Assembly: GCA_041648455.1 (NCBI GenBank)
Contig: JBAZOZ010000002.1
Span: forward strand, 1,531 to 65,530
Direction: 5' to 3'
DNA from: Candidatus Pacearchaeota archaeon
GTDB taxonomy: Archaea > Nanobdellota > Nanobdellia > Pacearchaeales > GW2011-AR1
Length of the DNA stretch: 64,000 bases
Below the pieces are notes generated by a model. It was not told the origin of the DNA. It was given only the letters and a program-made list of their open reading frames with translations, and ran no database searches. Positions 1 through 64,000 of this stretch are shown piece by piece. The position numbers were made by a program, and so were the translations under genes. Within the stretch, counting starts at the first letter, position 1, and each line of letters opens with the position of its first letter.

Positions 1-1173
1 TGTTCTTTCATCTACTCTTGTTGGTGGTGGTCCGGAAAATCTATCGTGAATCTTTACAAGAGAAGGCAATTTATCGACAATGTTAACTCTTTCTACAGAT
101 TTTTGCGCGTTTATAATTAAAGATACTTTTAATGCAAACTCTCCACCCTTTGTTCTGACAAAATTGACTTTTTTCTTTAACACTAAATCTGTTGTAGAAA
201 TTCTTTTTACCACTAAAACTATAACTACAATAAAGATAATAATCAGCAAGGGGAAAAGCCAATTTGTTTTTACTTTTATAATCAGCGTCTCGCCGGGTTT
301 TATCGCGTTTTCCCAAGTATAGGAAACTGTCATGCCTTTTCTTTCCACAATATCTGGTTCTGGGCTAAAACTTGTGAAAAGCCTAGAGATAATATTCTTC
401 TTAATTTGTGTTTCTGATTTTTGTATAACATTTCCTTCATTTTTCTTTTCAATTATTTTTGTTGTTACGACCCAGCCATATTCTCTTTTTGTTGTTACAG
501 CAATATCTTTCTCGACGAAATTTATATCCCCATTAATTTCCGTATTTATTTCACCAACATTTATTTCACCTTTTAAAGTATAATATCCAGCGACTAACTG
601 CTTGAAATCTTCCTTGTTCAAATTTATATCAAACTCTTTTTTTTCATACGAAGATAAGGAAAATGATTTTTCGAGCTTAAAGAACGGCGAAGAAATTTTT
701 GCGTTGATTTTTTCAAAATTAAAATTCTTTCTATTCTTGATAAATATTTTTATAGAATTTGATTCGGGGTTTATGTCGTCGGCGCCGATTTCAAAAGCAT
801 CCTTTAAATTAATTATTTCAAAAGTTAATTTTTCTTCTTGGTCTTGAGAGTCATGTCCTTTAATGAAATATTGAAGAGTGTAATATCCTAAGTAATTTGA
901 AAGATCTCTCGGATAAACTTTGAATTTTATTTCTTTTGTTTCTCCTGATTTTATTTGAATCGGTTCTTTTGGAAACATATCAAATCCGAAAAGATTGTAA
1001 AATGTAAATTCGTCCGTTGCTCCTGCATTATATATTTTTAAATCGAAACTCGCTGGCTCATTTAAATCGCTAATCATAATCTCGTCTTGTGAAGTTTTTT
1101 CTATTTTAACATTGACTGCTAAAATGGAAGGCAAGAATAACAAAATTAATACAAGTAAATATAATTTTCTCAT
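1..1173 (-). CDS. Secreted/membrane protein, 3'-truncated by window edge (N-terminal signal peptide MRKLYLLVLILLFLPSILA, internal TM segment)
   Basis: Hand translation of the minus strand from ATG at 1173 gives an uninterrupted frame through position 1 (about 391 aa). The ORF track omits it because there is no stop inside the window. Plus-strand track ORFs 80..322, 332..583 and 602..847 overlap it and look spurious. Confidence 0.6.
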   Translation of the reverse strand, partial: MRKLYLLVLILLFLPSILAVNVKIEKTSQDEIMISDLNEPASFDLKIYNAGATDEFTFYNLFGFDMFPKEPIQIKSGETKEIKFKVYPRDLSNYLGYYTLQYFIKGHDSQDQEEKLTFEIINLKDAFEIGADDINPESNSIKIFIKNRKNFNFEKINAKISSPFFKLEKSFSLSSYEKKEFDINLNKEDFKQLVAGYYTLKGEINVGEINTEINGDINFVEKDIAVTTKREYGWVVTTKIIEKKNEGNVIQKSETQIKKNIISRLFTSFSPEPDIVERKGMTVSYTWENAIKPGETLIIKVKTNWLFPLLIIIFIVVIVLVVKRISTTDLVLKKKVNFVRTKGGEFALKVSLIINAQKSVERVNIVDKLPSLVKIHDRFSGPPPTRVDERT

Positions 1174-1174
1174 T

Positions 1175-1275
1175 TTAAAAATTTCCTATTTTGAAAAGGC
1201 AAAAAACTTCCTGTTTTTCTTACTTTCAAAATTTCCTGCTTTGTAAGTGGTGAAAAACTTCCTGTTTTTCTCATG
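1175..1275 (-). repeat. AGGAA-core AT-rich tandem module array directly upstream of the start codon at 1173 (member of dispersed family)
   Basis: Reverse complement reads ...aaaacaggaagtttttcacc...gcaggaaattttgaaagtaagaaaaacaggaagttttttgcc...aaaataggaaatttttaaaATG. The same unit types are seen upstream of at least 12 other genes. Confidence 0.7.
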
Positions 1276-1317
1276 TTAGAATTATATTATCTCTATTTAA
1301 AAACTTTATTATATAAA

Positions 1318-1821
1318 TTATCTCTTTCCTTCTAAATCTAAATAAGCCTTTGCTTGGCCGAGAAATTCGTCGCAGCCGCCAATTATTTTGTCTTCCATCT
1401 GATCTACTCTGCTTGGAATGACCCATTTTTCATAAATACTTCTTAAAAATTTGTTGAACGCGTTTGTTTCGAATTTTCCTTTGTAATCTCTCGTCAGAGT
1501 TCCCTTGATTGAAATTTCTACTGAACCCTTGTTGGTGTTTACTTTTTTTCCACCCTCGGTTATTTCAACTTTTGTCAATCCGAGAATTTTGAAAGTTATC
1601 TTTGCATCAAACTTAAAATAATCTGTGATTTTTCTGAATCCAGTCCACATAATATCAATATTTTTCGAATCTCCTAGAATTTTTTCAACATATTTATCTT
1701 CATTCATTAAAAGAAGTGTCTCTTCAGTAAGCCAGTCATAACAGAATTTGTAAAAATCCGCGAAGTTAAAAACTCCATTATATTTTACCTTGCTTGAAAA
1801 TACTATGTCTTTTTCAGCCAT
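1318..1821 (-). CDS. Hypothetical protein (168 aa); start taken at MAEKD
   Basis: ORF 1318..1863 in track. The first 14 codons lie inside the conserved hairpin element, so ATG at 1821 (MAEKDIVF) is preferred. Confidence 0.45.
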   Translation of the reverse strand: MAEKDIVFSSKVKYNGVFNFADFYKFCYDWLTEETLLLMNEDKYVEKILGDSKNIDIMWTGFRKITDYFKFDAKITFKILGLTKVEITEGGKKVNTNKGSVEISIKGTLTRDYKGKFETNAFNKFLRSIYEKWVIPSRVDQMEDKIIGGCDEFLGQAKAYLDLEGKR

Positions 1822-2090
1822 TAAAAGAAACCCGCTGGTTTCTTTTGAACTTCCTCGAAACACTGAACGGTGGTATCTCTCTTTGCCTCCGAGGATACCA
1901 CGAAAAAGAAACTAAATTTATTTTGAATCTCCTCGAAATGCTGAACGGTGGTATCTCTCTTTGCCTCCGAGGATACCACGAAAAAGAAACTAAATTTATT
2001 TTGAATCTCCTCGAAATGCTGAACGGTGGCATCTTTATTAGCCTCCGAGGATACCACGAAAAAGAAACCATTGGTAAAATACCTCTGGTG
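1822..2090 (+). repeat. Conserved hairpin (AAAAGAAACCCGCTGGTTTCTTTT, 1822..1848) followed by three tandem copies of a 78-nt unit (period starts at 1853, 1931, 2009)
   Basis: Direct read: cctcgaaa(c/t)(a/g)ctgaacggtggtatctctctttgcctccgaggataccacgaaaaagaaactaaatttattttgaatct occurs three times, the third copy degenerate. 78 is a multiple of 3, so three ORF-track entries (1794..2102, 1814..2071, 1821..2138) are repeat artefacts. Confidence 0.85.
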
Positions 2091-2183
2091 AAAATCGTGT
2101 AAAAGAAACCCGTTATTTAATTCAATTAAATTTATCATTTTCCCCGTTTATATAATAAAAAAAGATTGTTTAAATATTTATTG

Positions 2184-2750
2184 TTAGAGAGAATTCCTGC
2201 AGTTTTCGCAGATTAACATTCCATTAAATCTGTACAAAAAATCGGTGTTTCCGCATTCTTCACAAATTCCTTCTATTATTCTTTCTTTTGCTTTTTTTAT
2301 TCTTTTTAATTTCTCAGATTCCTCTCTGATTTTTGAAAGTTCTTCTATTTCAGGGTAAATTTCTGGATTGAAGGTAAGTATATCTTTTATAGTTATAATT
2401 CCGACGAGCTCTCCTTCTTGAATTACCGGCAGTTTTTCAAATTTCAATTTTTTCATTTTGTTCAGTGCGTCATTGATTGTTGCATCCGGCCGGATTATTG
2501 CTATTTTTTTTGGAGAAATGTCACTCGCTTTTATTTTTGACAAATCTTCTTTTGATTTTTTAATAAGCGCCCATAGAATATCTTTTTGAGCAAGGAATCC
2601 GACAAGCTTCTTTTTTCTGGTTTTGTCGACGAGAAGAAGGCTACCAACTTTCTTTTTAATCATGGTTTTTGCGCAATCCAGAAGATTTGTGTCCGGACTC
2701 ACTATTATGGGATATTGAGTCATGACATCTGATACAAGGATGTTTTTCAT
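2184..2750 (-). CDS. CBS-domain pair protein with C-terminal CxxC...CxxC zinc ribbon
   Basis: Two CBS-like segments (VSDVMTQYPIIVSPDT...; IIRPDATINDALNKM...) and C-terminal CEECGNTDF...CENCRNS. Confidence 0.65.
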   Translation of the reverse strand: MKNILVSDVMTQYPIIVSPDTNLLDCAKTMIKKKVGSLLLVDKTRKKKLVGFLAQKDILWALIKKSKEDLSKIKASDISPKKIAIIRPDATINDALNKMKKLKFEKLPVIQEGELVGIITIKDILTFNPEIYPEIEELSKIREESEKLKRIKKAKERIIEGICEECGNTDFLYRFNGMLICENCRNSL

Positions 2751-3043
2751 CTTAGTTGATATTCTAAGGTATAAATTCCTTATAAAAGTTATTCAACACT
2801 GAATAGTTACTTTAAAGGACGACAATGTTTAAAAGAGGTCTTGCTCGACTTTGTCGAGAGATGAGTTGCTCAAATTTCTACTCACGACTTCGCACGAGTT
2901 ATTAATATTTCACATTTCTCTCTACCACAAAATCGTTCGACTTTATCAGGAATTTTCGTTGATAAAATTGTTAATCAAAAAATTCGGCATATATCTTTTA
3001 TATTTTATCTTATTTTCATCACAATAATCTTTAAATAGAAATT

Positions 3044-4666
3044 TTGAGAATTGATTTCATGACAGATAGACCAGTTGTTCTAATGCCGGAAGATATTCAA
3101 AGAATTATGGGAAAGGATGCGCAGAGAAATAATATTCTCGCTGCGAAGATGGTTGCTGAAATTGTAAAAACAACGCTCGGTCCGAAGGGAATGGATAAAA
3201 TGCTTGTTTCTCCGACGGGCGAGATTATTGTTACCAATGATGGCGTTACAATTTTGGAAGAAATGCAGATTGAACATCCCGCTGCAAAAATGATGGTTGA
3301 AATTGCGAGAACACAGGAAAGCGAAGTTGGCGACGGGACTACTACTGCGGTGATGATTGCAGGCAAACTTTTGGAAAACGCGGAAAAACTTTTAGATAAA
3401 AAAATTCATCCAACAATAATCACCAAAGGCTACAGAATTGCTGCTGAAAAATGCCAGGAAATTTTGAAAGATATTTCTTTGAGAATTACTGCGGATGATG
3501 AAGAAGTTTTGAAACAGATTGCGATGACGGCCATGACTGGAAAAGGCGCTGAAGATTCTCGGGAAAAATTTGCAGAAATTGTTGTTAAGGCTGTAAAGCA
3601 AATTGAAAATAACGGGCGGATTGATTTGAGGGATATTAAAATAGAAAAAGCAAAAGGAGACGGAATCAGCGACACAGAATTAATTTCTGGAATTGTTCTT
3701 GACAAAGAAAAAGTTTCATCTGAAATGCCTTCAATTATTCGGGCAGCAAGAATCGCTTTGATTGACTTTCCGTTGGAAATTAAAAATCCAGAGATTGACA
3801 CGAAAATTTCTATTTCTTCCCCCGAGCAATTGCAGAGTTTTTTGAATCAAGAAGAAACCACTATTAAAAACATGATTGAAAAAGTAAGGGAATCCGACGC
3901 GAATGTTGTTTTTTGCCAGAAAGGAATTGATGATTTTGCACAATATCTTTTAGCTAAGGTTGGAATTTATGCCTGCAGAAGAGTCGCTAAATCAGATATG
4001 GAAAAAATTGCAAAAGCGACACGCGGAAAAATTGTCAGTAATTTAAGTGAGTTGAGTTCTTTTGAATTAGGCGACGCTGAAGTTGTTGAAGAAGTAAAAC
4101 ATGGCGAAGATGTTTTAACTTACATTCGAGGATGCAAGAATCCAAAAGCTCTGACAATTTTAATTCACGGCGGGAGCGAACATGTTATCGACGAGATTAA
4201 ACGAGCGTTGATGGATGGATTAGGAGATGTTTCGTCTTCTTTGAAATCTGGGCTTGTTGTTCCTGGGGGAGGTGCGATTGAAATGGAACTTTCCAAAAGA
4301 TTGAGAGAGTTTTCTCAAGGGCTTAGTGGAAGAGAGCAGTTGGCTGTCGAGGAATTTGCTTCTGCTTTGGAATTTATTCCTGCAACTTTAGCTGAAAATG
4401 CCGGCATTGACCCAATTGATGTGCTTACTGAATTAAAATCTCGGCATGATTCTGGAGAAAAAAATGCAGGATTAAATTTATTTACAAATAAAGTTGAAAA
4501 TGTTTTGGAGGCGAGAATTATTGAGCCGTATAAAATTAAGAGCCAGGCAATTAATTCAGCGTCGGAAGTTGCAATTATGATTTTAAGAATTGATGATGTT
4601 ATTGCTTCGACTGGGAAAAAGAAAGGAATGAATTCTGCCGGAGGAATGCCGTCGATGGATTATTAA
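3044..4666 (+). CDS. ths: Thermosome subunit (group II chaperonin, Cpn60/TCP-1 family)
   Basis: 540 aa with [35 protein letters not shown] and VPGGGA motifs. Alternative start MTDRP at 3059. Confidence 0.9.
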
Positions 4667-4667
4667 A

Positions 4668-4862
4668 ATGAATACAATTGATAAAAAATTAAAAAATTTA
4701 GGAAGACGGGGAAAAAATTTAAAAGAAATTGAAGAGGAGATAGAATTAATAAAAAAAGAATATCCGTTAAAATCAAGTGAATGTGTGTTACCGCATGAAG
4801 ATTATAAATTTTCTAAGTTATTTTCATCATTACCAATTGATATACTCAATGATTTTTATTAA
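4668..4862 (+). CDS. Small hypothetical ORF (64 aa) immediately after the thermosome stop
   Basis: ORF track only; no recognisable motif. Confidence 0.25.
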   Translation: MNTIDKKLKNLGRRGKNLKEIEEEIELIKKEYPLKSSECVLPHEDYKFSKLFSSLPIDILNDFY

Positions 4863-5001
4863 ATTAATAAAATGCGCGAGTGATTTAGAGATAAATTATT
4901 ATTTTAATAAAGTAAATAATCCCCAAACCACCATAAAAACAATTATTGCTATTGCGATCATCTTGATTATTTCTAATATGTTATCAACTGAAGATGATTT
5001 T

Positions 5002-5286
5002 TTAGCCATGTTCTATTTTGTACAACCTCTTTTCTATATTTATTAATCTATCCTGCATTTTAAACTTTTCTTCTATTTTTCTTTCAATCTTTTCCTCAAC
5101 TGATGAATCAATTTCTGAAAATTTAGCTAAAATTATCCATACAATTAAAATTATTAGTATCGCTATGAGAAAGATTAGAGAATAGATTATTAGAAAAAAT
5201 ATTGAATCTGTTGTCTTTTGTATAAGAGAAATAAATATACCGCCAATTAATCCGATTAAGATACCAATTATTTCTGTAATTCTCAT
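5002..5286 (-). CDS. Small membrane protein (two TM helices, coiled C-terminus)
   Basis: Hydrophobic N-terminal half (ILIGLIGGIFISL...LIFLIAILIILIVWIIL). Confidence 0.4.
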   Translation of the reverse strand: MRITEIIGILIGLIGGIFISLIQKTTDSIFFLIIYSLIFLIAILIILIVWIILAKFSEIDSSVEEKIERKIEEKFKMQDRLINIEKRLYKIEHG

Positions 5287-5354
5287 TAATTAATTTAATT
5301 TTTTTATCTCTTAAATATTGTTGTGATTAATAAGGATTTTTATAAGGATTATAT

Positions 5355-5480
5355 CTGCATCTTGGAGTTGTCAAGAACCCTCGGAATAAATCCCAGGGCG
5401 TGTCTCGGGTTCTTGAACACCCCAAAAATTGTTTTTGCTTTCTCACGAATTAAAACAGGGAGTTTTACGCAAAAAACAAT
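5355..5480 (+). repeat. About 125-nt structured element, copy 1 (inverted copy at 40852..40977); candidate ncRNA or MITE-like element
   Basis: gtcaagaaccctcggaataaatcccagggcgtgtctcgggttcttgaacaccccaaaaattgtttttgctttctcacgaattaaaacagggagttttacgcaaaaaacaatttttgctg. It has a 9-bp stem CAAGAACCC/GGGTTCTTG and a roughly 16-bp stem CAAAAATTGTTTTTGC/GCAAAAAACAATTTTTG. The second copy carries compensatory substitutions. Confidence 0.7.
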
Positions 5481-5681
5481 TTTTGCTGTATTAATAAATA
5501 TTAAATTAAGAAACATCATCCATCCAAGATAATAAATTACACCTTTTTTGTTCATGAAAAAATAAAGAAAAGTTAATAAAAATTAGTATAGTGCAATTAA
5601 AAGACATTATTAATTTCCAATCCTATCTTTTGATATATTCGAGAAAACGAAATAGCAGATAGGAATTATTTTGATCTCTTA

Positions 5682-5990
5682 TTATAAATATTCTATTAAT
5701 TTATATATTTCATAACCAGCTCCTACGATACCGATAAGTAATGATAAACAACCTGTTGTTGCTTTACTATTTTTATTAACATTTGAAACGCAACTACAAT
5801 GGTCTTCACAATTACAGGTGTCCGCACATCTACAAACAATACAATCCTTATACTTATCATCGCTATTACACGGTGAAAATGTCTTATCCGAATTTAAATT
5901 TCTCTCTTTATTAAATTCATAAATTCCATTGATTTCTTGCTTTCCTAAAACTTCTCCATTCAAATCTTCTAATCTAAATTTATCTGTCAT
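5682..5990 (-). CDS. Cys-rich RiPP precursor-like peptide C (102 aa from MTDKF). Conserved leader plus a Cys-rich core (10 Cys) plus a C-terminal hydrophobic tail
   Basis: MTDKFRLEDLNGEVLGKQEINGIYEFNKERNLNSDKTFSPC...CIVCRCADTCNCEDHCSCV...TTGCLSLLIGIVGAGYEIYKLIEYL. The track ORF starts at a TTG at 6008; ATG at 5990 is preferred. Confidence 0.7.
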   Translation of the reverse strand: MTDKFRLEDLNGEVLGKQEINGIYEFNKERNLNSDKTFSPCNSDDKYKDCIVCRCADTCNCEDHCSCVSNVNKNSKATTGCLSLLIGIVGAGYEIYKLIEYL

Positions 5991-6004
5991 TTTATTTCTC
6001 GTTA

Positions 6005-6298
6005 TCAATATCTTATTAATTTATATATTTCATAACCAGCTCCTACGATTCCGCCAAGCAATAACAAACAACCAGTCGGTGATTTATGGTTTTGACTTTT
6101 ATTAACTCCATGATCTTCACAAACACAAGTATCTGCGCATCTACAAACAATCGGACAAGGGTTTTCATTTCTAGTACACGGCGAAAATGTCCTATCATCA
6201 TTTAATTCTCGTCGATTTTTAAACTGATAAACCCCATTAATTTCTTGTTCTCCTAAAACTCCTTCTTCTACATCTTCAAGTCTAAATTTGTTTTCCAT
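6005..6298 (-). CDS. Cys-rich RiPP precursor-like peptide B (97 aa). Same leader, a Cys-rich core (7 Cys) and a C-terminal hydrophobic tail
   Basis: MENKFRLEDVEEGVLGEQEINGVYQFKNRRELNDDRTFSPC...CPIVCRCADTCVCEDHG...TGCLLLLGGIVGAGYEIYKLIRY. Confidence 0.7.
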   Translation of the reverse strand: MENKFRLEDVEEGVLGEQEINGVYQFKNRRELNDDRTFSPCTRNENPCPIVCRCADTCVCEDHGVNKSQNHKSPTGCLLLLGGIVGAGYEIYKLIRY

Positions 6299-6315
6299 TT
6301 ATTTACGAATGGGTT

Positions 6316-6519
6316 TTAAATCGTTGCGCAGCCACAATGCTCTGAACAATAAGGTGAACAAACGTTAGGACAAGTTTTACCAGCACACTCACACATACCG
6401 GTACAGAATGTCCTATCTGAAACTAAGTTTCTTGTCGTTTTAAAATCATAAATTCCATTAATTTCTTGCTCTTCTTCAAATTCTTCACCAATATTATCTA
6501 ATCTAAATTTGTTTCCCAT
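6316..6519 (-). CDS. Cys-rich RiPP precursor-like peptide A (67 aa). Same leader and a 10-Cys core; no tail
   Basis: MGNKFRLDNIGEEFEEEQEINGIYDFKTTRNLVSDRTFCTGMCECAGKTCPNVCSPYCSEHCGCATI. Its start overlaps the maturase stop by 17 nt. Confidence 0.7.
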   Translation of the reverse strand: MGNKFRLDNIGEEFEEEQEINGIYDFKTTRNLVSDRTFCTGMCECAGKTCPNVCSPYCSEHCGCATI

Positions 6520-7876
6520 TTTGACCCCCTTTCAATTTTTGTTTTATTTCGTGAAATAAAATCCCCTGATTTATTGAACATCTTGAATTATTAATTGTGT
6601 CTTCTAAACTTCTTGATTGAGCATAGCCCTTCGCAAGACAATCACCACCACAATTATATTTCGCAAAACAATCTCTACAATTAGGAATATTTTCAACAAC
6701 TCTTCCTTGCAATCTTTTTATTTTTGTATCATCAAACTCAAATTGATTTTTATCAGGATTGTATTGCCCAACAATGAATATTTCAGCCATATCATCATCT
6801 TTTCTAGAGACCTCTAAGCACGTTGTAACTCTCCCTTCAGGAGATACAAGGAAGTTTTTCCCAGCAGCACCGCAAAAAGAATTATGGATTCCTTCTAATT
6901 TAGCTCCAGAATAATAAATCCCGACCTCTAATTTTTCAGCAGTTTGTTTAGCCTCAAGAAGATATTTTAGATAATCTTCTGGAGATGGTGCTCTTGCTTT
7001 TGTTGTTTTGCATCTTCCGCATTCAAACAAAGGCTCTAAATGAAAACTTTTATTTGAAGAAATTGAGTGAAAAAATTCTAAAATCTCAGACATTCTTGGT
7101 ACACTCTCTGCAGTAATTGTTGCCCTTATTCCATAAGGATATTTTTCTTCTTCTAATATTTTTATTGTCTCAACAACATAATCAGAAGAAGGCATAAACC
7201 GGTGGTTTGGTCCTGCCATTGGTCTCTGTGCATCTTGAATGTCTGCAGTACCGTCGAGAGAAATGTTTAATCTGTCAATATTTTTTAAAATCCATTCCAA
7301 ATCTCTATGATTTAAATTATTAAAAACACCGTTTGTTGCGCTTGAAACTCTTCCTTTCAAATTATTTTTTTCTGTCTGCTTATTAAAATATTCCACAGAT
7401 CTTTTTAAGAAATCTATATTTCCTCTTAAAAGAGGTTCTCCTCCCCCATGAAATCCAAGATGAATATCTTTGTTTCCGACTTTTAAACTATTTTTGACTA
7501 CTAAATCAATTGCAGATTTTGCAACATCAAATTCCATAATCTGTCCAACTCTTTCACCACCATGTGAATAACAATAAACACATCTGAGATTACAATTATA
7601 AGTTGGCATAAGTGTAATACTCGTAGGCTCATATTCAGAACCTTCTTTTTTTATATTGCAACTAGATTGAGATTCAACTAAAATTTTAGTCTTGATTAAT
7701 TGTTCTTTTATTTCTGGTTGTAAAGAAGATTCTTCTCCTTTTTTTATTTTTTTCAAAGCACCCACAACTCCCGAGCTCACAGAAACAACAGAACCCTCTA
7801 AAGGAACATAAAGAATAAATTTGTCTTCATCTGGGATAACAAAAAGCTCGTTATTGATTTCCATCTTATTTAACAC
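6503..7876 (-). CDS. Radical SAM / SPASM-domain peptide-modifying enzyme (anSME/sactisynthase-like) with N-terminal RRE/PqqD-like region
   Basis: CNLRCVYC (CX3CX2C) and GGGEPLL. The C-terminal SPASM pattern is FCGAAG...TTC...CRDCFAKYNCGGDC. The first 95 aa (FVIPDEDKFILYVPLEGSVVSV) resemble a peptide-binding RRE. Confidence 0.85.
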   Translation of the reverse strand: MLNKMEINNELFVIPDEDKFILYVPLEGSVVSVSSGVVGALKKIKKGEESSLQPEIKEQLIKTKILVESQSSCNIKKEGSEYEPTSITLMPTYNCNLRCVYCYSHGGERVGQIMEFDVAKSAIDLVVKNSLKVGNKDIHLGFHGGGEPLLRGNIDFLKRSVEYFNKQTEKNNLKGRVSSATNGVFNNLNHRDLEWILKNIDRLNISLDGTADIQDAQRPMAGPNHRFMPSSDYVVETIKILEEEKYPYGIRATITAESVPRMSEILEFFHSISSNKSFHLEPLFECGRCKTTKARAPSPEDYLKYLLEAKQTAEKLEVGIYYSGAKLEGIHNSFCGAAGKNFLVSPEGRVTTCLEVSRKDDDMAEIFIVGQYNPDKNQFEFDDTKIKRLQGRVVENIPNCRDCFAKYNCGGDCLAKGYAQSRSLEDTINNSRCSINQGILFHEIKQKLKGGQNGKQI

Positions 7877-7978
7877 TATTCTTATTTAATTAATATCTAA
7901 ACAAATTTCTTGATAAATAATCTTGGTTGAACAAAAATCAACCAAAAGGTTTAATAATTAAAAACAAAACCATTATTA

Positions 7979-8821
7979 ATGGTAATAGAATTCACTCTTC
8001 CGGAAATGAATACTGATAATAAATCACTCAAAGATTTAATAATTATTATTTTGGCAGATTGCTGGCCATTGACATTAAAAAAGATTCATAATTCATTAAA
8101 GAAAAATTATTCTGTTAATGTTAGCTATCAAGCAGTTCACAAAACAATAAATGAACTGAAAAATAAAAATATCTTAGATAAAAACAGAAAAGAGTATCGG
8201 CTAAATATTGATTGGATTAAAAGTATTGCAGAGTTTGGAGAGAAAATGAAAGATACATACCAAGAAAAGAAACCTTTAACAGACAAAATTCCATCAAGCT
8301 TTACAGTAAAAAACGCTTGGGAATTATATCCATTATTCATAGATCTCTTTAAGAGAGATATTTTTGACAGCAACGGAAGAAGTATTTGTTTCATTGGCAA
8401 TCAAGTATGGAATCCTATGATGGGTTCCGAGAAAGAAATGGAGAGCTATAAAGAATTATCAAAAAAATATAAATTTCTTCTTGCAGTAAGAAGAAACAAT
8501 CTTCTTAATAAGATGTGGAAAACTTATTGGGACAAATTAGGGGTTAAAGTTAAATTAAATTGTAAAATCTGGCCCAATGAGTTAATAGAATTATTTATCG
8601 TAGGTGATTTCTTTATTCAAAAAATTTATCCAAAAGAACTTATTAACCAGGAGAATAAGGTTGGGGAGAAGATTAAGAAAATTTCAGATGTTAATGTAAA
8701 AGAAGTAAATGACCTCTATTTTGAAAGCTATGGAGATATAAACATTATAATCACAAAAAATGTAGAACTGGCCGCATCTTGGAGAAAGAAGGTAGAAGAT
8801 CTATTTAAGCCAATAAAATAA
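7979..8821 (+). CDS. Hypothetical protein with N-terminal winged-helix-like DNA-binding region, divergent from the rSAM operon
   Basis: 280 aa. The N-terminal 80 aa (LTLKKIHNSLKKNYSVNVSYQAVHKTINELKNKNIL) are wHTH-like. Confidence 0.45.
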   Translation: MVIEFTLPEMNTDNKSLKDLIIIILADCWPLTLKKIHNSLKKNYSVNVSYQAVHKTINELKNKNILDKNRKEYRLNIDWIKSIAEFGEKMKDTYQEKKPLTDKIPSSFTVKNAWELYPLFIDLFKRDIFDSNGRSICFIGNQVWNPMMGSEKEMESYKELSKKYKFLLAVRRNNLLNKMWKTYWDKLGVKVKLNCKIWPNELIELFIVGDFFIQKIYPKELINQENKVGEKIKKISDVNVKEVNDLYFESYGDINIIITKNVELAASWRKKVEDLFKPIK

Positions 8822-8948
8822 ATCAAATTTCTTTCTGTGAAATCTTTTTAAAGATTAAATTTACAAATTTGTTTATCGCTCTTAATGGTATCTTGATAGT
8901 GGTAACATTATCAAAACATTTAAATATTGGTTATTATCTAATTTTTAT

Positions 8949-10223
8949 ATGACATCATGGAAAAATATTAAAAAGAATTTAGATGAGAAAGTAGCTAATT
9001 CAAAAATAGGAAGAACTATCTTTTCAAGAACAGCAAAAGCTATTGCTTTAGGTAGTCTTATTACTACGGCATTGGTTGGAGGAGTTAAATATCATAACTG
9101 GAGAAGTGAGCCAGTTTATAAACATGAAATAAGTGCTGTAGCACCAAGAAACTATAATCCTAACAAAGCAAGCTTAGCAAACAAATTATTACAAGATTTT
9201 CCTACTGAAATTCCTGGGGCTGCTCAAGTTGATAAATATGTTATACCAGAAGCGAAATATTGTTTAGTTCATGTTAGACAAAAACACGTTGTTAAAGGGG
9301 ATTTTAAATATATTTATCATCTAACTGAAAAAGAAATTGAAAATATGAGGAAATTTTTTGAATTAAGTGAAAAAGAAATTAGGGATTTAATCAAAGATGA
9401 TTCTAAAGAAAATGTTTTTGAAAGAACTAAACGATTAAAAAAAACAACAGAAGTTCAAGCAGATATTTATCGAATTTTGGAAAATTTAATTTTAAATAAG
9501 GGATTAAAAGAGGTTTATGATGAGGGATTAACTCCTGAATTTGAAGATTGGAATACTCAAAAATTTAAGACAGATAAATTATGGGATAAAGTCTATAGAA
9601 CTCTTGGAAGTAATGAAAAAAGAGTAAGGGGAGAAATAAGTGAACTTGAGAAAAAAATTAAAGAAGGTAAACAGAGTGTTTCTGTTGCTCTAGAAGCGGA
9701 TTTTGAATATCCTAATGATAAAAATTGTATTGATAAATATCTTTCTAAATTAAGTCAAGAACTTGAAGAACAAAGAAAAAAATTACCTGAAGTTATTGGA
9801 GAAGATAATAAACATGAGCAAGAAAAGAAAAATAGATATCAGTATGATGCAGTGGACAAAGCAGGATTTAATTATGGAATAAAAATTATTCCTGCTGAAA
9901 CTCTTAAGGGGAATATAAGGGCATCACTTGCTATGGATGAAATCAAGAGAGGAAATAAAGATCCGAAATTAGATGAAAAGATATTCGATAACAGAGAAGA
10001 TATTCTTCTTCAATACATCGCCGATCAGAATGAACCTCTTGCAATAAGTGTTTATGGTGGAGCTCATGCATGGGGAGGGAGAGAGTCCTTTGGTACTTCC
10101 TATCCTACAACTGAAAGGACATCTCTAAAAGATAAAGATAATATTGCAGAATGGAATAAAAAACATCCCGACAAAAAATTTTCATTAATAGAAATTACAC
10201 CGACACATTATGAAAAGAAGTGA
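8949..10223 (+). CDS. Membrane-anchored hypothetical protein (single N-terminal TM, about 380-aa soluble domain)
   Basis: TM segment AKAIALGSLITTALVGGV; no recognisable catalytic motif. Confidence 0.45.
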   Translation: MTSWKNIKKNLDEKVANSKIGRTIFSRTAKAIALGSLITTALVGGVKYHNWRSEPVYKHEISAVAPRNYNPNKASLANKLLQDFPTEIPGAAQVDKYVIPEAKYCLVHVRQKHVVKGDFKYIYHLTEKEIENMRKFFELSEKEIRDLIKDDSKENVFERTKRLKKTTEVQADIYRILENLILNKGLKEVYDEGLTPEFEDWNTQKFKTDKLWDKVYRTLGSNEKRVRGEISELEKKIKEGKQSVSVALEADFEYPNDKNCIDKYLSKLSQELEEQRKKLPEVIGEDNKHEQEKKNRYQYDAVDKAGFNYGIKIIPAETLKGNIRASLAMDEIKRGNKDPKLDEKIFDNREDILLQYIADQNEPLAISVYGGAHAWGGRESFGTSYPTTERTSLKDKDNIAEWNKKHPDKKFSLIEITPTHYEKK

Positions 10224-10331
10224 AGTTTGATGTGGTAAATGTGTGGACAGACTTAGATATCTTCGATTTCCAGTACATTCAATTCTCTTTAATATCGAAT
10301 TGAAGTGGCTCGAACCCTTCTCGTTCGAATA

Positions 10332-10501
10332 TGCGCGATACGAGAATCGAACTCGTGTCTCAACGTTTTTGCTTTCTCGCGATTTCCGTCGGAGGCAATT
10401 TAAGAAATCGCCTTACAGCGTCGAAAAAGGAAGGTGTGTGAGAGGAAACCATAGGTTTCCTTCATTGGCAACGTTACGTTCTACCACTAAACCAATCGCG
10501 C
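10332..10501 (-). tRNA. tRNA-Gly(GCC) with a 98-nt intron at canonical position 37/38 (intron 10367..10464)
   Basis: Minus-strand read GCGCGAT-TG-GTTT-AGTGGTA-GAAC-G-TAACG-TTGCCA[intron]A-CGTTG-AGAC-ACGAG-TTCGATT-CTCGT-ATCGCGC-A. Acceptor 7/7, anticodon stem 5/5 (one G-U), T-stem perfect. The intron holds an 8-bp hairpin GCGATTTC..GAAATCGC. Confidence 0.6.
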
Positions 10502-10564
10502 ATAAATAATTCATAGAAAAATAATATTTAAAAGTTGCTGTGGCAACTTTTAACTCTTCAAGAT

Positions 10565-10682
10565 CAGAAAAACGATGCGCCATTGCATTTTTTAAGATGC
10601 GGTTTATTCGGCGCTCGTTTTTTGGATGCTCAAGATTCTAACCACACATCCAGTGTGTGGTTTTTGTCAAGAATCTTGACAT
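10565..10682 (+). repeat. Left copy of an approximately 118-bp inverted-repeat pair (partner 11655..11773)
   Basis: cagaaaaacgatgcgcc...gatgcggtttattcggcgctcgttttttggatgctcaagattctaaccacacatccagtgtgtggtttttgtcaagaatcttgacat. The reverse complement of 11655..11773 matches over the full length with a few substitutions. Internal hairpins AACCACACA/TGTGTGGTT and GTCAAGA/TCTTGAC. Confidence 0.8.
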
Positions 10683-10704
10683 AAAAATCTTGAACATTTA
10701 AAGA

Positions 10705-10950
10705 TTAGTGTTTACGAATTTCCCTTCTAGGAACGAGAATAGGACTGCCTGCGTATTCTGGAACTAATTCTTCTTCTCTCATTGGATATATTATATTTCT
10801 TTGTTTTGGGGTTGAGAGAAAACTTTTTCCATATTCTCCTTTTTCTTCTTTAACTGGATTTCCATCTTCATCTAATATCATAGGGCCAGAAATAACTCTT
10901 TCAATGTTTCCTTTAGGATTTCCAATAAAAATTCTATCGAATCTCATCAT
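10705..10950 (-). CDS. Hypothetical small protein (81 aa)
   Basis: ORF track; sits with tsaC between the inverted repeats. Confidence 0.45.
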   Translation of the reverse strand: MMRFDRIFIGNPKGNIERVISGPMILDEDGNPVKEEKGEYGKSFLSTPKQRNIIYPMREEELVPEYAGSPILVPRREIRKH

Positions 10951-11020
10951 GTTATTAGAATTTTGAAGTTTAAAATCTTTATTGTGGTACTTTCTGATGA
11001 TTGTTTTGGCATATTTCTCT

Positions 11021-11602
11021 TCATCTTTTTATTTCTTTGCCGCCTATTATTAATGTTGATGGTCTGCCTTCTAATTTTCCAGCATCTATTATTATATCAA
11101 TTTTATCTTCGATTTCTTTTGGGATTTCATTTATAGATTCTATTGCAGATTCTCCAGAGAGATTTACAGAAGTTGTTATAAATGGTTTTCCAGAGTTTTG
11201 AATTATTTTTGTGAATTCATTATATGGAATTCTTATTCCTATTGAATCTGTATTAGAAACATGTTTTAAAAAATCAAGATTTTTCTTCTTTAAAATTATT
11301 GTATAGGGACCTGGAAGATATTTATTTAAATCTGTGTCAATTATCAAATTTTCCTCTATCCATTTTATATAAGGAGCAATAATTGATAATGGTTTATCTC
11401 TATCTCTTTGTTTTATTTGTTTTATTTTTTCAACAGAATCTTTATTTTCTGCATCACATCCAAGCCCATATATTGTATCTGTTGGATAAATAAATATTTT
11501 ACCTTCTTCAATTCCAATTAATATTTCTTCTTCATCTATTTCATTTATCTTTATTATTTTCATATATAATCCAGTAGACAATAGGTTAAAAAATTTAAGC
11601 AT
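11021..11602 (-). CDS. tsaC: L-threonylcarbamoyladenylate synthase, TsaC/YrdC/Sua5 family
   Basis: YPTDTIYGLGCDA, LPGPYTIIL, IGIRIP, ITTSVNLSG and STLI motifs. Likely start at MKIIKIN (11563). Confidence 0.8.
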   Translation of the reverse strand: MLKFFNLLSTGLYMKIIKINEIDEEEILIGIEEGKIFIYPTDTIYGLGCDAENKDSVEKIKQIKQRDRDKPLSIIAPYIKWIEENLIIDTDLNKYLPGPYTIILKKKNLDFLKHVSNTDSIGIRIPYNEFTKIIQNSGKPFITTSVNLSGESAIESINEIPKEIEDKIDIIIDAGKLEGRPSTLIIGGKEIKR

Positions 11603-11654
11603 TATTGTAATCGAGAAATATGGCCCTACGAGGGACTCACAAAAGCATTTTCAT

Positions 11655-11773
11655 GATGTCAAGATTCTTGACAAAACCACACACTTAAGTGTGTGTGGTT
11701 AGAATCTTGAACATCCAAAAAACGAGCGCCGAATAAACCGCATCTTTCAAGGTGCGGTGGCGCATCGTTTTTC
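11655..11773 (-). repeat. Right copy of the approximately 118-bp inverted-repeat pair
   Basis: atgtcaagattcttgacaaaaccacacacttaagtgtgtggttagaatcttgaacatccaaaaaacgagcgccgaataaaccgcatc...gcgcatcgtttttctg is the reverse complement of 10565..10682. Confidence 0.8.
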
Positions 11774-11807
11774 TGATTTATATATTTTAGTAAAAATGCT
11801 TTCGCTC

Positions 11808-11834
11808 GGTTGAACCTCGGACTACTCGGTGTAA
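11808..11834 (-). other. 27-nt duplicate of the tRNA-Val 3' portion (anticodon loop through T-loop), att-like fragment
   Basis: gttgaacctcggactactcggtgtaaac is identical to 12512..12538 inside tRNA-Val(TAC) and diverges on both sides. Confidence 0.6.
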
Positions 11835-11911
11835 ACTAATATATCATAAAGCATCTAAATAAAAAGAGCACTTTAAGATAGCTCGTTTAACACGAATGGT
11901 TTTTATTTAGT

Positions 11912-12484
11912 TTAGATATATTCCTTCATACTTTTAATTAACAACATTATGGCTTCATACTTGTCTTTCACTATTTCTTTAGCTTCTGGCAATGTCAGCT
12001 TAATATCCCAATTTCTTTGCATTTTTTTCTCTATTCTTATAACTGCATCTTCAAAAGAGTCTGTTGTTTTTAAAAAAACATTAAATAAATCTAAAAATGT
12101 ATCAAAGTGCGCCATTGCATCTGCACATGCAACAATTTTAGCTTCCAATGTTTCTGGATTTGGTTCAGCTCTTCCCCTATGAGCTAAAACACAATGAGCT
12201 ACTTTTTCTATAAATTCATTATCATACCCCAATTCTTTTAGAAATTTTTTACTTTGTTCTGCTCCGTCGATATGATGGGTATTTTCTTTTACAAATTCCT
12301 TTACATCATCTCTATTAAGTGAACGAGCAATATCATGTAAGTATGCTGCCATTTCTACAACATCTTTGTCAGCTTTTAATTTGTCTGCTAATAACATCGC
12401 ATTTTTTACAACAGCAGAAATATGGCACTTAAAATCTCCTTCTTCATATTTTTCCTTAATTAATCTTAATACTTTTTCTTCCAT
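11912..12484 (-). CDS. HD-domain phosphohydrolase
   Basis: H..HDIAR, ...H...H.. and CADAMAH motifs. The track start 12505 overlaps tRNA-Val, so ATG at 12484 (MEEKVL) is chosen. Confidence 0.7.
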   Translation of the reverse strand: MEEKVLRLIKEKYEEGDFKCHISAVVKNAMLLADKLKADKDVVEMAAYLHDIARSLNRDDVKEFVKENTHHIDGAEQSKKFLKELGYDNEFIEKVAHCVLAHRGRAEPNPETLEAKIVACADAMAHFDTFLDLFNVFLKTTDSFEDAVIRIEKKMQRNWDIKLTLPEAKEIVKDKYEAIMLLIKSMKEYI

Positions 12485-12497
12485 GTTATTGTTTGAA

Positions 12498-12568
12498 TGG
12501 CCCATCGAGGAGTTGAACCTCGGACTACTCGGTGTAAACGAGTCATTTTACCGCTAGACTAATAGGCC
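12498..12568 (-). tRNA. tRNA-Val(TAC)
   Basis: Minus-strand read GGCCTAT...ACTCG-TTTACAC-CGAGT-AGTC-CGAGG-TTCAACT-CCTCG-ATGGGCC-A. Acceptor 7/7 (one G-U), perfect anticodon and T stems, GG in D-loop, no encoded CCA. Confidence 0.7.
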
Positions 12569-12793
12569 GTAAAATAATATTATTAATTTTGATTAAAAAT
12601 GTTTCTGTTCTTAAAATTTCCCTTTCTTTTAAGTATAGACTATCTAAATATTTTCTATCTCTACAATTCACTAATTCATGACTTGCAGATATAGTGAAAG
12701 ATATAATTCTTCCCATCTAATCAACGACAAAATAAGGAAAAATAAGTCGTTGATTATAGTAACTTTTATAAATGGAAACTTCATTTTTTAATC

Positions 12794-14356
12794 ATGCAAA
12801 ATAAAACCTCTCAAACAAATGACGAAGAAATTCCTGGAATGGAGCTTGACAGGAAGTATGACAAAAAAAATATTCTTCCTGAAAATCCTACGGAAACGAA
12901 AAAAGAAATGGAGAAAACTAAAAAGGAATTGGATAAGTTTAAAAATTCTATTGTTAAAAAATATCCGTTCGTTCAGTCGCTCAGTATTTTGCCTCCACAA
13001 ACGATTAAAATGTTTATTGATGAAGAGGAAGTTCCCAAGGAAACTGAAAAGTATATTCATCTTTATATGATTCTTTCTGAGGATAAATTCAAGGAAATAC
13101 CGAAGGTAAAACAAGAAATTCTCGGAGAGATTGAAACTCTTCAGAAAAATATGAAACAAAAAATTTGGCTGCAAATTAAAACACCGGTTGATGTTTGGGA
13201 AGCATGTTTGGATTCAAAATTTGAAATCTCGTCGGCAATTGCAATTTCTTTCCCGTTATATGACAAGGGTTTTTTAGGCGCGTTGAGAGTTGCTGAAATT
13301 CATAAATCTCTGGTTTTGCAAAAGTTTGAAAAATATGTTGTCTCTTATGTTATTGGCGGAAGTCTTGTTAGAGGAGAAGCTATTCCAACTTCTGATGTTG
13401 ATGTTTTTATTGTTATAAATGACACCGACGTGAAACAAATGCCAAGATTGGAATTGAAAGAAAGACTTAGAGGAATTATTTACAAATATATCGGAGAGGC
13501 GACTGCTTTGGCTGGAGTAAAAAATGAATTGTCACCTCAGATTTATCTCTTGACAGATTTTTGGGAATCGGTTAAAGATGCTCATCCTGTAATTTTTACT
13601 TTTATCCGAGATGGAATCCCAATTTATGATCGTCATACTTTCCTTCCATGGAAAAATCTTTTAAGAATGGGAAAGTTGAAACCTTCTCCCGAGGCTATTG
13701 ACATGTTTATGAAAACTGCGGACAAGACAAAAGAAATGATTGAGAGAAGATTGATCGATGCTATGATTGATGTTTATTACGGAGTTTTGACTCCGAGCCA
13801 GGCGTTAGTTATGCTTTATGGTTTGCCTCCTCCGACGCACAAAGAGGCTCCTATTTTAATGAAGAAAATTTTTGTTGACAAGGAAAAAATGCTGGAGAAA
13901 AAATATGTTAATTTTCTTGACAAGGCAGTTAAGATGTTCAAGGCATATGAGCATGATCCAAAATACAAAGTTTCTGGAAAACAAATTGACGAGCTTGTGA
14001 AAGAATCTGAAGAATACATAAAAAGATTAAAAGAATTGAGAGAGCAAATTGAAAAAAGATCTCAGGAAAAAACTATCGAGCAAACTTACAAAGATGTTTT
14101 TGAACTCTTGAAAACAATTGTTGGAAATAAATCTCAGGAAAAAACTATCGAAGATTTTGAAAAAAATTTTGTGAAAAAAGGACAATTTTCTCCTCAAGAT
14201 TTAAGGATATTGAATGATATTGTAGGAGCCAGAAAAGAATTCAAGAAGGGAAAACTTGATTCGCATAAAGTAGATAATGCAAGAAAGAACGCGTCTATTT
14301 TAATTAGTGATTTAATTGAATATAATCAAAGATGTGAACTTGTGAAAAAAAAGTGA
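12794..14356 (+). CDS. Nucleotidyltransferase-domain protein (Pol-beta superfamily) with helical C-terminal extension; paralog of 17323..18180
   Basis: GGSLVRGEAIPTSDVDVFIV (GS...DxD) and shared block PVI..I..G..I.D......GK.K.SPEAI. Confidence 0.55.
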   Translation: MQNKTSQTNDEEIPGMELDRKYDKKNILPENPTETKKEMEKTKKELDKFKNSIVKKYPFVQSLSILPPQTIKMFIDEEEVPKETEKYIHLYMILSEDKFKEIPKVKQEILGEIETLQKNMKQKIWLQIKTPVDVWEACLDSKFEISSAIAISFPLYDKGFLGALRVAEIHKSLVLQKFEKYVVSYVIGGSLVRGEAIPTSDVDVFIVINDTDVKQMPRLELKERLRGIIYKYIGEATALAGVKNELSPQIYLLTDFWESVKDAHPVIFTFIRDGIPIYDRHTFLPWKNLLRMGKLKPSPEAIDMFMKTADKTKEMIERRLIDAMIDVYYGVLTPSQALVMLYGLPPPTHKEAPILMKKIFVDKEKMLEKKYVNFLDKAVKMFKAYEHDPKYKVSGKQIDELVKESEEYIKRLKELREQIEKRSQEKTIEQTYKDVFELLKTIVGNKSQEKTIEDFEKNFVKKGQFSPQDLRILNDIVGARKEFKKGKLDSHKVDNARKNASILISDLIEYNQRCELVKKK

Positions 14357-14427
14357 TTGGCTTCAGAGAAAAGTTCTGAATATAAAATGAAAAAAACAAG
14401 AAATTTTTTACCTCTTAAACACAGGAT

Positions 14428-14823
14428 GTGTTCAAGATGAGAAGACAAAGAAATTTGATTGTTGGTAAGGAAGAAGCCATTCCGGTTGGAGCGGTTTTTC
14501 AAAGAAGTAAATATTATTTTATCGTCGGGAATTCTGATGAGAATGGAATGATTAATTATTGTTCTATTGATAGATTTGCTTTTGCATCTGAAAGATTAAA
14601 ATATAATGATGGAATAGAACACCTCACAATTCAAGAAAGCCCGTTTTATTTTTCAAGGCAGCACATCAATTGGATTAGAAATTATCTTAATAATAACGAA
14701 GCCAAAAATCTTAGCAAAATAGAAATAGATAATCTTAAGCAAGATTTAGATGTTGCAGCCAGAGATGGATTAAAAAAGGATGTTAAGAAGTTGATTGAAA
14801 TTTGTTCTGAGAAGAAGATTTAA
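14428..14823 (+). CDS. Hypothetical protein (131 aa)
   Basis: ORF track only. Confidence 0.35.
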   Translation: MFKMRRQRNLIVGKEEAIPVGAVFQRSKYYFIVGNSDENGMINYCSIDRFAFASERLKYNDGIEHLTIQESPFYFSRQHINWIRNYLNNNEAKNLSKIEIDNLKQDLDVAARDGLKKDVKKLIEICSEKKI

Positions 14824-14882
14824 AAACTATTTTTCTTCTTGTTAATTATATAATAAAATTTAAATTTAAGGAAAAATTCAAA

Positions 14883-15140
14883 ATGAAAGCAAAAATTATT
14901 CAGTTCCGAAGGGGAAGGCACGTAATTCATGACAGACATTTTTTAATAGAAATAGAAGGAACTAAAAATAAAAAAGATGCTGAAAAATTCATCGGTAAAG
15001 ATGTTGAATGGAAATCACCTGCCGGGAAAATTATAAAAGGAAAAATTTCTGCTGCACATGGAAATAATGGAATTGTTCGTGCGATTTTTGAAAGGGGCTT
15101 GCCAGGACAAGCAATTACAAATGAGGTTGAGATAAAATGA
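14883..15140 (+). CDS. rpl35ae: Ribosomal protein L35Ae
   Basis: FRRGRH..H, IEIEG, GK.VEWKSP.GK.I.GKI...HGNNGIVRA.FE.GLPGQA. Confidence 0.8.
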   Translation: MKAKIIQFRRGRHVIHDRHFLIEIEGTKNKKDAEKFIGKDVEWKSPAGKIIKGKISAAHGNNGIVRAIFERGLPGQAITNEVEIK

Positions 15141-15343
15141 AGACAATAGAATTAATAGTGCCAATGATGTCTAGTTCTATTCCAGACCAAGTATTAAATA
15201 TAACTATCGATGATAAAGAATGCGATATCCCAGATAAATCTAAGGTGATATTAGCGGGTAATAGTTCCAATCTTTTTTATGCTATTGCTCAATTAAATGA
15301 TAAAGAATATCTTATTTCAAGTTTAGGAGTTAAAAAAAGATAA
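15137..15343 (+). CDS. Hypothetical small protein between L35Ae and L10e (ATGA overlap)
   Basis: ORF track; the operonic position suggests it is real. Confidence 0.35.
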   Translation: MKTIELIVPMMSSSIPDQVLNITIDDKECDIPDKSKVILAGNSSNLFYAIAQLNDKEYLISSLGVKKR

Positions 15344-15344
15344 C

Positions 15345-15893
15345 ATGGCTGCACTAAGAAAAGCAAATGCATATTCGAAGAGGATAGTTGTTCCATATAC
15401 TAGAATTAGCAAGAAAAAAAATAAATCGTATATAAAAACAGTTCCGCCTCAAAAAATTGTAAAATTCACTATGGGAAATGAAAATTTAATTAGTCAAGGA
15501 AAACTTCCGCACACATTGACTGTTGTTTCTGAAGATAATGTTCAGATTAGGCACAACGCTCTCGAGGCGTGCAGACAATTTGTTAATAAAAAATTAGAGA
15601 CAGAACTTGCAGGAAATTATGTCTTCAAGGTTATTCCTTTTCCGCATCACATTCAAAGGGAAAATAAGATGCTTACTGGTGCTGGAGCAGATAGAATGCA
15701 GACAGGAATGCAGTTATCTTTTGGAAAATCTATTGGTAAGGCAGCGATTATAAAAAAAGGAAGCAAGATATTTTTCGTTGCTGTTGCAAATGAAAAAGCA
15801 GTAAGTCTTGCCCGAGAAGCGTTAAAGCAAATTAAGTCAAAACTTCCATGCAGGACAAGAATTATTTACCAAGATTTATCTAAAAAGAAATAA
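15345..15893 (+). CDS. rpl10e: Ribosomal protein L10e (uL16)
   Basis: AYSKR, RHNALEACR, FKVIPFPHH and MLTGAGADRMQTGM motifs. Confidence 0.9.
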   Translation: MAALRKANAYSKRIVVPYTRISKKKNKSYIKTVPPQKIVKFTMGNENLISQGKLPHTLTVVSEDNVQIRHNALEACRQFVNKKLETELAGNYVFKVIPFPHHIQRENKMLTGAGADRMQTGMQLSFGKSIGKAAIIKKGSKIFFVAVANEKAVSLAREALKQIKSKLPCRTRIIYQDLSKKK

Positions 15894-16177
15894 AATTAGC
15901 ACTTCGTGAATTAGTTGTTCAGAATTAGACTTTCGTCATAATTCTTCGCTAAGAAATACTCTTAACGCATAAATTAAATACTAGGTTCAGCTGTAATTTT
16001 TGTTGAATTAATAGTTTTTCCGACGGAGAAATCAAATGAAGCGGATTTCCGAGTTAAAGTAAATTTAAGAACTTGTTGTGAAGTAAGTCTTTTGTCTGGA
16101 TATTCTTATCCATTGTTACTTCTTATTAGTTATAACAATATAGAAAAGTTTATAAATATGGAAATTGTTGGAAAAAT

Positions 16178-16534
16178 ATGAAAGACGAATACACAAAATT
16201 TGAAGAGGAAGCAAAAAGATTGGGTAGTGGAACGAATACTAAGGGCGTATCAGATGAAGAGAACCAATACTTCTCAAGAGCCTCAAAGAGAATATCATAT
16301 AAAGTTGAAGAATCTAGGAGAATATTTAATGAGATAAGACGGTATGCACTTTTAGGAATTACGGCTGTTGAAATGTATAAAAAAGTAAAACACAATCCAG
16401 AAGCAGAAAGAAAATTCCTATCACAATTAAAATTCGCATTAGAAAGACTTGTTCAGGAAAATCCAGAATTAGGAACAAAAATTCCTGCAGCATTTAAATC
16501 TGAAACACTAAGACAAATCCCAATTTCACAATAA
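16178..16534 (+). CDS. Hypothetical protein (118 aa)
   Basis: ORF track; helical/charged. Confidence 0.4.
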   Translation: MKDEYTKFEEEAKRLGSGTNTKGVSDEENQYFSRASKRISYKVEESRRIFNEIRRYALLGITAVEMYKKVKHNPEAERKFLSQLKFALERLVQENPELGTKIPAAFKSETLRQIPISQ

Positions 16535-16565
16535 AATATTTAAATTAATAAAACAAACAAAAAAC

Positions 16566-17162
16566 ATGGCAGATTTAAGACGATATGAACTTGCTCCAAT
16601 TGGTTTGGAGTATTTTGAAAGAAAAGACATTGGTGCAGCGAAGGCTTCGTTAGACAACTTATTAAAAAGTATTTCTGCAACAGTTACAGATCCTAATTTA
16701 AAAGATGATTTTAAAATCATTGGAGAAGGTTCAGAAGCAAGTAAAGAAGGAATAGCAACCGCACTTTCTGGTTATGGAAAAAAATATTTAGATGCAGTAA
16801 AAAATTCTAATTTGGGGGATTTTTGGGATGTTTACAAAGATGAATTTAACGACGCTGAAAAAAGAGTTTATGGAGCTAAAATCTCGAGATTCTCTGGTCT
16901 TAAATTAGAGGAATTAGAAAAGGAAATTAAGACAAGGCAGGATAGACTTGCAGAAATCTTGGACAATAATTTGAATGTTCCTGCTGCAGAAATAAATACT
17001 TTAAATGACGAATTAAATCATTATAACGAAGCTTATCAGCTTATAGCAAAAGCACAGGAAATTAGAGTTGGCAATTTGAAATTGAAGGTATATACTGATG
17101 CAAGAAAAGAAGAGAATGACAATTCTAAAAAAGAAATGAGATCTATAATAGGAATTAAATAA
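16566..17162 (+). CDS. Hypothetical protein (198 aa), coiled-coil rich
   Basis: ORF track. Confidence 0.45.
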   Translation: MADLRRYELAPIGLEYFERKDIGAAKASLDNLLKSISATVTDPNLKDDFKIIGEGSEASKEGIATALSGYGKKYLDAVKNSNLGDFWDVYKDEFNDAEKRVYGAKISRFSGLKLEELEKEIKTRQDRLAEILDNNLNVPAAEINTLNDELNHYNEAYQLIAKAQEIRVGNLKLKVYTDARKEENDNSKKEMRSIIGIK

Positions 17163-17322
17163 TTAATTGTCTCGATATAATTGCTCCGAATCGGCTATTC
17201 GTCATTAGTCGCAATTTCGCACGAGAATTAATAATAAATTATTCTCTACCACAAAATCGTTCGGCTCCGCCAGAAAATTATTAATGCAATAAGAATTTCA
17301 AGATATTTATTCAACGATTTAA

Positions 17323-18180
17323 TTATTTTATGATATCCTTAACTAATTGCACCATGACATCCAAAAAATCTTGAGTTTTTTTCTGCCATTCGTCTATTTC
17401 AACACCTTTCAAATCGGTTACTTCCCCATGAGAAATTTTTTTATGAAGCAAGAATAAATCTCTGTAATCAATGACATATTTCATTTTTAATTTTCCTGTA
17501 TTCACAAAAGTTTCTTTCAAATCAATTGGAATGTGTTCTGGCGACGGAGGAAGAACGTTTGATGCAATCAACGCCGCGTGAGAAGAATCAACCATTGCCC
17601 AAAATAATCCTTCTATAGAATTTAATTCTGATGCTTTGCTTCTTGCTAAATGCTGGGGTGCTCTTTCAAGACAGCTGTAAATTGCTTCGGGGGTTGATTT
17701 TATTTTTCCCGTAATTAATAAATATTTTAATGGTTCAAAAAATCCTGCGAAGTCAATCAGAGATTCTCCATATCGCAATATATTTATAATGACGGGGTCG
17801 CCCCTCATCAAATCTTCCCACCAGGTGCTTAATTTCACCGTGTTTATGTGCAGTTCTCTGCTGTAAGGATTTGCTCTTACCATCTTATCGAGCTCTTCTC
17901 TATACCAGGCAATTAGCTCTTGGTCCCATTTTATTGAAACGTCGTCTATAACAATGATTATATCAATATCAGAGCCTTTGGTGCTTGTTTGCTTTATTGT
18001 CGAGCCGAATAGAATTGTTGATTTTACTATTTTGTTGAATTTTTGGTAAACCTTTGTTGCAAAGTCCATTGCTATTTCAGATTCTGTTTTCAAATTCAAT
18101 GTTGAAACATTTTTTTTATTAGTTATTTTAGGTTTGTCTACAACTTTAGAAATTTTCTTCACACTCTTTTCTTTTTTCAT
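17323..18180 (-). CDS. Nucleotidyltransferase-domain protein (MNT-like N-terminus plus HEPN-like C-terminus); paralog of 12794..14356
   Basis: ILFGSTIKQTSTKGSDIDIIIVIDD and DPVIINILRYGESLID...GKIKSTPEAI. An AGGAA-type array lies upstream at 18181..18236. Confidence 0.55.
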   Translation of the reverse strand: MKKEKSVKKISKVVDKPKITNKKNVSTLNLKTESEIAMDFATKVYQKFNKIVKSTILFGSTIKQTSTKGSDIDIIIVIDDVSIKWDQELIAWYREELDKMVRANPYSRELHINTVKLSTWWEDLMRGDPVIINILRYGESLIDFAGFFEPLKYLLITGKIKSTPEAIYSCLERAPQHLARSKASELNSIEGLFWAMVDSSHAALIASNVLPPSPEHIPIDLKETFVNTGKLKMKYVIDYRDLFLLHKKISHGEVTDLKGVEIDEWQKKTQDFLDVMVQLVKDIIK

Positions 18181-18813
18181 TTTGAAAAATTCCTGTTTTT
18201 GAAAGGCAAAAAACTTCTTGTTTTTTTCATTTTCTTTTTATTAACATCATTTCAACAATGACAGAAAATATTAGTGCTCCTATTGAGAGATTAATATCCA
18301 CTGCGTTGAAACATGCGGTTTTTAATGTTCTTATTCCTATGAGGAATATCACTGCAAAGTCAATTAGCAAAGGCAGTATTCTTAACATCCTAAATTATTC
18401 CAAATGCCCTCGCTAATAAAACCACAATGATTATTATTCCTATTATCCATAATATCTTATCTAAATTTCTTTGCAACCAATTAGTCTTCTTCACCATCTT
18501 TTATAATTTTGTTATGTCAATATAGTTTTTAAATTTGTTTATTTTAATCGTGCTTGTAAACTCGCAGATTCTCTTTCCCACCCAACCCGCGCCTGTGATT
18601 TGTTATTATCTTTAAATTTGTCAAATCACAAATGCTCTGCTCCCATTTCGAATTTATTATTTAATTTAAAGACGGTAAATTCAAAATGTTCGCCAACCCA
18701 GATAACGTCAACAAATGTTTTATCATTATTATCTAAATACATTAATTAGTTAAACAAATTATCTCAAGAGTTTTTATGTGATCTTCTTTTCTTCAAATTC
18801 AAAAACCAAAATC

Positions 18814-20586
18814 TTATTCCATTCTATTTCCGCTTAATCTGCTTCCTTGCTGTCCAGGTGTTTGACCGCCGAGTTCCGACGGCAATTGTGAAAAACCTGC
18901 ACCGAAAATATTATAATTTCCTTGAGGCAACATTGTTCCATAACCCGAAAAATATCCTTGTTGAAATCCGGTTGATTGATTCCAATATGGAGCCATTTTC
19001 ATTGAATAAATTGGAGAACCGAAAGCTTCTAGAGATTCCTGAACTGGCGGAGATTTAAAATGCTGCCACCAACTTGCTGCTTCTATAACTTTTTTCGCTT
19101 CAAAACCTTCCTTGCCTAATTTTTCCATCATTTCTTTTATCGGAACATTTCCCATACCCATCGGCAATTCAGTATGTTCAAATCCAAAATTATCAGAAAG
19201 ATGAATATGTTTCAGAAGCGGTTTTATTTTTTCTGTTTCTTCAACAATATCTTTTGATTCGTAACCGTATTTTCTCATCATATTTATATGGCCGACATCC
19301 CAAGTTACTCCGATTAATTTTTCTGCCTGACTTTTTGCTTCGCTTTCCGAAAGACCTTTTTCTCTTCCTATTTTAACAAATTCATCTCTTGCTTTCTCTA
19401 CGATTTCTTTAAGTTCATGTCCCCTTGAAAAAGCTCCGCCAGCAGGAGGATTTTCAATTGCGATTATCGGTGCTGCTTTCCACTTTCCTTCTCTAACTTT
19501 TTCATAAGAATCCCAAGCAACATTCGCAAAAGTCTTTATTGTTTTTTCTTTTGCAAATTCATCGAGGGGTTTATAAATTTCTGGAATTGAAATCCTATTA
19601 TTTAAAGTTTCTAATCCACTTGCAAGAATTTCTTTGGTTAATTCTACTCTTCTCAAACTATCTTGAGGTAATTCATTGATTTTAGTTACCTTAGATTCTA
19701 TTTCTTTTTTAAGTGCATCTAATTTTGGTTTATCTTCGTGTGTTGCATTATTGTATGCTAAATTATAAAGTTCTTTTAATTCCCTGTAAGAATCATTTAA
19801 AAATGCTGTTCCAATATTATAATTTGAAAGAGCTTTTTTTTCTTCTGGCAATAATTCTTTTCCTGCTTCTTTTTCTGCTTTTGCTCCTAATCTAAGATAT
19901 TTTGTTGACTCAATAAATTCTCCTGCCCTTTCAGTATTGTAGGCCAAGTGTGATAGTGAAGAACGCCAAGTTTGTTCATTTTGCTTCTTAATTTCATTTT
20001 TTATTTCTTTGGATTCTTCTCCCGGGAAATTTCTTTCTTTTAAGGAAATTCTATTGATTGAACCTGTTTCTGGATTTATCATCAATCCTTCTTCAACTTC
20101 TCCTCTCTTGGGTTTTATTTGTCCGGGAAGAATTGCAGAAGAATGAAATACAATTGGAGAATTTCCGTCTGGATTTATTTCATGTGCTCTCTCTACGGCA
20201 AATTTCATTTGCCTTTCTGCTGCCTGTCTGCCCGTTTCACTCCACCCTTCTTTTGTAAAACCGGAAGCCTCAATCAGAGGACCGTGAACAGTTACATCGA
20301 CGCCAGTTAGTTTTGAAAGCCTGTTAATTTCTTTCAAATGTTGTTGAGGAATAGATTCAAAAACTTCGGGACTAACTCCTTCCAACTCAATATGTTTTAC
20401 TCCGGTTGATAATTTAGAAGACATTTCTTGAAGCCAGTTCGCATTTCTTGGGTCTGTTGTTAATGCAAATTGTCCTGCGGGGATATGAGTTCCAACGAAA
20501 CCATATCCATAACCTTTTTCAGGGTCGAGAGAAGAATATCCTCCCTGATATAAATCGCTTGTTTTATACTCTTTTTTTTCTACCAC
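18814..20586 (-). CDS. Xylose-isomerase-like TIM-barrel (sugar-phosphate isomerase/epimerase family) protein with large insertion and Q/G/Y-rich low-complexity C-terminal tail
   Basis: IELEGVSPEVFE near the N-terminus and VTWDVGHINMM...HIHLSDN near the C-terminus. Tail YWNQSTGFQQGYFSGYGTMLPQGNYNIFGAGFSQLP. Confidence 0.45.
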   Translation of the reverse strand: MVEKKEYKTSDLYQGGYSSLDPEKGYGYGFVGTHIPAGQFALTTDPRNANWLQEMSSKLSTGVKHIELEGVSPEVFESIPQQHLKEINRLSKLTGVDVTVHGPLIEASGFTKEGWSETGRQAAERQMKFAVERAHEINPDGNSPIVFHSSAILPGQIKPKRGEVEEGLMINPETGSINRISLKERNFPGEESKEIKNEIKKQNEQTWRSSLSHLAYNTERAGEFIESTKYLRLGAKAEKEAGKELLPEEKKALSNYNIGTAFLNDSYRELKELYNLAYNNATHEDKPKLDALKKEIESKVTKINELPQDSLRRVELTKEILASGLETLNNRISIPEIYKPLDEFAKEKTIKTFANVAWDSYEKVREGKWKAAPIIAIENPPAGGAFSRGHELKEIVEKARDEFVKIGREKGLSESEAKSQAEKLIGVTWDVGHINMMRKYGYESKDIVEETEKIKPLLKHIHLSDNFGFEHTELPMGMGNVPIKEMMEKLGKEGFEAKKVIEAASWWQHFKSPPVQESLEAFGSPIYSMKMAPYWNQSTGFQQGYFSGYGTMLPQGNYNIFGAGFSQLPSELGGQTPGQQGSRLSGNRME

Positions 20587-20648
20587 TTTGAATTTTTCCT
20601 AAATTTAAAGGACAGAAAATTTTCTTAAATTTTCTGTATGTTTATATT

Positions 20649-20876
20649 TTATTTAATGTGTTTTTTAAAATCATTTGCTAAATGTGAAAAGGAGTTCTCT
20701 AATGATAAAAATCGTGATTCTAATTTAATAAGTCTTGTATTAATTGTAAACAGAAAAGTGATAATCAATATCAATAATGCCTGCTCAAATGTGGGTGAGT
20801 GACCAAAGATATACCATAAAGATACAATTATTGAAATTATAAATAAAATCCAAATTATTATATCTATTATTTTCAT
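20649..20876 (-). CDS. Small membrane protein (75 aa)
   Basis: N-terminal TM IIIWILFIISIIVSLWYIF. Confidence 0.35.
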   Translation of the reverse strand: MKIIDIIIWILFIISIIVSLWYIFGHSPTFEQALLILIITFLFTINTRLIKLESRFLSLENSFSHLANDFKKHIK

Positions 20877-21204
20877 ATTATCCTCCCTTGAAAAATGAGA
20901 CCACCCATACAGTTAACGCTAAAGCAAGCAATATCCAAGCAATTATTTTCATCCAATCAAATCTCATTTTATTATTAGTAATTTTTAATTTATATATTTA
21001 TTGAATTAGATATTGATAATTTAATAGTTAAACAAATATACCTTTTCCCGCCCAACTCGCGCCCGTGATTTGTTATTATATTTAATTTGTCAAATCACAA
21101 ACGCTCGCCCAACCCAGATAATCTATTTTTATGATTTATACATTAACAATTTTCAGCAAAGAGCCTTAGATTTATCTTGGTTCGAGGCGATTAATTTCTA
21201 CTTT

Positions 21205-21756
21205 TCACAGCCTTGTTTTCTTATATTTCCTTTCTTCTCTTTCAAATGGGAGATTTCTTTCATGCTCAAGAAATTCCGCACCGATAAATCTTGAATTTAT
21301 TGTTTCTTTTTCTGAAAGATTCATTTGTTCCATAGGATTGACAAAATGAGCCTGCCTCATCGTATTTTCCCTCGGAGTTAAGACTGGAGCTTCGATTCTT
21401 GATTCATATCTTTTTTCTAAATTTTCTATTTGCCTTATATTGTAATCGTTTGTATTTCTTATATCATAGTTTCTTATTCCGGTTTCTCTATTTTCTGTTG
21501 CGGGGGTTGTTGGAATTTCTTGTTCAGGAGGAATATTTTGTCTCGGATTTGATTCTAAAATTGGAGTGATTAATTTTCCTGTTGAGTGCATAAATTCCTG
21601 AAATTGCTCTGTTTGAATTTCCTTGGTTTCTTTTACAATTTCTTTTTCAAGATTTTCTTTTTCAGGAATTTCGATTTGAGTTTTTTGAAGTTTAGAAAAT
21701 AATTCATTGAGTTGTTTTTTATTCAGCTTTATCTTTTTATCGCTCTTTTTTTTCAT
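21205..21756 (-). CDS. Hypothetical low-complexity protein (183 aa)
   Basis: ORF track. Confidence 0.35.
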   Translation of the reverse strand: MKKKSDKKIKLNKKQLNELFSKLQKTQIEIPEKENLEKEIVKETKEIQTEQFQEFMHSTGKLITPILESNPRQNIPPEQEIPTTPATENRETGIRNYDIRNTNDYNIRQIENLEKRYESRIEAPVLTPRENTMRQAHFVNPMEQMNLSEKETINSRFIGAEFLEHERNLPFEREERKYKKTRL

Positions 21757-21982
21757 AAGCTTAAGAAGAATGAGAAATATTTAAGGTTGGTGGTTTGGGG
21801 AATAAATTTAAATAAGATGTTTGGTTTATTGTTAAAAAGTAGGGGAAGATGAAAATAAATGCCGGATTTAAATGAAATGTTGAAACCAACCTGGAAGCAT
21901 ATGGCAGGAACTGGCCTCATTTCTGAAGAAGTTAGAAAAAAAGATATAAAGAAACAATACAATTAGGCCTCTTCAAGAATTT

Positions 21983-22119
21983 TACGTGTAGCTCACCATT
22001 GAAGACAACCTACGGGTTTCTCTCACACACTCTCCCTCTCGTATCGGATGGGCGATTTCTTTCCAATGCCTCCGATAAAAATCGCATCGCCTTCGCTGCA
22101 CTACGTGTAGCTCACCATT
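21983..22119 (+). repeat. Insertion-like element: 18-nt direct repeats (tacgtgtagctcaccatt at 21983..22000 and 22102..22119) flanking a hairpin GCGATTTC...TGCCTCCGA...AAAATCGC (22052..22084)
   Basis: The direct repeat encodes the C-terminus plus stop (MVSYT*) of gene 22101..23513, which is duplicated. The hairpin is the same family as the tRNA-Gly intron hairpin. Confidence 0.6.
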
Positions 22120-23513
22120 CCATGAGATTTCTTGTAAATATCGAATAAATTAAATATTGTATCAGATGCCTTTTTTGCGGCTAATGGACGGACATGCTCT
22201 TTTTCAACCCAGTCGTCAACTTTTACTATTACATCTTTTTTGTTTTCTTTTTTATCTGATTTTTTTCCTTCTTTTTTGTCATAACCACCGATTAAAGCCA
22301 TGAAAGGATTTGAATTATCTTTTGATTTTTCTTTTTCCTTATCTTCTTTTTCTTCCAAAAATTCATTTATTTCTTCCTGCATTTGATCAAGACTTTCTGT
22401 TGTTGTGCCCTCAATTAAAGACAAAACATCTCCTAAATCGGATTTTTCCAATTCATAATTTAATTTTTTTAGTTCATCTTCGTTTAACGCGTAAGCCCGG
22501 AAAGTTATTTCAGATTTTCCTATAAAATTTCCCTGCTGTGGAACTGCTAAAAAAACAAAATCCACCAATACGCAAGAATAATATTTTCTTTTTCCCTTTA
22601 ATGATCTGGACTTGTAAAAATCCTGCGGCAAATCGCCTGCGAGCGCAGCGTCGTCAACTTTCATTTCTGATTTTCCTAGCAAGGTTAATTCAAGAATAGT
22701 TCTGTTAAATGCATTTACTGCGTAAGGATTTCTTCCTTGTTCTTTCATCTCGAGTTTTTGTGCTGCTAATAAATATGGTCTTACCCAACGAGAATAAAGT
22801 TTTACATTATTAACCTGGCTTCTTAAATAAGTTCTTTCAATTTCGTATCTTTTCCTCAATTCTTTTTCAGATTGCGTGAGCCATAAATTAAATTCAAGAA
22901 TTCTCGGTTTCAGAATTCTTTTTACTCTATCATTCAAATCAATTTTATCTACATCTTTCTCATCTTTTACTGCAAGAAATGCGTCTCTTAGCGTCTGGAA
23001 TCCTAATTGCCCGGTTGTCATTGCATGAATGCTACCCTGGCTTCTCTGTAAATCAACTTTGTCAAGCCAGATTTGTTTTAAAGAAAGCTTTGCGGCTTCC
23101 GAAGTATTTTCATTTTTTGATTTCAAATCGTCGTAAACTTGCAGTCTTATTTTAAATTCTTTCAAATCGTAAATTATATTTAAAATGCTTCGTGTTAAAA
23201 CTCCGACGCTCTGCATCATCTTTGAAGCTTCTTCTTGCATTCTCGCCATCTTCATTCCAGATTCTGAAAAGTGCGGGCCTCCAGGCATTGAAGAAAAATT
23301 ATCAATAAGCTTTTCGGTTGATAATCCAAAATCATTCATTAAGTCAATTATAAAATAATAAATCGGCTCGAGGGTTTCTGCGTATGACTCGTAAGATAAG
23401 GAGTGTTCGGACTCGGGCACAGAATCAATTAAACCTTTTTTCTTTTTTTCTATTCTTTTTTTGTAATAAGGAGAAATTTCTTCGATTATGCCGTGAATTG
23501 TTTTTACTTCCAT
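22101..23513 (-). CDS. Hypothetical protein (470 aa)
   Basis: ORF track; no recognisable motif. Confidence 0.45.
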   Translation of the reverse strand: MEVKTIHGIIEEISPYYKKRIEKKKKGLIDSVPESEHSLSYESYAETLEPIYYFIIDLMNDFGLSTEKLIDNFSSMPGGPHFSESGMKMARMQEEASKMMQSVGVLTRSILNIIYDLKEFKIRLQVYDDLKSKNENTSEAAKLSLKQIWLDKVDLQRSQGSIHAMTTGQLGFQTLRDAFLAVKDEKDVDKIDLNDRVKRILKPRILEFNLWLTQSEKELRKRYEIERTYLRSQVNNVKLYSRWVRPYLLAAQKLEMKEQGRNPYAVNAFNRTILELTLLGKSEMKVDDAALAGDLPQDFYKSRSLKGKRKYYSCVLVDFVFLAVPQQGNFIGKSEITFRAYALNEDELKKLNYELEKSDLGDVLSLIEGTTTESLDQMQEEINEFLEEKEDKEKEKSKDNSNPFMALIGGYDKKEGKKSDKKENKKDVIVKVDDWVEKEHVRPLAAKKASDTIFNLFDIYKKSHGMVSYT

Positions 23514-23642
23514 ACTTATATTGAGTAATCAAGATATTTAAAATGTTTTGCTTGTCACTTTATACAATAATACTTAAAAATGAGGGGCACCAAGGTTCCC
23601 CTTACACTAACCCCTCCTTATAATAATACTTAAAAACATCTG

Positions 23643-24020
23643 TTGTTTAACTTATTCATGGGTTTGTTTGGACTTGGTAAAAAAAGGGTTGTCGATTTGA
23701 CTGAAAATTATAAACAGCAGGAGCGTGCGAAAAAGATTATGGAAAATTCCGCAAAATCAAAACAAACGCCGTCTAAGTACGAAAATTCTATCAGTTCAGA
23801 TGCTTTGGATTTTTTTGCGAATAAAATGTCCACAAATGAAGTTTCTAACGACGATAGTTCTGATTATTCTGACGATTCTGGAGAAGATAAAAAGAAAAAA
23901 CTTGCGAAAAGATTAATGGATATGACAGATAAAATAGAGGATTTGTCAAACCAGATTTATCATCTTCAACAGCGGATTGAAGTTCTTGAACAAAAGCTAA
24001 GAGTCGGACTTAAAAATTAG
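23643..24020 (+). CDS. Hypothetical acidic/coiled-coil protein (125 aa)
   Basis: ORF track. Confidence 0.35.
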   Translation: MFNLFMGLFGLGKKRVVDLTENYKQQERAKKIMENSAKSKQTPSKYENSISSDALDFFANKMSTNEVSNDDSSDYSDDSGEDKKKKLAKRLMDMTDKIEDLSNQIYHLQQRIEVLEQKLRVGLKN

Positions 24021-24029
24021 ATTTATCTA

Positions 24030-24323
24030 TCACTCTTGACTCTTGCAACAATGACATGCACACTTCAGATTAGTTATAAATCCTAAATCAGTTTCTCCGG
24101 CTAAACAGGAAGTTGTTTTAAAATCCTGTGCTGTTCTTACAACGCCACCGATGCCAATACAATCCGCCTCGGAATTTATATTCTGACTATCATTAAAATC
24201 TGGAATATTGTTTTCGGATGGAGAAGACTTGATAAAGAAAAAATAAGCGATAAAAATTGCAGAAACAACCAATATTGCAATAATAACAAAGATGGTGATT
24301 TGGCTTTTTTTGACTTTTTTCAT
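24030..24323 (-). CDS. Small secreted Cys-rich protein (N-terminal TM/signal, 7 Cys)
   Basis: QITIFVIIAILVVSAIFIAYFFF then ...CIGIGG...CLAG...CACHCC. Confidence 0.45.
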   Translation of the reverse strand: MKKVKKSQITIFVIIAILVVSAIFIAYFFFIKSSPSENNIPDFNDSQNINSEADCIGIGGVVRTAQDFKTTSCLAGETDLGFITNLKCACHCCKSQE

Positions 24324-24452
24324 ATATGTTTTAATATCTTCAAGTTTTTAAATCTAATGCAGAAAACAAATTTTGTTTTCTGCCTCACAAACTTTTAAAG
24401 AAAATGAAAAGTTCGTGATGGTAACTTTTATTAACTAATTTATTTTTATTGT

Positions 24453-24709
24453 TTGATGAATATGAAAATACAAAAATTTCTAATTTTTGTCCTTCAAAAA
24501 CAAGAAGTTTTAGAAGAAATAGGAAATTTTTTACCTTTTACAGAAATTAGAAATTTCTGTCCTACGGAAAATAGGAAAAACAAAAAAGTTTTTCATCTCT
24601 CCAAATCAAGAAGATTTGAAGATAAGAAATTTTCCGTCCCGTTCAAAACGGGAGATTTTGAAGGTTACAAAACAGGAAGTTTTGAAAGTAAAAATAGGAA
24701 ATTTGAAAA
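24453..24709 (+). repeat. AGGAA-core module array upstream of the GluRS-like gene; the first 80 nt are a conserved block shared with 39489.. and 62373..
   Basis: atgaaaatacaaaaatttctaatttttgtccttcaaaaacaagaagttttagaagaaataggaaattttttacctttta...aacaggaagttttgaaagtaaaaataggaaatttgaaaaATG. Confidence 0.8.
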
Positions 24710-25906
24710 ATGAAAAATCTCGATAAAAAAATTCGTGCTTACGCTTTGAAGAATGCAATTGCTTATGAAGGAAAGGCACGACAGGGTGCGGTTATTTCTG
24801 GATTGTTTGCTGAGGGTTTGAAGAAAGAAGATGTGAAGAAAATTATTAAAGATGTCTCAAAAATTGTTAATGAAGTAAACAAACTTTCTCTGGAAGAACA
24901 GGAAAAAGAATTTGAAAAATTAAAAAAAGAGACTCACGAAAGAGAGCATAGAGAAGGTTTGGAAGAATTGCCGAATGCAAATAAGGGAGTTGTTATGAGA
25001 TTCAGGCCATCTCCTTCCGGACCATTACATATTGGGCACATAATTTCAAATATAGTTAATTCTCTTTACGTTAAAAAATATGGCGGAAAATTTTATGTAA
25101 TTATCGACGATACAAACCCAGAAAATGTTTTGAAGGATTCTTATAAAAAAATCAAGGAAGATTGCGACTGGGTTTTTGGAAATGTCACAAAATATCTTAA
25201 TTCTTCGGATAGAATGGTATTGTATTACAGGTATGCAGAAGATTTAATTAATAAAAAATTTGCTTATGTCTGCACTTGTTCTGCTGAAAGATTTAGAAAG
25301 TTTTCTGAATTTCAAGAAGATTGTCCGTGCAGAAATAATGAACTGAAAGAAAATATTTATAGATGGAAAAAGATGTTTGATGAATATAAAGAAGGCGAAG
25401 CAGTTTTGAGATTTAAAACTCAAGAAGGAATGAAACATCCAAATCCTGCGATGCGAGATTTTCCTCTTGCAAGAATAAATCTGACAGAGCATCCCTTGCA
25501 AAAGAAAAAATATCGAGTTTGGCCGTTGATGAATCTTGCCGTCGCTGTCGATGATATTGAATTGAAGACCACGCATATTATTAGAGGAAAGGACCACAGA
25601 GATAATGCAGAGAGGCAGAAAATGATTTTTGAAGTTTTTGGAAAGAAATATCCGTGGAGTTTTTTTATGGGAAGAATAAAATTTAAAGATTTAGTTTTGT
25701 CAAAGAGAAAGATTACGCAGGCAATCGAATCAGGTGAGTTTTCTGGAGTCGAGGATGAAAGACTTCCAACTATTGCATCTTTAAGAAAAAGAAAATACAA
25801 TATGAAAGTTTTCGAGAGATTTGCAGAACAGAGAGGACTTACAGAAGTGGACAAAGTTGTTGATTCAAAAGAATTTTTCTTGATTTTGGATAGTTTTAAC
25901 AAGTAA
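24710..25906 (+). CDS. gltX: Archaeal/eukaryal-type GluRS-like catalytic domain with N-terminal GatB/YqeY-like helical domain; canonical C-terminal anticodon-binding domain absent (398 aa)
   Basis: RFRPSPSGPLHIGH (HIGH motif) and VLSKRK (KMSKS variant); only about 65 aa follow the KMSKS. The N-terminal 90 aa (IRAYALKNAIAYEGKARQGAVISGLFAEG) are YqeY-like. Confidence 0.7.
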   Translation: MKNLDKKIRAYALKNAIAYEGKARQGAVISGLFAEGLKKEDVKKIIKDVSKIVNEVNKLSLEEQEKEFEKLKKETHEREHREGLEELPNANKGVVMRFRPSPSGPLHIGHIISNIVNSLYVKKYGGKFYVIIDDTNPENVLKDSYKKIKEDCDWVFGNVTKYLNSSDRMVLYYRYAEDLINKKFAYVCTCSAERFRKFSEFQEDCPCRNNELKENIYRWKKMFDEYKEGEAVLRFKTQEGMKHPNPAMRDFPLARINLTEHPLQKKKYRVWPLMNLAVAVDDIELKTTHIIRGKDHRDNAERQKMIFEVFGKKYPWSFFMGRIKFKDLVLSKRKITQAIESGEFSGVEDERLPTIASLRKRKYNMKVFERFAEQRGLTEVDKVVDSKEFFLILDSFNK

Positions 25907-26111
25907 CTAAATGTAAATCCCCAACATAAGATTTTTATACTGGATTTCCTTGCGTAAATATATCGTTTGAGAATTACAATTCAATTTGAATTGAATAAAA
26001 TGAATATTCGGCAAAATCAAAAACACAAGATTTTGCTGGCGCAGAAAACCTTCGGTTTTCTGAGAATTCATTTTTGAAATAAGACGAAAGATGAATTTGA
26101 AAGGAGGTAAG

Positions 26112-26576
26112 ATGATAACTAACAAAAAGGGTTTGTCAACAGTTGTGACAACACTGATACTAATTCTTTTGGTTTTAGTAGCTATAGGAATTGTTTGGGT
26201 TGTTGTTCGTGGATTAATTGGAACTACAGAATCCCAAATTGATATTCAGAAGAAGTGTATTGGAATTGATTTAGAAATAACAAGTGCTAGTTGCATTCAA
26301 GATGTTGGATTAACAACATATACTTGTAGAGCTAAAGTTGGAAAGAGTGGTGGTGAAACACCGAGTGGAATCTTAGCAAGTTTCAGCGATGCTACTCAAA
26401 CTGTAGGGAGTGGGAGAATAACAACAGGGATTAGTTTAACAAATAATATCCAAGCAACTGGAGTGACTGCAAATCCAAACAAAATTACTGTTGCTGCGTA
26501 TTTCACGGATCCAAATGATGCAACTAAGGAATCTTTTTGCTCGCAGACAGTGGATTCAAGAGTTCCGTATCCTTAA
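26112..26576 (+). CDS. Archaeal type IV pilin-like protein (class III signal peptide)
   Basis: MITNKKG|LSTVVTTLILILLVLVAIGIVW with GGAGGT 4 nt upstream of ATG 26112. The track ORF starts 7 codons earlier. Confidence 0.5.
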   Translation: MITNKKGLSTVVTTLILILLVLVAIGIVWVVVRGLIGTTESQIDIQKKCIGIDLEITSASCIQDVGLTTYTCRAKVGKSGGETPSGILASFSDATQTVGSGRITTGISLTNNIQATGVTANPNKITVAAYFTDPNDATKESFCSQTVDSRVPYP

Positions 26577-26713
26577 TTTTTATCTTTTTATAATTCTTAT
26601 TTTTTATTATTTTAAAAGACTTAGTTGGAAATGGGCTCGTAAACTCGCATATTGACTACGAAATCGACTTTGTCAGATTTCTCCGTCGAGAAAATTGTTA
26701 ATGCAAAAAGAAT

Positions 26714-27013
26714 TTATGGAATTATTAATGGTTTCTCTTCTTTTTGAGTTAGGTATCTGTGAACTGATTTGAATGTTGGGAATTCTGTAAATTCATATCT
26801 TAATAATCCCAATACTGCCTTTAATGCTGTTGGTTCATCAACAATATCCTGAGGTCGAAGAAACGCCTTATTACATTCTTCTGTATAAATAGTACTGTCC
26901 TCTCTTGCAAACATTAGATAAGCACAATCGGCAACTTTGAGAGCAGCTAGACCTTCAAGAGCAATAATTCCACCAACAATAATAGTTGGGATTACCATTG
27001 ATTCTAATTCCAT
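26714..27013 (-). CDS. Hypothetical small protein (99 aa)
   Basis: ORF track. Confidence 0.35.
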   Translation of the reverse strand: MELESMVIPTIIVGGIIALEGLAALKVADCAYLMFAREDSTIYTEECNKAFLRPQDIVDEPTALKAVLGLLRYEFTEFPTFKSVHRYLTQKEEKPLIIP

Positions 27014-27035
27014 TCTTTAAAATAATTAATCTAGT

Positions 27036-28310
27036 TTATAATTTTTGCGGTAAATTTTTGATTAAATAAACTTCATCGCCTTTTCGAACTAAAAGAATTT
27101 TGATTCCAACTTCCTGTCCTTTATTTGCGGTTTTAATTGGCTTGTTTTTTATTTCCATAGTTTCTATCTTTGAATTCAAGATTCCGGTTGTGTTTCCAAT
27201 TACGGAAATTTTATCTCCAATTTTAACTGAAGAAGATAATTTTATTGCGGCTACATTTATTTTTGGATAGTAATGCAGGACTTTTCCTACGAAATGTTTT
27301 TTTTCTGTTGCTTCGGAATGTTCAATTCTTGCAAAATCGTCTGGCGTCGGTAAACCAAGGTAAAATCCAGAGGAGAATCCTTTATTGTAAACTTTTTTTA
27401 ATTCTTCTAGAGATTCCCGAATTTCTCTTTCAGAAAGTTTTTTGTCGAGGGCTTTTCTATAAATTCTAATAACTGTTTCAACATATCTTGGGTCACGATT
27501 TCTTCCTTCAATTTTGAAAGATTTTATTCCTGCTTTTTTCATTTCTTCAATAAAAGGCAAGGTGCATAAATCTTTTGCTGACATTATCTTATCGTTTTCT
27601 AATTCTAATTCATAGCCTTCTTGCTTGTCTTTTACAATGTAGCCTCTTCTGCATGGATGCAAACACTCCCCGCGATTTGCAGATTTATTGAATAAGAATT
27701 GAGAAGTGAAACATCTTCCGGAAATTGAGACGCACATTGCTCCGTGTGCAAAACATTCTATGTCAATTATTTTTGAGATTTTCTTAATTTGTTTTAGATT
27801 TAATTCTCTTGCTAAGATAATTCTTTTTGCTCCGAGTTTTTTGTAGAATCTCGCTGTTTCTGAATTTGCAACAGATGCTTGAGTTGAAATAAAGAAAGGA
27901 ATTTTGTATTTTTTGCAGAGTTGAACAACAGCCAAATCCCAGCAAATCACAGCATCGACTTTTCCTTTAATTTCTTTAATTATTTTCTCAATTTTCTCCA
28001 ATTCTTCATCGTAGATTATTGTGTTCAGAGTCAAATACATTTTTACTTTTCTTTTGTCTTTTCCATTGCTGCAGATTTTTCTTATTTCATCTAAATCATT
28101 CAATGTGAAATTTTTTGCATTTGCCCGCATTGAGAAATCTTGCAGTCCGAAATAAACTGCGTCAGCTCCGGCATTCACCGCTGCAATTAAATTTGGAAAA
28201 CTTCCTGCTGGTGCGAGCAATTCAAAACCTCGCGGTTTTGTATCCCGACGCGAATTCTTTTCTTTGCCTCCGATAGAATTCTTCACAGCAAATTCGTATT
28301 TGGATTTCAT
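27036..28310 (-). CDS. Peptidase U32 family protein
   Basis: ELLAPAGS, AGADAVYFG, ...DAVI..D and CFAHGAMC motifs. Confidence 0.8.
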   Translation of the reverse strand: MKSKYEFAVKNSIGGKEKNSRRDTKPRGFELLAPAGSFPNLIAAVNAGADAVYFGLQDFSMRANAKNFTLNDLDEIRKICSNGKDKRKVKMYLTLNTIIYDEELEKIEKIIKEIKGKVDAVICWDLAVVQLCKKYKIPFFISTQASVANSETARFYKKLGAKRIILARELNLKQIKKISKIIDIECFAHGAMCVSISGRCFTSQFLFNKSANRGECLHPCRRGYIVKDKQEGYELELENDKIMSAKDLCTLPFIEEMKKAGIKSFKIEGRNRDPRYVETVIRIYRKALDKKLSEREIRESLEELKKVYNKGFSSGFYLGLPTPDDFARIEHSEATEKKHFVGKVLHYYPKINVAAIKLSSSVKIGDKISVIGNTTGILNSKIETMEIKNKPIKTANKGQEVGIKILLVRKGDEVYLIKNLPQKL

Positions 28311-28408
28311 AAATCAACTAGAATGAGAAGATTTAAAAATTTATTCAAATAAAATTAAATGAAATAATTAAAAACAAACCCCTTTTCTTTAATCTATGAA
28401 TAAAAAAA

Positions 28409-28753
28409 TTGGTGCTAAAATGTCTCAATCACCTAAATTTATTTCCAAATTATTCCACACTTTCTTTTCCAATTAAAAAATCATCTCCTGAATCAGTAAG
28501 AACAAAATTTATTTTTGCTGAAAGTGATCCTATTATTTATCGGGCGTCTCCTAAAGAAGGTGTTATGAAAAGATTCGTAAATTATTTTTCTGGGGTTCCG
28601 AATTCAGAGGTAGTGGTAATTCCTGGAGATCATGGATTTAATAATTCAAATAATCCAAGTGGTCCAAATAGAAAGAGAGTACAACAATTCAATATAAATA
28701 ATACAGATAGATTGATTAACGAAATAAGAGATTATATAGAAAAAGTTAAATAG
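28409..28753 (+). pseudogene. Possible alpha/beta-hydrolase C-terminal fragment (VVVIPGDHGF); likely a remnant
   Basis: ORF track; only a weak motif. Confidence 0.2.
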
Positions 28754-29022
28754 TCTATTTTCTAAGATTTTTTATGACAGCTAATTATCGGCATCACGAG
28801 TAGAGAATTTGATTTCTTTAGCTGTGCGTTTTCTGAAGACAATATTTTTATACCATATTCAACTGAATTAAATGATAGATGCTTTGCGATTTCCAGCGGA
28901 GGCAATTTAAGAAATCGTTTTCCGCGTCGAGAAGGAAGTTGATTGCCTCAAGAATGAAAATTCTTGATGGTGTTCAGGAATCTTTGATTCCTGACATAAA
29001 GAAACCGCAGGTATCTTACAAT

Positions 29023-29094
29023 GGCGATTGTAGTTTAACGGTAGAATGTGTGACTGTGGCTCGCAAGACGAGGGTTCGACTCCCTCCTTTCGCC
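29023..29094 (+). tRNA. tRNA-His(GTG) with encoded G-1 and C73
   Basis: g-GCGATTG-TA-GTTT-AACGGTA-GAAT-G-TGTGA-CTGTGGC-TCGCA-AGAC-GAGGG-TTCGACT-CCCTC-CTTTCGC-C. Anticodon and T stems pair; the acceptor has two U-U mismatches (5-68, 6-67). Confidence 0.55.
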
Positions 29095-29305
29095 CTTTCA
29101 GTCGTGAGTCGAATAAAAAAGGAGAAACAAAGATGAAAAAAATAAAATATTCAATTGCAAAATCTGGGCTGTGCCTTTGCACAGACGGAATTAAAGATTT
29201 TGCAAATATAGAAAATACAGAAATCGAAGATTTCTGTCCTTACAAAACAGGAAGTTTTGAAAGTAGGAAATTTTCTATCTCATTAAAATTCAGGAGAATT
29301 TTAAG

Positions 29306-29707
29306 ATGAAAATCTTATTTGTCTGCAAGCACAACAGATTTAGAAGCAAGGTAGCTGAAGCATATTTCAATAAAATAAATAAAAACAAGAATATTAAAGT
29401 AGCAAGTGCCGGAATTTTCAAGGGGTTTCCAACTGAACCCATCGTCGTTAAAATTGGAAAAAGATACGGATTAAATATAAACAAAAATACAAATGGGTTA
29501 AAAGAAGAAGCAGTTAAAAAGATTGATTTATTGATAATTGTAGCGAATGACGTTCCTGCATATTTATTTAAAAGCAAAGTAAAGAATATCCTTGTCTGGA
29601 AAATTCGTGATGCAAATTCCCTCGATAAAAAAGAAATTGAAAAGATTATGAAAAAAATATTTAAGAAGATTGATGAATTAAATAGAAAAATAGGGAAACT
29701 AAAATGA
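29306..29707 (+). CDS. Low-molecular-weight protein tyrosine phosphatase / ArsC-like
   Basis: ILFVCKHNRFRS (CX5R P-loop) at the N-terminus. Confidence 0.75.
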   Translation: MKILFVCKHNRFRSKVAEAYFNKINKNKNIKVASAGIFKGFPTEPIVVKIGKRYGLNINKNTNGLKEEAVKKIDLLIIVANDVPAYLFKSKVKNILVWKIRDANSLDKKEIEKIMKKIFKKIDELNRKIGKLK

Positions 29708-30840
29708 CAAACACCGATGCTGTTAAAGGATTCAAAGATTATACTGGAGAAGAAGCAATTAAGAGAGAAGAAATCAGAAAAATATTAGTTGGAACTTTTG
29801 AAAATTATGGATTTGAGCCTGCCGAAACTCCGATAATCGAATATGAAGAATTTGTCAAAGGTGATAATAAACACGACGAGGCTGTTTCAGATATTTTCAG
29901 ATTAGAAGATAAGGGAAAAAGAAAGCTCGCACTAAGATATGAATTTACATTTCAATTAAAAAGAATTATGCAAAATAAAAAACTCCCATACAAGAGATAT
30001 CAAATCGGTCCGGTGTTTAGAGATGAGCCAATATCTGCCAATAGGTTTAGACAATTTATTGCGTGTGATGCAGATATTATTGGGAGCGATATAAAAGATG
30101 AAGCAGAAATTTTAGCAATTATAAAGACTATTTTAGAAAAATTAGGAATTAATTTTATTATTTATTTTAATAATAGAAAATTATTGAACGAAATCCTTGA
30201 TAAATATAAAGTTAAAGAAAATAACAAAGACGATGTTATTCGAGAATTGGACAAATTGGATAAGATTTCTGAGGAAGAAGTAAAAAAGGGATTAAAAAAG
30301 TATAATGCAGAGAAAATTATTGATATTTTAAAAAATAAGGAAAGCTTTTTTGAAAAATTCTCTAACTATAAAGAAGTTGAAGAGCTTAAAAGATATTGTA
30401 AATATTATGGTGTAGAAGTTAAATTTTTACCGATGCTGGCGAGAGGTTTGAGCTATTATAACGGGAATGTTTTTGAAGTTAAATCGAGTATAAAAGAAAC
30501 AATCTGTGGTGGTGGGAGTTTTATGTTCAATGGAGTTCAAGCAACAGGATTCGGAACCGGTTTGGAGAGACTGGAAATCTTATCGAATTTAAAAAATGAA
30601 AAAGAAAGATTCTTGATTGTCTCTCTTGGAAAAGATAAAAAAGCAATTGAATTAGCGGAAAAATTTAGAGAAAAAAATAAAATAATTTCAATTTATTACG
30701 GCAAACCATCGAAAGCGCTGGATTATGCAAATGCTTATAATTTTAATAAAGTAATCTTCGTCGGAGAAAAGGAAGTAAAATCCAAGAAATTCAAGATTAA
30801 GGATATGAAAACTGGAAAAGAAAGTTTGTTGAATATTTAG
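29704..30840 (+). CDS. hisS: Histidyl-tRNA synthetase
   Basis: Class II motifs (GFKDY..EE, FE.YGFEPAETPIIE, RYEFTF) and GLERL. Confidence 0.85.
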   Translation: MTNTDAVKGFKDYTGEEAIKREEIRKILVGTFENYGFEPAETPIIEYEEFVKGDNKHDEAVSDIFRLEDKGKRKLALRYEFTFQLKRIMQNKKLPYKRYQIGPVFRDEPISANRFRQFIACDADIIGSDIKDEAEILAIIKTILEKLGINFIIYFNNRKLLNEILDKYKVKENNKDDVIRELDKLDKISEEEVKKGLKKYNAEKIIDILKNKESFFEKFSNYKEVEELKRYCKYYGVEVKFLPMLARGLSYYNGNVFEVKSSIKETICGGGSFMFNGVQATGFGTGLERLEILSNLKNEKERFLIVSLGKDKKAIELAEKFREKNKIISIYYGKPSKALDYANAYNFNKVIFVGEKEVKSKKFKIKDMKTGKESLLNI

Positions 30841-30853
30841 CGGAGAAAAATCA

Positions 30854-31519
30854 CTAATCTATATCTAATTCCATTCTCCAAGAATTCTTTTCTCCGGAAA
30901 TTTTCTTATCTATTATTTTTAAAGATTTTTCAAAAAGCGGGCAATCCAGGACAAAGGTTTCAAATTCGCCACCTTCGCCTGCAGGATGAATTTTATACTT
31001 TTCTTTAAGTATTATAGCATCATCTATGAATTTTCTATTAATTTCTCTTCCGAGCCATTTGTCATCGAGGGGATATGCAGCAACCCCAATAATTATGATT
31101 TTAAATTTCGCTTCGACGAGTTCGTTAAGATATTCTATCTCATCTTTTTGCCAAAGAGGATTTAAGTTTTTTAATCCTAATTTATCACAGATTTTCTTGA
31201 TTCTCGAAGATTGATAAACGCTTTTCAGTGCACCTGTAACAATTCCTTCAATTTTGTATTTTTTAATTGCTAATTTAATTGATTTTTCTAAATCCTTTAA
31301 TTCTAATTCTTTTTCTCCTTCAGTTTTTTGAATTATCAATGGAATGTTCATAACCTCTGCCTGTTTTTTTGTCATTTTTATCGACGGAGTATGAAACATA
31401 AATGAATCTTTATTCTCTGAGAAAATTGATATAAGACAAGCTATTTCGTTTCCAAATTTTTTTGCTAAATAAGCAGCGTAAGTTGAATCTTTTCCGCCAG
31501 AAAAGAGAATGCCGAGTTT
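30854..31519 (-). CDS. PP-loop ATPase of the diphthine-ammonia ligase (Dph6/MJ0570) family
   Basis: LFSGGKDS and EGGEFETFV motifs; start at MKLGILF (31519). Confidence 0.7.
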   Translation of the reverse strand, partial: KLGILFSGGKDSTYAAYLAKKFGNEIACLISIFSENKDSFMFHTPSIKMTKKQAEVMNIPLIIQKTEGEKELELKDLEKSIKLAIKKYKIEGIVTGALKSVYQSSRIKKICDKLGLKNLNPLWQKDEIEYLNELVEAKFKIIIIGVAAYPLDDKWLGREINRKFIDDAIILKEKYKIHPAGEGGEFETFVLDCPLFEKSLKIIDKKISGEKNSWRMELDID

Positions 31520-31735
31520 CATAAATTGAAAAATGAAGCAGGGATTTAAAAATATTGCTCCTCTCATGTCTTAATTTTATTATTGATTAAGATTGCAAAA
31601 TCAAAACACTCGGCCAGAAAGTTCAAGGCTTTCCACTAAAAGATTGTTAATGGATTAATTCTTTGTATGCTTTGCTACTATCGGTTATCTAATTAATATT
31701 TCAAACAAAAAACTCTTATCTAAATTGAATGATTC

Positions 31736-32644
31736 TTAAACATTTCCAATTGGATTTTCAAACTTTTCTTCTATTTCCTCTAACCTTTCCATTTGTTCTT
31801 CGTCTAAATTCTCGAGTTCTTTTTCAAGTTCTTCTTTCAAATCGGCAAATGGATCGCCATTATATTCAATATAAGTTTGTTTCATCCAAATATCGATTTC
31901 TCCAAAATGTTCTTTCTGGTCCAGCCATATTTTTTTCTGGTTTTCTAAATGCAAAAGGGGAGAAAAAGAAACAATTCTCTCTTCTTTGTTATCTCCTATA
32001 AAATTGGTGTAAGAAATCTTTTTTCTTGCCTCATCTTCTTTAAAATGTTTTAAAAGATTCTCGTATATTTCTCTTATTTTATTTTTTATAGAGAAATTTA
32101 TTTTTGGCAGAGAAATTGAAGATTCTCTTAACGCGTTTTTGTTTATAATTTCCTTTTTTATTCTTCTATTTTCGGTAATTATCGCCTTGTTAAGAGATTC
32201 CATTAATTCTTTTAATGTAACTTTTTTGAACCGAGGCATTGGACTTCTCGGAATAAGTTCAGGAATTTCTTCTTCTAGTTCTATTCTTTCCATAAGATAT
32301 TTTTTTTCTTCTTTTTTTCCAAAAAGAATTTCGTCAACGCTTTTGATGTATTTGTTCAAAAGTATTTCGGATTTGATTCTTAGCAAAAGTGCGGCCGCTA
32401 ACAAGACTTTGCTTGATATAAAAAAATCCATTTCTTCCAATTCTTCTATCTTTTTCAAATATTTATCTGTTAAAATAATTATATTTACATCCCACGGATC
32501 TAATTGTTCTGTATTTATTAAATCATAAATAATTTCCTGCCAGCCAATTTCTCTGCTAAAAAGTAAATCTTGAATTTGATCTTGTTTTATATTTCGTTTT
32601 TCTGCAGAAACACTCTCTTTTATCATATATGTTAAAGAAGACAA
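31736..32644 (-). CDS. scpA: Segregation and condensation protein A (ScpA kleisin)
   Basis: N-terminus WQEIIYDLINTEQLDPWDVNI. Confidence 0.7.
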   Translation of the reverse strand: MSSLTYMIKESVSAEKRNIKQDQIQDLLFSREIGWQEIIYDLINTEQLDPWDVNIIILTDKYLKKIEELEEMDFFISSKVLLAAALLLRIKSEILLNKYIKSVDEILFGKKEEKKYLMERIELEEEIPELIPRSPMPRFKKVTLKELMESLNKAIITENRRIKKEIINKNALRESSISLPKINFSIKNKIREIYENLLKHFKEDEARKKISYTNFIGDNKEERIVSFSPLLHLENQKKIWLDQKEHFGEIDIWMKQTYIEYNGDPFADLKEELEKELENLDEEQMERLEEIEEKFENPIGNV

Positions 32645-32966
32645 GGTTTTATAAAATGTTTGTGTTTTAAATGATAGATTAATTATTTAGTAGTTTGTAT
32701 ATTAAATTAAAGTAGTTAGTATATTCGAATGTTCAAATTGTAACTTCGAAAGGGCTAACAAACAAATATTTACTACTATATATTGAAAACCCTATGTCAT
32801 TTTATAAGAGTAACATAAGCGAAAGATTTATATACTATTAAGTGTTATGAAATCTATCACCTCTTTTTCCCCAGGAGAAGCTTCAGGTCGTACTATTTGT
32901 TTGGCTTGAAGAATCTCCCAGGGTTTATCGCATGCAGACGAGAGTCTCGAAGAATTTGATAAAAAT

Positions 32967-33209
32967 ATGAGGGAAAATATTTCTGAAAAAGTTTTTAAAG
33001 ATGAGAAGATTAGAAATAGGATGGAAGTAATGGATAGTAATTCTGTTGAAAGATTAAAAGAAGAAAATAAAGAACTAAAGATAGCTCTTAGTCTTTGTTT
33101 GAACAAGCCACTTGTAAAAAGATTATCTGAGGCTGTTAAAAGAATTGATGACGGAGAATATTATTCCGAAGAAGAATTTTTTAAGAATTCTCGTCAATTA
33201 GCTGCTTAA
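32967..33209 (+). CDS. Possible antitoxin-like small protein, convergent and overlapping the RelE-like gene
   Basis: C-terminus KRLSEAVKRIDDGEYYSEEEFF is typical of RelB/ParD-type antitoxins. Orientation is atypical. Confidence 0.3.
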   Translation: MRENISEKVFKDEKIRNRMEVMDSNSVERLKEENKELKIALSLCLNKPLVKRLSEAVKRIDDGEYYSEEEFFKNSRQLAA

Positions 33210-33501
33210 TTTTATCTTTAGTTAATTGTTTAAGATATTTATTACATTCGTCTTTATGCTCCAAACCAATTAATAAAACTCTGACTTCATTATCCTGAAC
33301 AAGATAAAAAATTCTAAACATTTGAACATGCAACTCATAAAGATTTGCAAAATATCTCAAGGGTTTTCCAATTTCTTTTGGATATTCTTTTAATCTTCTT
33401 ATTTTCTTTTCTGCTTCTATTTGTATTGAATTATCTAATTTCCAAAACTCTTTTGCAAATTTCTTGTCGAATATTAATTTATATTCCATCTCTAACCTCA
33501 T
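33181..33501 (-). CDS. RelE/ParE-family toxin
   Basis: MEYKLIFDKKFAKEFWKLD...FRIFYLVQDNEVRVLLIGLEHKDE. Confidence 0.65.
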   Translation of the reverse strand: MRLEMEYKLIFDKKFAKEFWKLDNSIQIEAEKKIRRLKEYPKEIGKPLRYFANLYELHVQMFRIFYLVQDNEVRVLLIGLEHKDECNKYLKQLTKDKIKQLIDENS

Positions 33502-33740
33502 TTAATTTTAGGATTAAGATTGAGAGATTTATAAAATATTTGTATGATGAAATTGAAGAAGTGAAAAAGAACAATAATGTTATACTTGTTTACACAAAGT
33601 AGATATGTTTTTTGACCAGACTTTTAAACACATTTTATCTTACAGGTTTTAAGTAAATTCTTACTAGAATGTTTAACAATCAACGTTATTTCATATGAGA
33701 CAAAAATACACACTTCTTTGCTTCTTTTTTAAAAGAAGAT

Positions 33741-34298
33741 TTAACTGGCAACTTGATTTAGATACTCGGCTAATTGCTTCATATCGTCTGGCTTTCCTTC
33801 TAATTCTGAATAATATTTGTTATCCATCTCAAAATAAAATTTATTTACAAAATCAATAGTTTTCCTGTAATTCTCCCCGCCTTCTTTCTCTACTAATTTA
33901 TTAAAAAGCGCAATATACTTCATTAAATCTTCAATTAGTTCTTTTATCTCTGTTTCTTCTCTAAAATTAGACTTGTTGTCAAGTTCTAAATACAACTTAT
34001 CTAAGAACTCAATAGTTTCTTTGTAATTTTCAATTCCCCTCTTTCGCACTAGCTTATAAAAAGCACAAGCATATTCAGTCAAAGCCCTTGTTAATTCTCT
34101 AATTTCAGGATTCTTGATTCTAGGTATTTCCTTTTGGAATCTGTCCATATCATCAAGTTCTTTCTTGATTGTTTCTTGAAAAGTTTGATTTTTAATTTTT
34201 GAGCGCAAAATAATCCCATGCTCCACTAGACCTTTGTGAAACCCTTTTAGTCCTTTCAGCATTCTTTCGTTCAATTTTGGCGTTTGTATTTTATGCAT
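33741..34298 (-). CDS. Hypothetical protein with internal repeats (185 aa)
   Basis: Repeated blocks ENYKETIEFLDKLYLELDNK and ENYRKTIDFVNKFYFEMDNK. Confidence 0.4.
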   Translation of the reverse strand: MHKIQTPKLNERMLKGLKGFHKGLVEHGIILRSKIKNQTFQETIKKELDDMDRFQKEIPRIKNPEIRELTRALTEYACAFYKLVRKRGIENYKETIEFLDKLYLELDNKSNFREETEIKELIEDLMKYIALFNKLVEKEGGENYRKTIDFVNKFYFEMDNKYYSELEGKPDDMKQLAEYLNQVAS

Positions 34299-34475
34299 TT
34301 TACCAGTTCCAACTACCCTTATTTGCTTCCAAGAAAGACAAAAAGAAATTATCTTTCTTCAGATTCTGCCTTAAGCTCAGAAAACTTCTCGTTTGACATA
34401 GATGTTTCTACCAAACCAACATGGAAGTTTTCAAGACCTTCCAGCATTTCCCGATTAAATCCACAAAAGGGCATT

Positions 34476-34790
34476 TTATTTTTTCTCCTCGTTTCTCTTA
34501 TCGATTTCGTCGAGCCACTCTTGATGAGAATTACTATAATATCCACCTTTCTCTTTGGAGTATCTTGAATCTTCCATTGCAACAGCTATTGCTAAAGGAG
34601 CAAGTATAGAAGCCAGAAGCATATGTGATACTGGTCCAACATATCCAATCATTCTTTCTGCAAAGTTTGAAGATTTACGTAACCTTGCACCATTCTCCAG
34701 ATGGGATCTATTTACCTCATTGAATCTATTTAATGCAAACTCCAATCTTGAATTGAATACTCTTAGTTCTGGTCTGTCTTCATTTAACAT
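34476..34790 (-). CDS. Hypothetical protein (104 aa)
   Basis: ORF track. Overlapping ORF 34349..34582 may instead be real, since its N-terminus resembles that of 33741..34298. Confidence 0.3.
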   Translation of the reverse strand: MLNEDRPELRVFNSRLEFALNRFNEVNRSHLENGARLRKSSNFAERMIGYVGPVSHMLLASILAPLAIAVAMEDSRYSKEKGGYYSNSHQEWLDEIDKRNEEKK

Positions 34791-34908
34791 TTCATTTCTC
34801 TATACATTTAATTAATATTCTAATATTATTCCTATATATAAAACCTTCTTAGTTATTATCTTACAAAAACGAAATATTTATATACTAATAATGATTATAT
34901 GTATAATT

Positions 34909-35877
34909 ATGATTAAATTGGATGCTTTTGATAGAAAAATCTTAGAAATTCTTCTGAAAAATGCAAGAGAGCAAATAACAACAATAGCAAAGAAAATAAA
35001 ATTGGGAAGGGAAAATGTTAATTACAAAATTAATAGATTGATTAAAGAAGGAATAATAAAAGAACCCTTGACTATTTTTGATGAGGATAACTTAAGGTTA
35101 TCCCGTTATGTTTTGTTTGTTGAACTGATAAAGTTACAAGAAGATTCAGAAAGAAAAATAATTGGGGATTTAAAAAATTCTAAATATATTAGTTGGATTG
35201 GAATTAACGCTGGAAAATGGAGCCTGATTTTTGATGTAATTATAAAAGAAAAAGATGATTTAGATAAAATTGTAAATGATTTTCTAGACAAATTTGGCAG
35301 ATTTATTGGAGATTATGTAATCCTAAATTCAAAAGAAATGGGATATTATCCTGAAAAAATGTTAGAATTGAATTATAAAGAGCAGGCTATTAAAAAAACT
35401 AAAAATGTAAAACTTGATAAAACAGACATTGGGATATTATCTATTTTGAATGAAGATGCGTGGAGAAATTATGTTAAAATTGCTGAAAAGATTGGATTAA
35501 CACCTAATGCGATTAATAATAGGATTAAAAATTTAGAGCGAAATGGGGTTATTATTGGTTATACAATCTCACTTGATTGGAAAAAATTGGGATGGGAATT
35601 GTATGGTCTACAGTTAAAGATTATAGGATTTAAAAACGATATTAATAATAAGTTAATCTCTCATTTCAAGAAGAATAGTAAAGTCATTTTCTACTACAAG
35701 TATCTTGGTGGTGTTTGGGATTATGATATAGGAATTATTGTAAAAGATTCTGAAGAATTGAGGGAATATATTAATGAATTTAGGGCTTCTTTTTCTGATT
35801 TTGTTAAAATCTCAGATGCATCTGCAATATTAAAAGAAGTTACTGGGTATAAGCTTCCGAAAGGAGTTTTTGATTAA
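34909..35877 (+). CDS. Tandem Lrp/AsnC-like transcription regulator (two HTH plus RAM-like modules)
   Basis: LDAFDRKILEILLKNAREQITTIAKKIKL...VNYKINRLIKEGII and DKTDIGILSILNEDAW...NAINNRIKNLERNGVIIGY. Confidence 0.6.
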   Translation: MIKLDAFDRKILEILLKNAREQITTIAKKIKLGRENVNYKINRLIKEGIIKEPLTIFDEDNLRLSRYVLFVELIKLQEDSERKIIGDLKNSKYISWIGINAGKWSLIFDVIIKEKDDLDKIVNDFLDKFGRFIGDYVILNSKEMGYYPEKMLELNYKEQAIKKTKNVKLDKTDIGILSILNEDAWRNYVKIAEKIGLTPNAINNRIKNLERNGVIIGYTISLDWKKLGWELYGLQLKIIGFKNDINNKLISHFKKNSKVIFYYKYLGGVWDYDIGIIVKDSEELREYINEFRASFSDFVKISDASAILKEVTGYKLPKGVFD

Positions 35878-35978
35878 AATGTAAGGCAAGATCTAAGATA
35901 TTTAGAACAAAAGTTCTTAATTTTATGGTAAAAAATAGTATACGCTCGTTTACACCGAGCATATCAAAAAGATTTTAT

Positions 35979-36194
35979 TTATTCTTTTTTACTTGTGAAT
36001 TCTGAATAATGACATTTACCGCAATACAATCTTTCTTTAGAATTCATTAAAAATACCCCCGGACCGCATCTTGGACAAGTTCTCTCTCGTATTATTTTAT
36101 TGCCTTCAATTTTATATTTAGTATATTTCTTGCTTGTTGGTTTGTTCTTGTGCTTTTTCTTTCCTTTTTTGTTTGATTTTTTTGTTTTTGCCAT
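35979..36194 (-). CDS. rps27ae: Ribosomal protein S27ae
   Basis: [24 protein letters not shown]. Confidence 0.8.
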
Positions 36195-36206
36195 GCTATT
36201 TTATTT

Positions 36207-36488
36207 TCATCCTAAAAATTCTCCAAATATCTTTTCACCTTTTTCATACCAATTCTCCCTATTAAATGCCAATCCATATCCCTGAAGTGAAATCGCTTTC
36301 CATCCGTTTTTTGTTATTTCTAAATCTTTTGATCTATTAAATAATAATGATGAAGCAAGATTTGTTATTAAATAGGCTGGCGCCGGTAAAATTGTTATTA
36401 ACCCCCCAATAGTTATTCTTTCTAAAAGATTAAAGTGGTTTGCTGTCCATTCTTTTCTTCCAACCCCCGTTCCTGTTCCTTCACCCAT
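36207..36488 (-). CDS. Hypothetical protein inserted between S24e and S27ae genes
   Basis: ORF track; start adjusted to MGEGTG to limit overlap. Confidence 0.4.
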   Translation of the reverse strand: MGEGTGTGVGRKEWTANHFNLLERITIGGLITILPAPAYLITNLASSLLFNRSKDLEITKNGWKAISLQGYGLAFNRENWYEKGEKIFGEFLG

Positions 36489-36489
36489 T

Positions 36490-36831
36490 TTATTCATTAA
36501 CCTCTTCAGATTTATTTTCTTCAATCACATTTTTTTTCATTCTTTCCATCCTAGTTTTCTTTTCAGCTTCTCTTTGCTTTTTAGTTTTTATTTCACTTTT
36601 TTCCTTATCTTCCATTGATTCGTAGATATTCGCTTTAATTTTGAATGTTTTTGATCCGAATCTTCCCTCGATCTTTTGTGTTTTTATGTTCTCCACAGGT
36701 TTTGAAAATCTCTCTGATAATTTTTTATCAATTTCGATTATCTTTGGCGTGGTTTCCGAGTTTATCTCTGCTATTATTTCATTTCTTTTGAAAAGAGGAT
36801 TTTCTTTTTCATGAATAATTTTTAATTCCAT
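36490..36831 (-). CDS. rps24e: Ribosomal protein S24e
   Basis: MELKIIHEKENPLFKRNEI...GRFGSKTFKIKANIY. Confidence 0.8.
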   Translation of the reverse strand: MELKIIHEKENPLFKRNEIIAEINSETTPKIIEIDKKLSERFSKPVENIKTQKIEGRFGSKTFKIKANIYESMEDKEKSEIKTKKQREAEKKTRMERMKKNVIEENKSEEVNE

Positions 36832-36838
36832 TTTAGAA

Positions 36839-37027
36839 TTAACGAGTTTTGATTGCAAACTCGCCCTTGCTTTTTAATTTTAATTTCTGCGCGATTTCGG
36901 ATTTTTCTGGATCTAAAATAATTACTCTTCCTTTGAATCCTTCTGTTGATTCACGAGATTCACATTTAGGACATTTTTCTAATTCATGTATTGTACTGCA
37001 AATTTTGCATGCTTTTTGTTTTGCCAT
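36839..37027 (-). CDS. spt4: Transcription elongation factor Spt4 / RNAP subunit E''
   Basis: MAKQKACKICSTIHELEKCPKCES...GRVIILDPEKSEIAQKL. Confidence 0.8.
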   Translation of the reverse strand: MAKQKACKICSTIHELEKCPKCESRESTEGFKGRVIILDPEKSEIAQKLKLKSKGEFAIKTR

Positions 37028-37215
37028 TAAAAGAACCCCGCTGGTTTCCTCAGAAATTGAAAATTTCTGGGACATTCAAAATTTGCATTTTGAAGTTTTT
37101 GAACTTCCTCAAATTGTGGAACGGCGATATGAAAAACTTTATTGTTTTTCATCCTTCCGAAACAAGAAGTTTCGAAAGTTTTCAGAAATGCCTCCGACGA
37201 AAATTGCATAAGAAA
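37028..37215 (+). repeat. Second locus of the hairpin-plus-78-nt-unit element family, abutting the spt4 start codon
   Basis: ttaaaagaaccccgctggtttcc...tgaacttcctcaaattgtggaacggcgatatg...gcctccgacgaaaattgcataagaaaca parallels 1822..1940. Confidence 0.65.
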
Positions 37216-37235
37216 CAATTTATTTAATTTAATTA

Positions 37236-37850
37236 TCATTTTTTCTTTACCTTTTTTTCTTTTCCTTTAACTGCTTTCTCCTCGAATTTTGCGGCTTTAA
37301 CAGCTTCTTTTTGTTTTTTTATTGCATCTTCTTTAGTCCATTCTAATTTTCCAAGTCCGGGCTGGCGCATTGTCAATCCTATTTTTGGCTCGTCTCCCTT
37401 GTAACTTATTGCAACAACTCTTGCCAAACAAGTATCTCCTGATTTTAAAATTCTTTTTGAAGTTTTCCCAGTTAGCGTATTTGACTTGCTGAAAGTCACA
37501 TAATCATCCATTGTTTGAGAAATATGAATCATTCCCTGCATAACCCCCATATTTACAAAAGCTCCGAAATTAGTTATTTCTGAAATTGTTCCGTAAACTA
37601 GTTCTTGAAGTTCTGGCTTCCACGCAAGTAGTTTGAATGTTGATTTGTAATAAGTTGCACCGTCTCCCGGAATTATCACTCCCTCTCCGACGCTTAAAAC
37701 TTCAATTACTGCGACGGCTTTTCCGATTTCTCTATCATAATAATTTTTGTAAGTTTCGTGCAGCTGGTTTTCAACAGCCTCACCAGTTGGCATACCAAAT
37801 AGTTTCGGTTCAACTCTTACATAATCTTCAACTTCTGTTACATAGAACAT
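37236..37850 (-). CDS. rpoE: DNA-directed RNA polymerase subunit E' (Rpo7) with S1 domain
   Basis: MFYVTEVEDYVRVEPKLFG, then an S1 domain and a basic tail. Confidence 0.75.
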   Translation of the reverse strand: MFYVTEVEDYVRVEPKLFGMPTGEAVENQLHETYKNYYDREIGKAVAVIEVLSVGEGVIIPGDGATYYKSTFKLLAWKPELQELVYGTISEITNFGAFVNMGVMQGMIHISQTMDDYVTFSKSNTLTGKTSKRILKSGDTCLARVVAISYKGDEPKIGLTMRQPGLGKLEWTKEDAIKKQKEAVKAAKFEEKAVKGKEKKVKKK

Positions 37851-37972
37851 AAAAAAAGTAGTGAAAAATGGCTTAAAAACCTTTTTGTTAAAGATTTTTG
37901 GGCCACGAAATTTAGAATTGCGCCTACACACAAAAGTGAAACAAAAATTTCGTCGGTTTTTAAAATTTCCGA

Positions 37973-38326
37973 CTAGATAATCTCCAACTTCTTTTTATTT
38001 CGGATAATCAATTTTGGGCTTTTGACTTTTGATTTTATTTCTCTGTCGAGTGTTGCTACAATGACATTTGGATTTTTCTTAGAATAATTAATAATTGCGT
38101 TGTCTGTATTTTTTCCTGGAAGTCCAATAATTTTCGGCTTGTTTATTTTTATTAATTTTAATGCTAATTTTGCTTCTATTCTTGAATGTGAAATTCCTTC
38201 AATTTCCTTAATTACTTGTTTTGGAATTAAAATTCTAATTCCATCTAATTTAAGCTGTTCAAAGAAATCAATTTTATTTCTTATGCATGTTAAAATAAAC
38301 GAGGTGTCCAAGATTATTTCTTTCAT
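37973..38326 (-). CDS. PIN-domain protein
   Basis: ILDTSFIL...D residues at PIN positions. Confidence 0.55.
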   Translation of the reverse strand: MKEIILDTSFILTCIRNKIDFFEQLKLDGIRILIPKQVIKEIEGISHSRIEAKLALKLIKINKPKIIGLPGKNTDNAIINYSKKNPNVIVATLDREIKSKVKSPKLIIRNKKKLEII

Positions 38327-38376
38327 GAACTAAATAAGATATTAAGGTTTAAATAATCTTTTTTCTTTGTTATTTT

Positions 38377-38940
38377 ATGCAAGAGGTTGATAATGTTCTT
38401 AGAATTCTGAAAGAGACAAAAGAATCTATAAATAACAAAGATGCTGTTGCATTAAAAACTCTCAGCAATCAAACAATCCATACGGCTGCAGTGAGTCAAG
38501 ATCCCGATAATATTGCCGTGGCAGTTATTGTCTATTCAATTGGGAAAATTATTGAAAGAAGTAATAATGGGGAAGAAAAAAAATATGCCGGGCTTTATAA
38601 CAGATTGTCGGTTATGATTGATAAAACTATTTTTGAACTTAAAAGTGGAAATCAAGACAAAGTCAGAAAAAATTTAAATTACATTCGAAAAGATATTGAA
38701 CGTGGCTCTGGAGATTTTAAAAGGCACATTCAAGATGTTTTTAGAAAAGCTTCAATAAATAAAGCATCTAAAATTTACGAACATGGAATTTCAATGGAAA
38801 CGACAGCTTCGCTTTTAGGAATTACAATGTTCGAACTTGCGAGTTATGCTGGACAAAAACAAGTTATCAGCGAGGAAAAAGAAGAAAAAACAATTTCTGC
38901 CAAAGAAAGAATTAAAATTGCAATGGAGATGTTTGAATAG
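38377..38940 (+). CDS. Hypothetical protein (187 aa)
   Basis: ORF track. Confidence 0.45.
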   Translation: MQEVDNVLRILKETKESINNKDAVALKTLSNQTIHTAAVSQDPDNIAVAVIVYSIGKIIERSNNGEEKKYAGLYNRLSVMIDKTIFELKSGNQDKVRKNLNYIRKDIERGSGDFKRHIQDVFRKASINKASKIYEHGISMETTASLLGITMFELASYAGQKQVISEEKEEKTISAKERIKIAMEMFE

Positions 38941-38941
38941 T

Positions 38942-39487
38942 ATGGATATAATCTTAGTTAGACATGGTGAATCTGAACATAATGCTAAATTAAGTGAAGA
39001 TAATGATTCTGCTTTGACTAAAAAAGGGAGAAAACAGGCAGAATATGTAGGTAAAAAATTGCAAAAAATAAAGATATCTAAAATTTACACAAGCGGATTA
39101 ATAAGAGCTAAACAGACGGCGCAAATTATCTCCAAAATTAATAAAATATCTAAGATAAAATATTTTGATGGATTAAATGAATATCCTGGAAGATATTTGA
39201 AGCAAAAATGGAGATGGTTATTTAATAAAAGATTAAAATTATTAAAAAAATTAATAAAAGATATTTCTAAAGACAAAAAAAAAGATAAGACAATATTAAT
39301 TGTTGCTCATGGAATTACTAATAGAATTATAATAGGTTATCTTTTACAGATTCCTCTGAAAAAACAGCTCCTATTTTTCAGACAACACAATACAGGTGTT
39401 AATATTTTGATATGGGATAATGATTTTAAAAACTGGAAGCTGGAATCTATGAATGATATTTCACATTTGCCGGAGAGGTTAAGATGA
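38942..39487 (+). CDS. Histidine phosphatase (phosphoglycerate-mutase-like) family protein
   Basis: ILVRHGESEHN, ...R...T and VAHG motifs. Confidence 0.75.
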   Translation: MDIILVRHGESEHNAKLSEDNDSALTKKGRKQAEYVGKKLQKIKISKIYTSGLIRAKQTAQIISKINKISKIKYFDGLNEYPGRYLKQKWRWLFNKRLKLLKKLIKDISKDKKKDKTILIVAHGITNRIIIGYLLQIPLKKQLLFFRQHNTGVNILIWDNDFKNWKLESMNDISHLPERLR

Positions 39488-39632
39488 AAATACAAAAATT
39501 AAAAATTTTTGTCCTTCAAGATGGAAAACAAAAAAGTTTTCCATCCCTAAAAATCAGGAAGATTTTAAGGAAACAAGAATTTTTAGAAGAAATAAGAAAT
39601 TTTTTACCTTTTAAAAACAGGAAATTTTTAAA
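39488..39632 (+). repeat. AGGAA-core module array upstream of 39633
   Basis: atgaaaatacaaaaattaaaaatttttgtccttcaaga...aatcaggaagattttaagg...aaataagaaattttttaccttttaaaaacaggaaatttttaaaATG. Confidence 0.8.
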
Positions 39633-40316
39633 ATGAACAAAGCAATAATTTTCGACTCGGGAACTTTGATTAGTTTATCAATGAGTGGTTTACTTGATAG
39701 TATTCGTGATTTAAAAAGAATATTCAATGGACATTTTTTAATTACAAAAGATGTCAAAGAAGAAATTATTGACAAACCACTTACAATAAAAAAATTTGAA
39801 CTTGAAGCTTTGAGAATTAAACAGCTTCTTGACGACGGCGTATTGGAGAGTTCAGATGTAATGAAAATCAGCAAAGAAGAAATTGATGCCGAAAAAAATA
39901 AATTTATAAATATTGCAAACGCAACTTTTTACGCAAGGGGGAAAGAAATTCATATAATTGATTTTGGTGAAGCGTCCTGTTTGGCTCTTAGCAAAATTCT
40001 AAGTGAAAAGAAAATTGAAAATGTTATTGCTGTCGATGAAAGAACTACAAGACTTCTTGGGGAAAAACCAGACAACATAAAAAAGATTATGGGGAATAAA
40101 TTACATACAAATATAAATTCCAATAAGGAAAACTACAAATTATTTCAGGGGTTTAAATTTATTAGATCGACCGAATTAATTTATGTTGCATATAAAAAAG
40201 GTTTTATTAACATAAAAGATGGTACAACTGTTCTTGACGCATTGCTTTATGCTTTAATGTTCAGCGGATGTTCTATTTCTTCTACAGAAATTAATGATAT
40301 AAAAAAAATGAAGTAA
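39633..40316 (+). CDS. Hypothetical protein, possibly PIN-like nuclease fold
   Basis: AIIFDSGTLISL...VDERTTRLL; weak. Confidence 0.4.
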   Translation: MNKAIIFDSGTLISLSMSGLLDSIRDLKRIFNGHFLITKDVKEEIIDKPLTIKKFELEALRIKQLLDDGVLESSDVMKISKEEIDAEKNKFINIANATFYARGKEIHIIDFGEASCLALSKILSEKKIENVIAVDERTTRLLGEKPDNIKKIMGNKLHTNINSNKENYKLFQGFKFIRSTELIYVAYKKGFINIKDGTTVLDALLYALMFSGCSISSTEINDIKKMK

Positions 40317-40321
40317 TAAAT

Positions 40322-40564
40322 TTAATGAGGAGTTAATATTTCTAGAGCAGTTGGGAGATTATTTCTTAGGAAAAATTCTGGATGAAATGTTAATAAAAGA
40401 GTGGCGTCCCATAAACTCGGGTCGTCTGTTTGAGCAAGATATTTTCTGCAGCTGCAATTTTTCTCAGAACATACTCGATAATACGTGCATAGGTAAGGAT
40501 CTTTAAAATCTATGATGGGTTCAATCTCTTTTTCTAATGCTAATATAGACATTTCAATTATCAT
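40322..40564 (-). CDS. Hypothetical small Cys-containing protein (80 aa)
   Basis: ORF track. Confidence 0.3.
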   Translation of the reverse strand: MIIEMSILALEKEIEPIIDFKDPYLCTYYRVCSEKNCSCRKYLAQTDDPSLWDATLLLTFHPEFFLRNNLPTALEILTPH

Positions 40565-40632
40565 TTTATTATCACAAAACTATTTAAATATTCTTATATC
40601 AGGATAGATAAAGAAAACAAAAGTTTCTATTG

Positions 40633-40703
40633 GGGTCTGTAGTTCATCGTTAGAATATCTGCCTCCAGAGCAGAAGAGGGGGGTTAAATTCCCTCCAGGC
40701 CCA
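40633..40703 (+). tRNA. Putative tRNA-Trp(CCA) with non-canonical D-loop (no GG) and T-loop (TTAAATT)
   Basis: GGGTCTG-TA-GTTC-ATCGTTA-GAAT-A-TCTGC-CTCCAGA-GCAGA-AGAG-GGGGG-TTAAATT-CCCTC-CAGGCCC-A. All four stems pair with G-U allowed. Missing G18G19 and C56 lowers confidence. Confidence 0.35.
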
Positions 40704-40830
40704 TTAAAAAGAACCCGCTGGTTCTTTTTAGAAATCTCCTCTAATGCTGAACGACGATTTCTAAATGCCTCCGGTGAAATCGTATAAAAGAACCCAAATA
40801 TTTTTCCTCTGGTAGAATCGCATAAAAGAT
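40704..40830 (+). repeat. Third, degenerate locus of the hairpin-plus-78-nt-unit element, abutting the tRNA 3' end
   Basis: ttaaaaagaacccgctggttctttttagaaatctcctctaatgctgaacgacgatttctaaatgcctccggtgaaatcg. Confidence 0.6.
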
Positions 40831-40851
40831 TATAATTATTTTATATACTAA

Positions 40852-40977
40852 TACAGCAAAAATTGTTTTTTGCGTAAACTCCCCGTTTTAACTCGTGAGA
40901 AAGCGAAAACAATTTTTGGGGTGTTCAAGAACCTGAGACACGCCCCGGAATTTATTCCGAGGGTTCTTGACATACTA
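40852..40977 (-). repeat. About 125-nt structured element, copy 2 (inverted relative to 5355..5480)
   Basis: Reverse complement reads gtcaagaaccctcggaataaattccggggcgtgtctcaggttcttgaacaccccaaaaattgttttcgctttctcacgagttaaaacggggagtttacgcaaaaaacaatttttgctgta. Confidence 0.7.
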
Positions 40978-41110
40978 AAAAATTCTGAAAGAATTTTTGG
41001 TAAGTTTTAAAAAGCAATTTCGGAACCTTAAAGATAAAATCTTTAACTCATTCGTTTTTACAAACGAAGATTTTAAAAACATCTTTTTCTTGTAGGTTAT
41101 AACAAAATAT

Positions 41111-41330
41111 GGGGCTGTGCTTTCGCACAGACTGAGTTTAATATTTTGTTATTACAGAAAATATGAAAAATAAAAAGTTTTTCATCCTGTTCACATGGAA
41201 AACAAAGAAGTTTTCCATTCCTCAAAATCAGAAAGATTTTAAGGAAACAGGAAGTTTTGAAGGTAAAAAAATTTTCTGTCCCTTAAATTTCAAGGGGATA
41301 ATATGAAATTAAAGGTGAAAGGAGGGTGAA
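41111..41330 (+). repeat. Hairpin GGGGCTGTGCTTTCGCACAGAC followed by AGGAA-core module array upstream of 41331
   Basis: Same hairpin-plus-array architecture as 29166..29305. Confidence 0.7.
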
Positions 41331-41711
41331 ATGGAAAAGAGTTTGAAAATTGGTTTGATTGTTGTCGCAGGAATTGTAATAATTGCTATTGTAGCAATGA
41401 ATGGTTCTCAATCAACAGGACAAGCAACATCAACATTTACTTCTGGTGCGAATTACGGGGCAATTAATCCAGGATTTAATGTACAAACACAATGTACTTA
41501 CGTTGATGAAAATGATGGATGGGATGTATTGAAAAAAACAACTGTTAGGTTTTATGACAGAACTTCCGGGAAGTATATTAAGTATAGCGATGCATGTTCG
41601 GGTCAGAACAGCGTATCTGAAAATCATTGTGAAGATGGATATAGAAAAACAAGATTAGTTAATTGTCCGTCGGAAACTGCTTGTATTGATGGTGCGTGTG
41701 TTTCTAGATGA
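41331..41711 (+). CDS. Small secreted Cys-rich protein (N-terminal TM/signal; 8 Cys)
   Basis: IGLIVVAGIVIIAIVAM...CTYVDEN...CSGQNS...CEDG...CPSETACIDGACV; GGAGGGTGA SD. Confidence 0.45.
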   Translation: MEKSLKIGLIVVAGIVIIAIVAMNGSQSTGQATSTFTSGANYGAINPGFNVQTQCTYVDENDGWDVLKKTTVRFYDRTSGKYIKYSDACSGQNSVSENHCEDGYRKTRLVNCPSETACIDGACVSR

Positions 41712-42447
41712 TTTTATTCTTAATTAATTTTTTTATTTTTTCAAATTTATATATTTTGTTGTCTCCTATAGTGTGAACTGTGAAATTCATTAGATCTTTC
41801 TTTTGCATAATAGAAAAACAATCTTCGTATTCTTCGCTGTAATTATTAATTGGAGAACCTTCGATTGTTGATAAAAAACTTGGCAGGATAATTATCTCCT
41901 TACCCTTAAATTTCCCAACAAGAAAACACTTGAATATTTCTTCTTTTATTCCTTGCTTGTCGGAAAGAATTATTGAAGGATGAATATGCCCTATAACAAT
42001 TGTTTTTATTCTTGAATCGAATACTTCTGAAAAAAATTTATCTCCATGAAGAAATGCTATATCTTTTTCAATGTAATAATCTTTTAATTTTTTATCAAAA
42101 GTATAATCTATCGTGTCATGATTTCCCTTAATGAAAATTATATCTTTCTCTTTAAGGTTCTCCTTTAAAAAATTTAACACCTTATTAAAATAATTTTTTT
42201 CTTTCCATTCGTAAGCAAAAGAATGCTTTAAGTCTCCGATGAAAACTATCTTTCTTAATTTTTGTTTTTTTGATTTCATTTTATTAAAGATATTCTTTAA
42301 TTCAATTATAATTTCTTCAACCTGTCTTTCCGGAATTAAAACTCCAGATTGTTGAATCATATAATCGTACCCTAAGTGCAAATCCCCGACGGCTAGAATT
42401 CCATGCTGAGGGAAAAAGAGAGTTTTGTCAAGAAATTTAAATTTCAT
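41704..42447 (-). CDS. Metallophosphoesterase (Lhr-associated MPE family)
   Basis: VGDLHLG, GDL.H, GNHD and GHIH motifs; stop overlaps the lhr start. Confidence 0.75.
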   Translation of the reverse strand: MKFKFLDKTLFFPQHGILAVGDLHLGYDYMIQQSGVLIPERQVEEIIIELKNIFNKMKSKKQKLRKIVFIGDLKHSFAYEWKEKNYFNKVLNFLKENLKEKDIIFIKGNHDTIDYTFDKKLKDYYIEKDIAFLHGDKFFSEVFDSRIKTIVIGHIHPSIILSDKQGIKEEIFKCFLVGKFKGKEIIILPSFLSTIEGSPINNYSEEYEDCFSIMQKKDLMNFTVHTIGDNKIYKFEKIKKLIKNKII

Positions 42448-45035
42448 CTTTCTCCGATAATTCTCAAATGTTCCTTATGCATTCTTTGAAGGAATTCCTG
42501 TTTATCTTCTATTCTAATTAAATCTGTGTGGCCTTGGATAATCAGGTTCAATGCGAATGGACTTGGAATTGAAGTATCTTTAATCTTGAATTTTAACTTT
42601 CCTAATTCTATCCATTCTAAAACTTGTTTTGCAGATGAAATGTCCATCAAATCTTCCAAAACTTCCCGTCTTGCTTCACGAAGAATTGGAAACTCTGAAG
42701 TTATTTTCTTAACTGCATTAATTAAGAAATGAGATTTCATTTGCTGTTTTCCGACGGTCTTGCTTCTTCCTTTGTAATTTCTTAGAATCATTAAAGAACG
42801 AGTTGCACAATGCCTGAATCTTCTTGCAAGAACGTCTGTTTTCTCAATCGCTTCTTTTAAAATTTCCTCAAGATTATCTTTCTTAAGAAAATTAATTGCT
42901 TTTTCAATCTTCATTTTTTCTCCTGCAAGATAAAATCCGTTGTCGTTTATTCCTATTTGAATATCCCTGCCTCCGGCTCTTGCAATTAAAAAAGCGAATG
43001 CCCTCGACAACGCATCATTGACTCTTCTTCCATACATGCTGTGAAATAAAAGATAATTTTTTTCTGACTTGTATCTTTCTATAAGAATTGTTTTTGAATC
43101 AGGAATCTCAAGAAAATTATATTGTTCCTTAAAATAATTATAGATTACCTCCGCAGTAGACTTGCTTTTTTCATCGAGATAAAGATGATTAGAGATAAAA
43201 TTAATTATTTCTTCCTTATTTTTGCCGGAATTTAATCTCTCTTTCATTAATGTTCTGAAGCGATTCACTTCATTTGCAGAATCAAAACTTAATGGAAGCA
43301 TTTCAGAAAACCACGAAGGAATTGTCGGAGACTTTTCTATTGTAGATTTAACATAAAGATTCATTCCCCGAGTATATAAGTAAATATATTTTTTTCCTCC
43401 GAGTACAAAAACATCTCCTTTTTTCATCCGCTCTAAAAATCCTTCATCGATGTGTCCGACTTGTTCTCCGTTAGGAGCTATTTTTACGGTAATAAAAGAT
43501 TCTTCGGGTATTGTCCCTATGTTTGTCAAATAGAGCATCCTTGCAAGTTTTCCTCTTTTTCCAATTTGTTTGGTATCTTTATCATACCATATTTTTCCAT
43601 AAATATAATTTTTTTCCAGAGAATATTCGCCAGATAAATAACTTATAACGTCGAGGAAATCATTTCTTGTTAAATTTGAATAACAATAACTTTTTCTTAT
43701 TAATGAAAACATTTCTTCGATGTCCCATATCTTGTAAATTGACATCCCGTAAATTTGCTGACTTAAAACATCCAGGGCGTTTTTAGGAAAATAAATTTTG
43801 TTTATTTTTTTTTCAATCATTTCTTTTTGAATCACGCTGCACTCAACTAAATCATCCCTGTCCATTACAATAAATCTCCCTTTTGCCGTATCGTGCAGTC
43901 TGTGGCCGGCCCTTCCTAATCTTTGCAGGGCTCTTGCGGAAGATTTCGGAGAGCCAATCATTAAAACCAAATCAATATATCCTATATCAATTCCAAGTTC
44001 CAAGGAAGTTGAACAAACAACAACCTTTAGTTTTCCGTCTCGAAGTTTTTCTTCTATATCAAAACGATGTAATTTGCTCAGAGAGGAATGATGTGCAGCA
44101 ATATTGTCGTCGCCATATTCGGTTGGAAATTTTTCTTTAAGATGATTTACAACTCTCTCCGTCGCTGAACGAGTGTTTGTAAAAATCAATGTGGTTTTAT
44201 GTTCCTTAATTAAATTGTCCAAGAGAGAATACATTCCAAGTTTTAAATCAGAATCATTAATTAAATCTTCAACAGGAGCAAGAACTTTTATGTCTATATT
44301 TTTAACCATAGGAACTTTTGCAATGTGGACTGTCCTTTCTTTGTCAATTCCAACCAAATATTTTGCAACCTCTTCTAATGGTTCTATCGTTGCTGAAAGC
44401 CCGATTTTTACCGGATAAATTTTGCTTACTTCGTTAAGCCGTTCTAAAGTTAAACTAAGATATGTTCCTCTTTTATTATCTAACGCATGAATTTCGTCAA
44501 CGATACAAAATTCTAGTTCTTTTAAATTTTCAACGAATTTTTTTGTTGTCAAAATTATTGCAAGTGACTCTGGAGTTGTAATTAAAATGTGGGGAGGTTT
44601 ACGCGCCATTTTTGCCCTTTCACTTTGAGTTGTATCTCCGGTTCTTAGCGCCACTCTAATTTTTTGGAGTTTAATATTTTTTTTCTCTGCTAGCTCTCCA
44701 ATTTCTTCTAATGGTTCAATAAGATTTTTGTGAATGTCATTGCTCAACGCCTTTAAGGGGGAAGTATATAACGCATAAATCTTATCGTCTAAAGTTCCTT
44801 TTTCTGCTTGAATAATTAGATAATTTAAAACAGACAAAAAAGCGGTTAAAGTTTTGGTTCCTCCTGTCGGAGCGGAAATAAGAATATCTTTTCTTTCCCA
44901 AATATTTAATACGCCGTATTTTTGAGTTAAAGAAAAATCATTGAATTTTGAAAAAAACCATTCGCTAACAAGAGGGTGCAGAATCTTTTTTATATCCTCC
45001 ATATTTCTTTCTTGAGCATTTAGAATTTCAGTCAT
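42444..45035 (-). CDS. lhr: Lhr-like large ATP-dependent helicase (superfamily 2)
   Basis: APTGGTKT (Walker A), DEIH, SAT, ...RAGR; 863 aa. Confidence 0.8.
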   Translation of the reverse strand: MTEILNAQERNMEDIKKILHPLVSEWFFSKFNDFSLTQKYGVLNIWERKDILISAPTGGTKTLTAFLSVLNYLIIQAEKGTLDDKIYALYTSPLKALSNDIHKNLIEPLEEIGELAEKKNIKLQKIRVALRTGDTTQSERAKMARKPPHILITTPESLAIILTTKKFVENLKELEFCIVDEIHALDNKRGTYLSLTLERLNEVSKIYPVKIGLSATIEPLEEVAKYLVGIDKERTVHIAKVPMVKNIDIKVLAPVEDLINDSDLKLGMYSLLDNLIKEHKTTLIFTNTRSATERVVNHLKEKFPTEYGDDNIAAHHSSLSKLHRFDIEEKLRDGKLKVVVCSTSLELGIDIGYIDLVLMIGSPKSSARALQRLGRAGHRLHDTAKGRFIVMDRDDLVECSVIQKEMIEKKINKIYFPKNALDVLSQQIYGMSIYKIWDIEEMFSLIRKSYCYSNLTRNDFLDVISYLSGEYSLEKNYIYGKIWYDKDTKQIGKRGKLARMLYLTNIGTIPEESFITVKIAPNGEQVGHIDEGFLERMKKGDVFVLGGKKYIYLYTRGMNLYVKSTIEKSPTIPSWFSEMLPLSFDSANEVNRFRTLMKERLNSGKNKEEIINFISNHLYLDEKSKSTAEVIYNYFKEQYNFLEIPDSKTILIERYKSEKNYLLFHSMYGRRVNDALSRAFAFLIARAGGRDIQIGINDNGFYLAGEKMKIEKAINFLKKDNLEEILKEAIEKTDVLARRFRHCATRSLMILRNYKGRSKTVGKQQMKSHFLINAVKKITSEFPILREARREVLEDLMDISSAKQVLEWIELGKLKFKIKDTSIPSPFALNLIIQGHTDLIRIEDKQEFLQRMHKEHLRIIGER

Positions 45036-45402
45036 ATAAAAACAACCTCGCGTTTTCCGCGAGAATCATAGATTCTCGGGGTCTGAAAAATCCATTTTGG
45101 ATTTTTCTGATTTTGCATTTTCCCTTTCGTGTCGGAAGGGCGATTTTTTTCAACTCGAGCCCAGGTTTGCTTCAAGTTTGCCTTCGAAATAAATGCAAAC
45201 CTAAACTCTCGACTCGAGCATTGGAAAGCCGTTATGGATTAAAAATATTTGTCGCATTCCAATACTCTCGACCTCCTATGAAAATCGCATAGCAATAAAT
45301 CTTATTAAAAAATAGTTATTTAATTAGTTATAAATCTGATGTTCGTGGGTTTATTAATTTATTGGAGGAAAAGTATTTAATATAATCTCCCGAATAAAAT
45401 TT
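45036..45402. promoter_or_regulatory. Highly structured 367-bp divergent intergenic region (multiple perfect palindromes)
   Basis: CTCGCG-ttttc-CGCGAG; CAGAAAAATCCA-tttt-TGGATTTTTCTG (12-bp perfect); AGGTTTGC...GCAAACCT; repeated CTCGAG. Confidence 0.5.
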
Positions 45403-46845
45403 ATGAGTATAGGGAAAAAAGTTAGTGATAAGATTAATACAGAAAATAGGAAATTTTCTGCCTCTAAAACTTCTAAGGGAAAACAAGAAGTTCGTGAAAA
45501 AGAAAAAACACTCAAGATTTCAATTAAAGAGGCCAGTGCTGCTTCTGTTATGACTGGTGCAGGAGATGCGTATGTTGTTCCTTATGCTCTTGCCTTAAAT
45601 GCGAATAATGCTCAAATAGGATATTTAACAAGTCTTGCGGGTTTGATCGGGCCGAGTTCACAAATTATTGGAAGTAGATTTATGTATAAATATTCTAGAA
45701 AGAGATTGGTAATTAGTTCTGTTTTTTTACATGCCCTTATGTGGGTGGTTTTTTTGTTATTGGGACTGTTATACTGGCAAGGATTTTTAGAAGGAGAAAA
45801 TGTTGCAATGATTTTTATTATATTATATTGTGCATATGCTCTTTTTGGTTCTCTCGGAGGACCTGCATGGTTTTCATTAATGGGAGATTTAGTTGACGCG
45901 AAAGAAAGAGGAAGATATTTTGGAAAAAGAAATAGAATTGCAGGAATAGTTAATATTTCTGTAACGCTTGTCGCTGCCTTTATTCTAGATTATACAAAAA
46001 ATTATAATTTGGTTATATTCGGATTTATAATAATATTTAGTTTTGCGGCAATTGGGAGGTTTGTTTCTTGTTATCTTTTGACAAAACATTATTATCCTAA
46101 AATGAATATGAAAAGGGAAGATTATTTTTCTTTTTGGGAATTTATAAAAAAGGCTCCGAAAAACAATTTTGGCAAATTTGTTATTTTTGTCAGCCTTGTA
46201 ACGCTTGGAACAAATTTTGCCGCTCCTTTTTTTGGAGTTTATATGTTAGAAGAACTGCATTATAGTTATACTTGGTTTACAATAGTTACATTGTCTGGGG
46301 GAGTGTTCACACTTCTTAGCATGCCGTTTTGGGGAAAAATTGGAGATAAATATGGAAACAGACAACTTATGAAAATAGGGATGTTTATGATTCCGGTCCT
46401 GCCTCTGCCTTGGATTATCTTTAAAAGTCCTGTTGCTTTAATTCTTACAGCCCAGTTGTTATCTGGACTTGGTTGGGCTGCGTTTAACTTGGGGTTATCA
46501 AATTATATTTACGACGCTGTTACTCCGGGAAGAAGAGGTTTTTGTGTTGCATATTTTAATGTAATTAATGGTGTTGGTGTTTTTATCGGTGCAATTTTAG
46601 GCGGATTATTTGCTCAATATATTCATATTTCATTCATAAATACTTTTTTCCTAATCTTCTTAATCTCAGCTATACTTAGGGTTTTGCCGGGATTTATTTT
46701 ATTTCCAAAGATTAAGGAAGTTCGAGCGACTTCAAATAAAAAAGAAAATGTCTTGACTTCGATTTTATCTCCAGCAAGGCCATTGATTGATATGTTTCGT
46801 GGAGTAGTTTCAGTATTTAATTTTAAAATTTCAAAGAAAAAATAA
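45403..46845 (+). CDS. MFS transporter (12 TM)
   Basis: Hydrophobic profile and MFS signature GKIGDKYGNRQ. The first 40 codons are encoded by an AGGAA array, so the true start may be downstream near 45550. Confidence 0.7.
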   Translation: MSIGKKVSDKINTENRKFSASKTSKGKQEVREKEKTLKISIKEASAASVMTGAGDAYVVPYALALNANNAQIGYLTSLAGLIGPSSQIIGSRFMYKYSRKRLVISSVFLHALMWVVFLLLGLLYWQGFLEGENVAMIFIILYCAYALFGSLGGPAWFSLMGDLVDAKERGRYFGKRNRIAGIVNISVTLVAAFILDYTKNYNLVIFGFIIIFSFAAIGRFVSCYLLTKHYYPKMNMKREDYFSFWEFIKKAPKNNFGKFVIFVSLVTLGTNFAAPFFGVYMLEELHYSYTWFTIVTLSGGVFTLLSMPFWGKIGDKYGNRQLMKIGMFMIPVLPLPWIIFKSPVALILTAQLLSGLGWAAFNLGLSNYIYDAVTPGRRGFCVAYFNVINGVGVFIGAILGGLFAQYIHISFINTFFLIFLISAILRVLPGFILFPKIKEVRATSNKKENVLTSILSPARPLIDMFRGVVSVFNFKISKKK

Positions 46846-46906
46846 GCAGGCGTGCTATTGAGAGATGCTCCGCAAAGTATATAAACAGGTATGAATACAA
46901 TTTCAT

Positions 46907-47215
46907 ATGACTACATGTGCATACTATATATTTTTCACTAATCTTTCAAATAAACTAAAAATAAATATTATTCAGTCTTTAAGAAAAAAAGAGAGGAGTG
47001 TTGGTGAAATTGTTAATGGATTAAAAATGGAACAAAGTAAGGTATCTCATGCGCTGGCATCTTTAAAGTACTGTAGTATTGTTAAATCAAAACAGAAAGG
47101 GAAACAAAGGATATATTACTTAAATAAAGAAACAATAATACCTATTTTAAATTTAATAGATAGACATGAGAAGAAATCTTGCAAATTGTGCATGAAGAAG
47201 AGGTTGGGGAAATGA
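46907..47215 (+). CDS. ArsR-like HTH transcription regulator
   Basis: SVGEIVNGLKMEQSKVSHALASLKYCSIVKSKQKGKQRIYYL. Confidence 0.5.
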   Translation: MTTCAYYIFFTNLSNKLKINIIQSLRKKERSVGEIVNGLKMEQSKVSHALASLKYCSIVKSKQKGKQRIYYLNKETIIPILNLIDRHEKKSCKLCMKKRLGK

Positions 47216-47772
47216 AAATAATTTATTTAATTCATGGATGGGGAGAAAGCCCTAAAAGTGAAGCGTGGTTTAAATGGCTCAACGAAGAATCTAAAAAAAG
47301 AAATTATAAATTAATAATTCCTGAAATGCCGAATACAAATAATCCAAAAATTGATGAATGGTTAAATAAACTTAATAATATTATTAAACCAAATGAAGAT
47401 ACTTACTTAATAGGTCATAGTATTGGTTGTCGGACAATTATGAGATATCTGGAAAAACTTCCAAAAGAAATTAAGTTCAGATGGATAATCTTCGTTGCTG
47501 GATGGTTTAATTTATTAGAATCTGCTTATGAAGATAATCAAGAAAAATATATAGCAAAACCTTGGTTAGAAATTCCAATTAATGCTGAAAAAGTTAAACA
47601 ACACACTGATAAAGTTCTTGCTATCTTTTCTGACAATGACCCTTGTGTTCCATTAAGCGATTCAAAGATTTTTAGAGAAAAACTTGGTGCAAAAGTAATT
47701 ATTAAAAAGAATGAGGAACATTTTAATGATACTATTAAAATTAAAGAAATGCTAAATTTTATAGAAAGATGA
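47212..47772 (+). CDS. Alpha/beta hydrolase (YdeN/DUF1234-like serine hydrolase)
   Basis: MKIIYLIHGWGE and GHSIG motifs. Confidence 0.65.
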   Translation: MKIIYLIHGWGESPKSEAWFKWLNEESKKRNYKLIIPEMPNTNNPKIDEWLNKLNNIIKPNEDTYLIGHSIGCRTIMRYLEKLPKEIKFRWIIFVAGWFNLLESAYEDNQEKYIAKPWLEIPINAEKVKQHTDKVLAIFSDNDPCVPLSDSKIFREKLGAKVIIKKNEEHFNDTIKIKEMLNFIER

Positions 47773-48923
47773 AACAAATCTATCTCGACAATGCAGCTAC
47801 GACAAAAGTTGATGGAAAAGTTTTGAAAGCCATGATTCCGTATTTTAATGAAAAATATGGAAATGCGTCTTCACAACATCAAGTCGGACAAGAAGCAAAA
47901 AATGCGTTAGAGAAAAGCAGAAAGATAATTGCAAAGTCAATAAATGCAAAAACTAATGAAATAATCTTCACGTCGGGTGGAACAGAATCAAATAATCTTG
48001 CATTAAAGGGCTTATTTTTTGCAAACAGAGAGACTAACACAGGAAAAAATCATATTATAACAACAAGAATTGAACACGATTGTATTTTAAATTCTTGCAA
48101 ATGGCTCGAAACTCAGGGAGCAAAAGTAACTTACCTTGACGTCGATAAAGAAGGTTTTGTTAATCCGAAAGATATTGAAAATGCAATCACAAACAAAACA
48201 ATTCTTGTTTCAGTTATTCATGGAAATAACGAAATTGGAACAATTCAGGATTTGGAAGCAATTGGAAAAATATGCAAAGAAAAAAAAGTATTGTTTCATA
48301 CAGATGCCTGTCAGAGTTACACAAAAACAGATTTGAATGTTAAAAAAATGAATTTAGATTTAGTTACATTGAACAGCCATAAAATTCACGGGCCGAAAGG
48401 TGTAGGTGCTTTATATATTCGAGAGGGGGTTAAGATAATTCCATTGTTCCATGGTGGAGGACACGAAAAAAAAATACGAAGCGGAACGGAAAATGTTCCT
48501 GGAATTATTGGATTTGCCGAAGCTGTTGAAACAATTGGAAAAAAAGATTTGAAAAGAATGGAAGAATTGAGAGATAAATTAATTGATAGTGTATTAAAAA
48601 TTCCCAATACAAAATTAAACGGAGCAAGAAAAAAAAGATTATGCAATAATATTAATATTTCGTTTATGAATATTGAAGGCGAAGCGATTGGCGGGTATTT
48701 GGAAAATGAAGGAATTTATACGTCGACTGGAAGCGCGTGCCAGTCACATACTTTAGAATCAAGCCATGTTTTGAAAGCCATAAATTTGAGCCCGTTAGAA
48801 GCAAATAGTTCAATAAGAATGAGTTTAAGCAAATTTACAACGGAAGAAGAAATTGATTATGTTCTTAAAGTTCTTCCAAAAGTTGTTGAAAAATTAAGGA
48901 GGCTTAGCCCGCTTGTGAATTAA
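47769..48923 (+). CDS. iscS: Cysteine desulfurase (NifS/IscS)
   Basis: NSHKIHGPKGVGALYIR (PLP-Lys), ...C...GSAC. Confidence 0.85.
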   Translation: MKQIYLDNAATTKVDGKVLKAMIPYFNEKYGNASSQHQVGQEAKNALEKSRKIIAKSINAKTNEIIFTSGGTESNNLALKGLFFANRETNTGKNHIITTRIEHDCILNSCKWLETQGAKVTYLDVDKEGFVNPKDIENAITNKTILVSVIHGNNEIGTIQDLEAIGKICKEKKVLFHTDACQSYTKTDLNVKKMNLDLVTLNSHKIHGPKGVGALYIREGVKIIPLFHGGGHEKKIRSGTENVPGIIGFAEAVETIGKKDLKRMEELRDKLIDSVLKIPNTKLNGARKKRLCNNINISFMNIEGEAIGGYLENEGIYTSTGSACQSHTLESSHVLKAINLSPLEANSSIRMSLSKFTTEEEIDYVLKVLPKVVEKLRRLSPLVN

Positions 48924-48924
48924 A

Positions 48925-49989
48925 ATGAAAAAAATAAAATTTCCTAAAGATGAACAATCTCATGATAACATAATTGAGTGGTGGTATTTTAACGGAAATT
49001 TGAAAGACAAAAAAGGGAATAAGTATGCTTTTATGAATTGTCTATTTAAAGTTGATGTAAATCGTGTAAATATTCCCTTTCTAAAAATCCCTTTTAAAAC
49101 AGCTTATTTCTCCCACTCTCTTTTATCAGATATCAAAAATAATAAATTTTATCCAAGGGTTAGCCCCTTATCAATTGTTTCTACTGATAGTTTTTCAAAA
49201 CCCTTGCTTTTTATTAATTATACTAACCCTTCTTTAGAAGGATATACTAATTACATAATTGAGAATATTGAAAAATCCAGATATCATATAAAAACTAAGG
49301 ATATAGATTTAATACTGACTTCAATAAAAAAACCATTATTAGAGGGGGGCAAGGGATTTATAAATCTCAATCCAAAAAAAACATATTATTATTCTTTAAC
49401 TAATTTACAAACTAAAGGGAGAATAAAAATCAAAAATAAATGGATAGAAATTACAGGAAAGTCATGGATGGATCATCAGTGGGCAGATGTTCCTTATAGT
49501 GAAAATGAAAACAAATGGACTTGGTTTTCAATACAATTGCATAATAATATGGAAATTGTCTGTTTTGAATATGATGATGGAAAAAATAAAACATATTTTG
49601 CTAGTATCTCTTACCCAGATAATAAACAAAAGCATTTCTCTAAAATTGAATTTAAACCTCTCGGAAAAAAATGGAAAAGTAAAAAAACCGGAACAATATA
49701 TCCTCTTTCTTGGGAAATTAAAATCCCTAAAGAAAAAATTACCTTAGAAGTTGAGCCACTAATTAATAATCAAGAGGTGAATTTTGGAACGATTAATTAT
49801 TGGGAAGGTCCATTAAATGTAAAAGGAAAAATAGGCAAGAAGAATATTAAAGGAGAAGGATTTATGGAACTGGTTGGTTATCCTTCTGATTACACTAAAA
49901 TAAAATTCTTAAGGGATGAGGCTGCTTGGGTTTTAAAGAAATCTTTATCTTTTGTTAAAAAAGAAATCAAAAAAAATATTGGATATTGA
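48925..49989 (+). CDS. AttH/CrtC-like lipocalin-fold protein (COG5621-like)
   Basis: EWWYFNGNL...G.KYAF motif. Confidence 0.4.
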   Translation: MKKIKFPKDEQSHDNIIEWWYFNGNLKDKKGNKYAFMNCLFKVDVNRVNIPFLKIPFKTAYFSHSLLSDIKNNKFYPRVSPLSIVSTDSFSKPLLFINYTNPSLEGYTNYIIENIEKSRYHIKTKDIDLILTSIKKPLLEGGKGFINLNPKKTYYYSLTNLQTKGRIKIKNKWIEITGKSWMDHQWADVPYSENENKWTWFSIQLHNNMEIVCFEYDDGKNKTYFASISYPDNKQKHFSKIEFKPLGKKWKSKKTGTIYPLSWEIKIPKEKITLEVEPLINNQEVNFGTINYWEGPLNVKGKIGKKNIKGEGFMELVGYPSDYTKIKFLRDEAAWVLKKSLSFVKKEIKKNIGY

Positions 49990-50134
49990 AATGGGAAAAA
50001 ATAAAATTAAAGACAAATTTGAGGAAATTGGATGTGAATTTAAAAATGAAACTGCATGTGATGAAGACCTTGAGGAAGAAGATGTAGATATTGATGATGC
50101 AGAATCATCCAATTACGAAGATGAAGAATAAAAA

Positions 50135-50332
50135 ATGAAAAAGATAACAGGAAAAGAAAAAATATCTGAATTAATTGGAGACAAAAGAGTTGTTGAAGTA
50201 TTATTTGAAAATGGAATTATGTGTATGGGTTGCCATGCGGCTCCATTTGAAACTTTAGAACAAGGATGCAAAGCTCATGGAATGAGTAAAAAAGAAATTG
50301 ATAAATTAATTGATAAGTTGAACAAAGAATAA
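50135..50332 (+). CDS. Small Cys-motif redox protein (DUF1858-like)
   Basis: CMGCHAAPFETLEQGCKAHG. Confidence 0.45.
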   Translation: MKKITGKEKISELIGDKRVVEVLFENGIMCMGCHAAPFETLEQGCKAHGMSKKEIDKLIDKLNKE

Positions 50333-50333
50333 A

Positions 50334-50732
50334 ATGTCGCTACAATATTCAAAAAAATTAATGAAGCATTTCAAGAATCCGAAGTTTGTCAAGAAATTGA
50401 AGAACCCCGATGCTGTTGGCGAAGTTGGAAATATAAGATGCGGCGACATAATGAGATTAGAATTGAAAATTGATCCCAAAACTCGCAAGATAAAAGATAT
50501 TGGATTTCAAACTTTTGGGTGTCCGGCGGCAGTTGCAAGTTCAGATGTTGTTTGTGAAATTGTAAAAGGAAAAACATTGAAACAAGCAGAAAAAGTGGGC
50601 AAGGATGATATTGTAAAAAAACTCGGTGGAATGCCTCCAATAAAAATTCATTGTTCTATTTTAGGTATTGAAGCATTGAGAAAAGCAATTAAGAACTATG
50701 AGGAAAAAAATAAATTGGAAGGGAAAAAGTAA
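50334..50732 (+). CDS. iscU: Fe-S cluster scaffold IscU/NifU-like
   Basis: CGDIM.L, ..FGCPAAVASS and ...H.. motifs. Confidence 0.8.
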   Translation: MSLQYSKKLMKHFKNPKFVKKLKNPDAVGEVGNIRCGDIMRLELKIDPKTRKIKDIGFQTFGCPAAVASSDVVCEIVKGKTLKQAEKVGKDDIVKKLGGMPPIKIHCSILGIEALRKAIKNYEEKNKLEGKK

Positions 50733-50747
50733 GATGAAATATAAAAG

Positions 50748-51305
50748 ATGATAAATAAAAAGGCACCGGATATTGAATTGAGAGCTTTCCATGAAGGAAA
50801 GATAAAGAAGATTGACTTATTTGATTATCGCGGAAAATGGGTTGTATTATTTTTTTATCCTGCGGATTTTTCATTTATCTGCCCGACAGAACTCAGTGAG
50901 TTGGCCGAAAATTATGAATTGTTAAAAAAAATGAATGTAGAAGTTTTATCTATAAGCACAGATACTGAATTTGCCCATAAGGCCTGGCACGAAACATCCG
51001 AGATAATAAAAAAAGTTAAATTTCCGATGCTAGCAGATCCGACAGGCAGAATCTCCAAAATTTATGGCACCTATATTGAAGAAGAAGGACTAAGTGTAAG
51101 GGCAACTTTTATTATAGATCCCGAGGGAGTTATTAAGGCTTATGAATTTCATAATAATGATATTGGTAGAAGTATTGAAGAATTGATTAGAAAAATCCAG
51201 GCCGCGCAATTTGTAAAAGATAATAAAGGATTTGTTTGTCCCATGAATTGGAAACCTGGAAAAGAAGCACTGAAGCCAGAATTAAATATTATTGAAAAGA
51301 TATAA
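50748..51305 (+). CDS. Peroxiredoxin (2-Cys Prx, AhpC/TSA family)
   Basis: FYPADFSFICPTEL. Confidence 0.85.
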   Translation: MINKKAPDIELRAFHEGKIKKIDLFDYRGKWVVLFFYPADFSFICPTELSELAENYELLKKMNVEVLSISTDTEFAHKAWHETSEIIKKVKFPMLADPTGRISKIYGTYIEEEGLSVRATFIIDPEGVIKAYEFHNNDIGRSIEELIRKIQAAQFVKDNKGFVCPMNWKPGKEALKPELNIIEKI

Positions 51306-51556
51306 TTAGAAACTGGAATATAAATAAAATTGTAAGAATAAAAATATGGCAGATAGAAAACGCAGAAGTTTATTGAAAGCAATAAGTTGGTGATTCGTTG
51401 CAGTGTTAATTACATTTGTAATAAGTTTTATTATAACTAAAGAAATCCTTATTGCAGCAACAATCGGCTTAACTGACAGCTTTATTAAGATATTTGCATA
51501 TTATTCCCATGAAAGACTTTGGGAGAAGATAAATATTTGGAGAGTTAAAAACTAAG

Positions 51557-52222
51557 ATGAAAAAAATAGGAAATTTTTTACCCCATTCAAATCAAGAAAA
51601 TTTGAAGGTGAAGAAAATTGAACTTTCAAAATTAGAATATCCCTATGATAGTCTGGAGTCATACATCGACGAGAAAACAATGGAAATTCATCACGACAAA
51701 CATCATCAAACTTATGTTGATAAATTCAATGCACTAATCGAAGCGAATAAAGAATTAGAAGGAAGAACACCCAAAGAGATAATTATGGATATTGAAGATG
51801 TTGACGAGAAAATAAGAACTGCTGTAAGAAATCATGGTGGCGGAGTTATTAATCATAATTTTCTCTGGAAAATCTTGAAAAAGAATACAGAACCTAAGGG
51901 AAATATTCTTAAGGAAATAGAAAAAGAATTTGGAAATATTGATAAATTTAAAGAAGAATTTAAAAAATCTGCCATGAGTTTATTTGGAAGTGGCTGGACT
52001 TGGCTAGTTCTTGACGACGGCAAATTAAATATCATTAACACATCAAATCAGGATTCTCCATTAAGTATGGGAATGATTCCATTATTAACAATTGATTTGT
52101 GGGAACATGCATATTATTTGAAATATCAAAATAGAAGAGCAGATTATATTGATAATTTTTTTCATGTGATTAATTGGGAGAAAGTAAATGAAATATTCTT
52201 GGAGGAAAATGTGAATGGATAA
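51557..52222 (+). CDS. sod: Fe/Mn superoxide dismutase
   Basis: HHDKHHQTYV and DLWEHAYY motifs. The first 20 codons lie in an AGGAA array, so the true start may be GTG at 51617. Confidence 0.85.
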   Translation: MKKIGNFLPHSNQENLKVKKIELSKLEYPYDSLESYIDEKTMEIHHDKHHQTYVDKFNALIEANKELEGRTPKEIIMDIEDVDEKIRTAVRNHGGGVINHNFLWKILKKNTEPKGNILKEIEKEFGNIDKFKEEFKKSAMSLFGSGWTWLVLDDGKLNIINTSNQDSPLSMGMIPLLTIDLWEHAYYLKYQNRRADYIDNFFHVINWEKVNEIFLEENVNG

Positions 52223-52739
52223 AGCGATAAAAATTCTTGTTGACGAGCATAAAAATATCTTAAAACTAGCTGATGCTCTTGAAAAAGAATGTAATAAGAT
52301 TAAATCTGGAGAAAAAGTTAATGAAGATTTCTTTAAGAAAGTTATAGATTTTATAAGGAATTATGCGGATAAATTTCACCATGCTAAAGAGGAAGATATT
52401 TTATTTAAAGAATTCTGCAAGACTGCAGAAAAAGGATGTTTGCATTGTAATCCTGTTGAACAAATGTTATATGAACATGATATTGGAAGAAAATTTGTTA
52501 GGGGAATTGAAGAAGGAATAAAAGAGAAGGATAAAAGAAAAATTGTAGAGAACTCACTTGGTTATGTCAATTTAATAAGAGAGCATATTTTCAAAGAAGA
52601 TAATATTTTGTATCCTATGGCAGAAAATTCATTTGATAAAAGAACCAAGGAAGAAATTCTAAAAAAGTTTAATAAAATAAGTAAAGATAAAAAAATTGAA
52701 GAAAGGAAATATTTTTTATTTGTGAGGGGATTAAATTGA
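52215..52739 (+). CDS. Hemerythrin-like HHE cation-binding domain protein
   Basis: H..I...A..L, FHHAKEE, YEHDIGR and REHIFKEDNILYPMAE motifs. Confidence 0.65.
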   Translation: MDKAIKILVDEHKNILKLADALEKECNKIKSGEKVNEDFFKKVIDFIRNYADKFHHAKEEDILFKEFCKTAEKGCLHCNPVEQMLYEHDIGRKFVRGIEEGIKEKDKRKIVENSLGYVNLIREHIFKEDNILYPMAENSFDKRTKEEILKKFNKISKDKKIEERKYFLFVRGLN

Positions 52740-53032
52740 ACAAGAATATCTATGAGTTAATCGAATATCCAAAAGAAGGAATCTTAAGCAAGAATATTCA
52801 TAAAGATAACAAATCAGATGTAACATTATTTTGCATGACAAAGGATGCAGAGATGTTAGAACATACTTCAACAAGAGAAGGATTTATTTATGTTTTAGAA
52901 GGTGAAGGTATCTTTAATTTAGAAGGGAAAGATATTAAAATGAAAAAAGGGACACTTATAATTATGAATAAAAATGAAAAGCACTCTTTAGGTGCTAATA
53001 AAAATCTGTCATTTTTATTGACTTTAATTTAA
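52736..53032 (+). CDS. Cupin-domain protein
   Basis: G..H.H....IYVLEGEG.F...G and H motifs. Confidence 0.55.
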   Translation: MNKNIYELIEYPKEGILSKNIHKDNKSDVTLFCMTKDAEMLEHTSTREGFIYVLEGEGIFNLEGKDIKMKKGTLIIMNKNEKHSLGANKNLSFLLTLI

Positions 53033-53038
53033 TAAAAA

Positions 53039-53509
53039 ATGGAAAACAAATCTGTAGGATTATTAATTATTGGAATTGCAGTTGTAATGGTAATTATAGT
53101 TATTATTTTTAATTTTGCATTAAATTCTATTGTTGGAGTATCATGCAGTATGGGGTCATCATGCACGATGTATGATACAATAAAGGTTCAGACATGGATA
53201 AGTCTTGCAATTGTTGCAGTTATATTTATAATAGGTTTAATTATAATGTTCTCAAAACCAAAAGAGAAAATAGTAATTAAGACAATAAAAGAAAAGAAGA
53301 AAAAACTAAATCTTGATGGGTTGGATAATAAAGAAAAAGAAGTTGTGAAAATTCTTGAAGAAGAAAATGGAACAATATTTCAAGCAACATTAATGGAAAA
53401 GATTGGAATTGGAAAAGTTGGAATTACTCGCTTGTTAGATAAGCTTGAAGCAAAACAAATTATTGAAAGAAAACGACGTGGGATGAATAATGTTGTTGTT
53501 TTACGCTAA
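53039..53509 (+). CDS. Membrane-anchored winged-helix transcription regulator
   Basis: Two TM segments then KEKEVVKILEEENGTIFQATLMEKIGIGKVGITRLLDKLEAKQIIER. Confidence 0.5.
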   Translation: MENKSVGLLIIGIAVVMVIIVIIFNFALNSIVGVSCSMGSSCTMYDTIKVQTWISLAIVAVIFIIGLIIMFSKPKEKIVIKTIKEKKKKLNLDGLDNKEKEVVKILEEENGTIFQATLMEKIGIGKVGITRLLDKLEAKQIIERKRRGMNNVVVLR

Positions 53510-53517
53510 AAAATAGA

Positions 53518-53907
53518 GTGAATATGACAAAGAAAAAAAAGAATGAGATTTATTGGAGAAAGTATATTTCTATATTCTTTATTGTATTTCTAATAATATT
53601 AATACTCACTTTTATTGATTTCTTAATTCACTCCTTAAGTAAAGAATATGCTGTTCCAGATTATTATTTCAGAAATAAGATAATCTTCGGAACAATTATA
53701 GGTTTGATAATCTATTTCCTTGTTAAAAATAAAAATCCGTTAATTAAATCACTAACTTTTTCTGTGGTTGTAAGTGTATTGTTGCAGATAAGATATTTCT
53801 TAGAAGGATATCCAATAAGATTTGTGATAGAATTTCTTGCAATTCATTTCATAATCTTATTTATTGTTTCTATAATAACGTTTAAATATTTAAAGAGATT
53901 AATATAA
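53518..53907 (+). CDS. Integral membrane protein (129 aa)
   Basis: Hydrophobic. Confidence 0.4.
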   Translation: MNMTKKKKNEIYWRKYISIFFIVFLIILILTFIDFLIHSLSKEYAVPDYYFRNKIIFGTIIGLIIYFLVKNKNPLIKSLTFSVVVSVLLQIRYFLEGYPIRFVIEFLAIHFIILFIVSIITFKYLKRLI

Positions 53908-53922
53908 AAAGAGATAAATAAT

Positions 53923-54351
53923 ATGAAAAGCTCAATAGTTATTTTATTAGTAATTGTAGCGATACTGGTAATTGGTGGTGTTTTTTACATTGCTATAGGT
54001 AGCAATCCTTCTTCTAAGAATATTGAAGGAACTGGCACTCAGAATTCTGGAAATGAAATAGATAGTAATACTCCAAGTGAAACTAATACTAACACTCCAA
54101 AAACATATAATACAGAGATAAAGAATTTTGCATTTAATCCTATAACTTTAACTATAAAAAAAGGAGATAGTGTTAAATGGACTAATATAGATTCTGCAAA
54201 ACATACAGTAACTTCTGATTCTGGAAATGAATTAGATTCTGAATTGCTGACGAATGGAGAAACATACTCACATACATTTAATGAAGTTGGAACCTATAAT
54301 TATCATTGTGCACCACATCCTATGATGAAAGCAAAAATAATTGTTCAATAA
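53923..54351 (+). CDS. Plastocyanin/azurin-like blue copper protein (cupredoxin), membrane anchored
   Basis: N-terminal TM; H...NYHCAPHPMMKAKIIV (Cys-X2-His-X2-3-Met type 1 Cu site). Confidence 0.7.
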   Translation: MKSSIVILLVIVAILVIGGVFYIAIGSNPSSKNIEGTGTQNSGNEIDSNTPSETNTNTPKTYNTEIKNFAFNPITLTIKKGDSVKWTNIDSAKHTVTSDSGNELDSELLTNGETYSHTFNEVGTYNYHCAPHPMMKAKIIVQ

Positions 54352-54553
54352 TTTACAGAGAAAATTATAAATCCTAAGGAAATTGTATTTGAATGATATT
54401 TGAGATACCGTTAGTAATTATCCTTGGAATCGCTACAATAGTTTCAGTTTTTATAACTGCAAGTTTTGGTATGGCAATGCATATCTTCAAAAAAGATGTT
54501 TTCAAATATCATAAACTTTTTGCATCTTTAACAATCACTCTAGCAATATAAAA

Positions 54554-54982
54554 ATGGAAAAAATATCAGAAGCGATGTTAATTGAGCATCAAAGATTGTA
54601 TAATCTCTTGGAAAGATTAGAAAAAAATTTAGATGGTAATGACAAAAATTGGAAAGAATTATTTAATGAATTTAAATGGAATTTAGAAAAACATTTTTTT
54701 GTTGAGGAGAAAGCAATATTTGACTTGTGCAATTCTGATTGTGGAGAAAGAATTCCAGAGATATTTGATTTAATGAAAGAACATGGGGAAATTATTTATT
54801 TGATGAATGAAATTGATGATGAATTAGATGATAATCTTAAAAAAAACTTGTTGGAGATTAAGAGAATGTTAATTAAACATTCTAATTCTGAAGACGAGAG
54901 TTTTTATCCATTATTAGATGAAGAATTAAGCGAAGAAAGAAAGTTAGAAATTTTATCTCGAATTAAAGAAATTGTTCATTAA
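54554..54982 (+). CDS. Hemerythrin-like domain protein
   Basis: EHQRL..LL, LEKHFFVEE and HSNSED motifs. Confidence 0.55.
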   Translation: MEKISEAMLIEHQRLYNLLERLEKNLDGNDKNWKELFNEFKWNLEKHFFVEEKAIFDLCNSDCGERIPEIFDLMKEHGEIIYLMNEIDDELDDNLKKNLLEIKRMLIKHSNSEDESFYPLLDEELSEERKLEILSRIKEIVH

Positions 54983-55382
54983 GAATTCTAAAAATATAAA
55001 TTGAAATTATTGCCGTTGTTGCCAATTGTATTAATGGGCTTATTCCAATTCCAAAAATTGTTGGCATTAATTTTGTATAGGCCCATCTTCCAAGATTAAG
55101 ATTTACTTTCTCAATTATTGATGCAGTAATTAAACCTAAGATTATAATTAAGAAATAATCATTCTTCTTTGGTTTATTAATCCAATTTATGCTTTTATTT
55201 CTTAGAGATATTATTAAGAATATTCCTAAGATTATTAACATATCTGTGAATGATGCTAAAAGTAGATGAAGAATCGGAGAAATTCCAGATTTATCAATGT
55301 ATAAAAAATAATGAGACAATTCCCAAATTAGATTTATTACTAAGATTATCGACGAGAGGATAAAAATATTCCTGATTTTCAT
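54963..55382 (-). CDS. Integral membrane protein (139 aa)
   Basis: Four predicted TM segments. Confidence 0.45.
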   Translation of the reverse strand: MKIRNIFILSSIILVINLIWELSHYFLYIDKSGISPILHLLLASFTDMLIILGIFLIISLRNKSINWINKPKKNDYFLIIILGLITASIIEKVNLNLGRWAYTKLMPTIFGIGISPLIQLATTAIISIYIFRILNEQFL

Positions 55383-55487
55383 AATTAAATTAGGATCTTC
55401 TTCTTTAAATTTTTATCTGAAACTAGTTTCTCCAAAGAGAATATATAATATCTTTTTCTTGAAATACTAATTAAATTTGGAGTTAAA

Positions 55488-56147
55488 ATGGACGAACAAA
55501 AAAACAATGCAGTAATTGTAAAGAAAACTGATTGGGAGTTTTTCCTTCAGGTAGGAATAGTTATTGTGCTCGCAGTACTGTTGTTTTATAATGTTAATAA
55601 GACAGGAAATGTTACTGGTGGAGTTATCGGAACAGTATCTGCTTCAGAAATAATTCCTAAGGGAGTTCCAGAGATTTACGGAAAAGAATTAGGAGTTAGT
55701 TACGACGGTGTTTCTACAAGTAATCCGCAATTGGCAGATACAACTATTGAAATTCTTTCTAATATTGATAGAACTGTGACCTTGACAGGAGATGATTTGC
55801 AGAGATACATTAAGATTGGAAGTATGATTGCATGTGAATATTGTTGTGGTGCAGAGACATTAGTTTTTAGCAATGGACAACCTGCATGTGGATGTGCTCA
55901 TAGTTATTCTATGAGAGGATTAGCTAAATATCTTATCAAAAACCATGGAGATGAATTTACAGATGATCAAATCCTTGAAGAGCTTGGAAAATGGAAGGTT
56001 TTATTTTTTCCAGGGGTGCATGAACAAAAAGCAGCGATATTGAAAAGTCAAGGAATTGAACTTAGTTATATCAATTTAGCAAGCAACAAATACCGTGGAA
56101 TTGAACAAGGACAAACATCTGACGGAGCAATGGTAGGTGGCTGTTAA
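55488..56147 (+). CDS. Membrane-anchored Cys-rich protein ending in MVGGC (CEYCCG...CGC motif)
   Basis: TM LQVGIVIVLAVLLFY; CEYCCGAETLVFSNGQPACGCAHS; C-terminus ...GQTSDGAMVGGC. Confidence 0.5.
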   Translation: MDEQKNNAVIVKKTDWEFFLQVGIVIVLAVLLFYNVNKTGNVTGGVIGTVSASEIIPKGVPEIYGKELGVSYDGVSTSNPQLADTTIEILSNIDRTVTLTGDDLQRYIKIGSMIACEYCCGAETLVFSNGQPACGCAHSYSMRGLAKYLIKNHGDEFTDDQILEELGKWKVLFFPGVHEQKAAILKSQGIELSYINLASNKYRGIEQGQTSDGAMVGGC

Positions 56148-56189
56148 AGTGGATTGCTATTGCACAAATGAAAACAAGGAGAGAAAACA

Positions 56190-56420
56190 ATGGATACAAA
56201 GAAATTAATTTTATGGATTGTTATTGCTATACTTGCAATTGCAATAGTTTATGTAGTGTTTTTCAAAACAAGTGGCACAGCAGCTGCAGTATCTGGTGGG
56301 AAAATTGATACAACTGGTTGGACAGAGAATGAAAAGATGAACTATGAAATGCATGGGACAATCCCTGCACGAGTTGGAAGCAGTACATCGAGCGGATCAG
56401 GTATGGTGGGAGGTTGTTAA
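56190..56420 (+). CDS. Small membrane peptide with C-terminal ...SGSGMVGGC
   Basis: AAGGAGA SD; TM ILWIVIAILAIAIVYVVFF; ends GSGMVGGC. Confidence 0.5.
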   Translation: MDTKKLILWIVIAILAIAIVYVVFFKTSGTAAAVSGGKIDTTGWTENEKMNYEMHGTIPARVGSSTSSGSGMVGGC

Positions 56421-56488
56421 TTTGAAAGATTGTTGTTCTCCCACACCTAATAACAAAGAAATGAAAGGAGGAAAAATTCATATATAAA

Positions 56489-56644
56489 ATGGACAAAAAA
56501 ATCATTTTGTGGATAATAATAGCTATCCTTGTAGTTGCAGTGATATACATAACCTTTTTTAGAGGCGGTTCAACAGGAAGTGCAATAAGTGCTGTACAAT
56601 CTGCTGGGCAAACTGCATCTAGTGGAATGGTTGGTGGCTGCTAA
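56489..56644 (+). CDS. Small membrane peptide (51 aa) with C-terminal ...SSGMVGGC (not in ORF track, below 60 aa)
   Basis: Hand translation MDKKIILWIIIAILVVAVIYITFFRGGSTGSAISAVQSAGQTASSGMVGGC*. Confidence 0.45.
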   Translation: MDKKIILWIIIAILVVAVIYITFFRGGSTGSAISAVQSAGQTASSGMVGGC

Positions 56645-56914
56645 AATATTTATTTTTTTGATTTTTTATTTTTCATAATTAGTAAAGAAATTGCTTAAAA
56701 ATTCACAATCCCACCGTTCGCTGATGCTCACTTCGGAGCAAGCTCGGGAGTATTTGTGAATTTTTTGCTTTGCACCAGCAATTTCAGTCTCCAGGAAAAA
56801 ATAGATATTTTTTCAGGGCCATTCAAAATCATAGATTTTGAAGGTTCCAAATCTGGCACAGCAAGCTGTGGGGTATTGACCCAGATTTAGAAACAAAGAA
56901 AATGCAAATATAGA

Positions 56915-57121
56915 AAACAAAATAGTTTTCTATCCCTAAAAATTGAGAAAGTCTTAAGGAAACAGGAAATTTTTAAGATGAAAAAAATAACAAATTTTTT
57001 ACCTTTTCAAATCAGGAAAAATTTAAGATGCGGAAAACAGGAATTTTCCGTCTCGTTAAAAACAGGAAATTTTTAAGATGAAAAAAATAACAAATTTTTT
57101 ACCTTTTCAAATCAGGAAAAT
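56915..57121 (+). repeat. AGGAA-core module array containing a 101-nt direct duplication (56957..57017 and 57058..57118), upstream of 57122
   Basis: aaacaggaaatttttaagatgaaaaaaataacaaattttttaccttttcaaatcaggaaaa occurs twice. Confidence 0.8.
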
Positions 57122-57574
57122 TTGAAAATGAACAAAAAAATAACGATTATAATATTAGTAATTTTATTAACTGTGTTTGTTGGAGCATATTTAATAAAAC
57201 AAAAAGATCCAAGAATCCCCATTACTATTTATAAAACCCAAAGTTGCGGATGTTGCGAAGGTTTTATATCTGAATTAACTAAAGGTGGATTTGATGTTAA
57301 AATGAATGTTGAGGATAATATAGATATAAAAGGAAAATATAACATTCCAGAAGAAATGCGAAGTTGTCATACTTCTTTTGTTAAGGGTTATTTTGTAGAA
57401 GGACATGTTCCTCTTGAAGCTATAAATAAATTAATTGAAGAATCTCCTGAAATTGATGGGATTGCATTACCTGGAATGCCTTCTGGTTCTTTGGGAATGC
57501 CAGGAATAAAAGATGGACGACTTAAAATATATTCTATCACCAATGGAACAGCTTCTATTTTTATGGAAATATGA
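57122..57574 (+). CDS. CopG/DUF411-like metal-binding protein (membrane anchored)
   Basis: N-terminal TM; CGCCEGF and CH motifs. Confidence 0.55.
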   Translation: MKMNKKITIIILVILLTVFVGAYLIKQKDPRIPITIYKTQSCGCCEGFISELTKGGFDVKMNVEDNIDIKGKYNIPEEMRSCHTSFVKGYFVEGHVPLEAINKLIEESPEIDGIALPGMPSGSLGMPGIKDGRLKIYSITNGTASIFMEI

Positions 57575-57712
57575 AAGAATTTCCTACTTTCAACATGGAA
57601 AATAAGAGATTTTCCATGCCATTCAAAACAAAAAGTTTTGAAGGAAACAGGAAGTTTTCAAAATGTGAAAAACTTCCTATTTTTCACCTTTTAAATTCAG
57701 GAAGAATTCAAA

Positions 57713-59224
57713 ATGAATGCAATTAACAATCTTTTAAAGAAAAGGTGGAATCCATTTGCTTTCAGAGTTGTTTCTCTTATTGTTTTTATCTTTATAATAA
57801 TTATTCTTTATCTTGGATCTTTGAAATTAATTTTTAATTTTAATAGTAATTCAGTTATGTTCATTTTGTGGACTTTGTGGTGGCCATTTTTGTATATTAG
57901 TTTATTATTTCTTGGGAGATTTTGGTGTGGTTTTATTTGCCCGATTGGGTTGTCAAATGAAATGGGAAATTCTATTAGAAAGACAAAAAAAGATTATCTG
58001 ATAAAATATGGATTTATTCCTTTTGTGATATTCTTTCTAATTGTGTTCTGGGAGCAGGTTTCTGGATTGTTCTCGTCGACAAAAATAACTTTAATTTTTC
58101 TGGCAACTTTTCTTATCTCCTCTTTTATTGCAGGTATTTTAATGCCTAGATGGGGATTTTGCAAACATTTTTGTCCTATTGGTTCTTTGTTTGGACCCTT
58201 TAGCAGACTTTCTTTTTTAAGTATCAGAACAAATAGAGAAATTTGTAAGTCGTGCAAAACGAAAGAATGTATTAGAGGAGGAAAAGTTGAGCCATGTCCA
58301 ATGTTTAATGATGTTCCTAATTTAAACAGCAATAAAGATTGTCTTTTATGCACTAATTGTATAAAAAATTGCCCGTATGATTCTGCTAAATTAAGTTTTG
58401 TAAAACCAGGAGAGGAATTAATTAAGAAATCAGGATTTAATCTTCCGGAATCTTTGTTTATTATAGCCTTGCTTGGATTTAGTGTTTTATTGACGACAAG
58501 AGGAACCAATATTTTTAGATTAATTGAATTTAGCGGAGTTTGGATAAGAGCGTTTGATTTTGTATTTGGAATCGGGTTCTTTATTTTGGCTTATTTTATT
58601 ATAACCTATATTTCGACTAACTTAGACAAAGGAAATAAAAATTTTAAAATCAATTTAATAAATGGAGGATATGTATTTTTACCTTTGGTTTTTTCTTTAA
58701 TGTTTTTCTTAATTGTCTTTGGATTTATAACTCCCTTAACCAATATAGATGGAAATATAATTGCTTTGAGTAAATATACTCTCTTAGGCATCGGAGGAAT
58801 TTGGGGCTGGAAACTTGCAAAAGATATTTTTGAAAAAAGAAATTTTGTTTATAGAATTTCAATAATCTTGATTATATTATTCTGGGTTTTGGCTTTAATT
58901 CCAGGTCCATTAAATATTTTTCCAGATAATACCGGAATTTATTTTGCAAAAAGAGGCGAAACAATTAATATGAGAGCGTTTAGTATGGGATTTGATCCTA
59001 CAGTAATTAAGATTGAATCCGGAGAAGGATTTGATATAAATGTGACAAACCAAGATATGGTTCATTCCTTTGTTATTAATGAATTAAATATCAGTGTTAA
59101 TATTCCTAGCGGGAAAAATAGGCTTATAAGGTTTGGTAATCTTGAAAAAGGAAAGTATGAATATTATTGTGCAATTCCAGGACATAAGGAAGCTGGAATG
59201 AAAGGAGTGTTAATTGTGGAATAA
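57713..59224 (+). CDS. Polytopic membrane protein with 4Fe-4S ferredoxin motifs (NapH/CcoG-like polyferredoxin) fused to a C-terminal cupredoxin domain
   Basis: CLLCTNCIKNCP (Cx2Cx2Cx3CP) and CKSCKTKEC. C-terminus GKYEYYCAIPGHKEAGMKGVLIV. Confidence 0.65.
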   Translation: MNAINNLLKKRWNPFAFRVVSLIVFIFIIIILYLGSLKLIFNFNSNSVMFILWTLWWPFLYISLLFLGRFWCGFICPIGLSNEMGNSIRKTKKDYLIKYGFIPFVIFFLIVFWEQVSGLFSSTKITLIFLATFLISSFIAGILMPRWGFCKHFCPIGSLFGPFSRLSFLSIRTNREICKSCKTKECIRGGKVEPCPMFNDVPNLNSNKDCLLCTNCIKNCPYDSAKLSFVKPGEELIKKSGFNLPESLFIIALLGFSVLLTTRGTNIFRLIEFSGVWIRAFDFVFGIGFFILAYFIITYISTNLDKGNKNFKINLINGGYVFLPLVFSLMFFLIVFGFITPLTNIDGNIIALSKYTLLGIGGIWGWKLAKDIFEKRNFVYRISIILIILFWVLALIPGPLNIFPDNTGIYFAKRGETINMRAFSMGFDPTVIKIESGEGFDINVTNQDMVHSFVINELNISVNIPSGKNRLIRFGNLEKGKYEYYCAIPGHKEAGMKGVLIVE

Positions 59225-59271
59225 AGAAAACAGGAAGTTTTCTAATTCTCCATTTTTGGAGAATATAAAAA

Positions 59272-60354
59272 ATGGATAATAAAATGTATAAAAAATATAT
59301 TCGCCAAAGATTATTTAAGTCTGATCCTGAAAGTATTCACAATTTAATAATCTATTTAGGAAGAGTTATGGCTTTCACTAAGCTCTCAAGATTATTAAGA
59401 TTTAATTTTGTTTTTAAGGATAAAAGACTGGAAAATGAAATTATGGGAATCAAATTTGAAAATCCCGTCGGACTTTCTGCTGGTTTTGATAAAAATGCGC
59501 AACTTACAGATTTTATTCCTGATTTAGGATTTGGATTTATAGAGATAGGGAGTGTTACTGCAAATTTTTGTGAAGGAAATCCAAAGCCAAGACTTCATCG
59601 GCTTGTAAAAGATAATGCAATTATTGTTCATTATGGTTTAGCAAATCAAGGTGCAGAGAAAATTTATCAAAGATTGAAATATAAATGTTTTAGAATCCCT
59701 CTTGGAATTAGTATTGCGAAAACAAATGATTCTACAATAAAAGGGGAGAAAAGTGTGGAAGATTATTTTAAGAGTTTTGAATTGTTAAAGAATATTGGAG
59801 ATTATATTACAATAAATATAAGTTGTCCTAATTCAGGAGACGGGAGAAGTTTTGAAGATCCTTTTTTACTGGAGTCCCTATTAAAAAAAATTGAAAAGGT
59901 TAGAAGGAATGAGAAGATAGTATTAAAAATTTCTCCAGATATTAATGAGGGAGATTTAAATTCTATTATTAACCTTTCAAAGCGATACAAAATAAATGGA
60001 TTTATTATTAGTAATCTATCAAAAAAAAGAGAAAATCTCAGCGAAGATGAAAATCTAAAATATGTTGGTGGAATTAGCGGAAGGCCCGTTCAATATAAAT
60101 CAGATGAGTTAATAAAGAAAGTTTATAAGAAAACAAAAGGAAAATTTGTGATTATTGGCTCTGGAGGAATATTTAGTGGAGAAGACGCCTATAGAAAAAT
60201 AAAAAACGGAGCAAGTTTAATTCAATTAATAACCGGAATGATTTATGAGGGCCCAGGAATTGTAAAAAAGATTAATCGGGAAATAGTTGAATTGCTAGAA
60301 AAAGATGGGTTTAATAATATTCAGGAAGCTATAGGAATAAATGCTCGAAACTAG
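59272..60354 (+). CDS. pyrD: Dihydroorotate dehydrogenase (quinone-type, PyrD family)
   Basis: FENPVGLSAGFDKNA, IEIGSVT, ...NISCPN and GSGGI motifs. Confidence 0.8.
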   Translation: MDNKMYKKYIRQRLFKSDPESIHNLIIYLGRVMAFTKLSRLLRFNFVFKDKRLENEIMGIKFENPVGLSAGFDKNAQLTDFIPDLGFGFIEIGSVTANFCEGNPKPRLHRLVKDNAIIVHYGLANQGAEKIYQRLKYKCFRIPLGISIAKTNDSTIKGEKSVEDYFKSFELLKNIGDYITINISCPNSGDGRSFEDPFLLESLLKKIEKVRRNEKIVLKISPDINEGDLNSIINLSKRYKINGFIISNLSKKRENLSEDENLKYVGGISGRPVQYKSDELIKKVYKKTKGKFVIIGSGGIFSGEDAYRKIKNGASLIQLITGMIYEGPGIVKKINREIVELLEKDGFNNIQEAIGINARN

Positions 60355-60614
60355 TTACACCAAACCTTTTATAATAACTATTGATTAAGTTGATTAATGA
60401 AAAGAAGGTATTCGTTCCCCTCAAATGAGACAAAGATTAATGAGAGACAAAGTAATTCAGAATATTGAACGAAAATTAAATTTATCGTAAATAAACAAAG
60501 AAGGAGAAAGTTAAATGAAAAAAATAGAAATTTTTTACCTCTCAAACTTAGGAAAAGTTCAAGATACAGAAAATAGGAAATTTTCTGTCTCATTAAGAAT
60601 AGGAAATTTTTAAG

Positions 60615-61691
60615 ATGAAGATAAAGAATATATTAAAAGATGAAAAAATATTGACAATTATAATTGCTGTTTTGGTTGTTTTATTTGCAATTTTATTATC
60701 GTTTCCAAACATGACTAGTCCTATAAAAGATATTATGAGTAAAGAAAAAATTTATTCTGTTGATATTATTAAAATTAATGGGTGTGATGATTGTTTTGAT
60801 TTAAATAGGGTATTAACTGTTGTGAAAAAAGATAATAGCATAGAGATAAAAGAAATTAAAGACTTAGATTACAAAAGCAAAGAAGCAGAATCATTAATAA
60901 AAGAATATGGAATAAAAACAACCCCTGCCCTAATAGTAAAATCAAGGGGAATAGAAAAAAGAGAATTCAACAAAGAAATATTTTCCTCAGGTAAAAATTA
61001 TCTTCTTTTCGATAAGTCAGTTCCATATTTAGATTTGTCTTCTGGAGAAATTAAAGGAAAGGTTGATTTTAAAGAGATTCAGGATAGTTCGTGTAAAGAA
61101 TGCCCAAGTTTATCCTCGCTAGAAAAACAATTAGAAGCCCTTGGTATTAAAAAGAAAAATTATGAAATAATTGATTCATCACAAGAAGAAGGAAAGAAGT
61201 TAATAAAAGATAATAACATTAGATTTTACAATAATTTAATTATAGGAAAAGAAATTAAGGCATATTGGTGGATATTTCCAAGTTTGAGTAAGGCATTGAC
61301 AGAAGAGAAGGATTATTATGTATTTTCAGAGCCGATTGTGTATCCTTATAAAGATGCAATTACGGGTATGATTAAAGGAAAAGTAGAAGTAATTTATGTT
61401 ACAGCAAATGACTGTAATGATTGTTCTAATGTTTCAGTTTTAAAAGAAGATTTTGAAAAATCCGGCGTTTATATTGCTAAAGATAAATATATTGATTACT
61501 CGTCGGGAGAAGGGAAACAGATAACTTCTAATTATAATATAAATGCTGTGCCAACAATTATACTTTCAAAAGAGATATTAGATTATCCCAGATTATCAGA
61601 AACCTTGAAAGAATTAGGGACTTTTGAAAAAGACGATTCTTTTGTTTTTAGAGAATTAAAAAAATTAAATCTAAAATATAAAGAAATATGA
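60615..61691 (+). CDS. Membrane-anchored protein with two thioredoxin-fold CxxC domains (extracytoplasmic thiol-disulfide oxidoreductase)
   Basis: N-terminal TM; INGCDDC...TTPALIV and VTANDCNDC...NAVPTIIL. Confidence 0.55.
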   Translation: MKIKNILKDEKILTIIIAVLVVLFAILLSFPNMTSPIKDIMSKEKIYSVDIIKINGCDDCFDLNRVLTVVKKDNSIEIKEIKDLDYKSKEAESLIKEYGIKTTPALIVKSRGIEKREFNKEIFSSGKNYLLFDKSVPYLDLSSGEIKGKVDFKEIQDSSCKECPSLSSLEKQLEALGIKKKNYEIIDSSQEEGKKLIKDNNIRFYNNLIIGKEIKAYWWIFPSLSKALTEEKDYYVFSEPIVYPYKDAITGMIKGKVEVIYVTANDCNDCSNVSVLKEDFEKSGVYIAKDKYIDYSSGEGKQITSNYNINAVPTIILSKEILDYPRLSETLKELGTFEKDDSFVFRELKKLNLKYKEI

Positions 61692-62131
61692 ATTTAAAAA
61701 CAAAAGCCGTGAGTTATGGAGTTTTGGCAATTGTTATAGTTTTGGGTTTGAATTTTACAATTTTATATTTATTGAATTTCCCTTCGATGGCAACTGAAAT
61801 AATTCAAAAATATTGGATTCTCATAGTTTTATTAATTGGAGGTTTTGGTTTGCAGATAGGATTATTTACTTATTTCCGAGGATTGAATGCAATAAGCTGT
61901 TCCACAACTGTTGCTTCTGGAAGTATATCCAGTGTGAGTATGATCTTGTGTTGTTCTCACTATTTACTAAATATACTTCCTTTTTTAGGAGCGGTCGCTG
62001 GAATTTCAGGATTAACCGCGTTATCAAAATATACTTTACAATTTTTAATTATCGGAATAGTTTCTAACATCTTTGGTGTGGGGGTTATTTTTTATCAATC
62101 AAATAAATTTAGGAAGTTGAGGAAATATTAA
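61688..62131 (+). CDS. Integral membrane protein (possible disulfide-bond formation partner)
   Basis: Four TM segments; CC pair (MILCCSHY). ATGA overlap with the upstream gene. Confidence 0.45.
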   Translation: MNLKTKAVSYGVLAIVIVLGLNFTILYLLNFPSMATEIIQKYWILIVLLIGGFGLQIGLFTYFRGLNAISCSTTVASGSISSVSMILCCSHYLLNILPFLGAVAGISGLTALSKYTLQFLIIGIVSNIFGVGVIFYQSNKFRKLRKY

Positions 62132-62368
62132 ATGGAAAATAAATTTTTAATTTTTGGTGTTGTTTCTTTAGTTGTCCTGTTAAGTATTGCGGTTGTTATA
62201 AAATTAAATAGAACTGGAGATGCAATCAACAACGAAGATTTAAACAAATATAGGTCTGAGAAAATTCCGCAGGAGTGCAGACTTTCACAAGGAGAAAATC
62301 TCCAATCATGGAAAGAACATTTGGGACATCATCAGGATACACTTTACTGTCTAGATTATTATAAATGA
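62132..62368 (+). CDS. Small membrane protein (78 aa)
   Basis: N-terminal TM. Confidence 0.35.
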   Translation: MENKFLIFGVVSLVVLLSIAVVIKLNRTGDAINNEDLNKYRSEKIPQECRLSQGENLQSWKEHLGHHQDTLYCLDYYK

Positions 62369-62496
62369 AAATACAAAAATTTCTAATTTTTGTCCTTCAA
62401 AAACAAGAAGTTTTAGAAGAAATAAGAAATTTTTTGTCTTTTACAAATAGGAAATTTGAAAAATAAAAATGGAAAAATTGAAAGGAGGTAAACAAC

Positions 62497-62652
62497 ATGG
62501 ATAAGACTGCTTGGATTTTGTTAATAATTTTATTAGTTGTTATTGGTGTTTTTGCAATTATCTCGTTTGGATCTGATGGGGGAGGTAGTACTGGGAGCTC
62601 AATTGCCTACTCATCTGCAAATCAGTACAGTGGGGGCGGATGTGGTAGATAA
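62497..62652 (+). CDS. Small membrane peptide (51 aa) ending ...SGGGCGR, related to the MVGGC family (not in ORF track)
   Basis: GAAAGGAGGTAAA SD; MDKTAWILLIILLVVIGVFAIISFGSDGGGSTGSSIAYSSANQYSGGGCGR*. Confidence 0.4.
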   Translation: MDKTAWILLIILLVVIGVFAIISFGSDGGGSTGSSIAYSSANQYSGGGCGR

Positions 62653-62667
62653 TTAATCTAATTTAAA

Positions 62668-63123
62668 ATGGAATTTAAATGCAATATTTGTAATAGAAAT
62701 TTTAATTCAGAAGAAAGTCTGAGACAGCATAATGAAATGAAACATCGTATTGAAGAAAAAAAGGCGAAAATAAATATGAGAAAATATATTATAATATCTT
62801 TATTTGTATTAATTGTTCTCTTTTCTATTCTTACAATTAGCTCTTATATGAAAAAACCTGGGAAATTTGATGAGTTTGCACAATGTCTGACTGAAAAAGG
62901 CGCTGTGATTTATGGGAATGATTACTGTCAATATACTCTAAAACAGTTTGGAATGTTTGGAAAATCCAAGAAATATCTTAATTATGTAAAATGTATAGAT
63001 AATGAAACATTATGCGACACTAAAGGAGTTAAAATAACTCCAACATGGGAAATTAAAGGACAGACGTATGAACAAGTTCAAAGTTTTGAAAAATTATCTG
63101 TTTTAAGCGGATGTGAAATATAA
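62668..63123 (+). CDS. C2H2 zinc-finger plus TM plus thioredoxin-like domain protein
   Basis: FKCNICNRNFNSEESLRQHNEMKH, TM, ...ITPTWEI. Confidence 0.45.
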   Translation: MEFKCNICNRNFNSEESLRQHNEMKHRIEEKKAKINMRKYIIISLFVLIVLFSILTISSYMKKPGKFDEFAQCLTEKGAVIYGNDYCQYTLKQFGMFGKSKKYLNYVKCIDNETLCDTKGVKITPTWEIKGQTYEQVQSFEKLSVLSGCEI

Positions 63124-63259
63124 ATGGAAAAATTGAAAGGAGGTAAATAAAATGAGTTGTTGTGGCGGAAAAAAGAAAGGAAAGAAGAAGTAGAAGAGAT
63201 TAAAAAATATGTCTAATTGTACAAAAGATATTTAAATATTAGAGTATTCTAATATACTT

Positions 63260-63574
63260 ATGGATAAACTTTATGAAATTCATGCGGAAATGTGTAAAAT
63301 CTTCTCTAATCCAATTAGATTGGAAATCTTAAATTTATTGAGAGATAAAGAAATGTCTGTAACCGAGATTATAAATAAATCAAAATTAAGTCAAGCGAAT
63401 ATATCTCAACATTTGTCAATAATGAAATCGAGGGGGATTGTTGCAGCAAATAGAAAAGGCAAGAATATATACTATCGGATTACAAATCCAAAGATTATCA
63501 AAGCATTTGATATTATAAGAGAGGTTCTAGTTGAAAAATTAAAAAGAGATAGGAAATTGTTAATTAAATTATAA
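63260..63574 (+). CDS. ArsR/SmtB-family transcription regulator
   Basis: FSNPIRLEILNLL...MSVTEI...LSQANISQHLSIMKSRGIV. Confidence 0.75.
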   Translation: MDKLYEIHAEMCKIFSNPIRLEILNLLRDKEMSVTEIINKSKLSQANISQHLSIMKSRGIVAANRKGKNIYYRITNPKIIKAFDIIREVLVEKLKRDRKLLIKL

Positions 63575-63575
63575 A

Positions 63576-64000
63576 ATGCAAGATAATCTAACAAAATTAG
63601 ATAATGTAACAAAAATATTGTTGATTGTGTTAGTTGTAGCTATAACTTACTTTTTTGTATTTTTAATAATGGGTTCTTTTTTTATTAAACAACCCACATC
63701 TATGATGGAGGTGATGAATCAAACGATATATGGAAGCAATAGGACAAGCATACTTATTTTTTCATTGATTATTGCTTTATCTATTGGAATTATTTTTTCA
63801 TTTTACTTATCTAAAATTCAAACAAAAGATAAAGAGTATCATATCATTAAAAAAGCCTTATCAAAAGATGAAAGAACAATCTTAGACGAAATAAAAAAAG
63901 CCGGCGAGGTAACACAAGATTCATTAAGATTTAGATTAAATTGGAGTAAAGCAAAGATTTCAACTATTCTAACCAATCTTGATAAAATGAGTCTAATTCA
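63576..64000 (+). CDS. Membrane-anchored winged-helix regulator, 3'-truncated by window edge (same architecture as 53039..53509)
   Basis: ATG 63576, two TM segments, then DERTILDEIKKAGEVTQDSLRFRLNWSKAKISTILTNLDKM. Confidence 0.45.
   Translation, partial: MQDNLTKLDNVTKILLIVLVVAITYFFVFLIMGSFFIKQPTSMMEVMNQTIYGSNRTSILIFSLIIALSIGIIFSFYLSKIQTKDKEYHIIKKALSKDERTILDEIKKAGEVTQDSLRFRLNWSKAKISTILTNLDKMSLI

Follow-up and report, generated by a model that had tools for sequence, protein, structure and literature searches.

Why should a hairpin-bearing repeat recur, within one archaeal genome, directly against start codons and tRNA genes? Three such loci had been noted in a 64,000-nucleotide stretch of a Candidatus Pacearchaeota genome (the window), and the original prediction offered three explanations: a regulatory RNA structure in 5' untranslated leaders, a small non-coding RNA family, or a MITE-like element that targets gene or tRNA edges. 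The repeat, termed the F element, is a module of ~80 nt with an internal 8-9-bp hairpin and a terminal hairpin (AAAAGAAACC/GGUUUCUUUU), present singly or in tandem. F makes up a repeat family, non-autonomous and variable in copy number, in Pacearchaeota/Woesearchaeota-like DPANN archaea. Its presence at gene edges is probably, if only just, that of a new hairpin element that is non-autonomous and whose effects tRNA splicing or termination-reinitiation would neutralise.

The F element and its copies in the window

A covariance model built from F copies of other genomes gives 77 matches (best, 108 bits) and places ~9 units in the 64-kb window. It recovers locus 1 (units of 55.6, 43.6, and 96.8 bits), locus 3 (80 bits), and locus 2 (~22-30 bits). 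The three loci first described are genuine; three further copies had been overlooked, in a tRNA-Gly intron, at the 3' end of a gene, and in the leader of tRNA-His.

1822..2138, minus strand: locus 1, complete F array (Tandem Repeats Finder, covariance model)
2138-2112, minus strand: head of locus 1, ATGATAAATTTAATTGAATTAAATAAC
2111-2062, minus strand: partial unit of locus 1
2061-1981, 1980-1909, and 1905-1822, minus strand: three units of locus 1
1823-1846, stem the same on both strands: terminal hairpin AAAAGAAACC-CGCT-GGTTTCTTTT
1821..2138, minus strand: leader ORF of 105 codons, MINLIELNN...FEEVQKKPAGFF, then stop
10367..10465, minus strand: 99-nt canonical 37/38 intron of tRNA-Gly(GCC) (10331-10502), its body an opposite-strand F unit
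22001..22101, minus strand: F unit at the 3' end of gene 22101-23513 (minus strand; covariance model, 25.7 bits)
28872..29023, plus strand: F-type leader of tRNA-His (29024-29095; covariance model)
37028..37239, minus strand: locus 2, F between rpoE' and spt4 (covariance model)
37027..37239, minus strand: 70-codon ORF that exactly spans the rpoE'-spt4 gap
40704..40830, minus strand: locus 3, one full unit (40705-40787) and a partial one (covariance model, 80 bits)

Locus 1 had been described as a hairpin plus three 78-nt units, each with its own hairpin, and this description holds. The terminal hairpin is followed by an array that Tandem Repeats Finder places at 1839-2068 (period 78, 2.9 copies, 94% matches), and each unit contains an 8-bp stem, GTGGTATC/GATACCAC, with the loop ...GCCTCCGAG. 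With up to 3 mismatches allowed, the 22-mer TTAAAAGAAACCCGCTGGTTTC matches at three places, where chance predicts 0.01. Both strands fold more stably than shuffles, with z = -3.3 for the minus strand and -5.6 for the plus strand. The leader ORF begins 4 nt 3' of an SD-like GGGG, near a TATA-like TTATTATATAAA at ~2147-2160 (minus strand); its TAA overlaps the ATG (1821-1819) of gene 1318-1821 (TAATG), 1 nt from the outer end of the terminal hairpin. In a close syntenic relative (L075) the orthologous array is ~179 nt (2.3 units) shorter. Locus 1 is probably a leader lately amplified to 3.5 units. A CRISPR-like array was rejected: the 78-nt units are near-identical throughout and lack spacers. 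Tandem 78-nt units had been ascribed to all three loci; locus 1 is an array, and loci 2 and 3 are not.

Locus 2 consists of a head (37239-37217), one unit broken by two nested small-hairpin blocks, and a slightly degenerate terminal hairpin. Perfect small hairpins occupy 37051-37069, 37075-37094, and 37129-37152. As predicted, the locus lies directly upstream of spt4: it ends at the ATG (37027-37025) of a gene whose product matches Pfam Spt4 (PF06093). A hairpin just 5' of a minus-strand ATG is found at both loci 1 and 2. The 70-codon ORF, also predicted by an independent gene caller, shows coupling on either side: the rpoE' TGA overlaps its ATG (ATGA), and the spt4 ATG overlaps its TAA (TAATG). 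Among the relatives compared, rpoE'-spt4 is a conserved operon, and F is absent from this junction in all 25 relatives whose junction was read. In those, the two genes abut or are separated by unrelated small ORFs.

The tRNA-like neighbour of locus 3 is indeed a tRNA gene, tRNA-Trp (40633-40703, plus strand). Its 3' end is abutted by the terminal hairpin (40705-40730); the locus begins 1 nt past the tRNA and lacks an intact ORF. The copy at 22001-22101 (model match, 22000-22089) lies between two 18-nt direct repeats, TACGTGTAGCTCACCATT (21983-22000 and 22102-22119), each of which ends in a stop codon in the same frame. The tRNA-His leader (model match, 28883-28942; 22.7 bits) begins with ATGATAG, ~24 nt 3' of a TATA-like TTTTTATA; its parts are one unit, a degenerate terminal hairpin, and two additional hairpins (28948-28967 and 28974-28994).

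Conservation beyond this genome, which the original prediction had left to be checked, is clear: a conserved F 23-mer is present on 53 metagenome contigs, and four predicted proteins in other assemblies carry ...FEEVQKKPAGFF at their end or within. On these contigs the distance from the terminal hairpin to a start codon, or to the 5' or 3' end of a tRNA, is 0-3 nt. Other copies occupy position 37/38 of tRNA-Lys(CUU), tRNA-Thr(GGU), and the window's tRNA-Gly(GCC), or gene 3' ends (ftsY, and 22001-22101 in the window). An rpoP-like gene is preceded by F in two contigs. Orientation before protein genes is biased 16:1, the reverse case being L085. CCAT as a required target motif was rejected: the distance to the ATG is not fixed (0 to 2 nt), and the tRNA junctions differ.

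The right end of F is exact (...GGGTTTCTTTTA), whereas 3-20 nt of filler occur at the ragged left end. The sole inverted relation inside a unit is GGTTTCTTTT ... AAAAGAAACC. Depending on the strand, the loop of the internal hairpin is GGAGGC or GCCUCC; among aligned copies, neither the AGG of this loop nor GAGGAAG varies. The terminal-hairpin stem is likewise invariant in 41 copies of other contigs, copies ascertained with that very sequence. Copies from one metagenome tend to have a common stem subtype.

No Rfam family matches F. Rfam 15 at gathering score finds only tRNAs in the window, and at E <= 5 finds nothing in 1780-2180 and only noise around locus 3. Viral contigs scanned for the 23-mer contain no copies, and literature searches on tRNA introns or repeat elements in Pacearchaeota or DPANN archaea turned up no account of F.

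Introns, leader frames, and the internal stem

The tRNA-Gly(GCC) copy shows a second setting. The gene matches the Rfam tRNA model at 50.2 bits, with 101 nt inserted into its anticodon loop, and Aragorn reports tRNA-Gly(gcc) i(38,99). The covariance model matches 10375-10464 on the plus strand (35.4 bits, E = 6e-6). Segment 10367-10465 has the features of a BHB tRNA intron (its removal leaves a cloverleaf, and its junctions show the helix, 3-nt bulge, 4-bp helix, 3-nt bulge pattern), as do the F copies in tRNA-Lys(ctt) and tRNA-Thr(ggt) on other contigs; the tRNA-Lys(CUU) introns represent 6 distinct loci on 8 contigs. The hBH motifs are in canonical register in each tRNA: TAACG-TTGC-CAA ... 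GCAA-AAA-CGTTG in tRNA-Gly; CCAGA-CUCU-UAA ... GGAG-AAA-UCUGG in tRNA-Lys; and CGTCA-TTGG-TAA ... CCAA-ACA-TGACG, with an inner helix TAAAA/TTTTA, in tRNA-Thr. Loci 1-3 are not within tRNAs. There a generic BHB-motif scan is unspecific, because the background in this AT-rich DNA is 41 hits per kb per strand; such a scan is informative only for the tRNA introns. In one relative (L081), the intron at this site of tRNA-Gly(GCC) is 53 nt long and unrelated, and F therefore probably entered an already existing intron. A C/D-box or H/ACA guide RNA within the intron was rejected: there is no C box (RUGAUGA) and no Rfam match.

Copies next to start codons share a different property. An in-frame ATG at least 25 codons upstream, together with a stop at the junction, is found in 16 of 16 start-adjacent copies but in only 1 of 28 others (p = 4e-11), in a sample whose ascertainment by the exact 23-mer, and by TTTTA followed by ATG, itself produces the junction stop and part of the apparent conservation. 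The upstream ATG alone is present in 16/16 and 5/28, respectively. These frames start at TAAAATG or ATGA junctions or behind an SD sequence, and their stop (TAA, TGA, or TAG) overlaps or abuts the real ATG. The junction variants TTTTAATG, TTTTAAATG, TTTTGAATG, and TTTTAGATG all keep the stop in the same frame, and the frame stays open despite stem-subtype indels and, at locus 2, ~100 nt of nested insertions. ORFs ending in KPAGFF had been dismissed as artefacts of the hairpin. The contrast in open frames argues otherwise: they are probably translated coupling ORFs.

The encoded peptide itself is not conserved, because its N-terminal two thirds are read in different frames across stem subtypes (RFHRRQLEIAV, VVSSEAKRDTTV, or AIFVGGNSENC). 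Amino acid conservation beyond that of the DNA is not seen in the F ORFs, nor is a Pfam domain.

Covariation had been proposed as a check on the predicted structure, and the internal stem does covary: changes occur on both sides in 7 of 8 pairs, and the observed score was reached by 0 of 500 shuffles. Pair types (G·U 7, A·C 2) single out neither strand. Folding energies give a slight edge to the other strand for the internal hairpin and to the sense strand for the whole unit.

Apparent mobility and competing readings

F behaves as if it were mobile or duplicative. At L44e-S3Ae, one relative (L042) has an empty junction and five species have a filled one, and no F was found in ~550 kb around rpoE' of at least 30 relatives. 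Insertions are flanked by target direct repeats of 8-9, 18, 20, 32, 39, and 43 nt. The two copies of several duplications differ almost only at synonymous sites (8 of 9 differences in L054, 4 of 4 in L085), so simple insertion followed by neutral decay fails as an account. A transposase, integrase, reverse transcriptase, or splicing endonuclease is absent from Pfam tables of nearly the whole window; the first three are also absent near any copy examined.

Of the three original explanations, the MITE-like one fits best. In its favour F is small, has many copies at non-homologous sites, varies in presence between relatives at empty and filled sites, and is flanked by target duplications; terminal inverted repeats and a duplication of fixed length, typical of MITEs, are both lacking. 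The exact right end, the ragged left end, and the long, variable duplications suggest that copying is polar and anchored at one end, unlike the cut-and-paste of a classical transposase. The duplication lengths and the ragged left edge match no textbook transposition mechanism.

How might such insertions be survived? We propose that F persists only where the host can neutralise it; transcription, splicing, translation, re-initiation, and copying are here inferred from sequence. In the anticodon loop, F lies within a canonical BHB intron at 37/38 and presumably is cut out by the tRNA splicing endonuclease. Copies flanking a tRNA 5' or 3' end presumably are trimmed as leader or trailer. Before protein genes, F in its preferred orientation lies precisely in the gap that separates the original initiation signal from the real ATG, with a leader frame that opens at an ATG coupled to the upstream stop, or behind an SD sequence, and ends at the real ATG. 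Ribosomes would translate through the F hairpins and then re-initiate at the real gene by termination-reinitiation coupling, which would keep operons such as rpoE'-spt4 and L44e-S3Ae expressed. Insertion at gene edges may thus be tolerated because ribosomes appear to read through and restart.

Upstream of S3Ae, F is kept across five species whose S3Ae coding identity is 58-70%, and its conservation roughly equals that of the coding sequence. This retention, and the 16:1 orientation bias, could mean a selected function rather than mere tolerance.

Function in RNA offers other readings. The leader-RNA explanation stands in part: copies before protein genes lie in sense orientation, 3' of the expression signals and 5' of the ATG. 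A regulator of riboswitch type, specific to one gene, looks unlikely: F precedes S3Ae in five species and the locus-1 gene in L075, with a covarying stem, yet it occurs in both orientations and in unrelated contexts. Nor is a known non-coding RNA supported, as there is no Rfam match. More generally, F could be a selected cis-acting leader RNA for highly expressed information-processing genes (spt4, S3Ae, rpoP, tRNAs), whose translation, 5' processing, or stability it would control, its mobility being secondary. The sense strand presents SD-like GGAGG and GAGGAAG, with the terminal hairpin 1-3 nt from the ATG; the hairpin would place GAGGA ~6-7 nt from it. Consistent with this are the S3Ae position conserved in five species, the copies at the L075 counterpart of locus 1 and before the rpoP-like gene in two contigs, the invariant AGG loop and GAGGAAG, and the orientation bias. 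However, the same module is antisense in tRNA introns and lies past tRNA 3' ends and at gene 3' ends; before one protein gene it is reversed (L085); it is absent from the rpoE'-spt4 junction and surroundings of the relatives examined; its unit number changes freely; and wobble pairs (7 versus 2) favour no strand. A selected leader RNA is a serious but unlikely alternative. Excised archaeal tRNA introns can be stable. In a trans-acting RNA system, freed tRNA-Gly, -Lys, or -Thr introns would pair with F leaders on mRNAs or pre-tRNAs and tie their expression or processing to tRNA production. In a single genome, intron copies are complements of leader copies across ~80 nt, same-genome copies tend to have common stem subtypes, the intron loop GCCUCC is anti-SD-like, and excised archaeal tRNA introns are circularised (PMC4033280). 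But such complementarity is automatic for any repeat present in both orientations, and the window's intron stem (GCGATTTC) is unlike that of locus 1 (GTGGTATC), which leaves this idea improbable.

The remaining readings concern the ORF and the hairpin in themselves. A genuine small-protein family of 26-105 residues ending in FEEVQKKPAGFF, perhaps an arrest or leader peptide, could explain why the ORFs are maintained and predicted by gene callers and why their last 12 residues are conserved. Yet the 5' two thirds change frame by subtype while the hairpin persists, the C-terminal conservation equals that of the hairpin DNA, Pfam domains are lacking, and the intron copies and locus 3 have no intact ORF; of all the readings this has the least to commend it. 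Hardly more probable is a bidirectional transcription terminator or boundary element, formed by a palindrome whose hairpin has runs of T on either strand. In archaea, RNA polymerase stops at oligo-T; the 3' arm is T-rich on both strands (GGTTTCTTTT), and T5 follows tRNA-Trp at locus 3. The main objection, on which this reading is rejected, is one of position: at loci 1 and 2 the promoter or upstream cistron is on one side of the hairpin, and the very ATG that would be cut off is on the other. Moreover, a scan for bacterial-type terminators does not call the F hairpin, and termination leaves the 55-nt unit body, the tandem arrays, and the intron copies unexplained.

Known systems and wider meaning

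A neutralised insertion element has several partial precedents. Palindromic repeats such as MITEs, REP/BIME, Neisseria Correia elements, and Rickettsia palindromic elements lie at gene boundaries and are co-transcribed with their neighbours. Like them, F is small, hairpin-forming, multi-copy, and lineage-restricted, and like the Rickettsia elements it is compatible with translation. F differs in lacking clear terminal inverted repeats or a fixed target duplication, in its one exact end, in doubling as a tRNA intron, and in carrying a separate coupled ORF at the start codon rather than lying in frame inside a gene. We know of no partner transposase. Insertion sequences of the IS1634/IS1549 group leave long, variable direct repeats, as F does (8-43 nt), and target-primed retroelements have one exact end and one ragged end with filler. 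F is far smaller than either, has no poly-A or inverted repeats, and has no such enzyme near any copy examined.

In archaea, termination-reinitiation at ATGA and TAATG overlaps is established (PMC6728339, PMC10666635). The F leader stop similarly overlaps or abuts the real start; here the upstream "gene" is a repeat without a conserved peptide, and the coupling is deduced from the arrangement of codons. For introns, the closest parallel is "transposition" in the Thermoproteales (Fujishima et al. 2010, summarised in PMC4033280), which is the only case reported and rests on similar introns in different tRNAs. F introns share the canonical 37/38 site, the hBH motif, and near-identical bodies in Gly, Lys, and Thr tRNAs. 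Unlike BHB introns, F is also abundant outside tRNAs (start codons, tRNA ends, gene 3' ends), and it adds tandem arrays, target duplications, and an open frame, features that the summary in PMC4033280 does not mention. The split tRNA genes of Nanoarchaeum equitans, with complementary leader and trailer (Randau et al. 2005, as summarised there), likewise place structured sequences at 37/38 and at tRNA ends, in a related, reduced archaeal lineage; F-bearing tRNAs are intact or cis-spliced, and separate halves were not seen.

F elements yield many small annotated "genes" in such genomes, and hide tRNA genes from standard tRNA finders. Their leader frames suggest a second, translational way for a compact genome to tolerate insertions in operons, in which a read-through mini-ORF is coupled to the next gene by overlap of stop and start. 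For the origin and spread of archaeal tRNA introns it matters that one family is seen here as introns in three tRNAs, as tRNA leaders and trailers, and as insertions at start codons and gene 3' ends. More speculatively, and rather doubtfully, F may be a case of tRNA-intron gain and spread, in which copies enter transcription-unit edges and anticodon loops and are neutralised by two machineries, BHB splicing for tRNAs and termination-reinitiation for mRNAs. If so, freed introns could also link tRNA production to ribosomal-protein, RNA-polymerase, and tRNA genes, whose leaders they complement. Intron gain by an insertion element becomes directly testable in DPANN archaea.

The F element and its host

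The hairpin AAAAGAAACC-CGCT-GGTTTCTTTT of the original prediction is present at 1823-1846, followed by the claimed 78-nt tandem units (2.9 units, 94% identity), and related copies indeed adjoin the spt4 start (from 37028) and the tRNA-Trp 3′ end (from 40704). A 22-mer of the hairpin occurs three times, versus 0.01 expected. These three loci share a module of about 80 nt, the F element, comprising an internal and a terminal hairpin. The sense strand is defined as the minus strand of loci 1-3, that of the adjacent protein genes, on which the unit loop reads GGAGGC.

Used as a protein query, the 105-codon ORF of locus 1 retrieved, from other assemblies, four predicted proteins whose carboxyl terminus is formed by ...FEEVQKKPAGFF or lies shortly beyond it; their contigs carry the same DNA element 5′ of a protein gene and of tRNA-Thr. 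Fifty-three metagenome contigs, with G+C contents of 25-41%, contain the sense 23-mer TTSAAAAGAAACCAGCGGGKTTC. An alignment of 41 distinct copies provided a covariance model, R1, and the consensus of the unit reads (A)TGCGATTTC-nnCGGAGGCAATTA-GAAATCGC-CGTTCAGnGnTTTGAGGAAGTTC-AAAAGAAACC-AGCG-GGTTTCTTTTA. The proposed covariation check on copies bore out the internal stem: changes occur on both sides in seven of eight pairs (29 cells), with a score reached by none of 500 shuffles, and 97% of cells are paired versus 42-66% with partners slid. The terminal stem is invariant across copies, but it was also the search key. Shuffled sequences fold less well than either strand of locus 1, and neither wobble pairs (7 versus 2) nor folding energies single out one strand as functional. 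The suggested membership in a small noncoding RNA family found no counterpart in Rfam, and the literature on tRNA introns and repeat elements in Pacearchaeota or DPANN yielded no description of F. F is real, reproducible, and widespread.

R1 recovered loci 1-3 and three further copies:

10375-10464, plus strand: F copy (35 bits) within the tRNA-Gly(GCC) intron
22000-22089, minus strand: F copy (26 bits)
28883-28942, plus strand: F copy (23 bits), tRNA-His leader

The last corresponds to a 150-nt leader, with a TATA-like box on one side and tRNA-His on the other.

The window (30.8% G+C) contains archaeal genes: thermosome, rpoE′, spt4, S24e, S27ae, and an intron-containing tRNA. Its RpoE′ shares 63-78% identity with proteins from about 30 Pacearchaeota, Woesearchaeota, and GTDB-Nanoarchaeota MAGs; judged by this identity, the source organism is a DPANN archaeon of that group.

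Copies within and beside genes

One tRNA gene of the window harbors F:

10331-10502, minus strand: tRNA-Gly(GCC), with a 99-nt intron holding an F copy antisense to the tRNA

This gene was missed by default ARAGORN, and was found by Rfam and by ARAGORN with intron search. Its intron comprises, in order, the hairpin AAGGAAACC-TAT-GGTTTCCTC; GCGATTTC-loop(...GCCTCCGAC)-GAAATCGC; and GAGAAAGCAAAA. On other contigs, the canonical 37/38 introns of tRNA-Lys(CUU) (eight contigs, six distinct loci) and tRNA-Thr(GGU) likewise are antisense F modules. Junctions follow the established geometry of the archaeal bulge-helix-bulge (BHB) intron: helix, 3-nt bulge, 4-bp helix, 3-nt bulge. The last intron bases match each anticodon loop (GGAG for CUCU, GCAA for UUGC, CCAA for UUGG), and the intron copies qualify as archaeal BHB tRNA introns. 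On contig L081, the intron that occupies this position of tRNA-Gly(GCC) is 53 nt long and unrelated, and in tRNA-Thr the BHB helices are formed by extra sequence surrounding the F unit; F therefore looks like a guest in pre-existing tRNA introns. Outside introns, some copies lie 3′ of tRNAs in antisense orientation, as at locus 3, and others lie 5′ of tRNAs in sense orientation, 0-3 nt away.

Many other long tRNA introns (42-140 nt) occur on the related contigs L091, L097, L078, L069, and L095, in Leu, Glu, Ile, Ser, and His/Tyr-like tRNAs; small hairpins abound in them, none of them F. Adjoining locus 3, a G+C-richer region (40850-41010, plus strand) contains a long stem, TGTTCAAGAACC ... GGTTCTTGACA, at about 40922-40975, and further hairpins at 40978-40998. 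It matched no Rfam family above noise, and may be an unannotated structured RNA.

Beside protein genes, F is covered by an open reading frame. The gap between rpoE′ and spt4 at locus 2 is taken up precisely by a 70-codon ORF, which shares bases with the rpoE′ stop at its ATG (ATGA) and with the spt4 ATG at its TAA (TAATG). The locus-1 ORF starts behind GGGG and a TATA-like box, and ends as TAATG on gene 1318-1821. Among distinct copies, an in-frame ATG at least 25 codons upstream together with a junction stop is found in 16 of 16 protein-gene copies versus 1 of 28 elsewhere (p = 4e-11); the ATG criterion alone, which is not circular, gives 16/16 versus 5/28. The starts of leader ORFs coincide with TAAAATG or ATGA junctions to the upstream gene, or follow a Shine-Dalgarno sequence; a stop in the same frame is preserved by every one of the junction variants TTTTAATG, TTTTAAATG, TTTTGAATG, and TTTTAGATG. 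No intact ORF is present at locus 3 or in the intron copies, none of which faces a protein gene. Thus the ORFs ending in KPAGFF, originally dismissed as artefacts of the hairpin, probably are not.

The leader peptide is not conserved, its 5′ two thirds being read in differing frames among stem subtypes with different indels, and F does not qualify as a conserved protein. The frame nonetheless stays open despite these indels and, at locus 2, despite nested insertions of two hairpin blocks, about 52 and 48 nt long. An oppositely oriented copy on L085 also is open; its frame begins at a gene start that has been duplicated and closes with a TGA that overlaps the real ATG. This pattern seems to reflect selection on ribosome transit rather than on a product. 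An open frame without a conserved peptide fits termination-reinitiation coupling as described for archaea (PMC6728339, PMC10666635).

Insertion sites and target duplications

About nine F units occur in the 64-kb window, versus none in an R1 scan of approximately 550 kb around rpoE′ in at least 30 relatives. All 25 relatives whose rpoE′-spt4 junction was read lack F there; the two genes abut, overlap, or are parted by unrelated small coupled ORFs. Seven (L005, L006, L009, L010, L015, L017, L028) have unrelated ORFs of 70-150 codons, ATGA-coupled to the rpoE′ stop and ending just 5′ of the spt4 ATG; one encodes a CxxC zinc ribbon. By this comparison, the junction appears to be a preferred site for mini-genes that are inserted and translationally coupled. 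Likewise, the L44e-S3Ae junction is empty in L042 (TAAaaattaaaaATG) and F-filled in five other species. Contig L075 is syntenic with window positions 1-2900 (78-86% identity) and has F at the locus-1 position, in an array about 179 nt (2.3 units) shorter; on this alignment, the three near-identical units of locus 1 are a recent amplification.

Direct repeats of the target flank several copies:

18 nt, 21983-22000 and 22102-22119 (window): 3′ end of gene 22101-23513
39 nt: ftsY 3′ end, three species
43 nt: 3′ end of another gene
20 and 32 nt: gene 5′ ends
8-9 nt: tRNA-Gln 3′ end

The right (hairpin) end of F is exact; the left end carries 3-20 nt of variable filler. This polarity and the variable duplications suggest that copying has its anchor at the hairpin end. 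The surroundings of the copies examined contained no transposase, integrase, or reverse transcriptase, and no viral copies were found.

Differences between the duplicated targets (ftsY 3′ end in L054, L090, and L069; L085 11700-11900; window 21983-22119) are almost all synonymous: eight of nine changed codons in L054, including TGA to TAG, and four of four in L085. Both copies retain a stop codon (TAG and TAA in the window). Neutral decay of a displaced copy after insertion does not predict this pattern; diverged alleles may have recombined, or both copies may be used as alternatives. Orthologous F copies follow tRNA-Gln on related contigs (L066 14-140 and L097 8287-8367). The former has a 46-nt nested insertion in its internal-hairpin loop, so F itself is targeted by further insertions, as at locus 2.

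A second, larger family consists of hairpins of about 25 nt in which one arm is A-rich and the other T-rich; their loops, for example CAGGAAG or TAGGAAA, presumably resemble CsrB-type GGA repeats. The hairpins form tandem arrays directly 5′ of start codons, on the sense strand:

1165-1278 (minus), 14386-14435, 18172-18234 (minus), 20578-20640 (minus), 24456-24713
29209-29309, 39484-39636, 41160-41290, 45032-45118 (minus), 51557-51606
56800-57125, 57590-57715, 60515-60613, 62362-62470

Stems vary among copies yet remain perfectly paired, and a small ORF runs across most arrays, its stop codon overlapping or directly adjoining the real ATG (ATGA, TAAGATG). Of perfect hairpins with a stem of 8 bp or more, the window holds 54 where 22 are expected; relatives' loci are nearly devoid of the loop motif. 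The close relative L075 has an empty site, ...taacATGggaaag, where the window reads ...taacATGagaaaa[about 100-nt array]ATGagaaaa; aligned in this way, the 1165-1278 array has inserted at a leaderless start codon and duplicated 9 nt. Separately, three to four diverged direct repeats (families D4 and D15; about 100-140 nt, spacing about 220-320 nt) lie at 5670-6521 among successive small minus-strand ORFs (5682-6519), and may represent a small gene duplicated in tandem.

Guest element or selected leader

A serious rival holds that the F leader has a selected function beyond tolerance, which is compatible with mobile origin. The F copy 5′ of S3Ae has persisted among species with 58-70% identity in their S3Ae coding DNA, and its conservation is roughly that of the coding DNA: identity is 76-91% for four copies, a range inflated by ascertainment, and 59-65% for the unbiased L085 copy. 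Moreover, orientation 5′ of protein genes is 16:1, and the sense strand displays GGAGG in the loop and GAGGAAG just 5′ of the terminal hairpin. The 5′-UTR regulatory structure originally proposed gains from the covarying stem, this orientation, and S3Ae retention; against it, F also lies antisense in tRNA introns and after tRNAs. The MITE proposal holds for the several sites, the empty and filled junctions, and the target duplications. It fails on structure: MITEs have terminal inverted repeats and a fixed target duplication, and the F family as a whole has neither.

The known kinds closest to F include small palindromic repeats (MITEs, REPs, Correia elements, Rickettsia palindromic elements). 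Coupled overlapping ORFs are also among them, as is the intron "transposition" of BHB tRNA introns in Thermoproteales (PMC4033280). Most likely, F is a non-autonomous hairpin element that resides in tRNA introns and at gene boundaries, where splicing or translational coupling would keep it harmless.

What the first reader, a model, noticed from the sequence alone, without database searches (positions are those of the whole stretch)
5355..5480. A 125-nt highly structured element present in two inverted copies 35 kb apart (5355..5480 and 40852..40977)
The two copies share about 90% identity. Two long stems (9 bp and about 16 bp) are preserved by compensatory changes (tttttgc/gcaaaaa versus ttttcgc/gcgaaaa). 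The first stem is followed by ACA. One copy lies at the 3' flank of the RiPP cluster, the other next to the tRNA-like gene and hairpin element.

Candidates are an H/ACA-like or other guide sRNA, a riboswitch-like element, or a MITE.
Basis: seen in the sequence. Interest (0 to 1): 0.5.

Follow-up and report, generated by a model that had tools for sequence, protein, structure and literature searches.

The report
Small two-hairpin mobile repeat in Pacearchaeota
The two inverted 125-nt copies belong to a family of at least 27 near-identical, gene-free, hairpin-forming repeats scattered between genes of one tiny DPANN archaeal genome, so this is most likely a small parasitic mobile element and not a guide RNA or riboswitch.

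Summary
The repeat is real. Its true limits are 5369-5494 (-) and 40848-40972 (+), and the copies are about 94% identical.

The pair is not special. An 18-mer scan of metagenomes plus a covariance model found about 50 copies. At least 27 of them are in the same Candidatus Pacearchaeota MAG as the window and average 96% identity. The window also holds two copies of a divergent subfamily, at 10560-10681 (+) and 11657-11779 (-).

Every copy has the form 5'-TT-[long hairpin H1]-[hairpin H2 with a conserved bulge]-CA-3'. Fourteen base pairs show changes on both sides across the family.

- The ends are sharp.
- There are no terminal inverted repeats.
- There is no target-site duplication.
- Copies are intergenic and face either way relative to their neighbours.
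- Syntenic sites in close relatives are empty.
- Deleted, inverted and nested variants exist.

These features match palindrome-associated transposable elements (PATEs, IS200/IS605-type non-autonomous elements) and are REP-like. No transposase partner was found, so the mobilising enzyme is inferred.

H/ACA, riboswitch and classical MITE readings fail their defining tests. No Rfam family matches. This is a new member of a known kind, of modest interest.

The parts
5369..5494 (-). Copy A of the two-hairpin repeat, subfamily 1. Read on the - strand it runs 5'-TTAATACAGC...GGGTTCTTGACA-3'.
   Evidence: Covariance-model hit of 142 bits; alignment to copy B; end positions from the family profile.
40848..40972 (+). 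Copy B of the two-hairpin repeat, subfamily 1. It lies 145 nt downstream of tRNA-Trp (40633-40703).
   Evidence: Covariance-model hit of 151.5 bits.
5417..5491 (-). Hairpin H1 of copy A. It comprises an outer 4-bp helix (ATAC/GTGT), a roughly 15-bp A/T-rich stem and a small inner hairpin.
   Evidence: Consensus fold and pair counts; single-sequence folds.
5371..5416 (-). Hairpin H2 of copy A. It comprises a lower stem (TCAAGAA/TTCTTGA), a conserved 5' bulge (CCCGAGACACG) and an upper hairpin (CCCYGGRAT-TTA-TTCCGAGGG).
   Evidence: The upper stem shows 5 pairs with changes on both sides across the family.
40851..40924 (+). Hairpin H1 of copy B.
40925..40970 (+). Hairpin H2 of copy B.
10560..10681 (+). 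Copy C, from a divergent subfamily 2 with the same architecture (AAGATCAGAAAAACGATGCGCC...GGCGCTCGTTTTTTGGATGCTCAAGATTCT...AGAATCTTGACA). It lies 58 nt from an intron-containing tRNA.
   Evidence: Covariance-model hit of 26 bits, E=1e-3 over the whole window and 2.7e-5 locally; sequence; ssDNA fold z-score -7.9; inverted repeat I2.
11657..11779 (-). Copy D, subfamily 2, inverted relative to copy C and about 92% identical to it. The two flank about 1 kb that carries a Sua5/YciO/YrdC-domain ORF.
   Evidence: Covariance-model hit of 28.5 bits; sequence; fold z-score -7.5; Pfam result for the enclosed ORF. The 3' end was extended by eye to the AAGAATCTTGACA terminus.

Best explanation
The element is a short (about 125 nt), non-coding, non-autonomous mobile repeat of the palindrome-associated kind. 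It resembles PATEs, the gene-less derivatives of IS200/IS605-type transposons, and is functionally akin to REP/BIME elements.

Shown:
- It consists of two abutting hairpins, 5'-TT-[H1]-[H2]-CA-3'. Their pairing is kept by compensatory changes across the family.
- Its ends are defined to within 1-2 nt.
- It has no terminal inverted repeats and leaves no target-site duplication.
- It sits between genes in either orientation.
- It is present in at least 27 copies averaging 96% identity in this one small Pacearchaeota genome, and in diverged subfamilies in other AT-rich metagenome contigs.
- It is absent from the corresponding sites of close relatives.

Inferred:
- Copies spread when a transposase supplied in trans recognises the folded hairpins and the conserved terminal motifs (5' TTRATACA, linker GGGGTGTT, 3' TTGACA) on one DNA strand. 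That strand is the - strand of copy A and the + strand of copy B.
- The most likely enzyme is a single-strand-specific HUH/Y1 enzyme of the IS200/IS605 TnpA type.
- The enzyme would then excise and reinsert the single strand without duplicating the target.

For: Copy number and distribution:
- A scan of metagenome contigs with TTGGGGTGTTCAAGAACC returned 61 loci. nhmmer and the covariance model find about 50 full elements in them, with up to 4 on one contig (3 of them within one fetched stretch).
- All element-bearing loci have 26-34% GC, like the window. Eighteen of the 19 loci without a full element are chance matches at 40-70% GC; the other (L062, 30% GC) carries a solo H2.
- Spurious ORFs called across the element all carry the NCBI locus-tag prefix WC584_, on contigs whose lengths match the window's 72,553-nt contig and the Ga0265296 contigs. 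So at least 27 copies lie in the window's own genome, at 92-100% identity with a mean of 96%.

Structure:
- The consensus fold gives two adjacent hairpins.
- 95% of cells are paired, against 34-55% when the partners are slid.
- 11-14 pairs have changes on both sides, and 0 of 500 shuffles reach this.
- Subfamily 2 in the window keeps the architecture with almost every stem position changed.

Ends and target:
- Conservation starts at TT[AG]ATACA and stops after TTGACA. The flanks are at background composition.
- There is no excess of direct duplications of 2-8 bp at any offset.
- The termini are not inverted repeats (sequence).

Context:
- Copies are intergenic. The upstream neighbour is on the same strand in 22 cases and the opposite strand in 21; downstream the counts are 24 and 18.
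- There is no general link to tRNA genes.

Gain and loss:
- Relatives with 83-88% identical Lhr or 88-93% identical thermosome keep the flanking synteny but lack the element.
- L014 has AATAATATTTAAA|GATTAGTGTT uninterrupted where the window carries copy C.

Behaviour typical of a mobile element:
- The H1 interior is deleted in L021.
- H1 is inverted relative to H2 in L026/L075.
- A 58-nt mini-element is nested in the H1 loop in L019/L027.
- L062 has a solo H2.

Published definition: PATEs have no ITRs, have near-terminal palindromes, cause no target duplication and are too short for a transposase (PMC3119063, read). IS200/IS605 is the most widespread IS family in archaea (PMC13343696).
Against: - No transposase of any kind is encoded in the 64-kb window. 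A heuristic screen of 218 kb of the same MAG gave no TnpB-like ORF. tnpA was not screened for.
- No full-length parent element was found in which H1 and H2 are separated by a gene.
- H1 and H2 are not obviously alike. In many IS200/IS605 elements the left-end and right-end hairpins resemble each other.
- H1, at 75 nt, is far longer than typical IS200/IS605 end hairpins.
- No clean filled-versus-empty site pair was recovered. Absence of target duplication therefore rests on statistics over 44 insertions. The one near-empty site (L014 versus copy C) has extra unrelated bases on both sides.
- Within the MAG, substitutions are about as frequent in stems as in loops, so there is no sign of current purifying selection on structure in this genome.
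- The search pattern lies in the linker and H2 arm, so conservation of that part is partly an ascertainment effect.
Confidence: 0.6

Rival explanations
1. The element is a multi-copy structured small-RNA gene family. Each copy would be transcribed from the strand that folds best, giving for example an omega-RNA-like guide whose variable 3' flank acts as the guide, or another regulatory sRNA. This can coexist with mobility, since PATEs are reported to often encode omega RNAs.
For: - Covariation supports folding of one strand.
- The substitutions between the two window copies give G.U on the - strand of copy A and C.A on the other strand.
- Across the MAG copies, G.U versus A.C counts are 15 to 7 in favour of the same strand.
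- The RNA fold z-scores are -4.1 and -3.5 on that strand, against -1.8 and -3.1 on the other.
- The element ends exactly at ...GACA, next to variable flanks, which is the layout of an omega RNA scaffold followed by its guide.
- PMC10055086 states that PATEs often encode omega RNAs that act in trans.
Against: - No Rfam family matches, including guide-RNA families, even at E<=10.
- No TnpB-, IscB- or IS110-like gene was found in the window or in 218 kb of the MAG.
- The presumed sense strand carries T6 and T5 runs inside H1. Oligo-T tracts are the archaeal termination signal (general knowledge).
- The 15:7 wobble bias is weak (one-sided p about 0.07) and the counts are not independent.
- Single-stranded DNA hairpins recognised by a transposase would give the same covariation and the same strand asymmetry.
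- No expression data could be consulted.
Confidence: 0.15
2. The element is a host-domesticated REP-like repeat. It would spread rarely and be kept because the hairpins serve the cell, for example as bidirectional transcription terminators or insulators between closely packed genes, as mRNA 3'-end stabilisers, or as binding sites for a chromatin or topology protein.
For: - Location is strictly intergenic, often within tens of nucleotides of gene ends, in a very compact genome.
- Strong hairpins followed by T-runs are present on both strands.
- Modules occur in either relative orientation (L026), and a solo H2 exists (L062), as with BIME mosaics.
- The structure is kept across diverged subfamilies.
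Against: - Close relatives do without the element at the same intergenic sites.
- Copies occur in tandem, convergent and divergent intergenic regions alike, including promoter-side positions where a terminator would be harmful.
- Copies within the genome are 92-100% identical, which points to recent amplification and not to ancient conserved sites.
- Stems and loops accumulate substitutions at similar rates within the genome.
Confidence: 0.12
3. The element is a classical MITE, derived from a DDE-transposase insertion sequence and moved by cut-and-paste through terminal inverted repeats.
For: It is short, non-coding, multi-copy and intergenic.
Against: - The 5' end (TTAATACAGCAAAAA) and the reverse complement of the 3' end (TGTCAAGAACCC) are not alike.
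- There is no 2-8 bp target-site duplication.
- There is no DDE transposase in the window.
Confidence: 0.04
4. The element is an archaeal H/ACA (or other) guide sRNA gene present in two copies.
For: A 9-10 bp stem is followed by ACA on both strands.
Against: - The internal loop is one-sided: 11 nt on the 5' side and 0-1 nt on the 3' side. There is therefore no bipartite guide pocket.
- There is no K-turn or K-loop motif in the upper stem (sequence).
- There are at least 27 copies per genome, and none at syntenic sites of relatives.
- No H/ACA family in Rfam matches meaningfully. The only such hit is ceN41 at 16.8 bits against a gathering score of 50, E=1.1.
Confidence: 0.02

Closest known systems
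PATEs (palindrome-associated transposable elements) of Haloquadratum walsbyi and other haloarchaea, and the PATE-like elements of Geobacillus stearothermophilus. These are gene-less derivatives of IS200/IS605 (IS605/IS1341-type) transposons (PMC3119063; PMC10055086).
   Same: - No terminal inverted repeats.
- Palindromes at or near both ends.
- No target duplication.
- Too short to encode a protein.
- 'Homogeneous' families with more than 90% identity within a genome.
- Well-conserved short terminal oligonucleotides.
- Internal core deletions and nesting of elements within one another.
- An archaeal host.
   Different: - No IS200/IS605 parent with matching ends, and no tnpA or tnpB, was found here.
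- The hairpins abut the ends within 2 nt. They are not set 20-50 nt in from the ends.
- H1 is unusually long (75 nt) and unlike H2.
- A 4-6 nt targeting motif is not clearly separable from the element (TT, or TTRAT).
REP/BIME elements of enterobacteria and pseudomonads, mobilised by RAYT (TnpA_REP) transposases.
   Same: - Intergenic, structured and multi-copy.
- No terminal inverted repeats and no target duplication.
- Modules can occur in either relative orientation (L026/L075) or alone (L062).
- The structure is maintained by compensatory change.
   Different: - REPs are 20-40 nt single palindromes with a GTAG-type head and are usually clustered. This unit is a 125-nt two-hairpin composite.
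- It is found singly.
- The host is an archaeon.
- No RAYT was seen.
ERIC, BOX, Correia/NEMIS and RUP: 100-150-nt bacterial intergenic structured repeats.
   Same: Size range, intergenic location, strong predicted secondary structure, and tens to hundreds of copies.
   Different: Most of these have terminal inverted repeats and TA-type (or other) target duplications. This element has neither.
Archaeal H/ACA box sRNAs.
   Same: A hairpin with a 9-10 bp basal stem followed directly by ACA.
   Different: There is no two-sided pocket and no K-turn. The copy number is high. The element is not conserved at orthologous loci.

Membership tests
PATE (IS200/IS605-derived non-autonomous element) | No terminal inverted repeats. 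| tested here: met
   The 5' terminus TTRATACAKCAAAAA and the reverse complement of the 3' terminus TGTCAAGAACC do not match.
PATE (IS200/IS605-derived non-autonomous element) | Palindromes (hairpins) close to both termini. | tested here: met
   H1 starts 2 nt from the 5' end and H2 ends 2 nt from the 3' end. Both are supported by covariation.
PATE (IS200/IS605-derived non-autonomous element) | No target-site duplication. | tested here: met
   No enrichment of 2-8 bp direct repeats at any boundary offset in 44 insertions, compared with cross-paired controls. No clean empty site was available to confirm this directly.
PATE (IS200/IS605-derived non-autonomous element) | Too short to encode a transposase, and multi-copy with strain-specific insertions. 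| tested here: met
   The element is 125 nt. There are at least 27 copies in one MAG. It is absent at syntenic sites in relatives.
PATE (IS200/IS605-derived non-autonomous element) | Ends resemble those of an IS200/IS605 transposon (tnpA and/or tnpB) in the same or a related genome. | tested here: inconclusive
   No transposase is present in the window. No TnpB-like ORF was found in 218 kb of the MAG by a zinc-ribbon heuristic. The remaining roughly 75% of the genome could not be searched.
PATE (IS200/IS605-derived non-autonomous element) | A conserved 4-6 nt targeting motif immediately 5' of the left end. | tested here: inconclusive
   TT at positions -2 and -1 is 93-95% conserved, and TTRAT as a whole is conserved. 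It cannot be told apart from element sequence without empty sites. It is not conserved in the 3 subfamily-2 copies.
Classical MITE | Terminal inverted repeats related to an IS. | tested here: not met
Classical MITE | Target-site duplication. | tested here: not met
Archaeal H/ACA sRNA | A pseudouridylation pocket with 5' and 3' single-stranded guide strands. | tested here: not met
   The internal loop of H2 is 11 nt on the 5' side and 0-1 nt on the 3' side.
Archaeal H/ACA sRNA | A K-turn or K-loop (L7Ae site) in the upper stem. | tested here: not met
   The upper stem-loop CCCCGGAAUUUAUUCCGAGGG has no tandem sheared G.A motif (sequence). This was judged by inspection only.
Archaeal H/ACA sRNA | An ACA box directly 3' of the basal stem. 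| tested here: met
   ...GGGUUCUUGACA on the model strand, and ...UUGAACACC on the other strand.
Archaeal H/ACA sRNA | Guide complementarity to rRNA or tRNA around a target U. | not tested
   No rRNA of this organism was in hand. The test is moot because there is no pocket.
Riboswitch / cis-regulatory leader | A fixed position and orientation upstream of the regulated genes. | tested here: not met
   Orientation relative to neighbours is random (22 to 21 upstream, 24 to 18 downstream). Copies occur in all kinds of intergenic region.
REP/BIME | A short (20-40 nt) palindromic unit with a conserved head tetranucleotide, and an associated RAYT. | tested here: not met
   The unit is 125 nt with two different hairpins. 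No Y1 transposase was seen. The resemblance is functional only.
Any Rfam 15 family | A score at or above the gathering threshold. | tested here: not met
   Only four tRNAs in the window reach gathering score. The best sub-threshold hits on the element are 23 bits against thresholds of 50-86.

The most novel reading that the evidence does not exclude
The copies are not only selfish DNA. They would be a genome-wide set of trans-acting guide RNAs of the omega-RNA or bridge-RNA type: a constant H1-H2 scaffold ending at ...GACA, fused to a different flanking 'guide' at each of about 30 sites. They would serve a still unidentified RNA-guided nuclease or recombinase in an ultra-small DPANN genome. 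A variant of this reading is a previously undescribed transposition system whose enzyme recognises two abutting, dissimilar hairpins.
Probability: 0.1. Interest if true: 0.65.

Novelty: new member of a known kind. Interest (0 to 1): 0.3.

Why it matters
DPANN archaea such as Pacearchaeota have genomes under 1 Mb that are usually described as streamlined and poor in mobile DNA. This study found a burst of about 30 near-identical copies of a structured, gene-less element, with diverged subfamilies in other AT-rich metagenome contigs (Hainich-named and other samples). That shows active or recent intragenomic spread in such a genome.

Practical consequences:
- The element breaks assemblies.
- It produces spurious 'hypothetical protein' calls. 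Nine were found in NCBI annotation of this MAG.
- It can be mistaken for sRNA genes, as happened here.

The covariance model built here (R1) could be used to mask or annotate the family. If the partner enzyme were identified, it would define which single-strand transposition system works in these archaea. Beyond that, the finding is an ordinary example of a known class.

Tried and rejected
- Rfam at gathering score over the whole window, and at E<=10 on both copies, gave nothing relevant.
- Four viral-contig scans with different parts of the element gave no hit.
- The GTDB genome scan with a 20-mer gave only two chance hits, inside bacterial genes.
- blastn against phages and plasmids gave no match.
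- Synteny was checked through Lhr and thermosome homologues. Relatives lack the element, so a conserved sRNA gene and an inversion between the two copies were both rejected. The flanking order is kept on both sides.
- A coding reading was rejected. The frame that is open across the two window copies is closed in the family consensus, and the substitutions are not synonymous-biased. The database 'proteins' are spurious ORFs from one MAG.
- A 5S rRNA, SRP or RNase P fragment was rejected because there are no Rfam hits.
- An integron attC array was rejected because copies have mixed orientation and irregular spacing.
- Association with tRNA genes was seen for 3 of the 4 window copies but is not general.
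- A blastn search for filled-versus-empty sites among all fetched loci found only unrelated repeats. The exception is L014 versus copy C, which is not clean.
- A screen for a TnpB-like partner gave one candidate, which turned out to be a PP-loop ATPase.
- A possible resemblance between the inner hairpin of H1 and the upper hairpin of H2 (11 of 21 identical, with a bulge at the same place) was considered as left-end/right-end similarity. It was dropped because the two do not co-vary across subfamilies (by inspection).

Full report
**1. Observation**

Aligned, the two copies differ by six substitutions, all transitions, and one single-base indel over about 125 nt, which is about 94% identity. 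A 22-mer from the element occurs exactly twice in the window and never in 100 shuffles.

The family profile places the conserved unit at 5369-5494 on the - strand and 40848-40972 on the + strand. Both long stems exist.

The specific "compensatory change" is an error. ttttcgc and gcgaaaa are the same T->C substitution read on the two strands, and the partner arm is unchanged. This was the first hint of which strand folds. That strand also has the better fold z-scores as RNA: -4.1 and -3.5, against -1.8 and -3.1.

**2. Host and setting**

The window encodes a thermosome, an Lhr helicase, ribosomal proteins and an intron-containing tRNA, and has 31% GC. The Lhr protein is 100% identical to one that NCBI names as from a "MAG: Candidatus Pacearchaeota archaeon", on a 72,553-nt contig. 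The host is therefore a DPANN archaeon.

No Rfam family matches the element, either at gathering score or at E<=10 on 351-nt excerpts.

**3. Not a conserved gene**

I fetched syntenic loci from relatives through homologues of two neighbouring genes: Lhr at 83-88% identity, and thermosome at 88-93% identity. None of them contains the element.

The gene order on both sides is retained:
- thermosome ... NTP_transf_2-L35Ae-L16;
- Lhr-metallophosphoesterase ... DUF3368-PIN-Rpb7.

Both copies therefore sit in strain-variable islands, and the 35 kb between them has not been inverted.

**4. A large family**

A 20-mer scan of GTDB genomes gave only two chance hits in bacterial genes. Four viral scans gave nothing.

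An 18-mer from the linker and H2 arm returned 61 metagenome loci. Of these, 19 carry no full element. Eighteen of those have 40-70% GC and are chance matches. One (L062, 30% GC) carries a solo H2. The other 42 loci have 26-34% GC and carry about 50 elements, with up to four on one contig.

To reach other databases, I searched with the translation of the spurious ORF that gene callers place across the element. All nine hits are "hypothetical proteins" with the locus-tag prefix WC584_. They lie on the window's own 72,553-nt contig and on contigs whose lengths equal those of the Ga0265296 contigs. The window's genome, which has roughly 950 genes judging by tag numbers, therefore carries at least 27 copies. 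These are 92-100% identical, with a mean of 96%.

The covariance model also found two copies of a divergent subfamily in the window itself, at 10560-10681 (+) and 11657-11779 (-). This is the inverted repeat I2. A third copy of this subfamily lies next to a subfamily-1 copy in L050.

**5. Anatomy**

In the orientation of copy A's - strand and copy B's + strand, the unit reads 5'-TT-[H1]-[H2]-CA-3'.

- H1 has an outer helix ATAC/GTGT that pairs the 5' end with the linker. It then has a roughly 15-bp A/T-rich stem and a small inner hairpin.
- H2 has the lower stem TCAAGAA/TTCTTGA and a conserved 5' bulge (C)CCGAGACACG. Its upper hairpin has a 3' arm continuous with the lower stem.
- An alternative pairing of the CCC at columns 85-87 with the same GGG is possible. 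The A-U replacements at columns 98/114 in L042, L028, L044 and L054 favour the first version.

Across the family, 95% of cells are standard pairs, against 33-55% when partners are slid by 1-3 columns. Between 11 and 14 pairs show changes on both sides. None of 500 column shuffles reaches the observed values. Examples are TTG/CAA becoming TGC/GCA in H1, and CGGAA/TTCCG becoming ATACAA/TTGTAT or GTGC/GCAC in H2.

Subfamily 2 keeps the whole design with nearly every stem position replaced. It folds very strongly as single-stranded DNA (z-scores -7.9 and -7.5).

The shuffle control does not correct for relatedness. The slid-partner control and the between-subfamily replacements are the stronger evidence.

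**6. Boundaries and target**

Conservation begins abruptly at TT[AG]ATACA and ends after TTGACA. Positions beyond these are at background composition.

The two termini are not inverted repeats of each other. There is no excess of direct duplications of 2-8 bp at any of 36 boundary offsets, compared with cross-paired flanks.

One near-empty site exists. L014 reads AATAATATTTAAA|GATTAGTGTT where the window has copy C. The window insertion, however, carries 27 and 14 extra unrelated bases on its two sides, so it does not define the junction.

**7. Context**

All copies are intergenic. The nearest upstream ORF is co-oriented in 22 cases and opposed in 21. Downstream the counts are 24 and 18.

Proximity to tRNA genes holds for copies B, C and D in the window but is not general.

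No transposase, integrase or RNA-guided nuclease is encoded in the window. A crude screen of 218 kb of the MAG for TnpB-like ORFs found only a PP-loop ATPase.

**8. Variants**

- L021 has H1 reduced to its basal stem.
- L026 and L075 have H1 inverted relative to H2.
- L019 and L027 carry a 58-nt miniature relative nested in the H1 loop.
- L062 has a solo linker plus H2.

Within the MAG, substitutions per column are similar in stems (42 in 80 columns) and in loops (28 in 44 columns). Single-sided stem changes give G.U on the model strand 15 times and A.C 7 times. This is a weak bias towards the same strand as in section 1.

**9. Interpretation**

[quoted passage not shown] - a short, gene-less unit;
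- sharp ends;
- no terminal inverted repeats;
- no target duplication;
- terminal hairpins kept by covariation;
- a recent burst of near-identical copies;
- absence from orthologous sites;
- core deletions and nesting.

Such elements derive from IS200/IS605 transposons. These are the most widespread IS family in archaea (PMC13343696). They move as single strands, through hairpin recognition by a Y1 HUH transposase (established knowledge of IS608 and ISDra2).

I therefore take a PATE-like, trans-mobilised single-strand transposon as the best explanation. The class-level statement, that this is a mobile or selfish dispersed repeat, is well supported. The identity of the enzyme and the single-strand mechanism are inferred, because no partner element was found.

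**10. Rivals**

- An RNA role, such as an omega-RNA-like scaffold with the flank as guide, is not excluded and is compatible with a PATE origin (PMC10055086). It has no direct support here.
- A domesticated REP-like function, such as terminator or insulator, is possible but is not favoured, given absence in relatives and random placement.
- A classical MITE, an H/ACA sRNA and a riboswitch each fail defining tests (see the membership table).

**11. Verdict**

The detail about compensatory change is wrong, and the H/ACA and riboswitch ideas are wrong. The MITE idea is right in spirit.

The family appears undescribed: nothing was found in Rfam, in the phage or plasmid collections, or in two literature searches. 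It belongs to a known kind of element.

Interest is modest. It lies mainly in showing an active small mobile element in a streamlined DPANN genome, and in preventing mis-annotation.

Noticed in passing
window 10560-10681 (+) and 11657-11779 (-): A second, divergent subfamily of the same two-hairpin element. The two copies are inverted, about 92% identical, and bracket about 1 kb that carries a Sua5/YciO/YrdC-domain ORF (11021-11602, -). The relative L014 lacks both copies and also lacks the enclosed segment.
   Followed up: partly
window ~11795-11840 (-), 11622-11645, and tRNA-Val 12498-12568 (-); L014 3480-3620: A partial duplicate of the tRNA-Val 3' half (TTTACACCGAGTAGTCCGAGGTTCAAC...) and a further tRNA 3'-end fragment (TGGCCCTACGAGG) lie about 700 nt from the intact tRNA-Val. 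L014 has similar fragments. They look like scars (att-like duplications) of integration and excision at a tRNA gene.
   Followed up: partly
window 10332-10501 (-): A tRNA gene with an insertion (intron) of about 100 nt. Rfam detects it at 50 bits, but ARAGORN in bacterial mode misses it. A homologous intron-bearing tRNA lies downstream of the thermosome in L014.
   Followed up: no
window 5682-7876 (-): Three paralogous small cysteine-rich ORFs (108, 97 and 67 aa, with shared N-terminal leaders) lie next to a radical-SAM enzyme (457 aa). This is a RiPP-like cluster inside the same strain-variable island as copy A, and it is absent downstream of the thermosome in relatives.
   Followed up: no
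window, many intergenic sites (e.g. 1165-1278, 14383-14456, 24462-24676, 39521-39652, 41195-41284, 56907-57147, 57590-57732, 60510-60627, 62365-62445): Abundant A/T-rich intergenic repeats of about 50 nt, often in tandem with a 50-nt period (units such as GAAAATTTTTTACCTTTTAAAAACAGGAAATTTT). They also appear in the flanks of elements in other contigs of the MAG. They form a separate repeat family, or possibly promoter-region modules.
   Followed up: no
window 1839-2072: Three tandem copies of a 78-nt unit, 85-94% identical, each containing a GC-rich inverted repeat (GGTGGTATC...GAGGATACCAC).
   Followed up: no
window 1810-1852, 37016-37058, 40693-40735: Three copies of a short hairpin, AAAAGAA(A/C)CCCGCTGGTT(T/C)CTTTT. 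One lies immediately after tRNA-Trp. It looks like a terminator.
   Followed up: no
L026 4568-4690 (= L075), L019 817-992 (= L027), L021 1634-1716, L062 205-257: Structural variants of the element: H1 inverted relative to H2; a 58-nt miniature relative nested in the H1 loop; the H1 interior deleted; and a solo linker plus H2 without H1.
   Followed up: partly
NCBI annotation of the MAG (proteins P0241-P0249): Nine annotated 'hypothetical proteins' of 42-76 aa (WC584_00425, _00510, _00785, _01105, _01135, _02180, _03330, _04020, _04730) are spurious ORFs read across copies of this repeat.
   Followed up: yes
window 8949-10223 (+) versus L015 10971-12244: A 424-aa ORF with no Pfam match in the window is called as two ORFs (179 and 248 aa) in the 99.9% identical ENA assembly. 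This could be a frameshift or an assembly difference.
   Followed up: no

Follow-up and report, generated by a model that had tools for sequence, protein, structure and literature searches.

A hydrophobic C-terminal tail on two of three putative peptide precursors encoded beside a radical SAM/SPASM maturase in a Pacearchaeota genome

Why would two of three small Cys-rich peptides, encoded one after another downstream of a radical SAM/SPASM enzyme, end in a hydrophobic tail that the third one lacks? Precursors of RiPPs (ribosomally made peptides that are later modified by enzymes) are normally described as having a leader, a core and in some cases a follower, and as giving rise to soluble or secreted products. 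The question is raised by a 64,000-nt stretch of DNA (hereafter, the window), where a thermosome gene (positions 3044-4666) points to an archaeal origin, and where the two tailed peptides, precursors B and C, are identical to hypothetical proteins deposited at NCBI for a Candidatus Pacearchaeota (DPANN) MAG. The initial annotation of positions 5682-6298, an interval that corresponds exactly to genes B and C, described the tail as a possible membrane anchor or as a C-terminal sorting or follower sequence.

The maturase and the precursors A, B and C, which lie directly downstream of it in this order, are all encoded on the minus strand (Table 1). The start of A overlaps the maturase stop by 17 nt, and a similar overlap occurs in four related loci (L001, L165, L170 and L172). 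The neighbouring genes, which code for a 94-aa protein with two transmembrane (TM) segments and for proteins of 280 and 424 aa, are not conserved beside related maturases. No conserved gene for a transporter, leader peptidase, insertion factor, protease or immunity-like protein was found linked to the A/B/C locus, the C39-like peptidase of two related loci (L166 and L168) has no homologue within the 64-kb window, and PADLOC reported no defence-system match apart from generic radical SAM similarity. Another public assembly (L174) contains gene B together with its flanks, with 100% identity along 584 nt.

Table 1. Features of the maturase-precursor locus, in window positions
Feature	Position	Strand	Basis
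Radical SAM/SPASM peptide maturase, 453 aa	6503..7864	-	Pfam Radical_SAM, invariant Cys motifs, CteB structure match
Precursor A, 67 aa, leader and Cys-rich core, no tail	6316..6519	-	translation
Precursor B, 97 aa, leader, core, linker and tail	6005..6298	-	translation; identical to WC584_00520
Precursor C, 102 aa, ATG at 5990, leader, core, linker and tail	5682..5990	-	translation; identical to WC584_00515
Tail of B, aa 75-97: TGCLLLLGGIVGAGYEIYKLIRY	6008..6076	-	B/C alignment, hydrophobicity
Tail of C, aa 79-102: TGCLSLLIGIVGAGYEIYKLIEYL	5685..5756	-	B/C alignment, hydrophobicity
36-nt stretch in the B tail, codons IVGAGYEIYKLI	6014..6049	-	identical to 5694-5729
Second copy of the 36-nt stretch, C tail	5694..5729	-	identical to 6014-6049

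The maturase matches the Pfam family Radical_SAM (E 7e-12) and shows a CX3CX2C radical SAM motif and a C-terminal CX2CX5CX3C SPASM motif, whose cysteines (C91/C95/C98 and C396/C399/C405/C409) are invariant among 33 homologues. About 80 N-terminal residues precede the radical SAM core and possibly serve in leader binding. The best NCBIfam matches are all peptide maturases (nif11-type, PapB, SCIFF, CefB and CcpM), with scores far under the curated cut-offs, which were left unreached for the families SCIFF ScfB (TIGR03974, 105 of 425 bits), PapB (NF047865, 113 of 340), CefB (NF038107, 94 of 600) and CcpM (TIGR04068, 87 of 500). The closest solved structure is that of the SCIFF maturase CteB (5wgg, E 1.7e-18). 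Most of the 368 homologues detected at E<=1e-10 are unnamed metagenome proteins, and the named sources are mostly Pacearchaeota, Woesearchaeota and Nanoarchaeota. By analogy with CteB, PapB and SCIFF enzymes, and with the chemistry of ranthipeptides and QhpD, the maturase would most likely bind the shared leader and cross-link the Cys-rich cores through thioethers. Taken as a whole, the locus appears to be of the radical SAM/SPASM RiPP type and to fall outside every named family.

All three precursors share a leader, M..KFRL(E/D)(D/N)...Q EING(I/V)Y.F...R.L..D(R/K)TF, which is followed by the Cys-rich core. Their charged N-termini, which had been noted before as incompatible with a signal peptide, are indeed part of this conserved, RiPP-type leader. 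Translation of the minus strand confirmed the hydrophobic C-terminal tail of B and C and its absence from A, which ends right after the core (...SEHCGCATI). Precursors B (...NHKSPTGCLLLLGGIVGAGYEIYKLIRY) and C (...NSKATTGCLSLLIGIVGAGYEIYKLIEYL) share the ending TGCL(L/S)LL(G/I)GIVGAGYEIYKLI(RY/EYL), and their tails coincide at 20 of 23 aligned residues. In both peptides the leader spans aa 1-38 (positions 6185-6298 in B and 5877-5990 in C), followed by a Cys/Asp-rich core (aa 39-63 in B, aa 39-69 in C) with two CX3D spacings (CRCAD and C(V/N)CED). The tail does come after the core, as first described, and an N/K/S/Q-rich polar linker of 9-11 residues lies between the knot and the hydrophobic segment (GVNKSQNHKSP, aa 64-74 in B; NVNKNSKAT, aa 70-78 in C). 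This C-terminal segment is the only hydrophobic one of B and C, which have no other TM segment. Its original description as a hydrophobic stretch of about 17 residues holds for the run free of D, E, K, R, N, Q, H and P (15 residues in B and 17 in C), whereas the strongly hydrophobic part, CL(L/S)LL(G/I)GIVGA, comprises only 11-13 residues, 3-5 of them glycines.

Whether such an ending is a true part of the protein, or a stretch of non-coding sequence read through by accident, can be judged from the codons. When B and C are compared, the dN/dS ratio of the tail (0.34) is close to those of the leader (0.36) and of the core plus linker (0.32), with nucleotide identities of 0.87, 0.73 and 0.70 and dS values of 0.30, 0.75 and 0.92, respectively. 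Six tail codons differ, and in four of them the change is synonymous (ACT/ACA, TTG/TTA twice and GGA/GGT); the first nine codons of the tail hold four synonymous changes against two non-synonymous ones (L/S and G/I); the R/E difference lies near the tail end. The hydrophobic part is made of Gly, Ala, Val and Cys codons, with a GC content of 0.44 in B and 0.38 in C as compared to 0.20-0.24 in the flanking spacers. The homology of B and C even extends beyond the stop codon of B, where TGA corresponds to a TTA (Leu) of C, followed by a TAA common to both, while the stop of A is followed directly by the start region of B, with no tail remnant. An open frame of 24 codons would arise by chance with P ~0.12 in the local intergenic composition and is thus not rare on its own. 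In any case, the substitution pattern and the codon composition argue for a translated, coding and constrained segment, not for read-through, and the tail stands beyond chance in its purifying selection, its raised GC content and its outlying C-terminal hydrophobicity.

The part of the tail most conserved at the nucleotide level is an identical run of 36 nt, which covers the final 12 residues and part of the codon that follows. This 36-mer has two matches in the window, one in each tail, and none in shuffled sequences. All 13 codons of the run are identical, versus 74% of the identical-residue pairs elsewhere (P ~0.02). An RNA structure behind the run was considered and rejected, since neither of the two tail regions folds better than its shuffles (z +0.26 and +0.89) and no match to an Rfam family was found. 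An origin from a repeat or mobile element was likewise discarded: the 36-mer is confined to the two tails, and nothing resembling the tail peptide turned up in the rest of the window or among 173 related loci. Given the identity of the run and the lack of RNA structure, local gene conversion or a very strong constraint would be the likely cause. Gene conversion would imply that the retention of the tail in B and in C is not fully independent evidence.

The distribution of the tail is narrow. A word-indexed search of 5.8 billion proteins with the whole of peptide B gave three word-sharing candidates and returned B and C only; with so empty a result, near-identical tails are absent from that collection. 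An exhaustive search of 1.84 billion cluster representatives with an HMMER profile built from A, B and C, tail columns included, detected 11 proteins, all matching in leader and core only, and a 19-sequence leader profile detected 11 proteins, among which the newly seen P0133 and P0134 likewise carry no tail. The related loci that were read had maturases of 73% (L001), 55% (L165), 54% (L163), 52% (L168), 51% (L172), 50% (L170), 49% (L003) and 41% (L004) identity. Four of them (L001, L165, L170 and L172) encode 1-4 precursors each, with the leader (N/K)FRL(E/D)D...(D/E)(R/K)TF and Cys/Asp-rich cores, whereas the other four (L163, L168, L003 and L004) encode one Cys-rich precursor each, with a different leader; no precursor of these eight loci has a hydrophobic C-terminus. 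The module of maturase plus precursor and its leader also recur in the peptides P0124-P0138, which carry the same leader.

When C-terminal hydrophobicity is scored, B and C reach 1.82-1.85, as opposed to <=0.40 in 24 other peptides, A included. Nor did 129 Cys-rich small ORFs, taken from the maturase strand of 167 related loci, yield any credible combination of a hydrophilic Cys-rich body with such a tail. In GTDB genomes and JGI metagenomes, among the matches listed, maturase identity above 40% was found only in L003-L005, and the other listed loci are distant and mostly bacterial; none of all these listed loci has the leader family of the window or the tail. The back-translated tail motif had no match in IMG/VR viral contigs. 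A resemblance of YEIYKLIRY to an internal YEEIFKLILRL of the long L165 precursor was dismissed as being at chance level (E ~17-19). For the closest maturase (L002, 82% identity), the contig breaks off at the stop codon of the enzyme, so that the precursors are out of view. The tail is therefore unique to B and C among about 24 relatives. The initial annotation had made its reading depend on the tail being present in orthologs and not being explained by read-through into non-coding sequence: the former did not hold, all related precursors found being devoid of the tail, while the coding evidence speaks against read-through. Absence from the relatives and a coding nature together suggest that the tail was gained in the ancestor of B and C and is specific to this lineage, rather than a trait of the whole family. 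With two paralogues in one MAG, the case is a lead, not a result.

How well would such a tail hold a peptide in a membrane? Hydrophobicity was calculated with a script of our own, which used hand-entered scale values and a Hessa sum that takes no account of position. On these scales, the tails of B and C have a Kyte-Doolittle mean of 2.0-2.5 over their 11-13 most hydrophobic residues, which falls to 1.55-1.56 over 19 residues, below the classical threshold of 1.6. The 19-residue sums are +4.5 to +4.8 kcal/mol for the position-independent Hessa scale and about 0 for the Wimley-White octanol scale, with Wimley-White octanol sums of -2.3 to -3.5 kcal/mol for the hydrophobic segment. By comparison, the single-pass anchors encoded in the same 64 kb reach 19-residue Kyte-Doolittle means of 2.8-3.5 and Hessa sums of -4 to -7, so that the tail is weaker than every one of them and akin only to the weakest helices of multi-pass transporters. 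A spanning tail anchor was taken to need some 18 or more apolar residues.

The last 10-11 residues (GYEIYKLI..), with three tyrosines, have a high helical hydrophobic moment, reached by 0.7-6% of shuffles, and probably form an amphipathic helix. A small-xxx-small face is kept in both peptides (G83...A87 in B and G87...A91 in C). Lys residues on the N-side of the segment and a net charge of 0 or below on its C-side fit, as read from the sequence, an N-in/C-out orientation, and the C-terminal end has a net charge of +1 in B and -1 in C, with no basic cluster. For B, AlphaFold2 reached a mean pLDDT of 40 with an alignment of the three precursors and yielded no usable model. A HbYX proteasome-docking motif at the C-terminus was rejected, as the Tyr is last in B and penultimate in C. 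The tail-anchor reading of the initial annotation thus survives in part: a single C-terminal hydrophobic segment and the absence of a signal peptide speak for it, while a marginal helix, with a Kyte-Doolittle mean of 1.55 and a clearly positive Hessa sum, speaks against it. The tail seems too short and weak to be called a proven membrane anchor, and its hydrophobicity falls short of what an autonomous transmembrane helix would need; it would be better described as a weak tail anchor, or as a monotopic module of membrane association, than as a canonical transmembrane helix. While the tail is real and unusual, its physicochemical properties make the membrane-anchor reading marginal.

The explanation that we prefer, with a probability of about 0.4, is that the tail of B and C would be a lineage-specific module of membrane association, joined through the polar linker to a ranthipeptide-like core, whereas A would be soluble or released. 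B and C would be tandem-duplicated precursors of a small, DPANN-centred, RiPP-like family, whose layout consists of a leader (N/K)F(R/K)LED...D(R/K)TF and a Cys/Asp-rich core. The adjacent maturase would most likely introduce thioether cross-links into this core, in the manner of ranthipeptides, SCIFF peptides and QhpC. A C-terminal module of about 23 residues was probably added in a single lineage, that of the forebear of B and C, and in this module the flexible polar linker would lead to a short Gly-rich hydrophobic helix, CLxLLxGIVGAG, with its G..A face, and then to the amphipathic YEIYKLI end. This module, presumably kept in the mature product, would hold the modified Cys-rich knot at the cytoplasmic membrane. 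It might act as a tail anchor, weak and of N-in/C-out topology, or lie in the interface as a monotopic anchor, and the tails might associate with each other, while A would stay soluble or be released. A bolder and more doubtful version would be a truly membrane-tethered RiPP, in which a cross-linked Cys-rich knot is not released but kept on the cell's own membrane by a C-terminal anchor, beside a tail-less and soluble paralogue encoded in the same operon.

Several other roles for the tail have to be weighed against this membrane-association module. The tail may form part of a released mature product, where a Cys-knot scaffold would present a Gly-rich helix that inserts into the membrane of a host or competitor, in the way of bacteriocins with GxxxG-type helices. 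Such a product would be in keeping with the small-xxx-small motif (G..A / GxxxG), with the amphipathic end rich in Tyr and Lys and with a marginal hydrophobicity, which is typical of peptides partitioning from water to membrane and less so of constitutive anchors; moreover, two variant copies next to a tail-less one resemble multi-peptide bacteriocin loci. However, the locus shows no conserved gene for a transporter, a leader peptidase or an immunity-like protein, the knot and the helix are joined by a long polar linker that resembles a tether, and a helix of this kind occurs in none of the ~24 family members; we regard a membrane-active product as unlikely. A similarly unlikely case is that of a young extension devoid of function, born from the loss of a stop codon or from a fusion and then passed between the two genes through duplication and gene conversion. 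The absence of the tail from all relatives, the unusually low divergence of the tails with their 36-nt identical run, which would fit a recent conversion, and the chance frequency of a 24-codon open frame are all in line with this origin. On the other hand, synonymous changes outnumber non-synonymous ones where the tails differ, the Gly/Ala/Val-rich codons are unlike the AT-rich spacers, and B and C, otherwise old duplicates (dS 0.75-0.9 in leader and core), have nevertheless both preserved an intact frame that ends alike.

A follower or sorting sequence, that is, a C-terminal element cleaved or swapped for a lipid during maturation, as with PGF-CTERM and archaeosortase or with MYXO-CTERM, would be improbable, even if the tail can loosely be divided in three, with a conserved TGC, then hydrophobic residues and lastly a charged C-terminus, and even if its Cys just before the hydrophobic segment recalls that of MYXO-CTERM. 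No NCBIfam family was matched at E<=1 by the whole peptides or at E<=10 by core plus tail, with the CTERM models included, and the peptides had no match in Pfam, including CYSTM. The earlier statement that the tail is no PGF-CTERM or PEF-CTERM motif is borne out, as no curated model of a C-terminal sorting domain matches. Within the 64-kb window, the ORFs with several TM segments code for an MFS transporter, for a Fer4/cupredoxin membrane protein and for a number of small, unassigned membrane proteins, with no sortase-like protein, archaeosortase, rhomboid, CPBP-like protein or ABC exporter found among them, neither B nor C has an N-terminal signal peptide, which all sortase-type substrates known to us require, and the C-terminal end has no basic cluster. 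With no signal peptide, no model match and no cognate enzyme in the window, the sorting alternative of the initial annotation found little support. The most improbable of these roles is that of a helix for protein-protein interaction or oligomerisation, with no part for the membrane, through which B and C would pair with each other or dock on the maturase or on some other partner. In its favour, the hydrophobic stretch seems too short to cross a bilayer, the tail has a face of small residues and ends in an amphipathic part, and the two paralogues agree in every residue of the 13-residue block IVGAGYEIYKLI, as would be expected of a specific interface. However, four or five consecutive Leu/Cys followed by a Gly-rich part, with no heptad pattern, would be unusual in a soluble interface, no partner was identified and AlphaFold2 produced no fold.

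A precursor that brings its own module of membrane association would mean that some peptides modified by radical SAM enzymes are tethered components of the cell, which would bear on the intracellular role of SCIFF-like, transporter-less Cys-rich RiPPs. If the stronger idea of a tethered RiPP were true, the peptide could act at the envelope or host-contact surface of an episymbiotic DPANN cell, or as a membrane-bound metal or redox site. For the DPANN archaea, the locus would offer a rare functional clue, as the maturase-precursor module is kept in many lineages with small genomes. Radical SAM RiPP clusters in these archaea were predicted earlier by genome mining (PMC12144867). In searches of full-text literature, no RiPP precursor described as carrying a membrane anchor at its C-terminus came up.

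A last question to consider is which of the known systems the locus most resembles. As with the CTERM and LPXTG signals (PGF-, PEF-, PEP- and MYXO-CTERM), the tail combines a short motif, a hydrophobic stretch and a few terminal charged residues, but B and C differ from them in model match, signal peptide, sorting enzyme in the window and basic end, all of which are missing. Tail-anchored proteins and the eukaryotic CYSTM proteins resemble B and C in being small, in lacking a signal peptide and in having just one hydrophobic segment, placed at the very C-terminus behind a soluble Cys-rich part, although the segment of B and C is shorter and weaker than a canonical tail-anchor domain; in CYSTM, the cysteines lie inside the transmembrane segment. 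No ranthipeptide or SCIFF precursor is known to have a hydrophobic C-terminal tail, and searches of the literature brought none to light. The pair QhpC/QhpD offers a precedent for a modified peptide retained by the cell, as QhpD forms Cys-to-Asp/Glu thioethers in the small Cys-rich QhpC, which stays in a protein assembly and is not a free product (PMC8326336). In this case the differences lie in the weak match of the maturase (TIGR03906, 55 versus 453 bits), in the absence of dehydrogenase subunits near it and in QhpC having no membrane tail. The chemistry described for ranthipeptides and QhpD links Cys to Asp, Glu, Asn or Thr, and that of freyrasin involves CX3D motifs (PMC8326336), to which the two CX3D spacings in the cores of B and C bear a weak likeness, drawn from sequence alone. 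The closest parallel is that of the ranthipeptide/SCIFF systems (CteA-CteB, Tte1186a and freyrasin PapA-PapB), where a short leader and a Cys-rich core are likewise encoded next to a radical SAM/SPASM enzyme and where, as in the A/B/C locus, SCIFF loci have no linked transporter or protease; the difference lies in the leader family, which is distinct and centred on DPANN archaea. The A/B/C locus would thus work like a ranthipeptide/SCIFF system that stands outside the curated families of maturases and precursors.

In the window, as at four related loci with homologous maturases, the first precursor gene begins within the final codons of the maturase gene and overlaps it by 8-23 nt (see table). 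The conservation of this arrangement suggests that the enzyme and its substrate are translationally coupled.

Coordinates of the features in the window and in related loci (L numbers)
Feature	Locus	Positions	Strand	Remarks
Maturase/first-precursor overlap	window	6503-6519		
Maturase/first-precursor overlap	L001	2016-2032		
Maturase/first-precursor overlap	L165	4214-4236		
Maturase/first-precursor overlap	L170	4415-4422		
Maturase/first-precursor overlap	L172	4379-4389		
Precursor-family member, 147 aa	L165	2416-2859	+	
Cys-rich precursor, bacterial-type	L097	35-394	+	upstream of a 31% identical maturase
GC-rich island	window	5340-5500		lies in the 5287-5681 intergenic gap that follows peptide C
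94-aa ORF	window	5002-5286	-	2 TM segments, charged C-terminal helix
36-aa ORF	window	4899-5009	-	1 TM segment
280-aa ORF	window	7979-8821	+	divergent from maturase
424-aa ORF	window	8949-10223	+	divergent from maturase; one hydrophobic segment, N-terminal
Peptidase_C39_2-like protein	L166	2780-3403	-	weak or faint Pfam hits
Peptidase_C39_2-like protein	L167	1401-2024	-	weak or faint Pfam hits
Peptidase_C39_2-like protein	L168/L169	2272-2900	-	weak or faint Pfam hits

Regarding the hydrophobic tails of precursors B and C, a hint about their origin comes from P0127, a database member of the precursor family of 81 aa that ends in ...ERGESTGCVGD. Since its profile alignment reaches the position of (S/T)(P/T)TGC, the motif opening both tails, TGC may be part of the ancestral core end and only the hydrophobic portion would be new, a weak indication drawn from this single case. 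Among 129 candidates, the only other C-terminal hydrophobic extension in a credible precursor is that of the bacterial-type protein of L097, whose C-terminal helix (SRVLLVAQAIVNAATAALAAE) is rich in Ala, moderately hydrophobic and unrelated in sequence to the B and C tails. The 147-aa precursor of L165, a locus whose maturase is 55% identical to that of the window, carries an internal helix-like segment, VYEEIFKLILRLDRQQLSRLKVNIDELL, between two Cys-rich regions; it was considered as a relative of the YEIYKLIRY end of the tails and discarded, as the resemblance is no better than chance (E about 17-19).

The GC-rich island 3' of precursor C (GC 0.44 versus about 0.22 in its surroundings) holds two long inverted repeats, CAAGAACCC...GGGTTCTTG and CAAAAATTGTTTTTGC...GCAAAAAACAATTTTTG. 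Folding of its minus-strand RNA gives -41.7 kcal/mol (z = -3.55), a stability that no sequence among 200 shuffles matched. A search against Rfam gave no family match, with a weak miRNA-like hit as its sole signal. One possibility is that this island encodes a small RNA that has escaped annotation; alternatively, it may act as a terminator or processing element for the precursor operon, or as a binding site for a protein. Also downstream of the precursors, and on their same strand, lie the 94-aa and 36-aa membrane-protein ORFs, which have no family matches at threshold and are not conserved beside related maturases; a role in, for example, immunity or as a partner for the B and C tails is possible. 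The 280-aa and 424-aa ORFs, which run divergently from the maturase, are assigned to no Pfam or NCBIfam family and have no counterpart in the related loci; by eye, the N-terminus of the 280-aa ORF looks like that of a winged-helix regulator.

No homologue of Peptidase_C39_2-like proteins is present in the window. A free-standing, divergently transcribed protein of this type adjoins the maturase in two related DPANN loci, with 40-44% identity between the two proteins; in L168 and L169 the protein is apparently split into ORFs of 37 aa and 158 aa. This neighbour of the maturase is a candidate leader peptidase.
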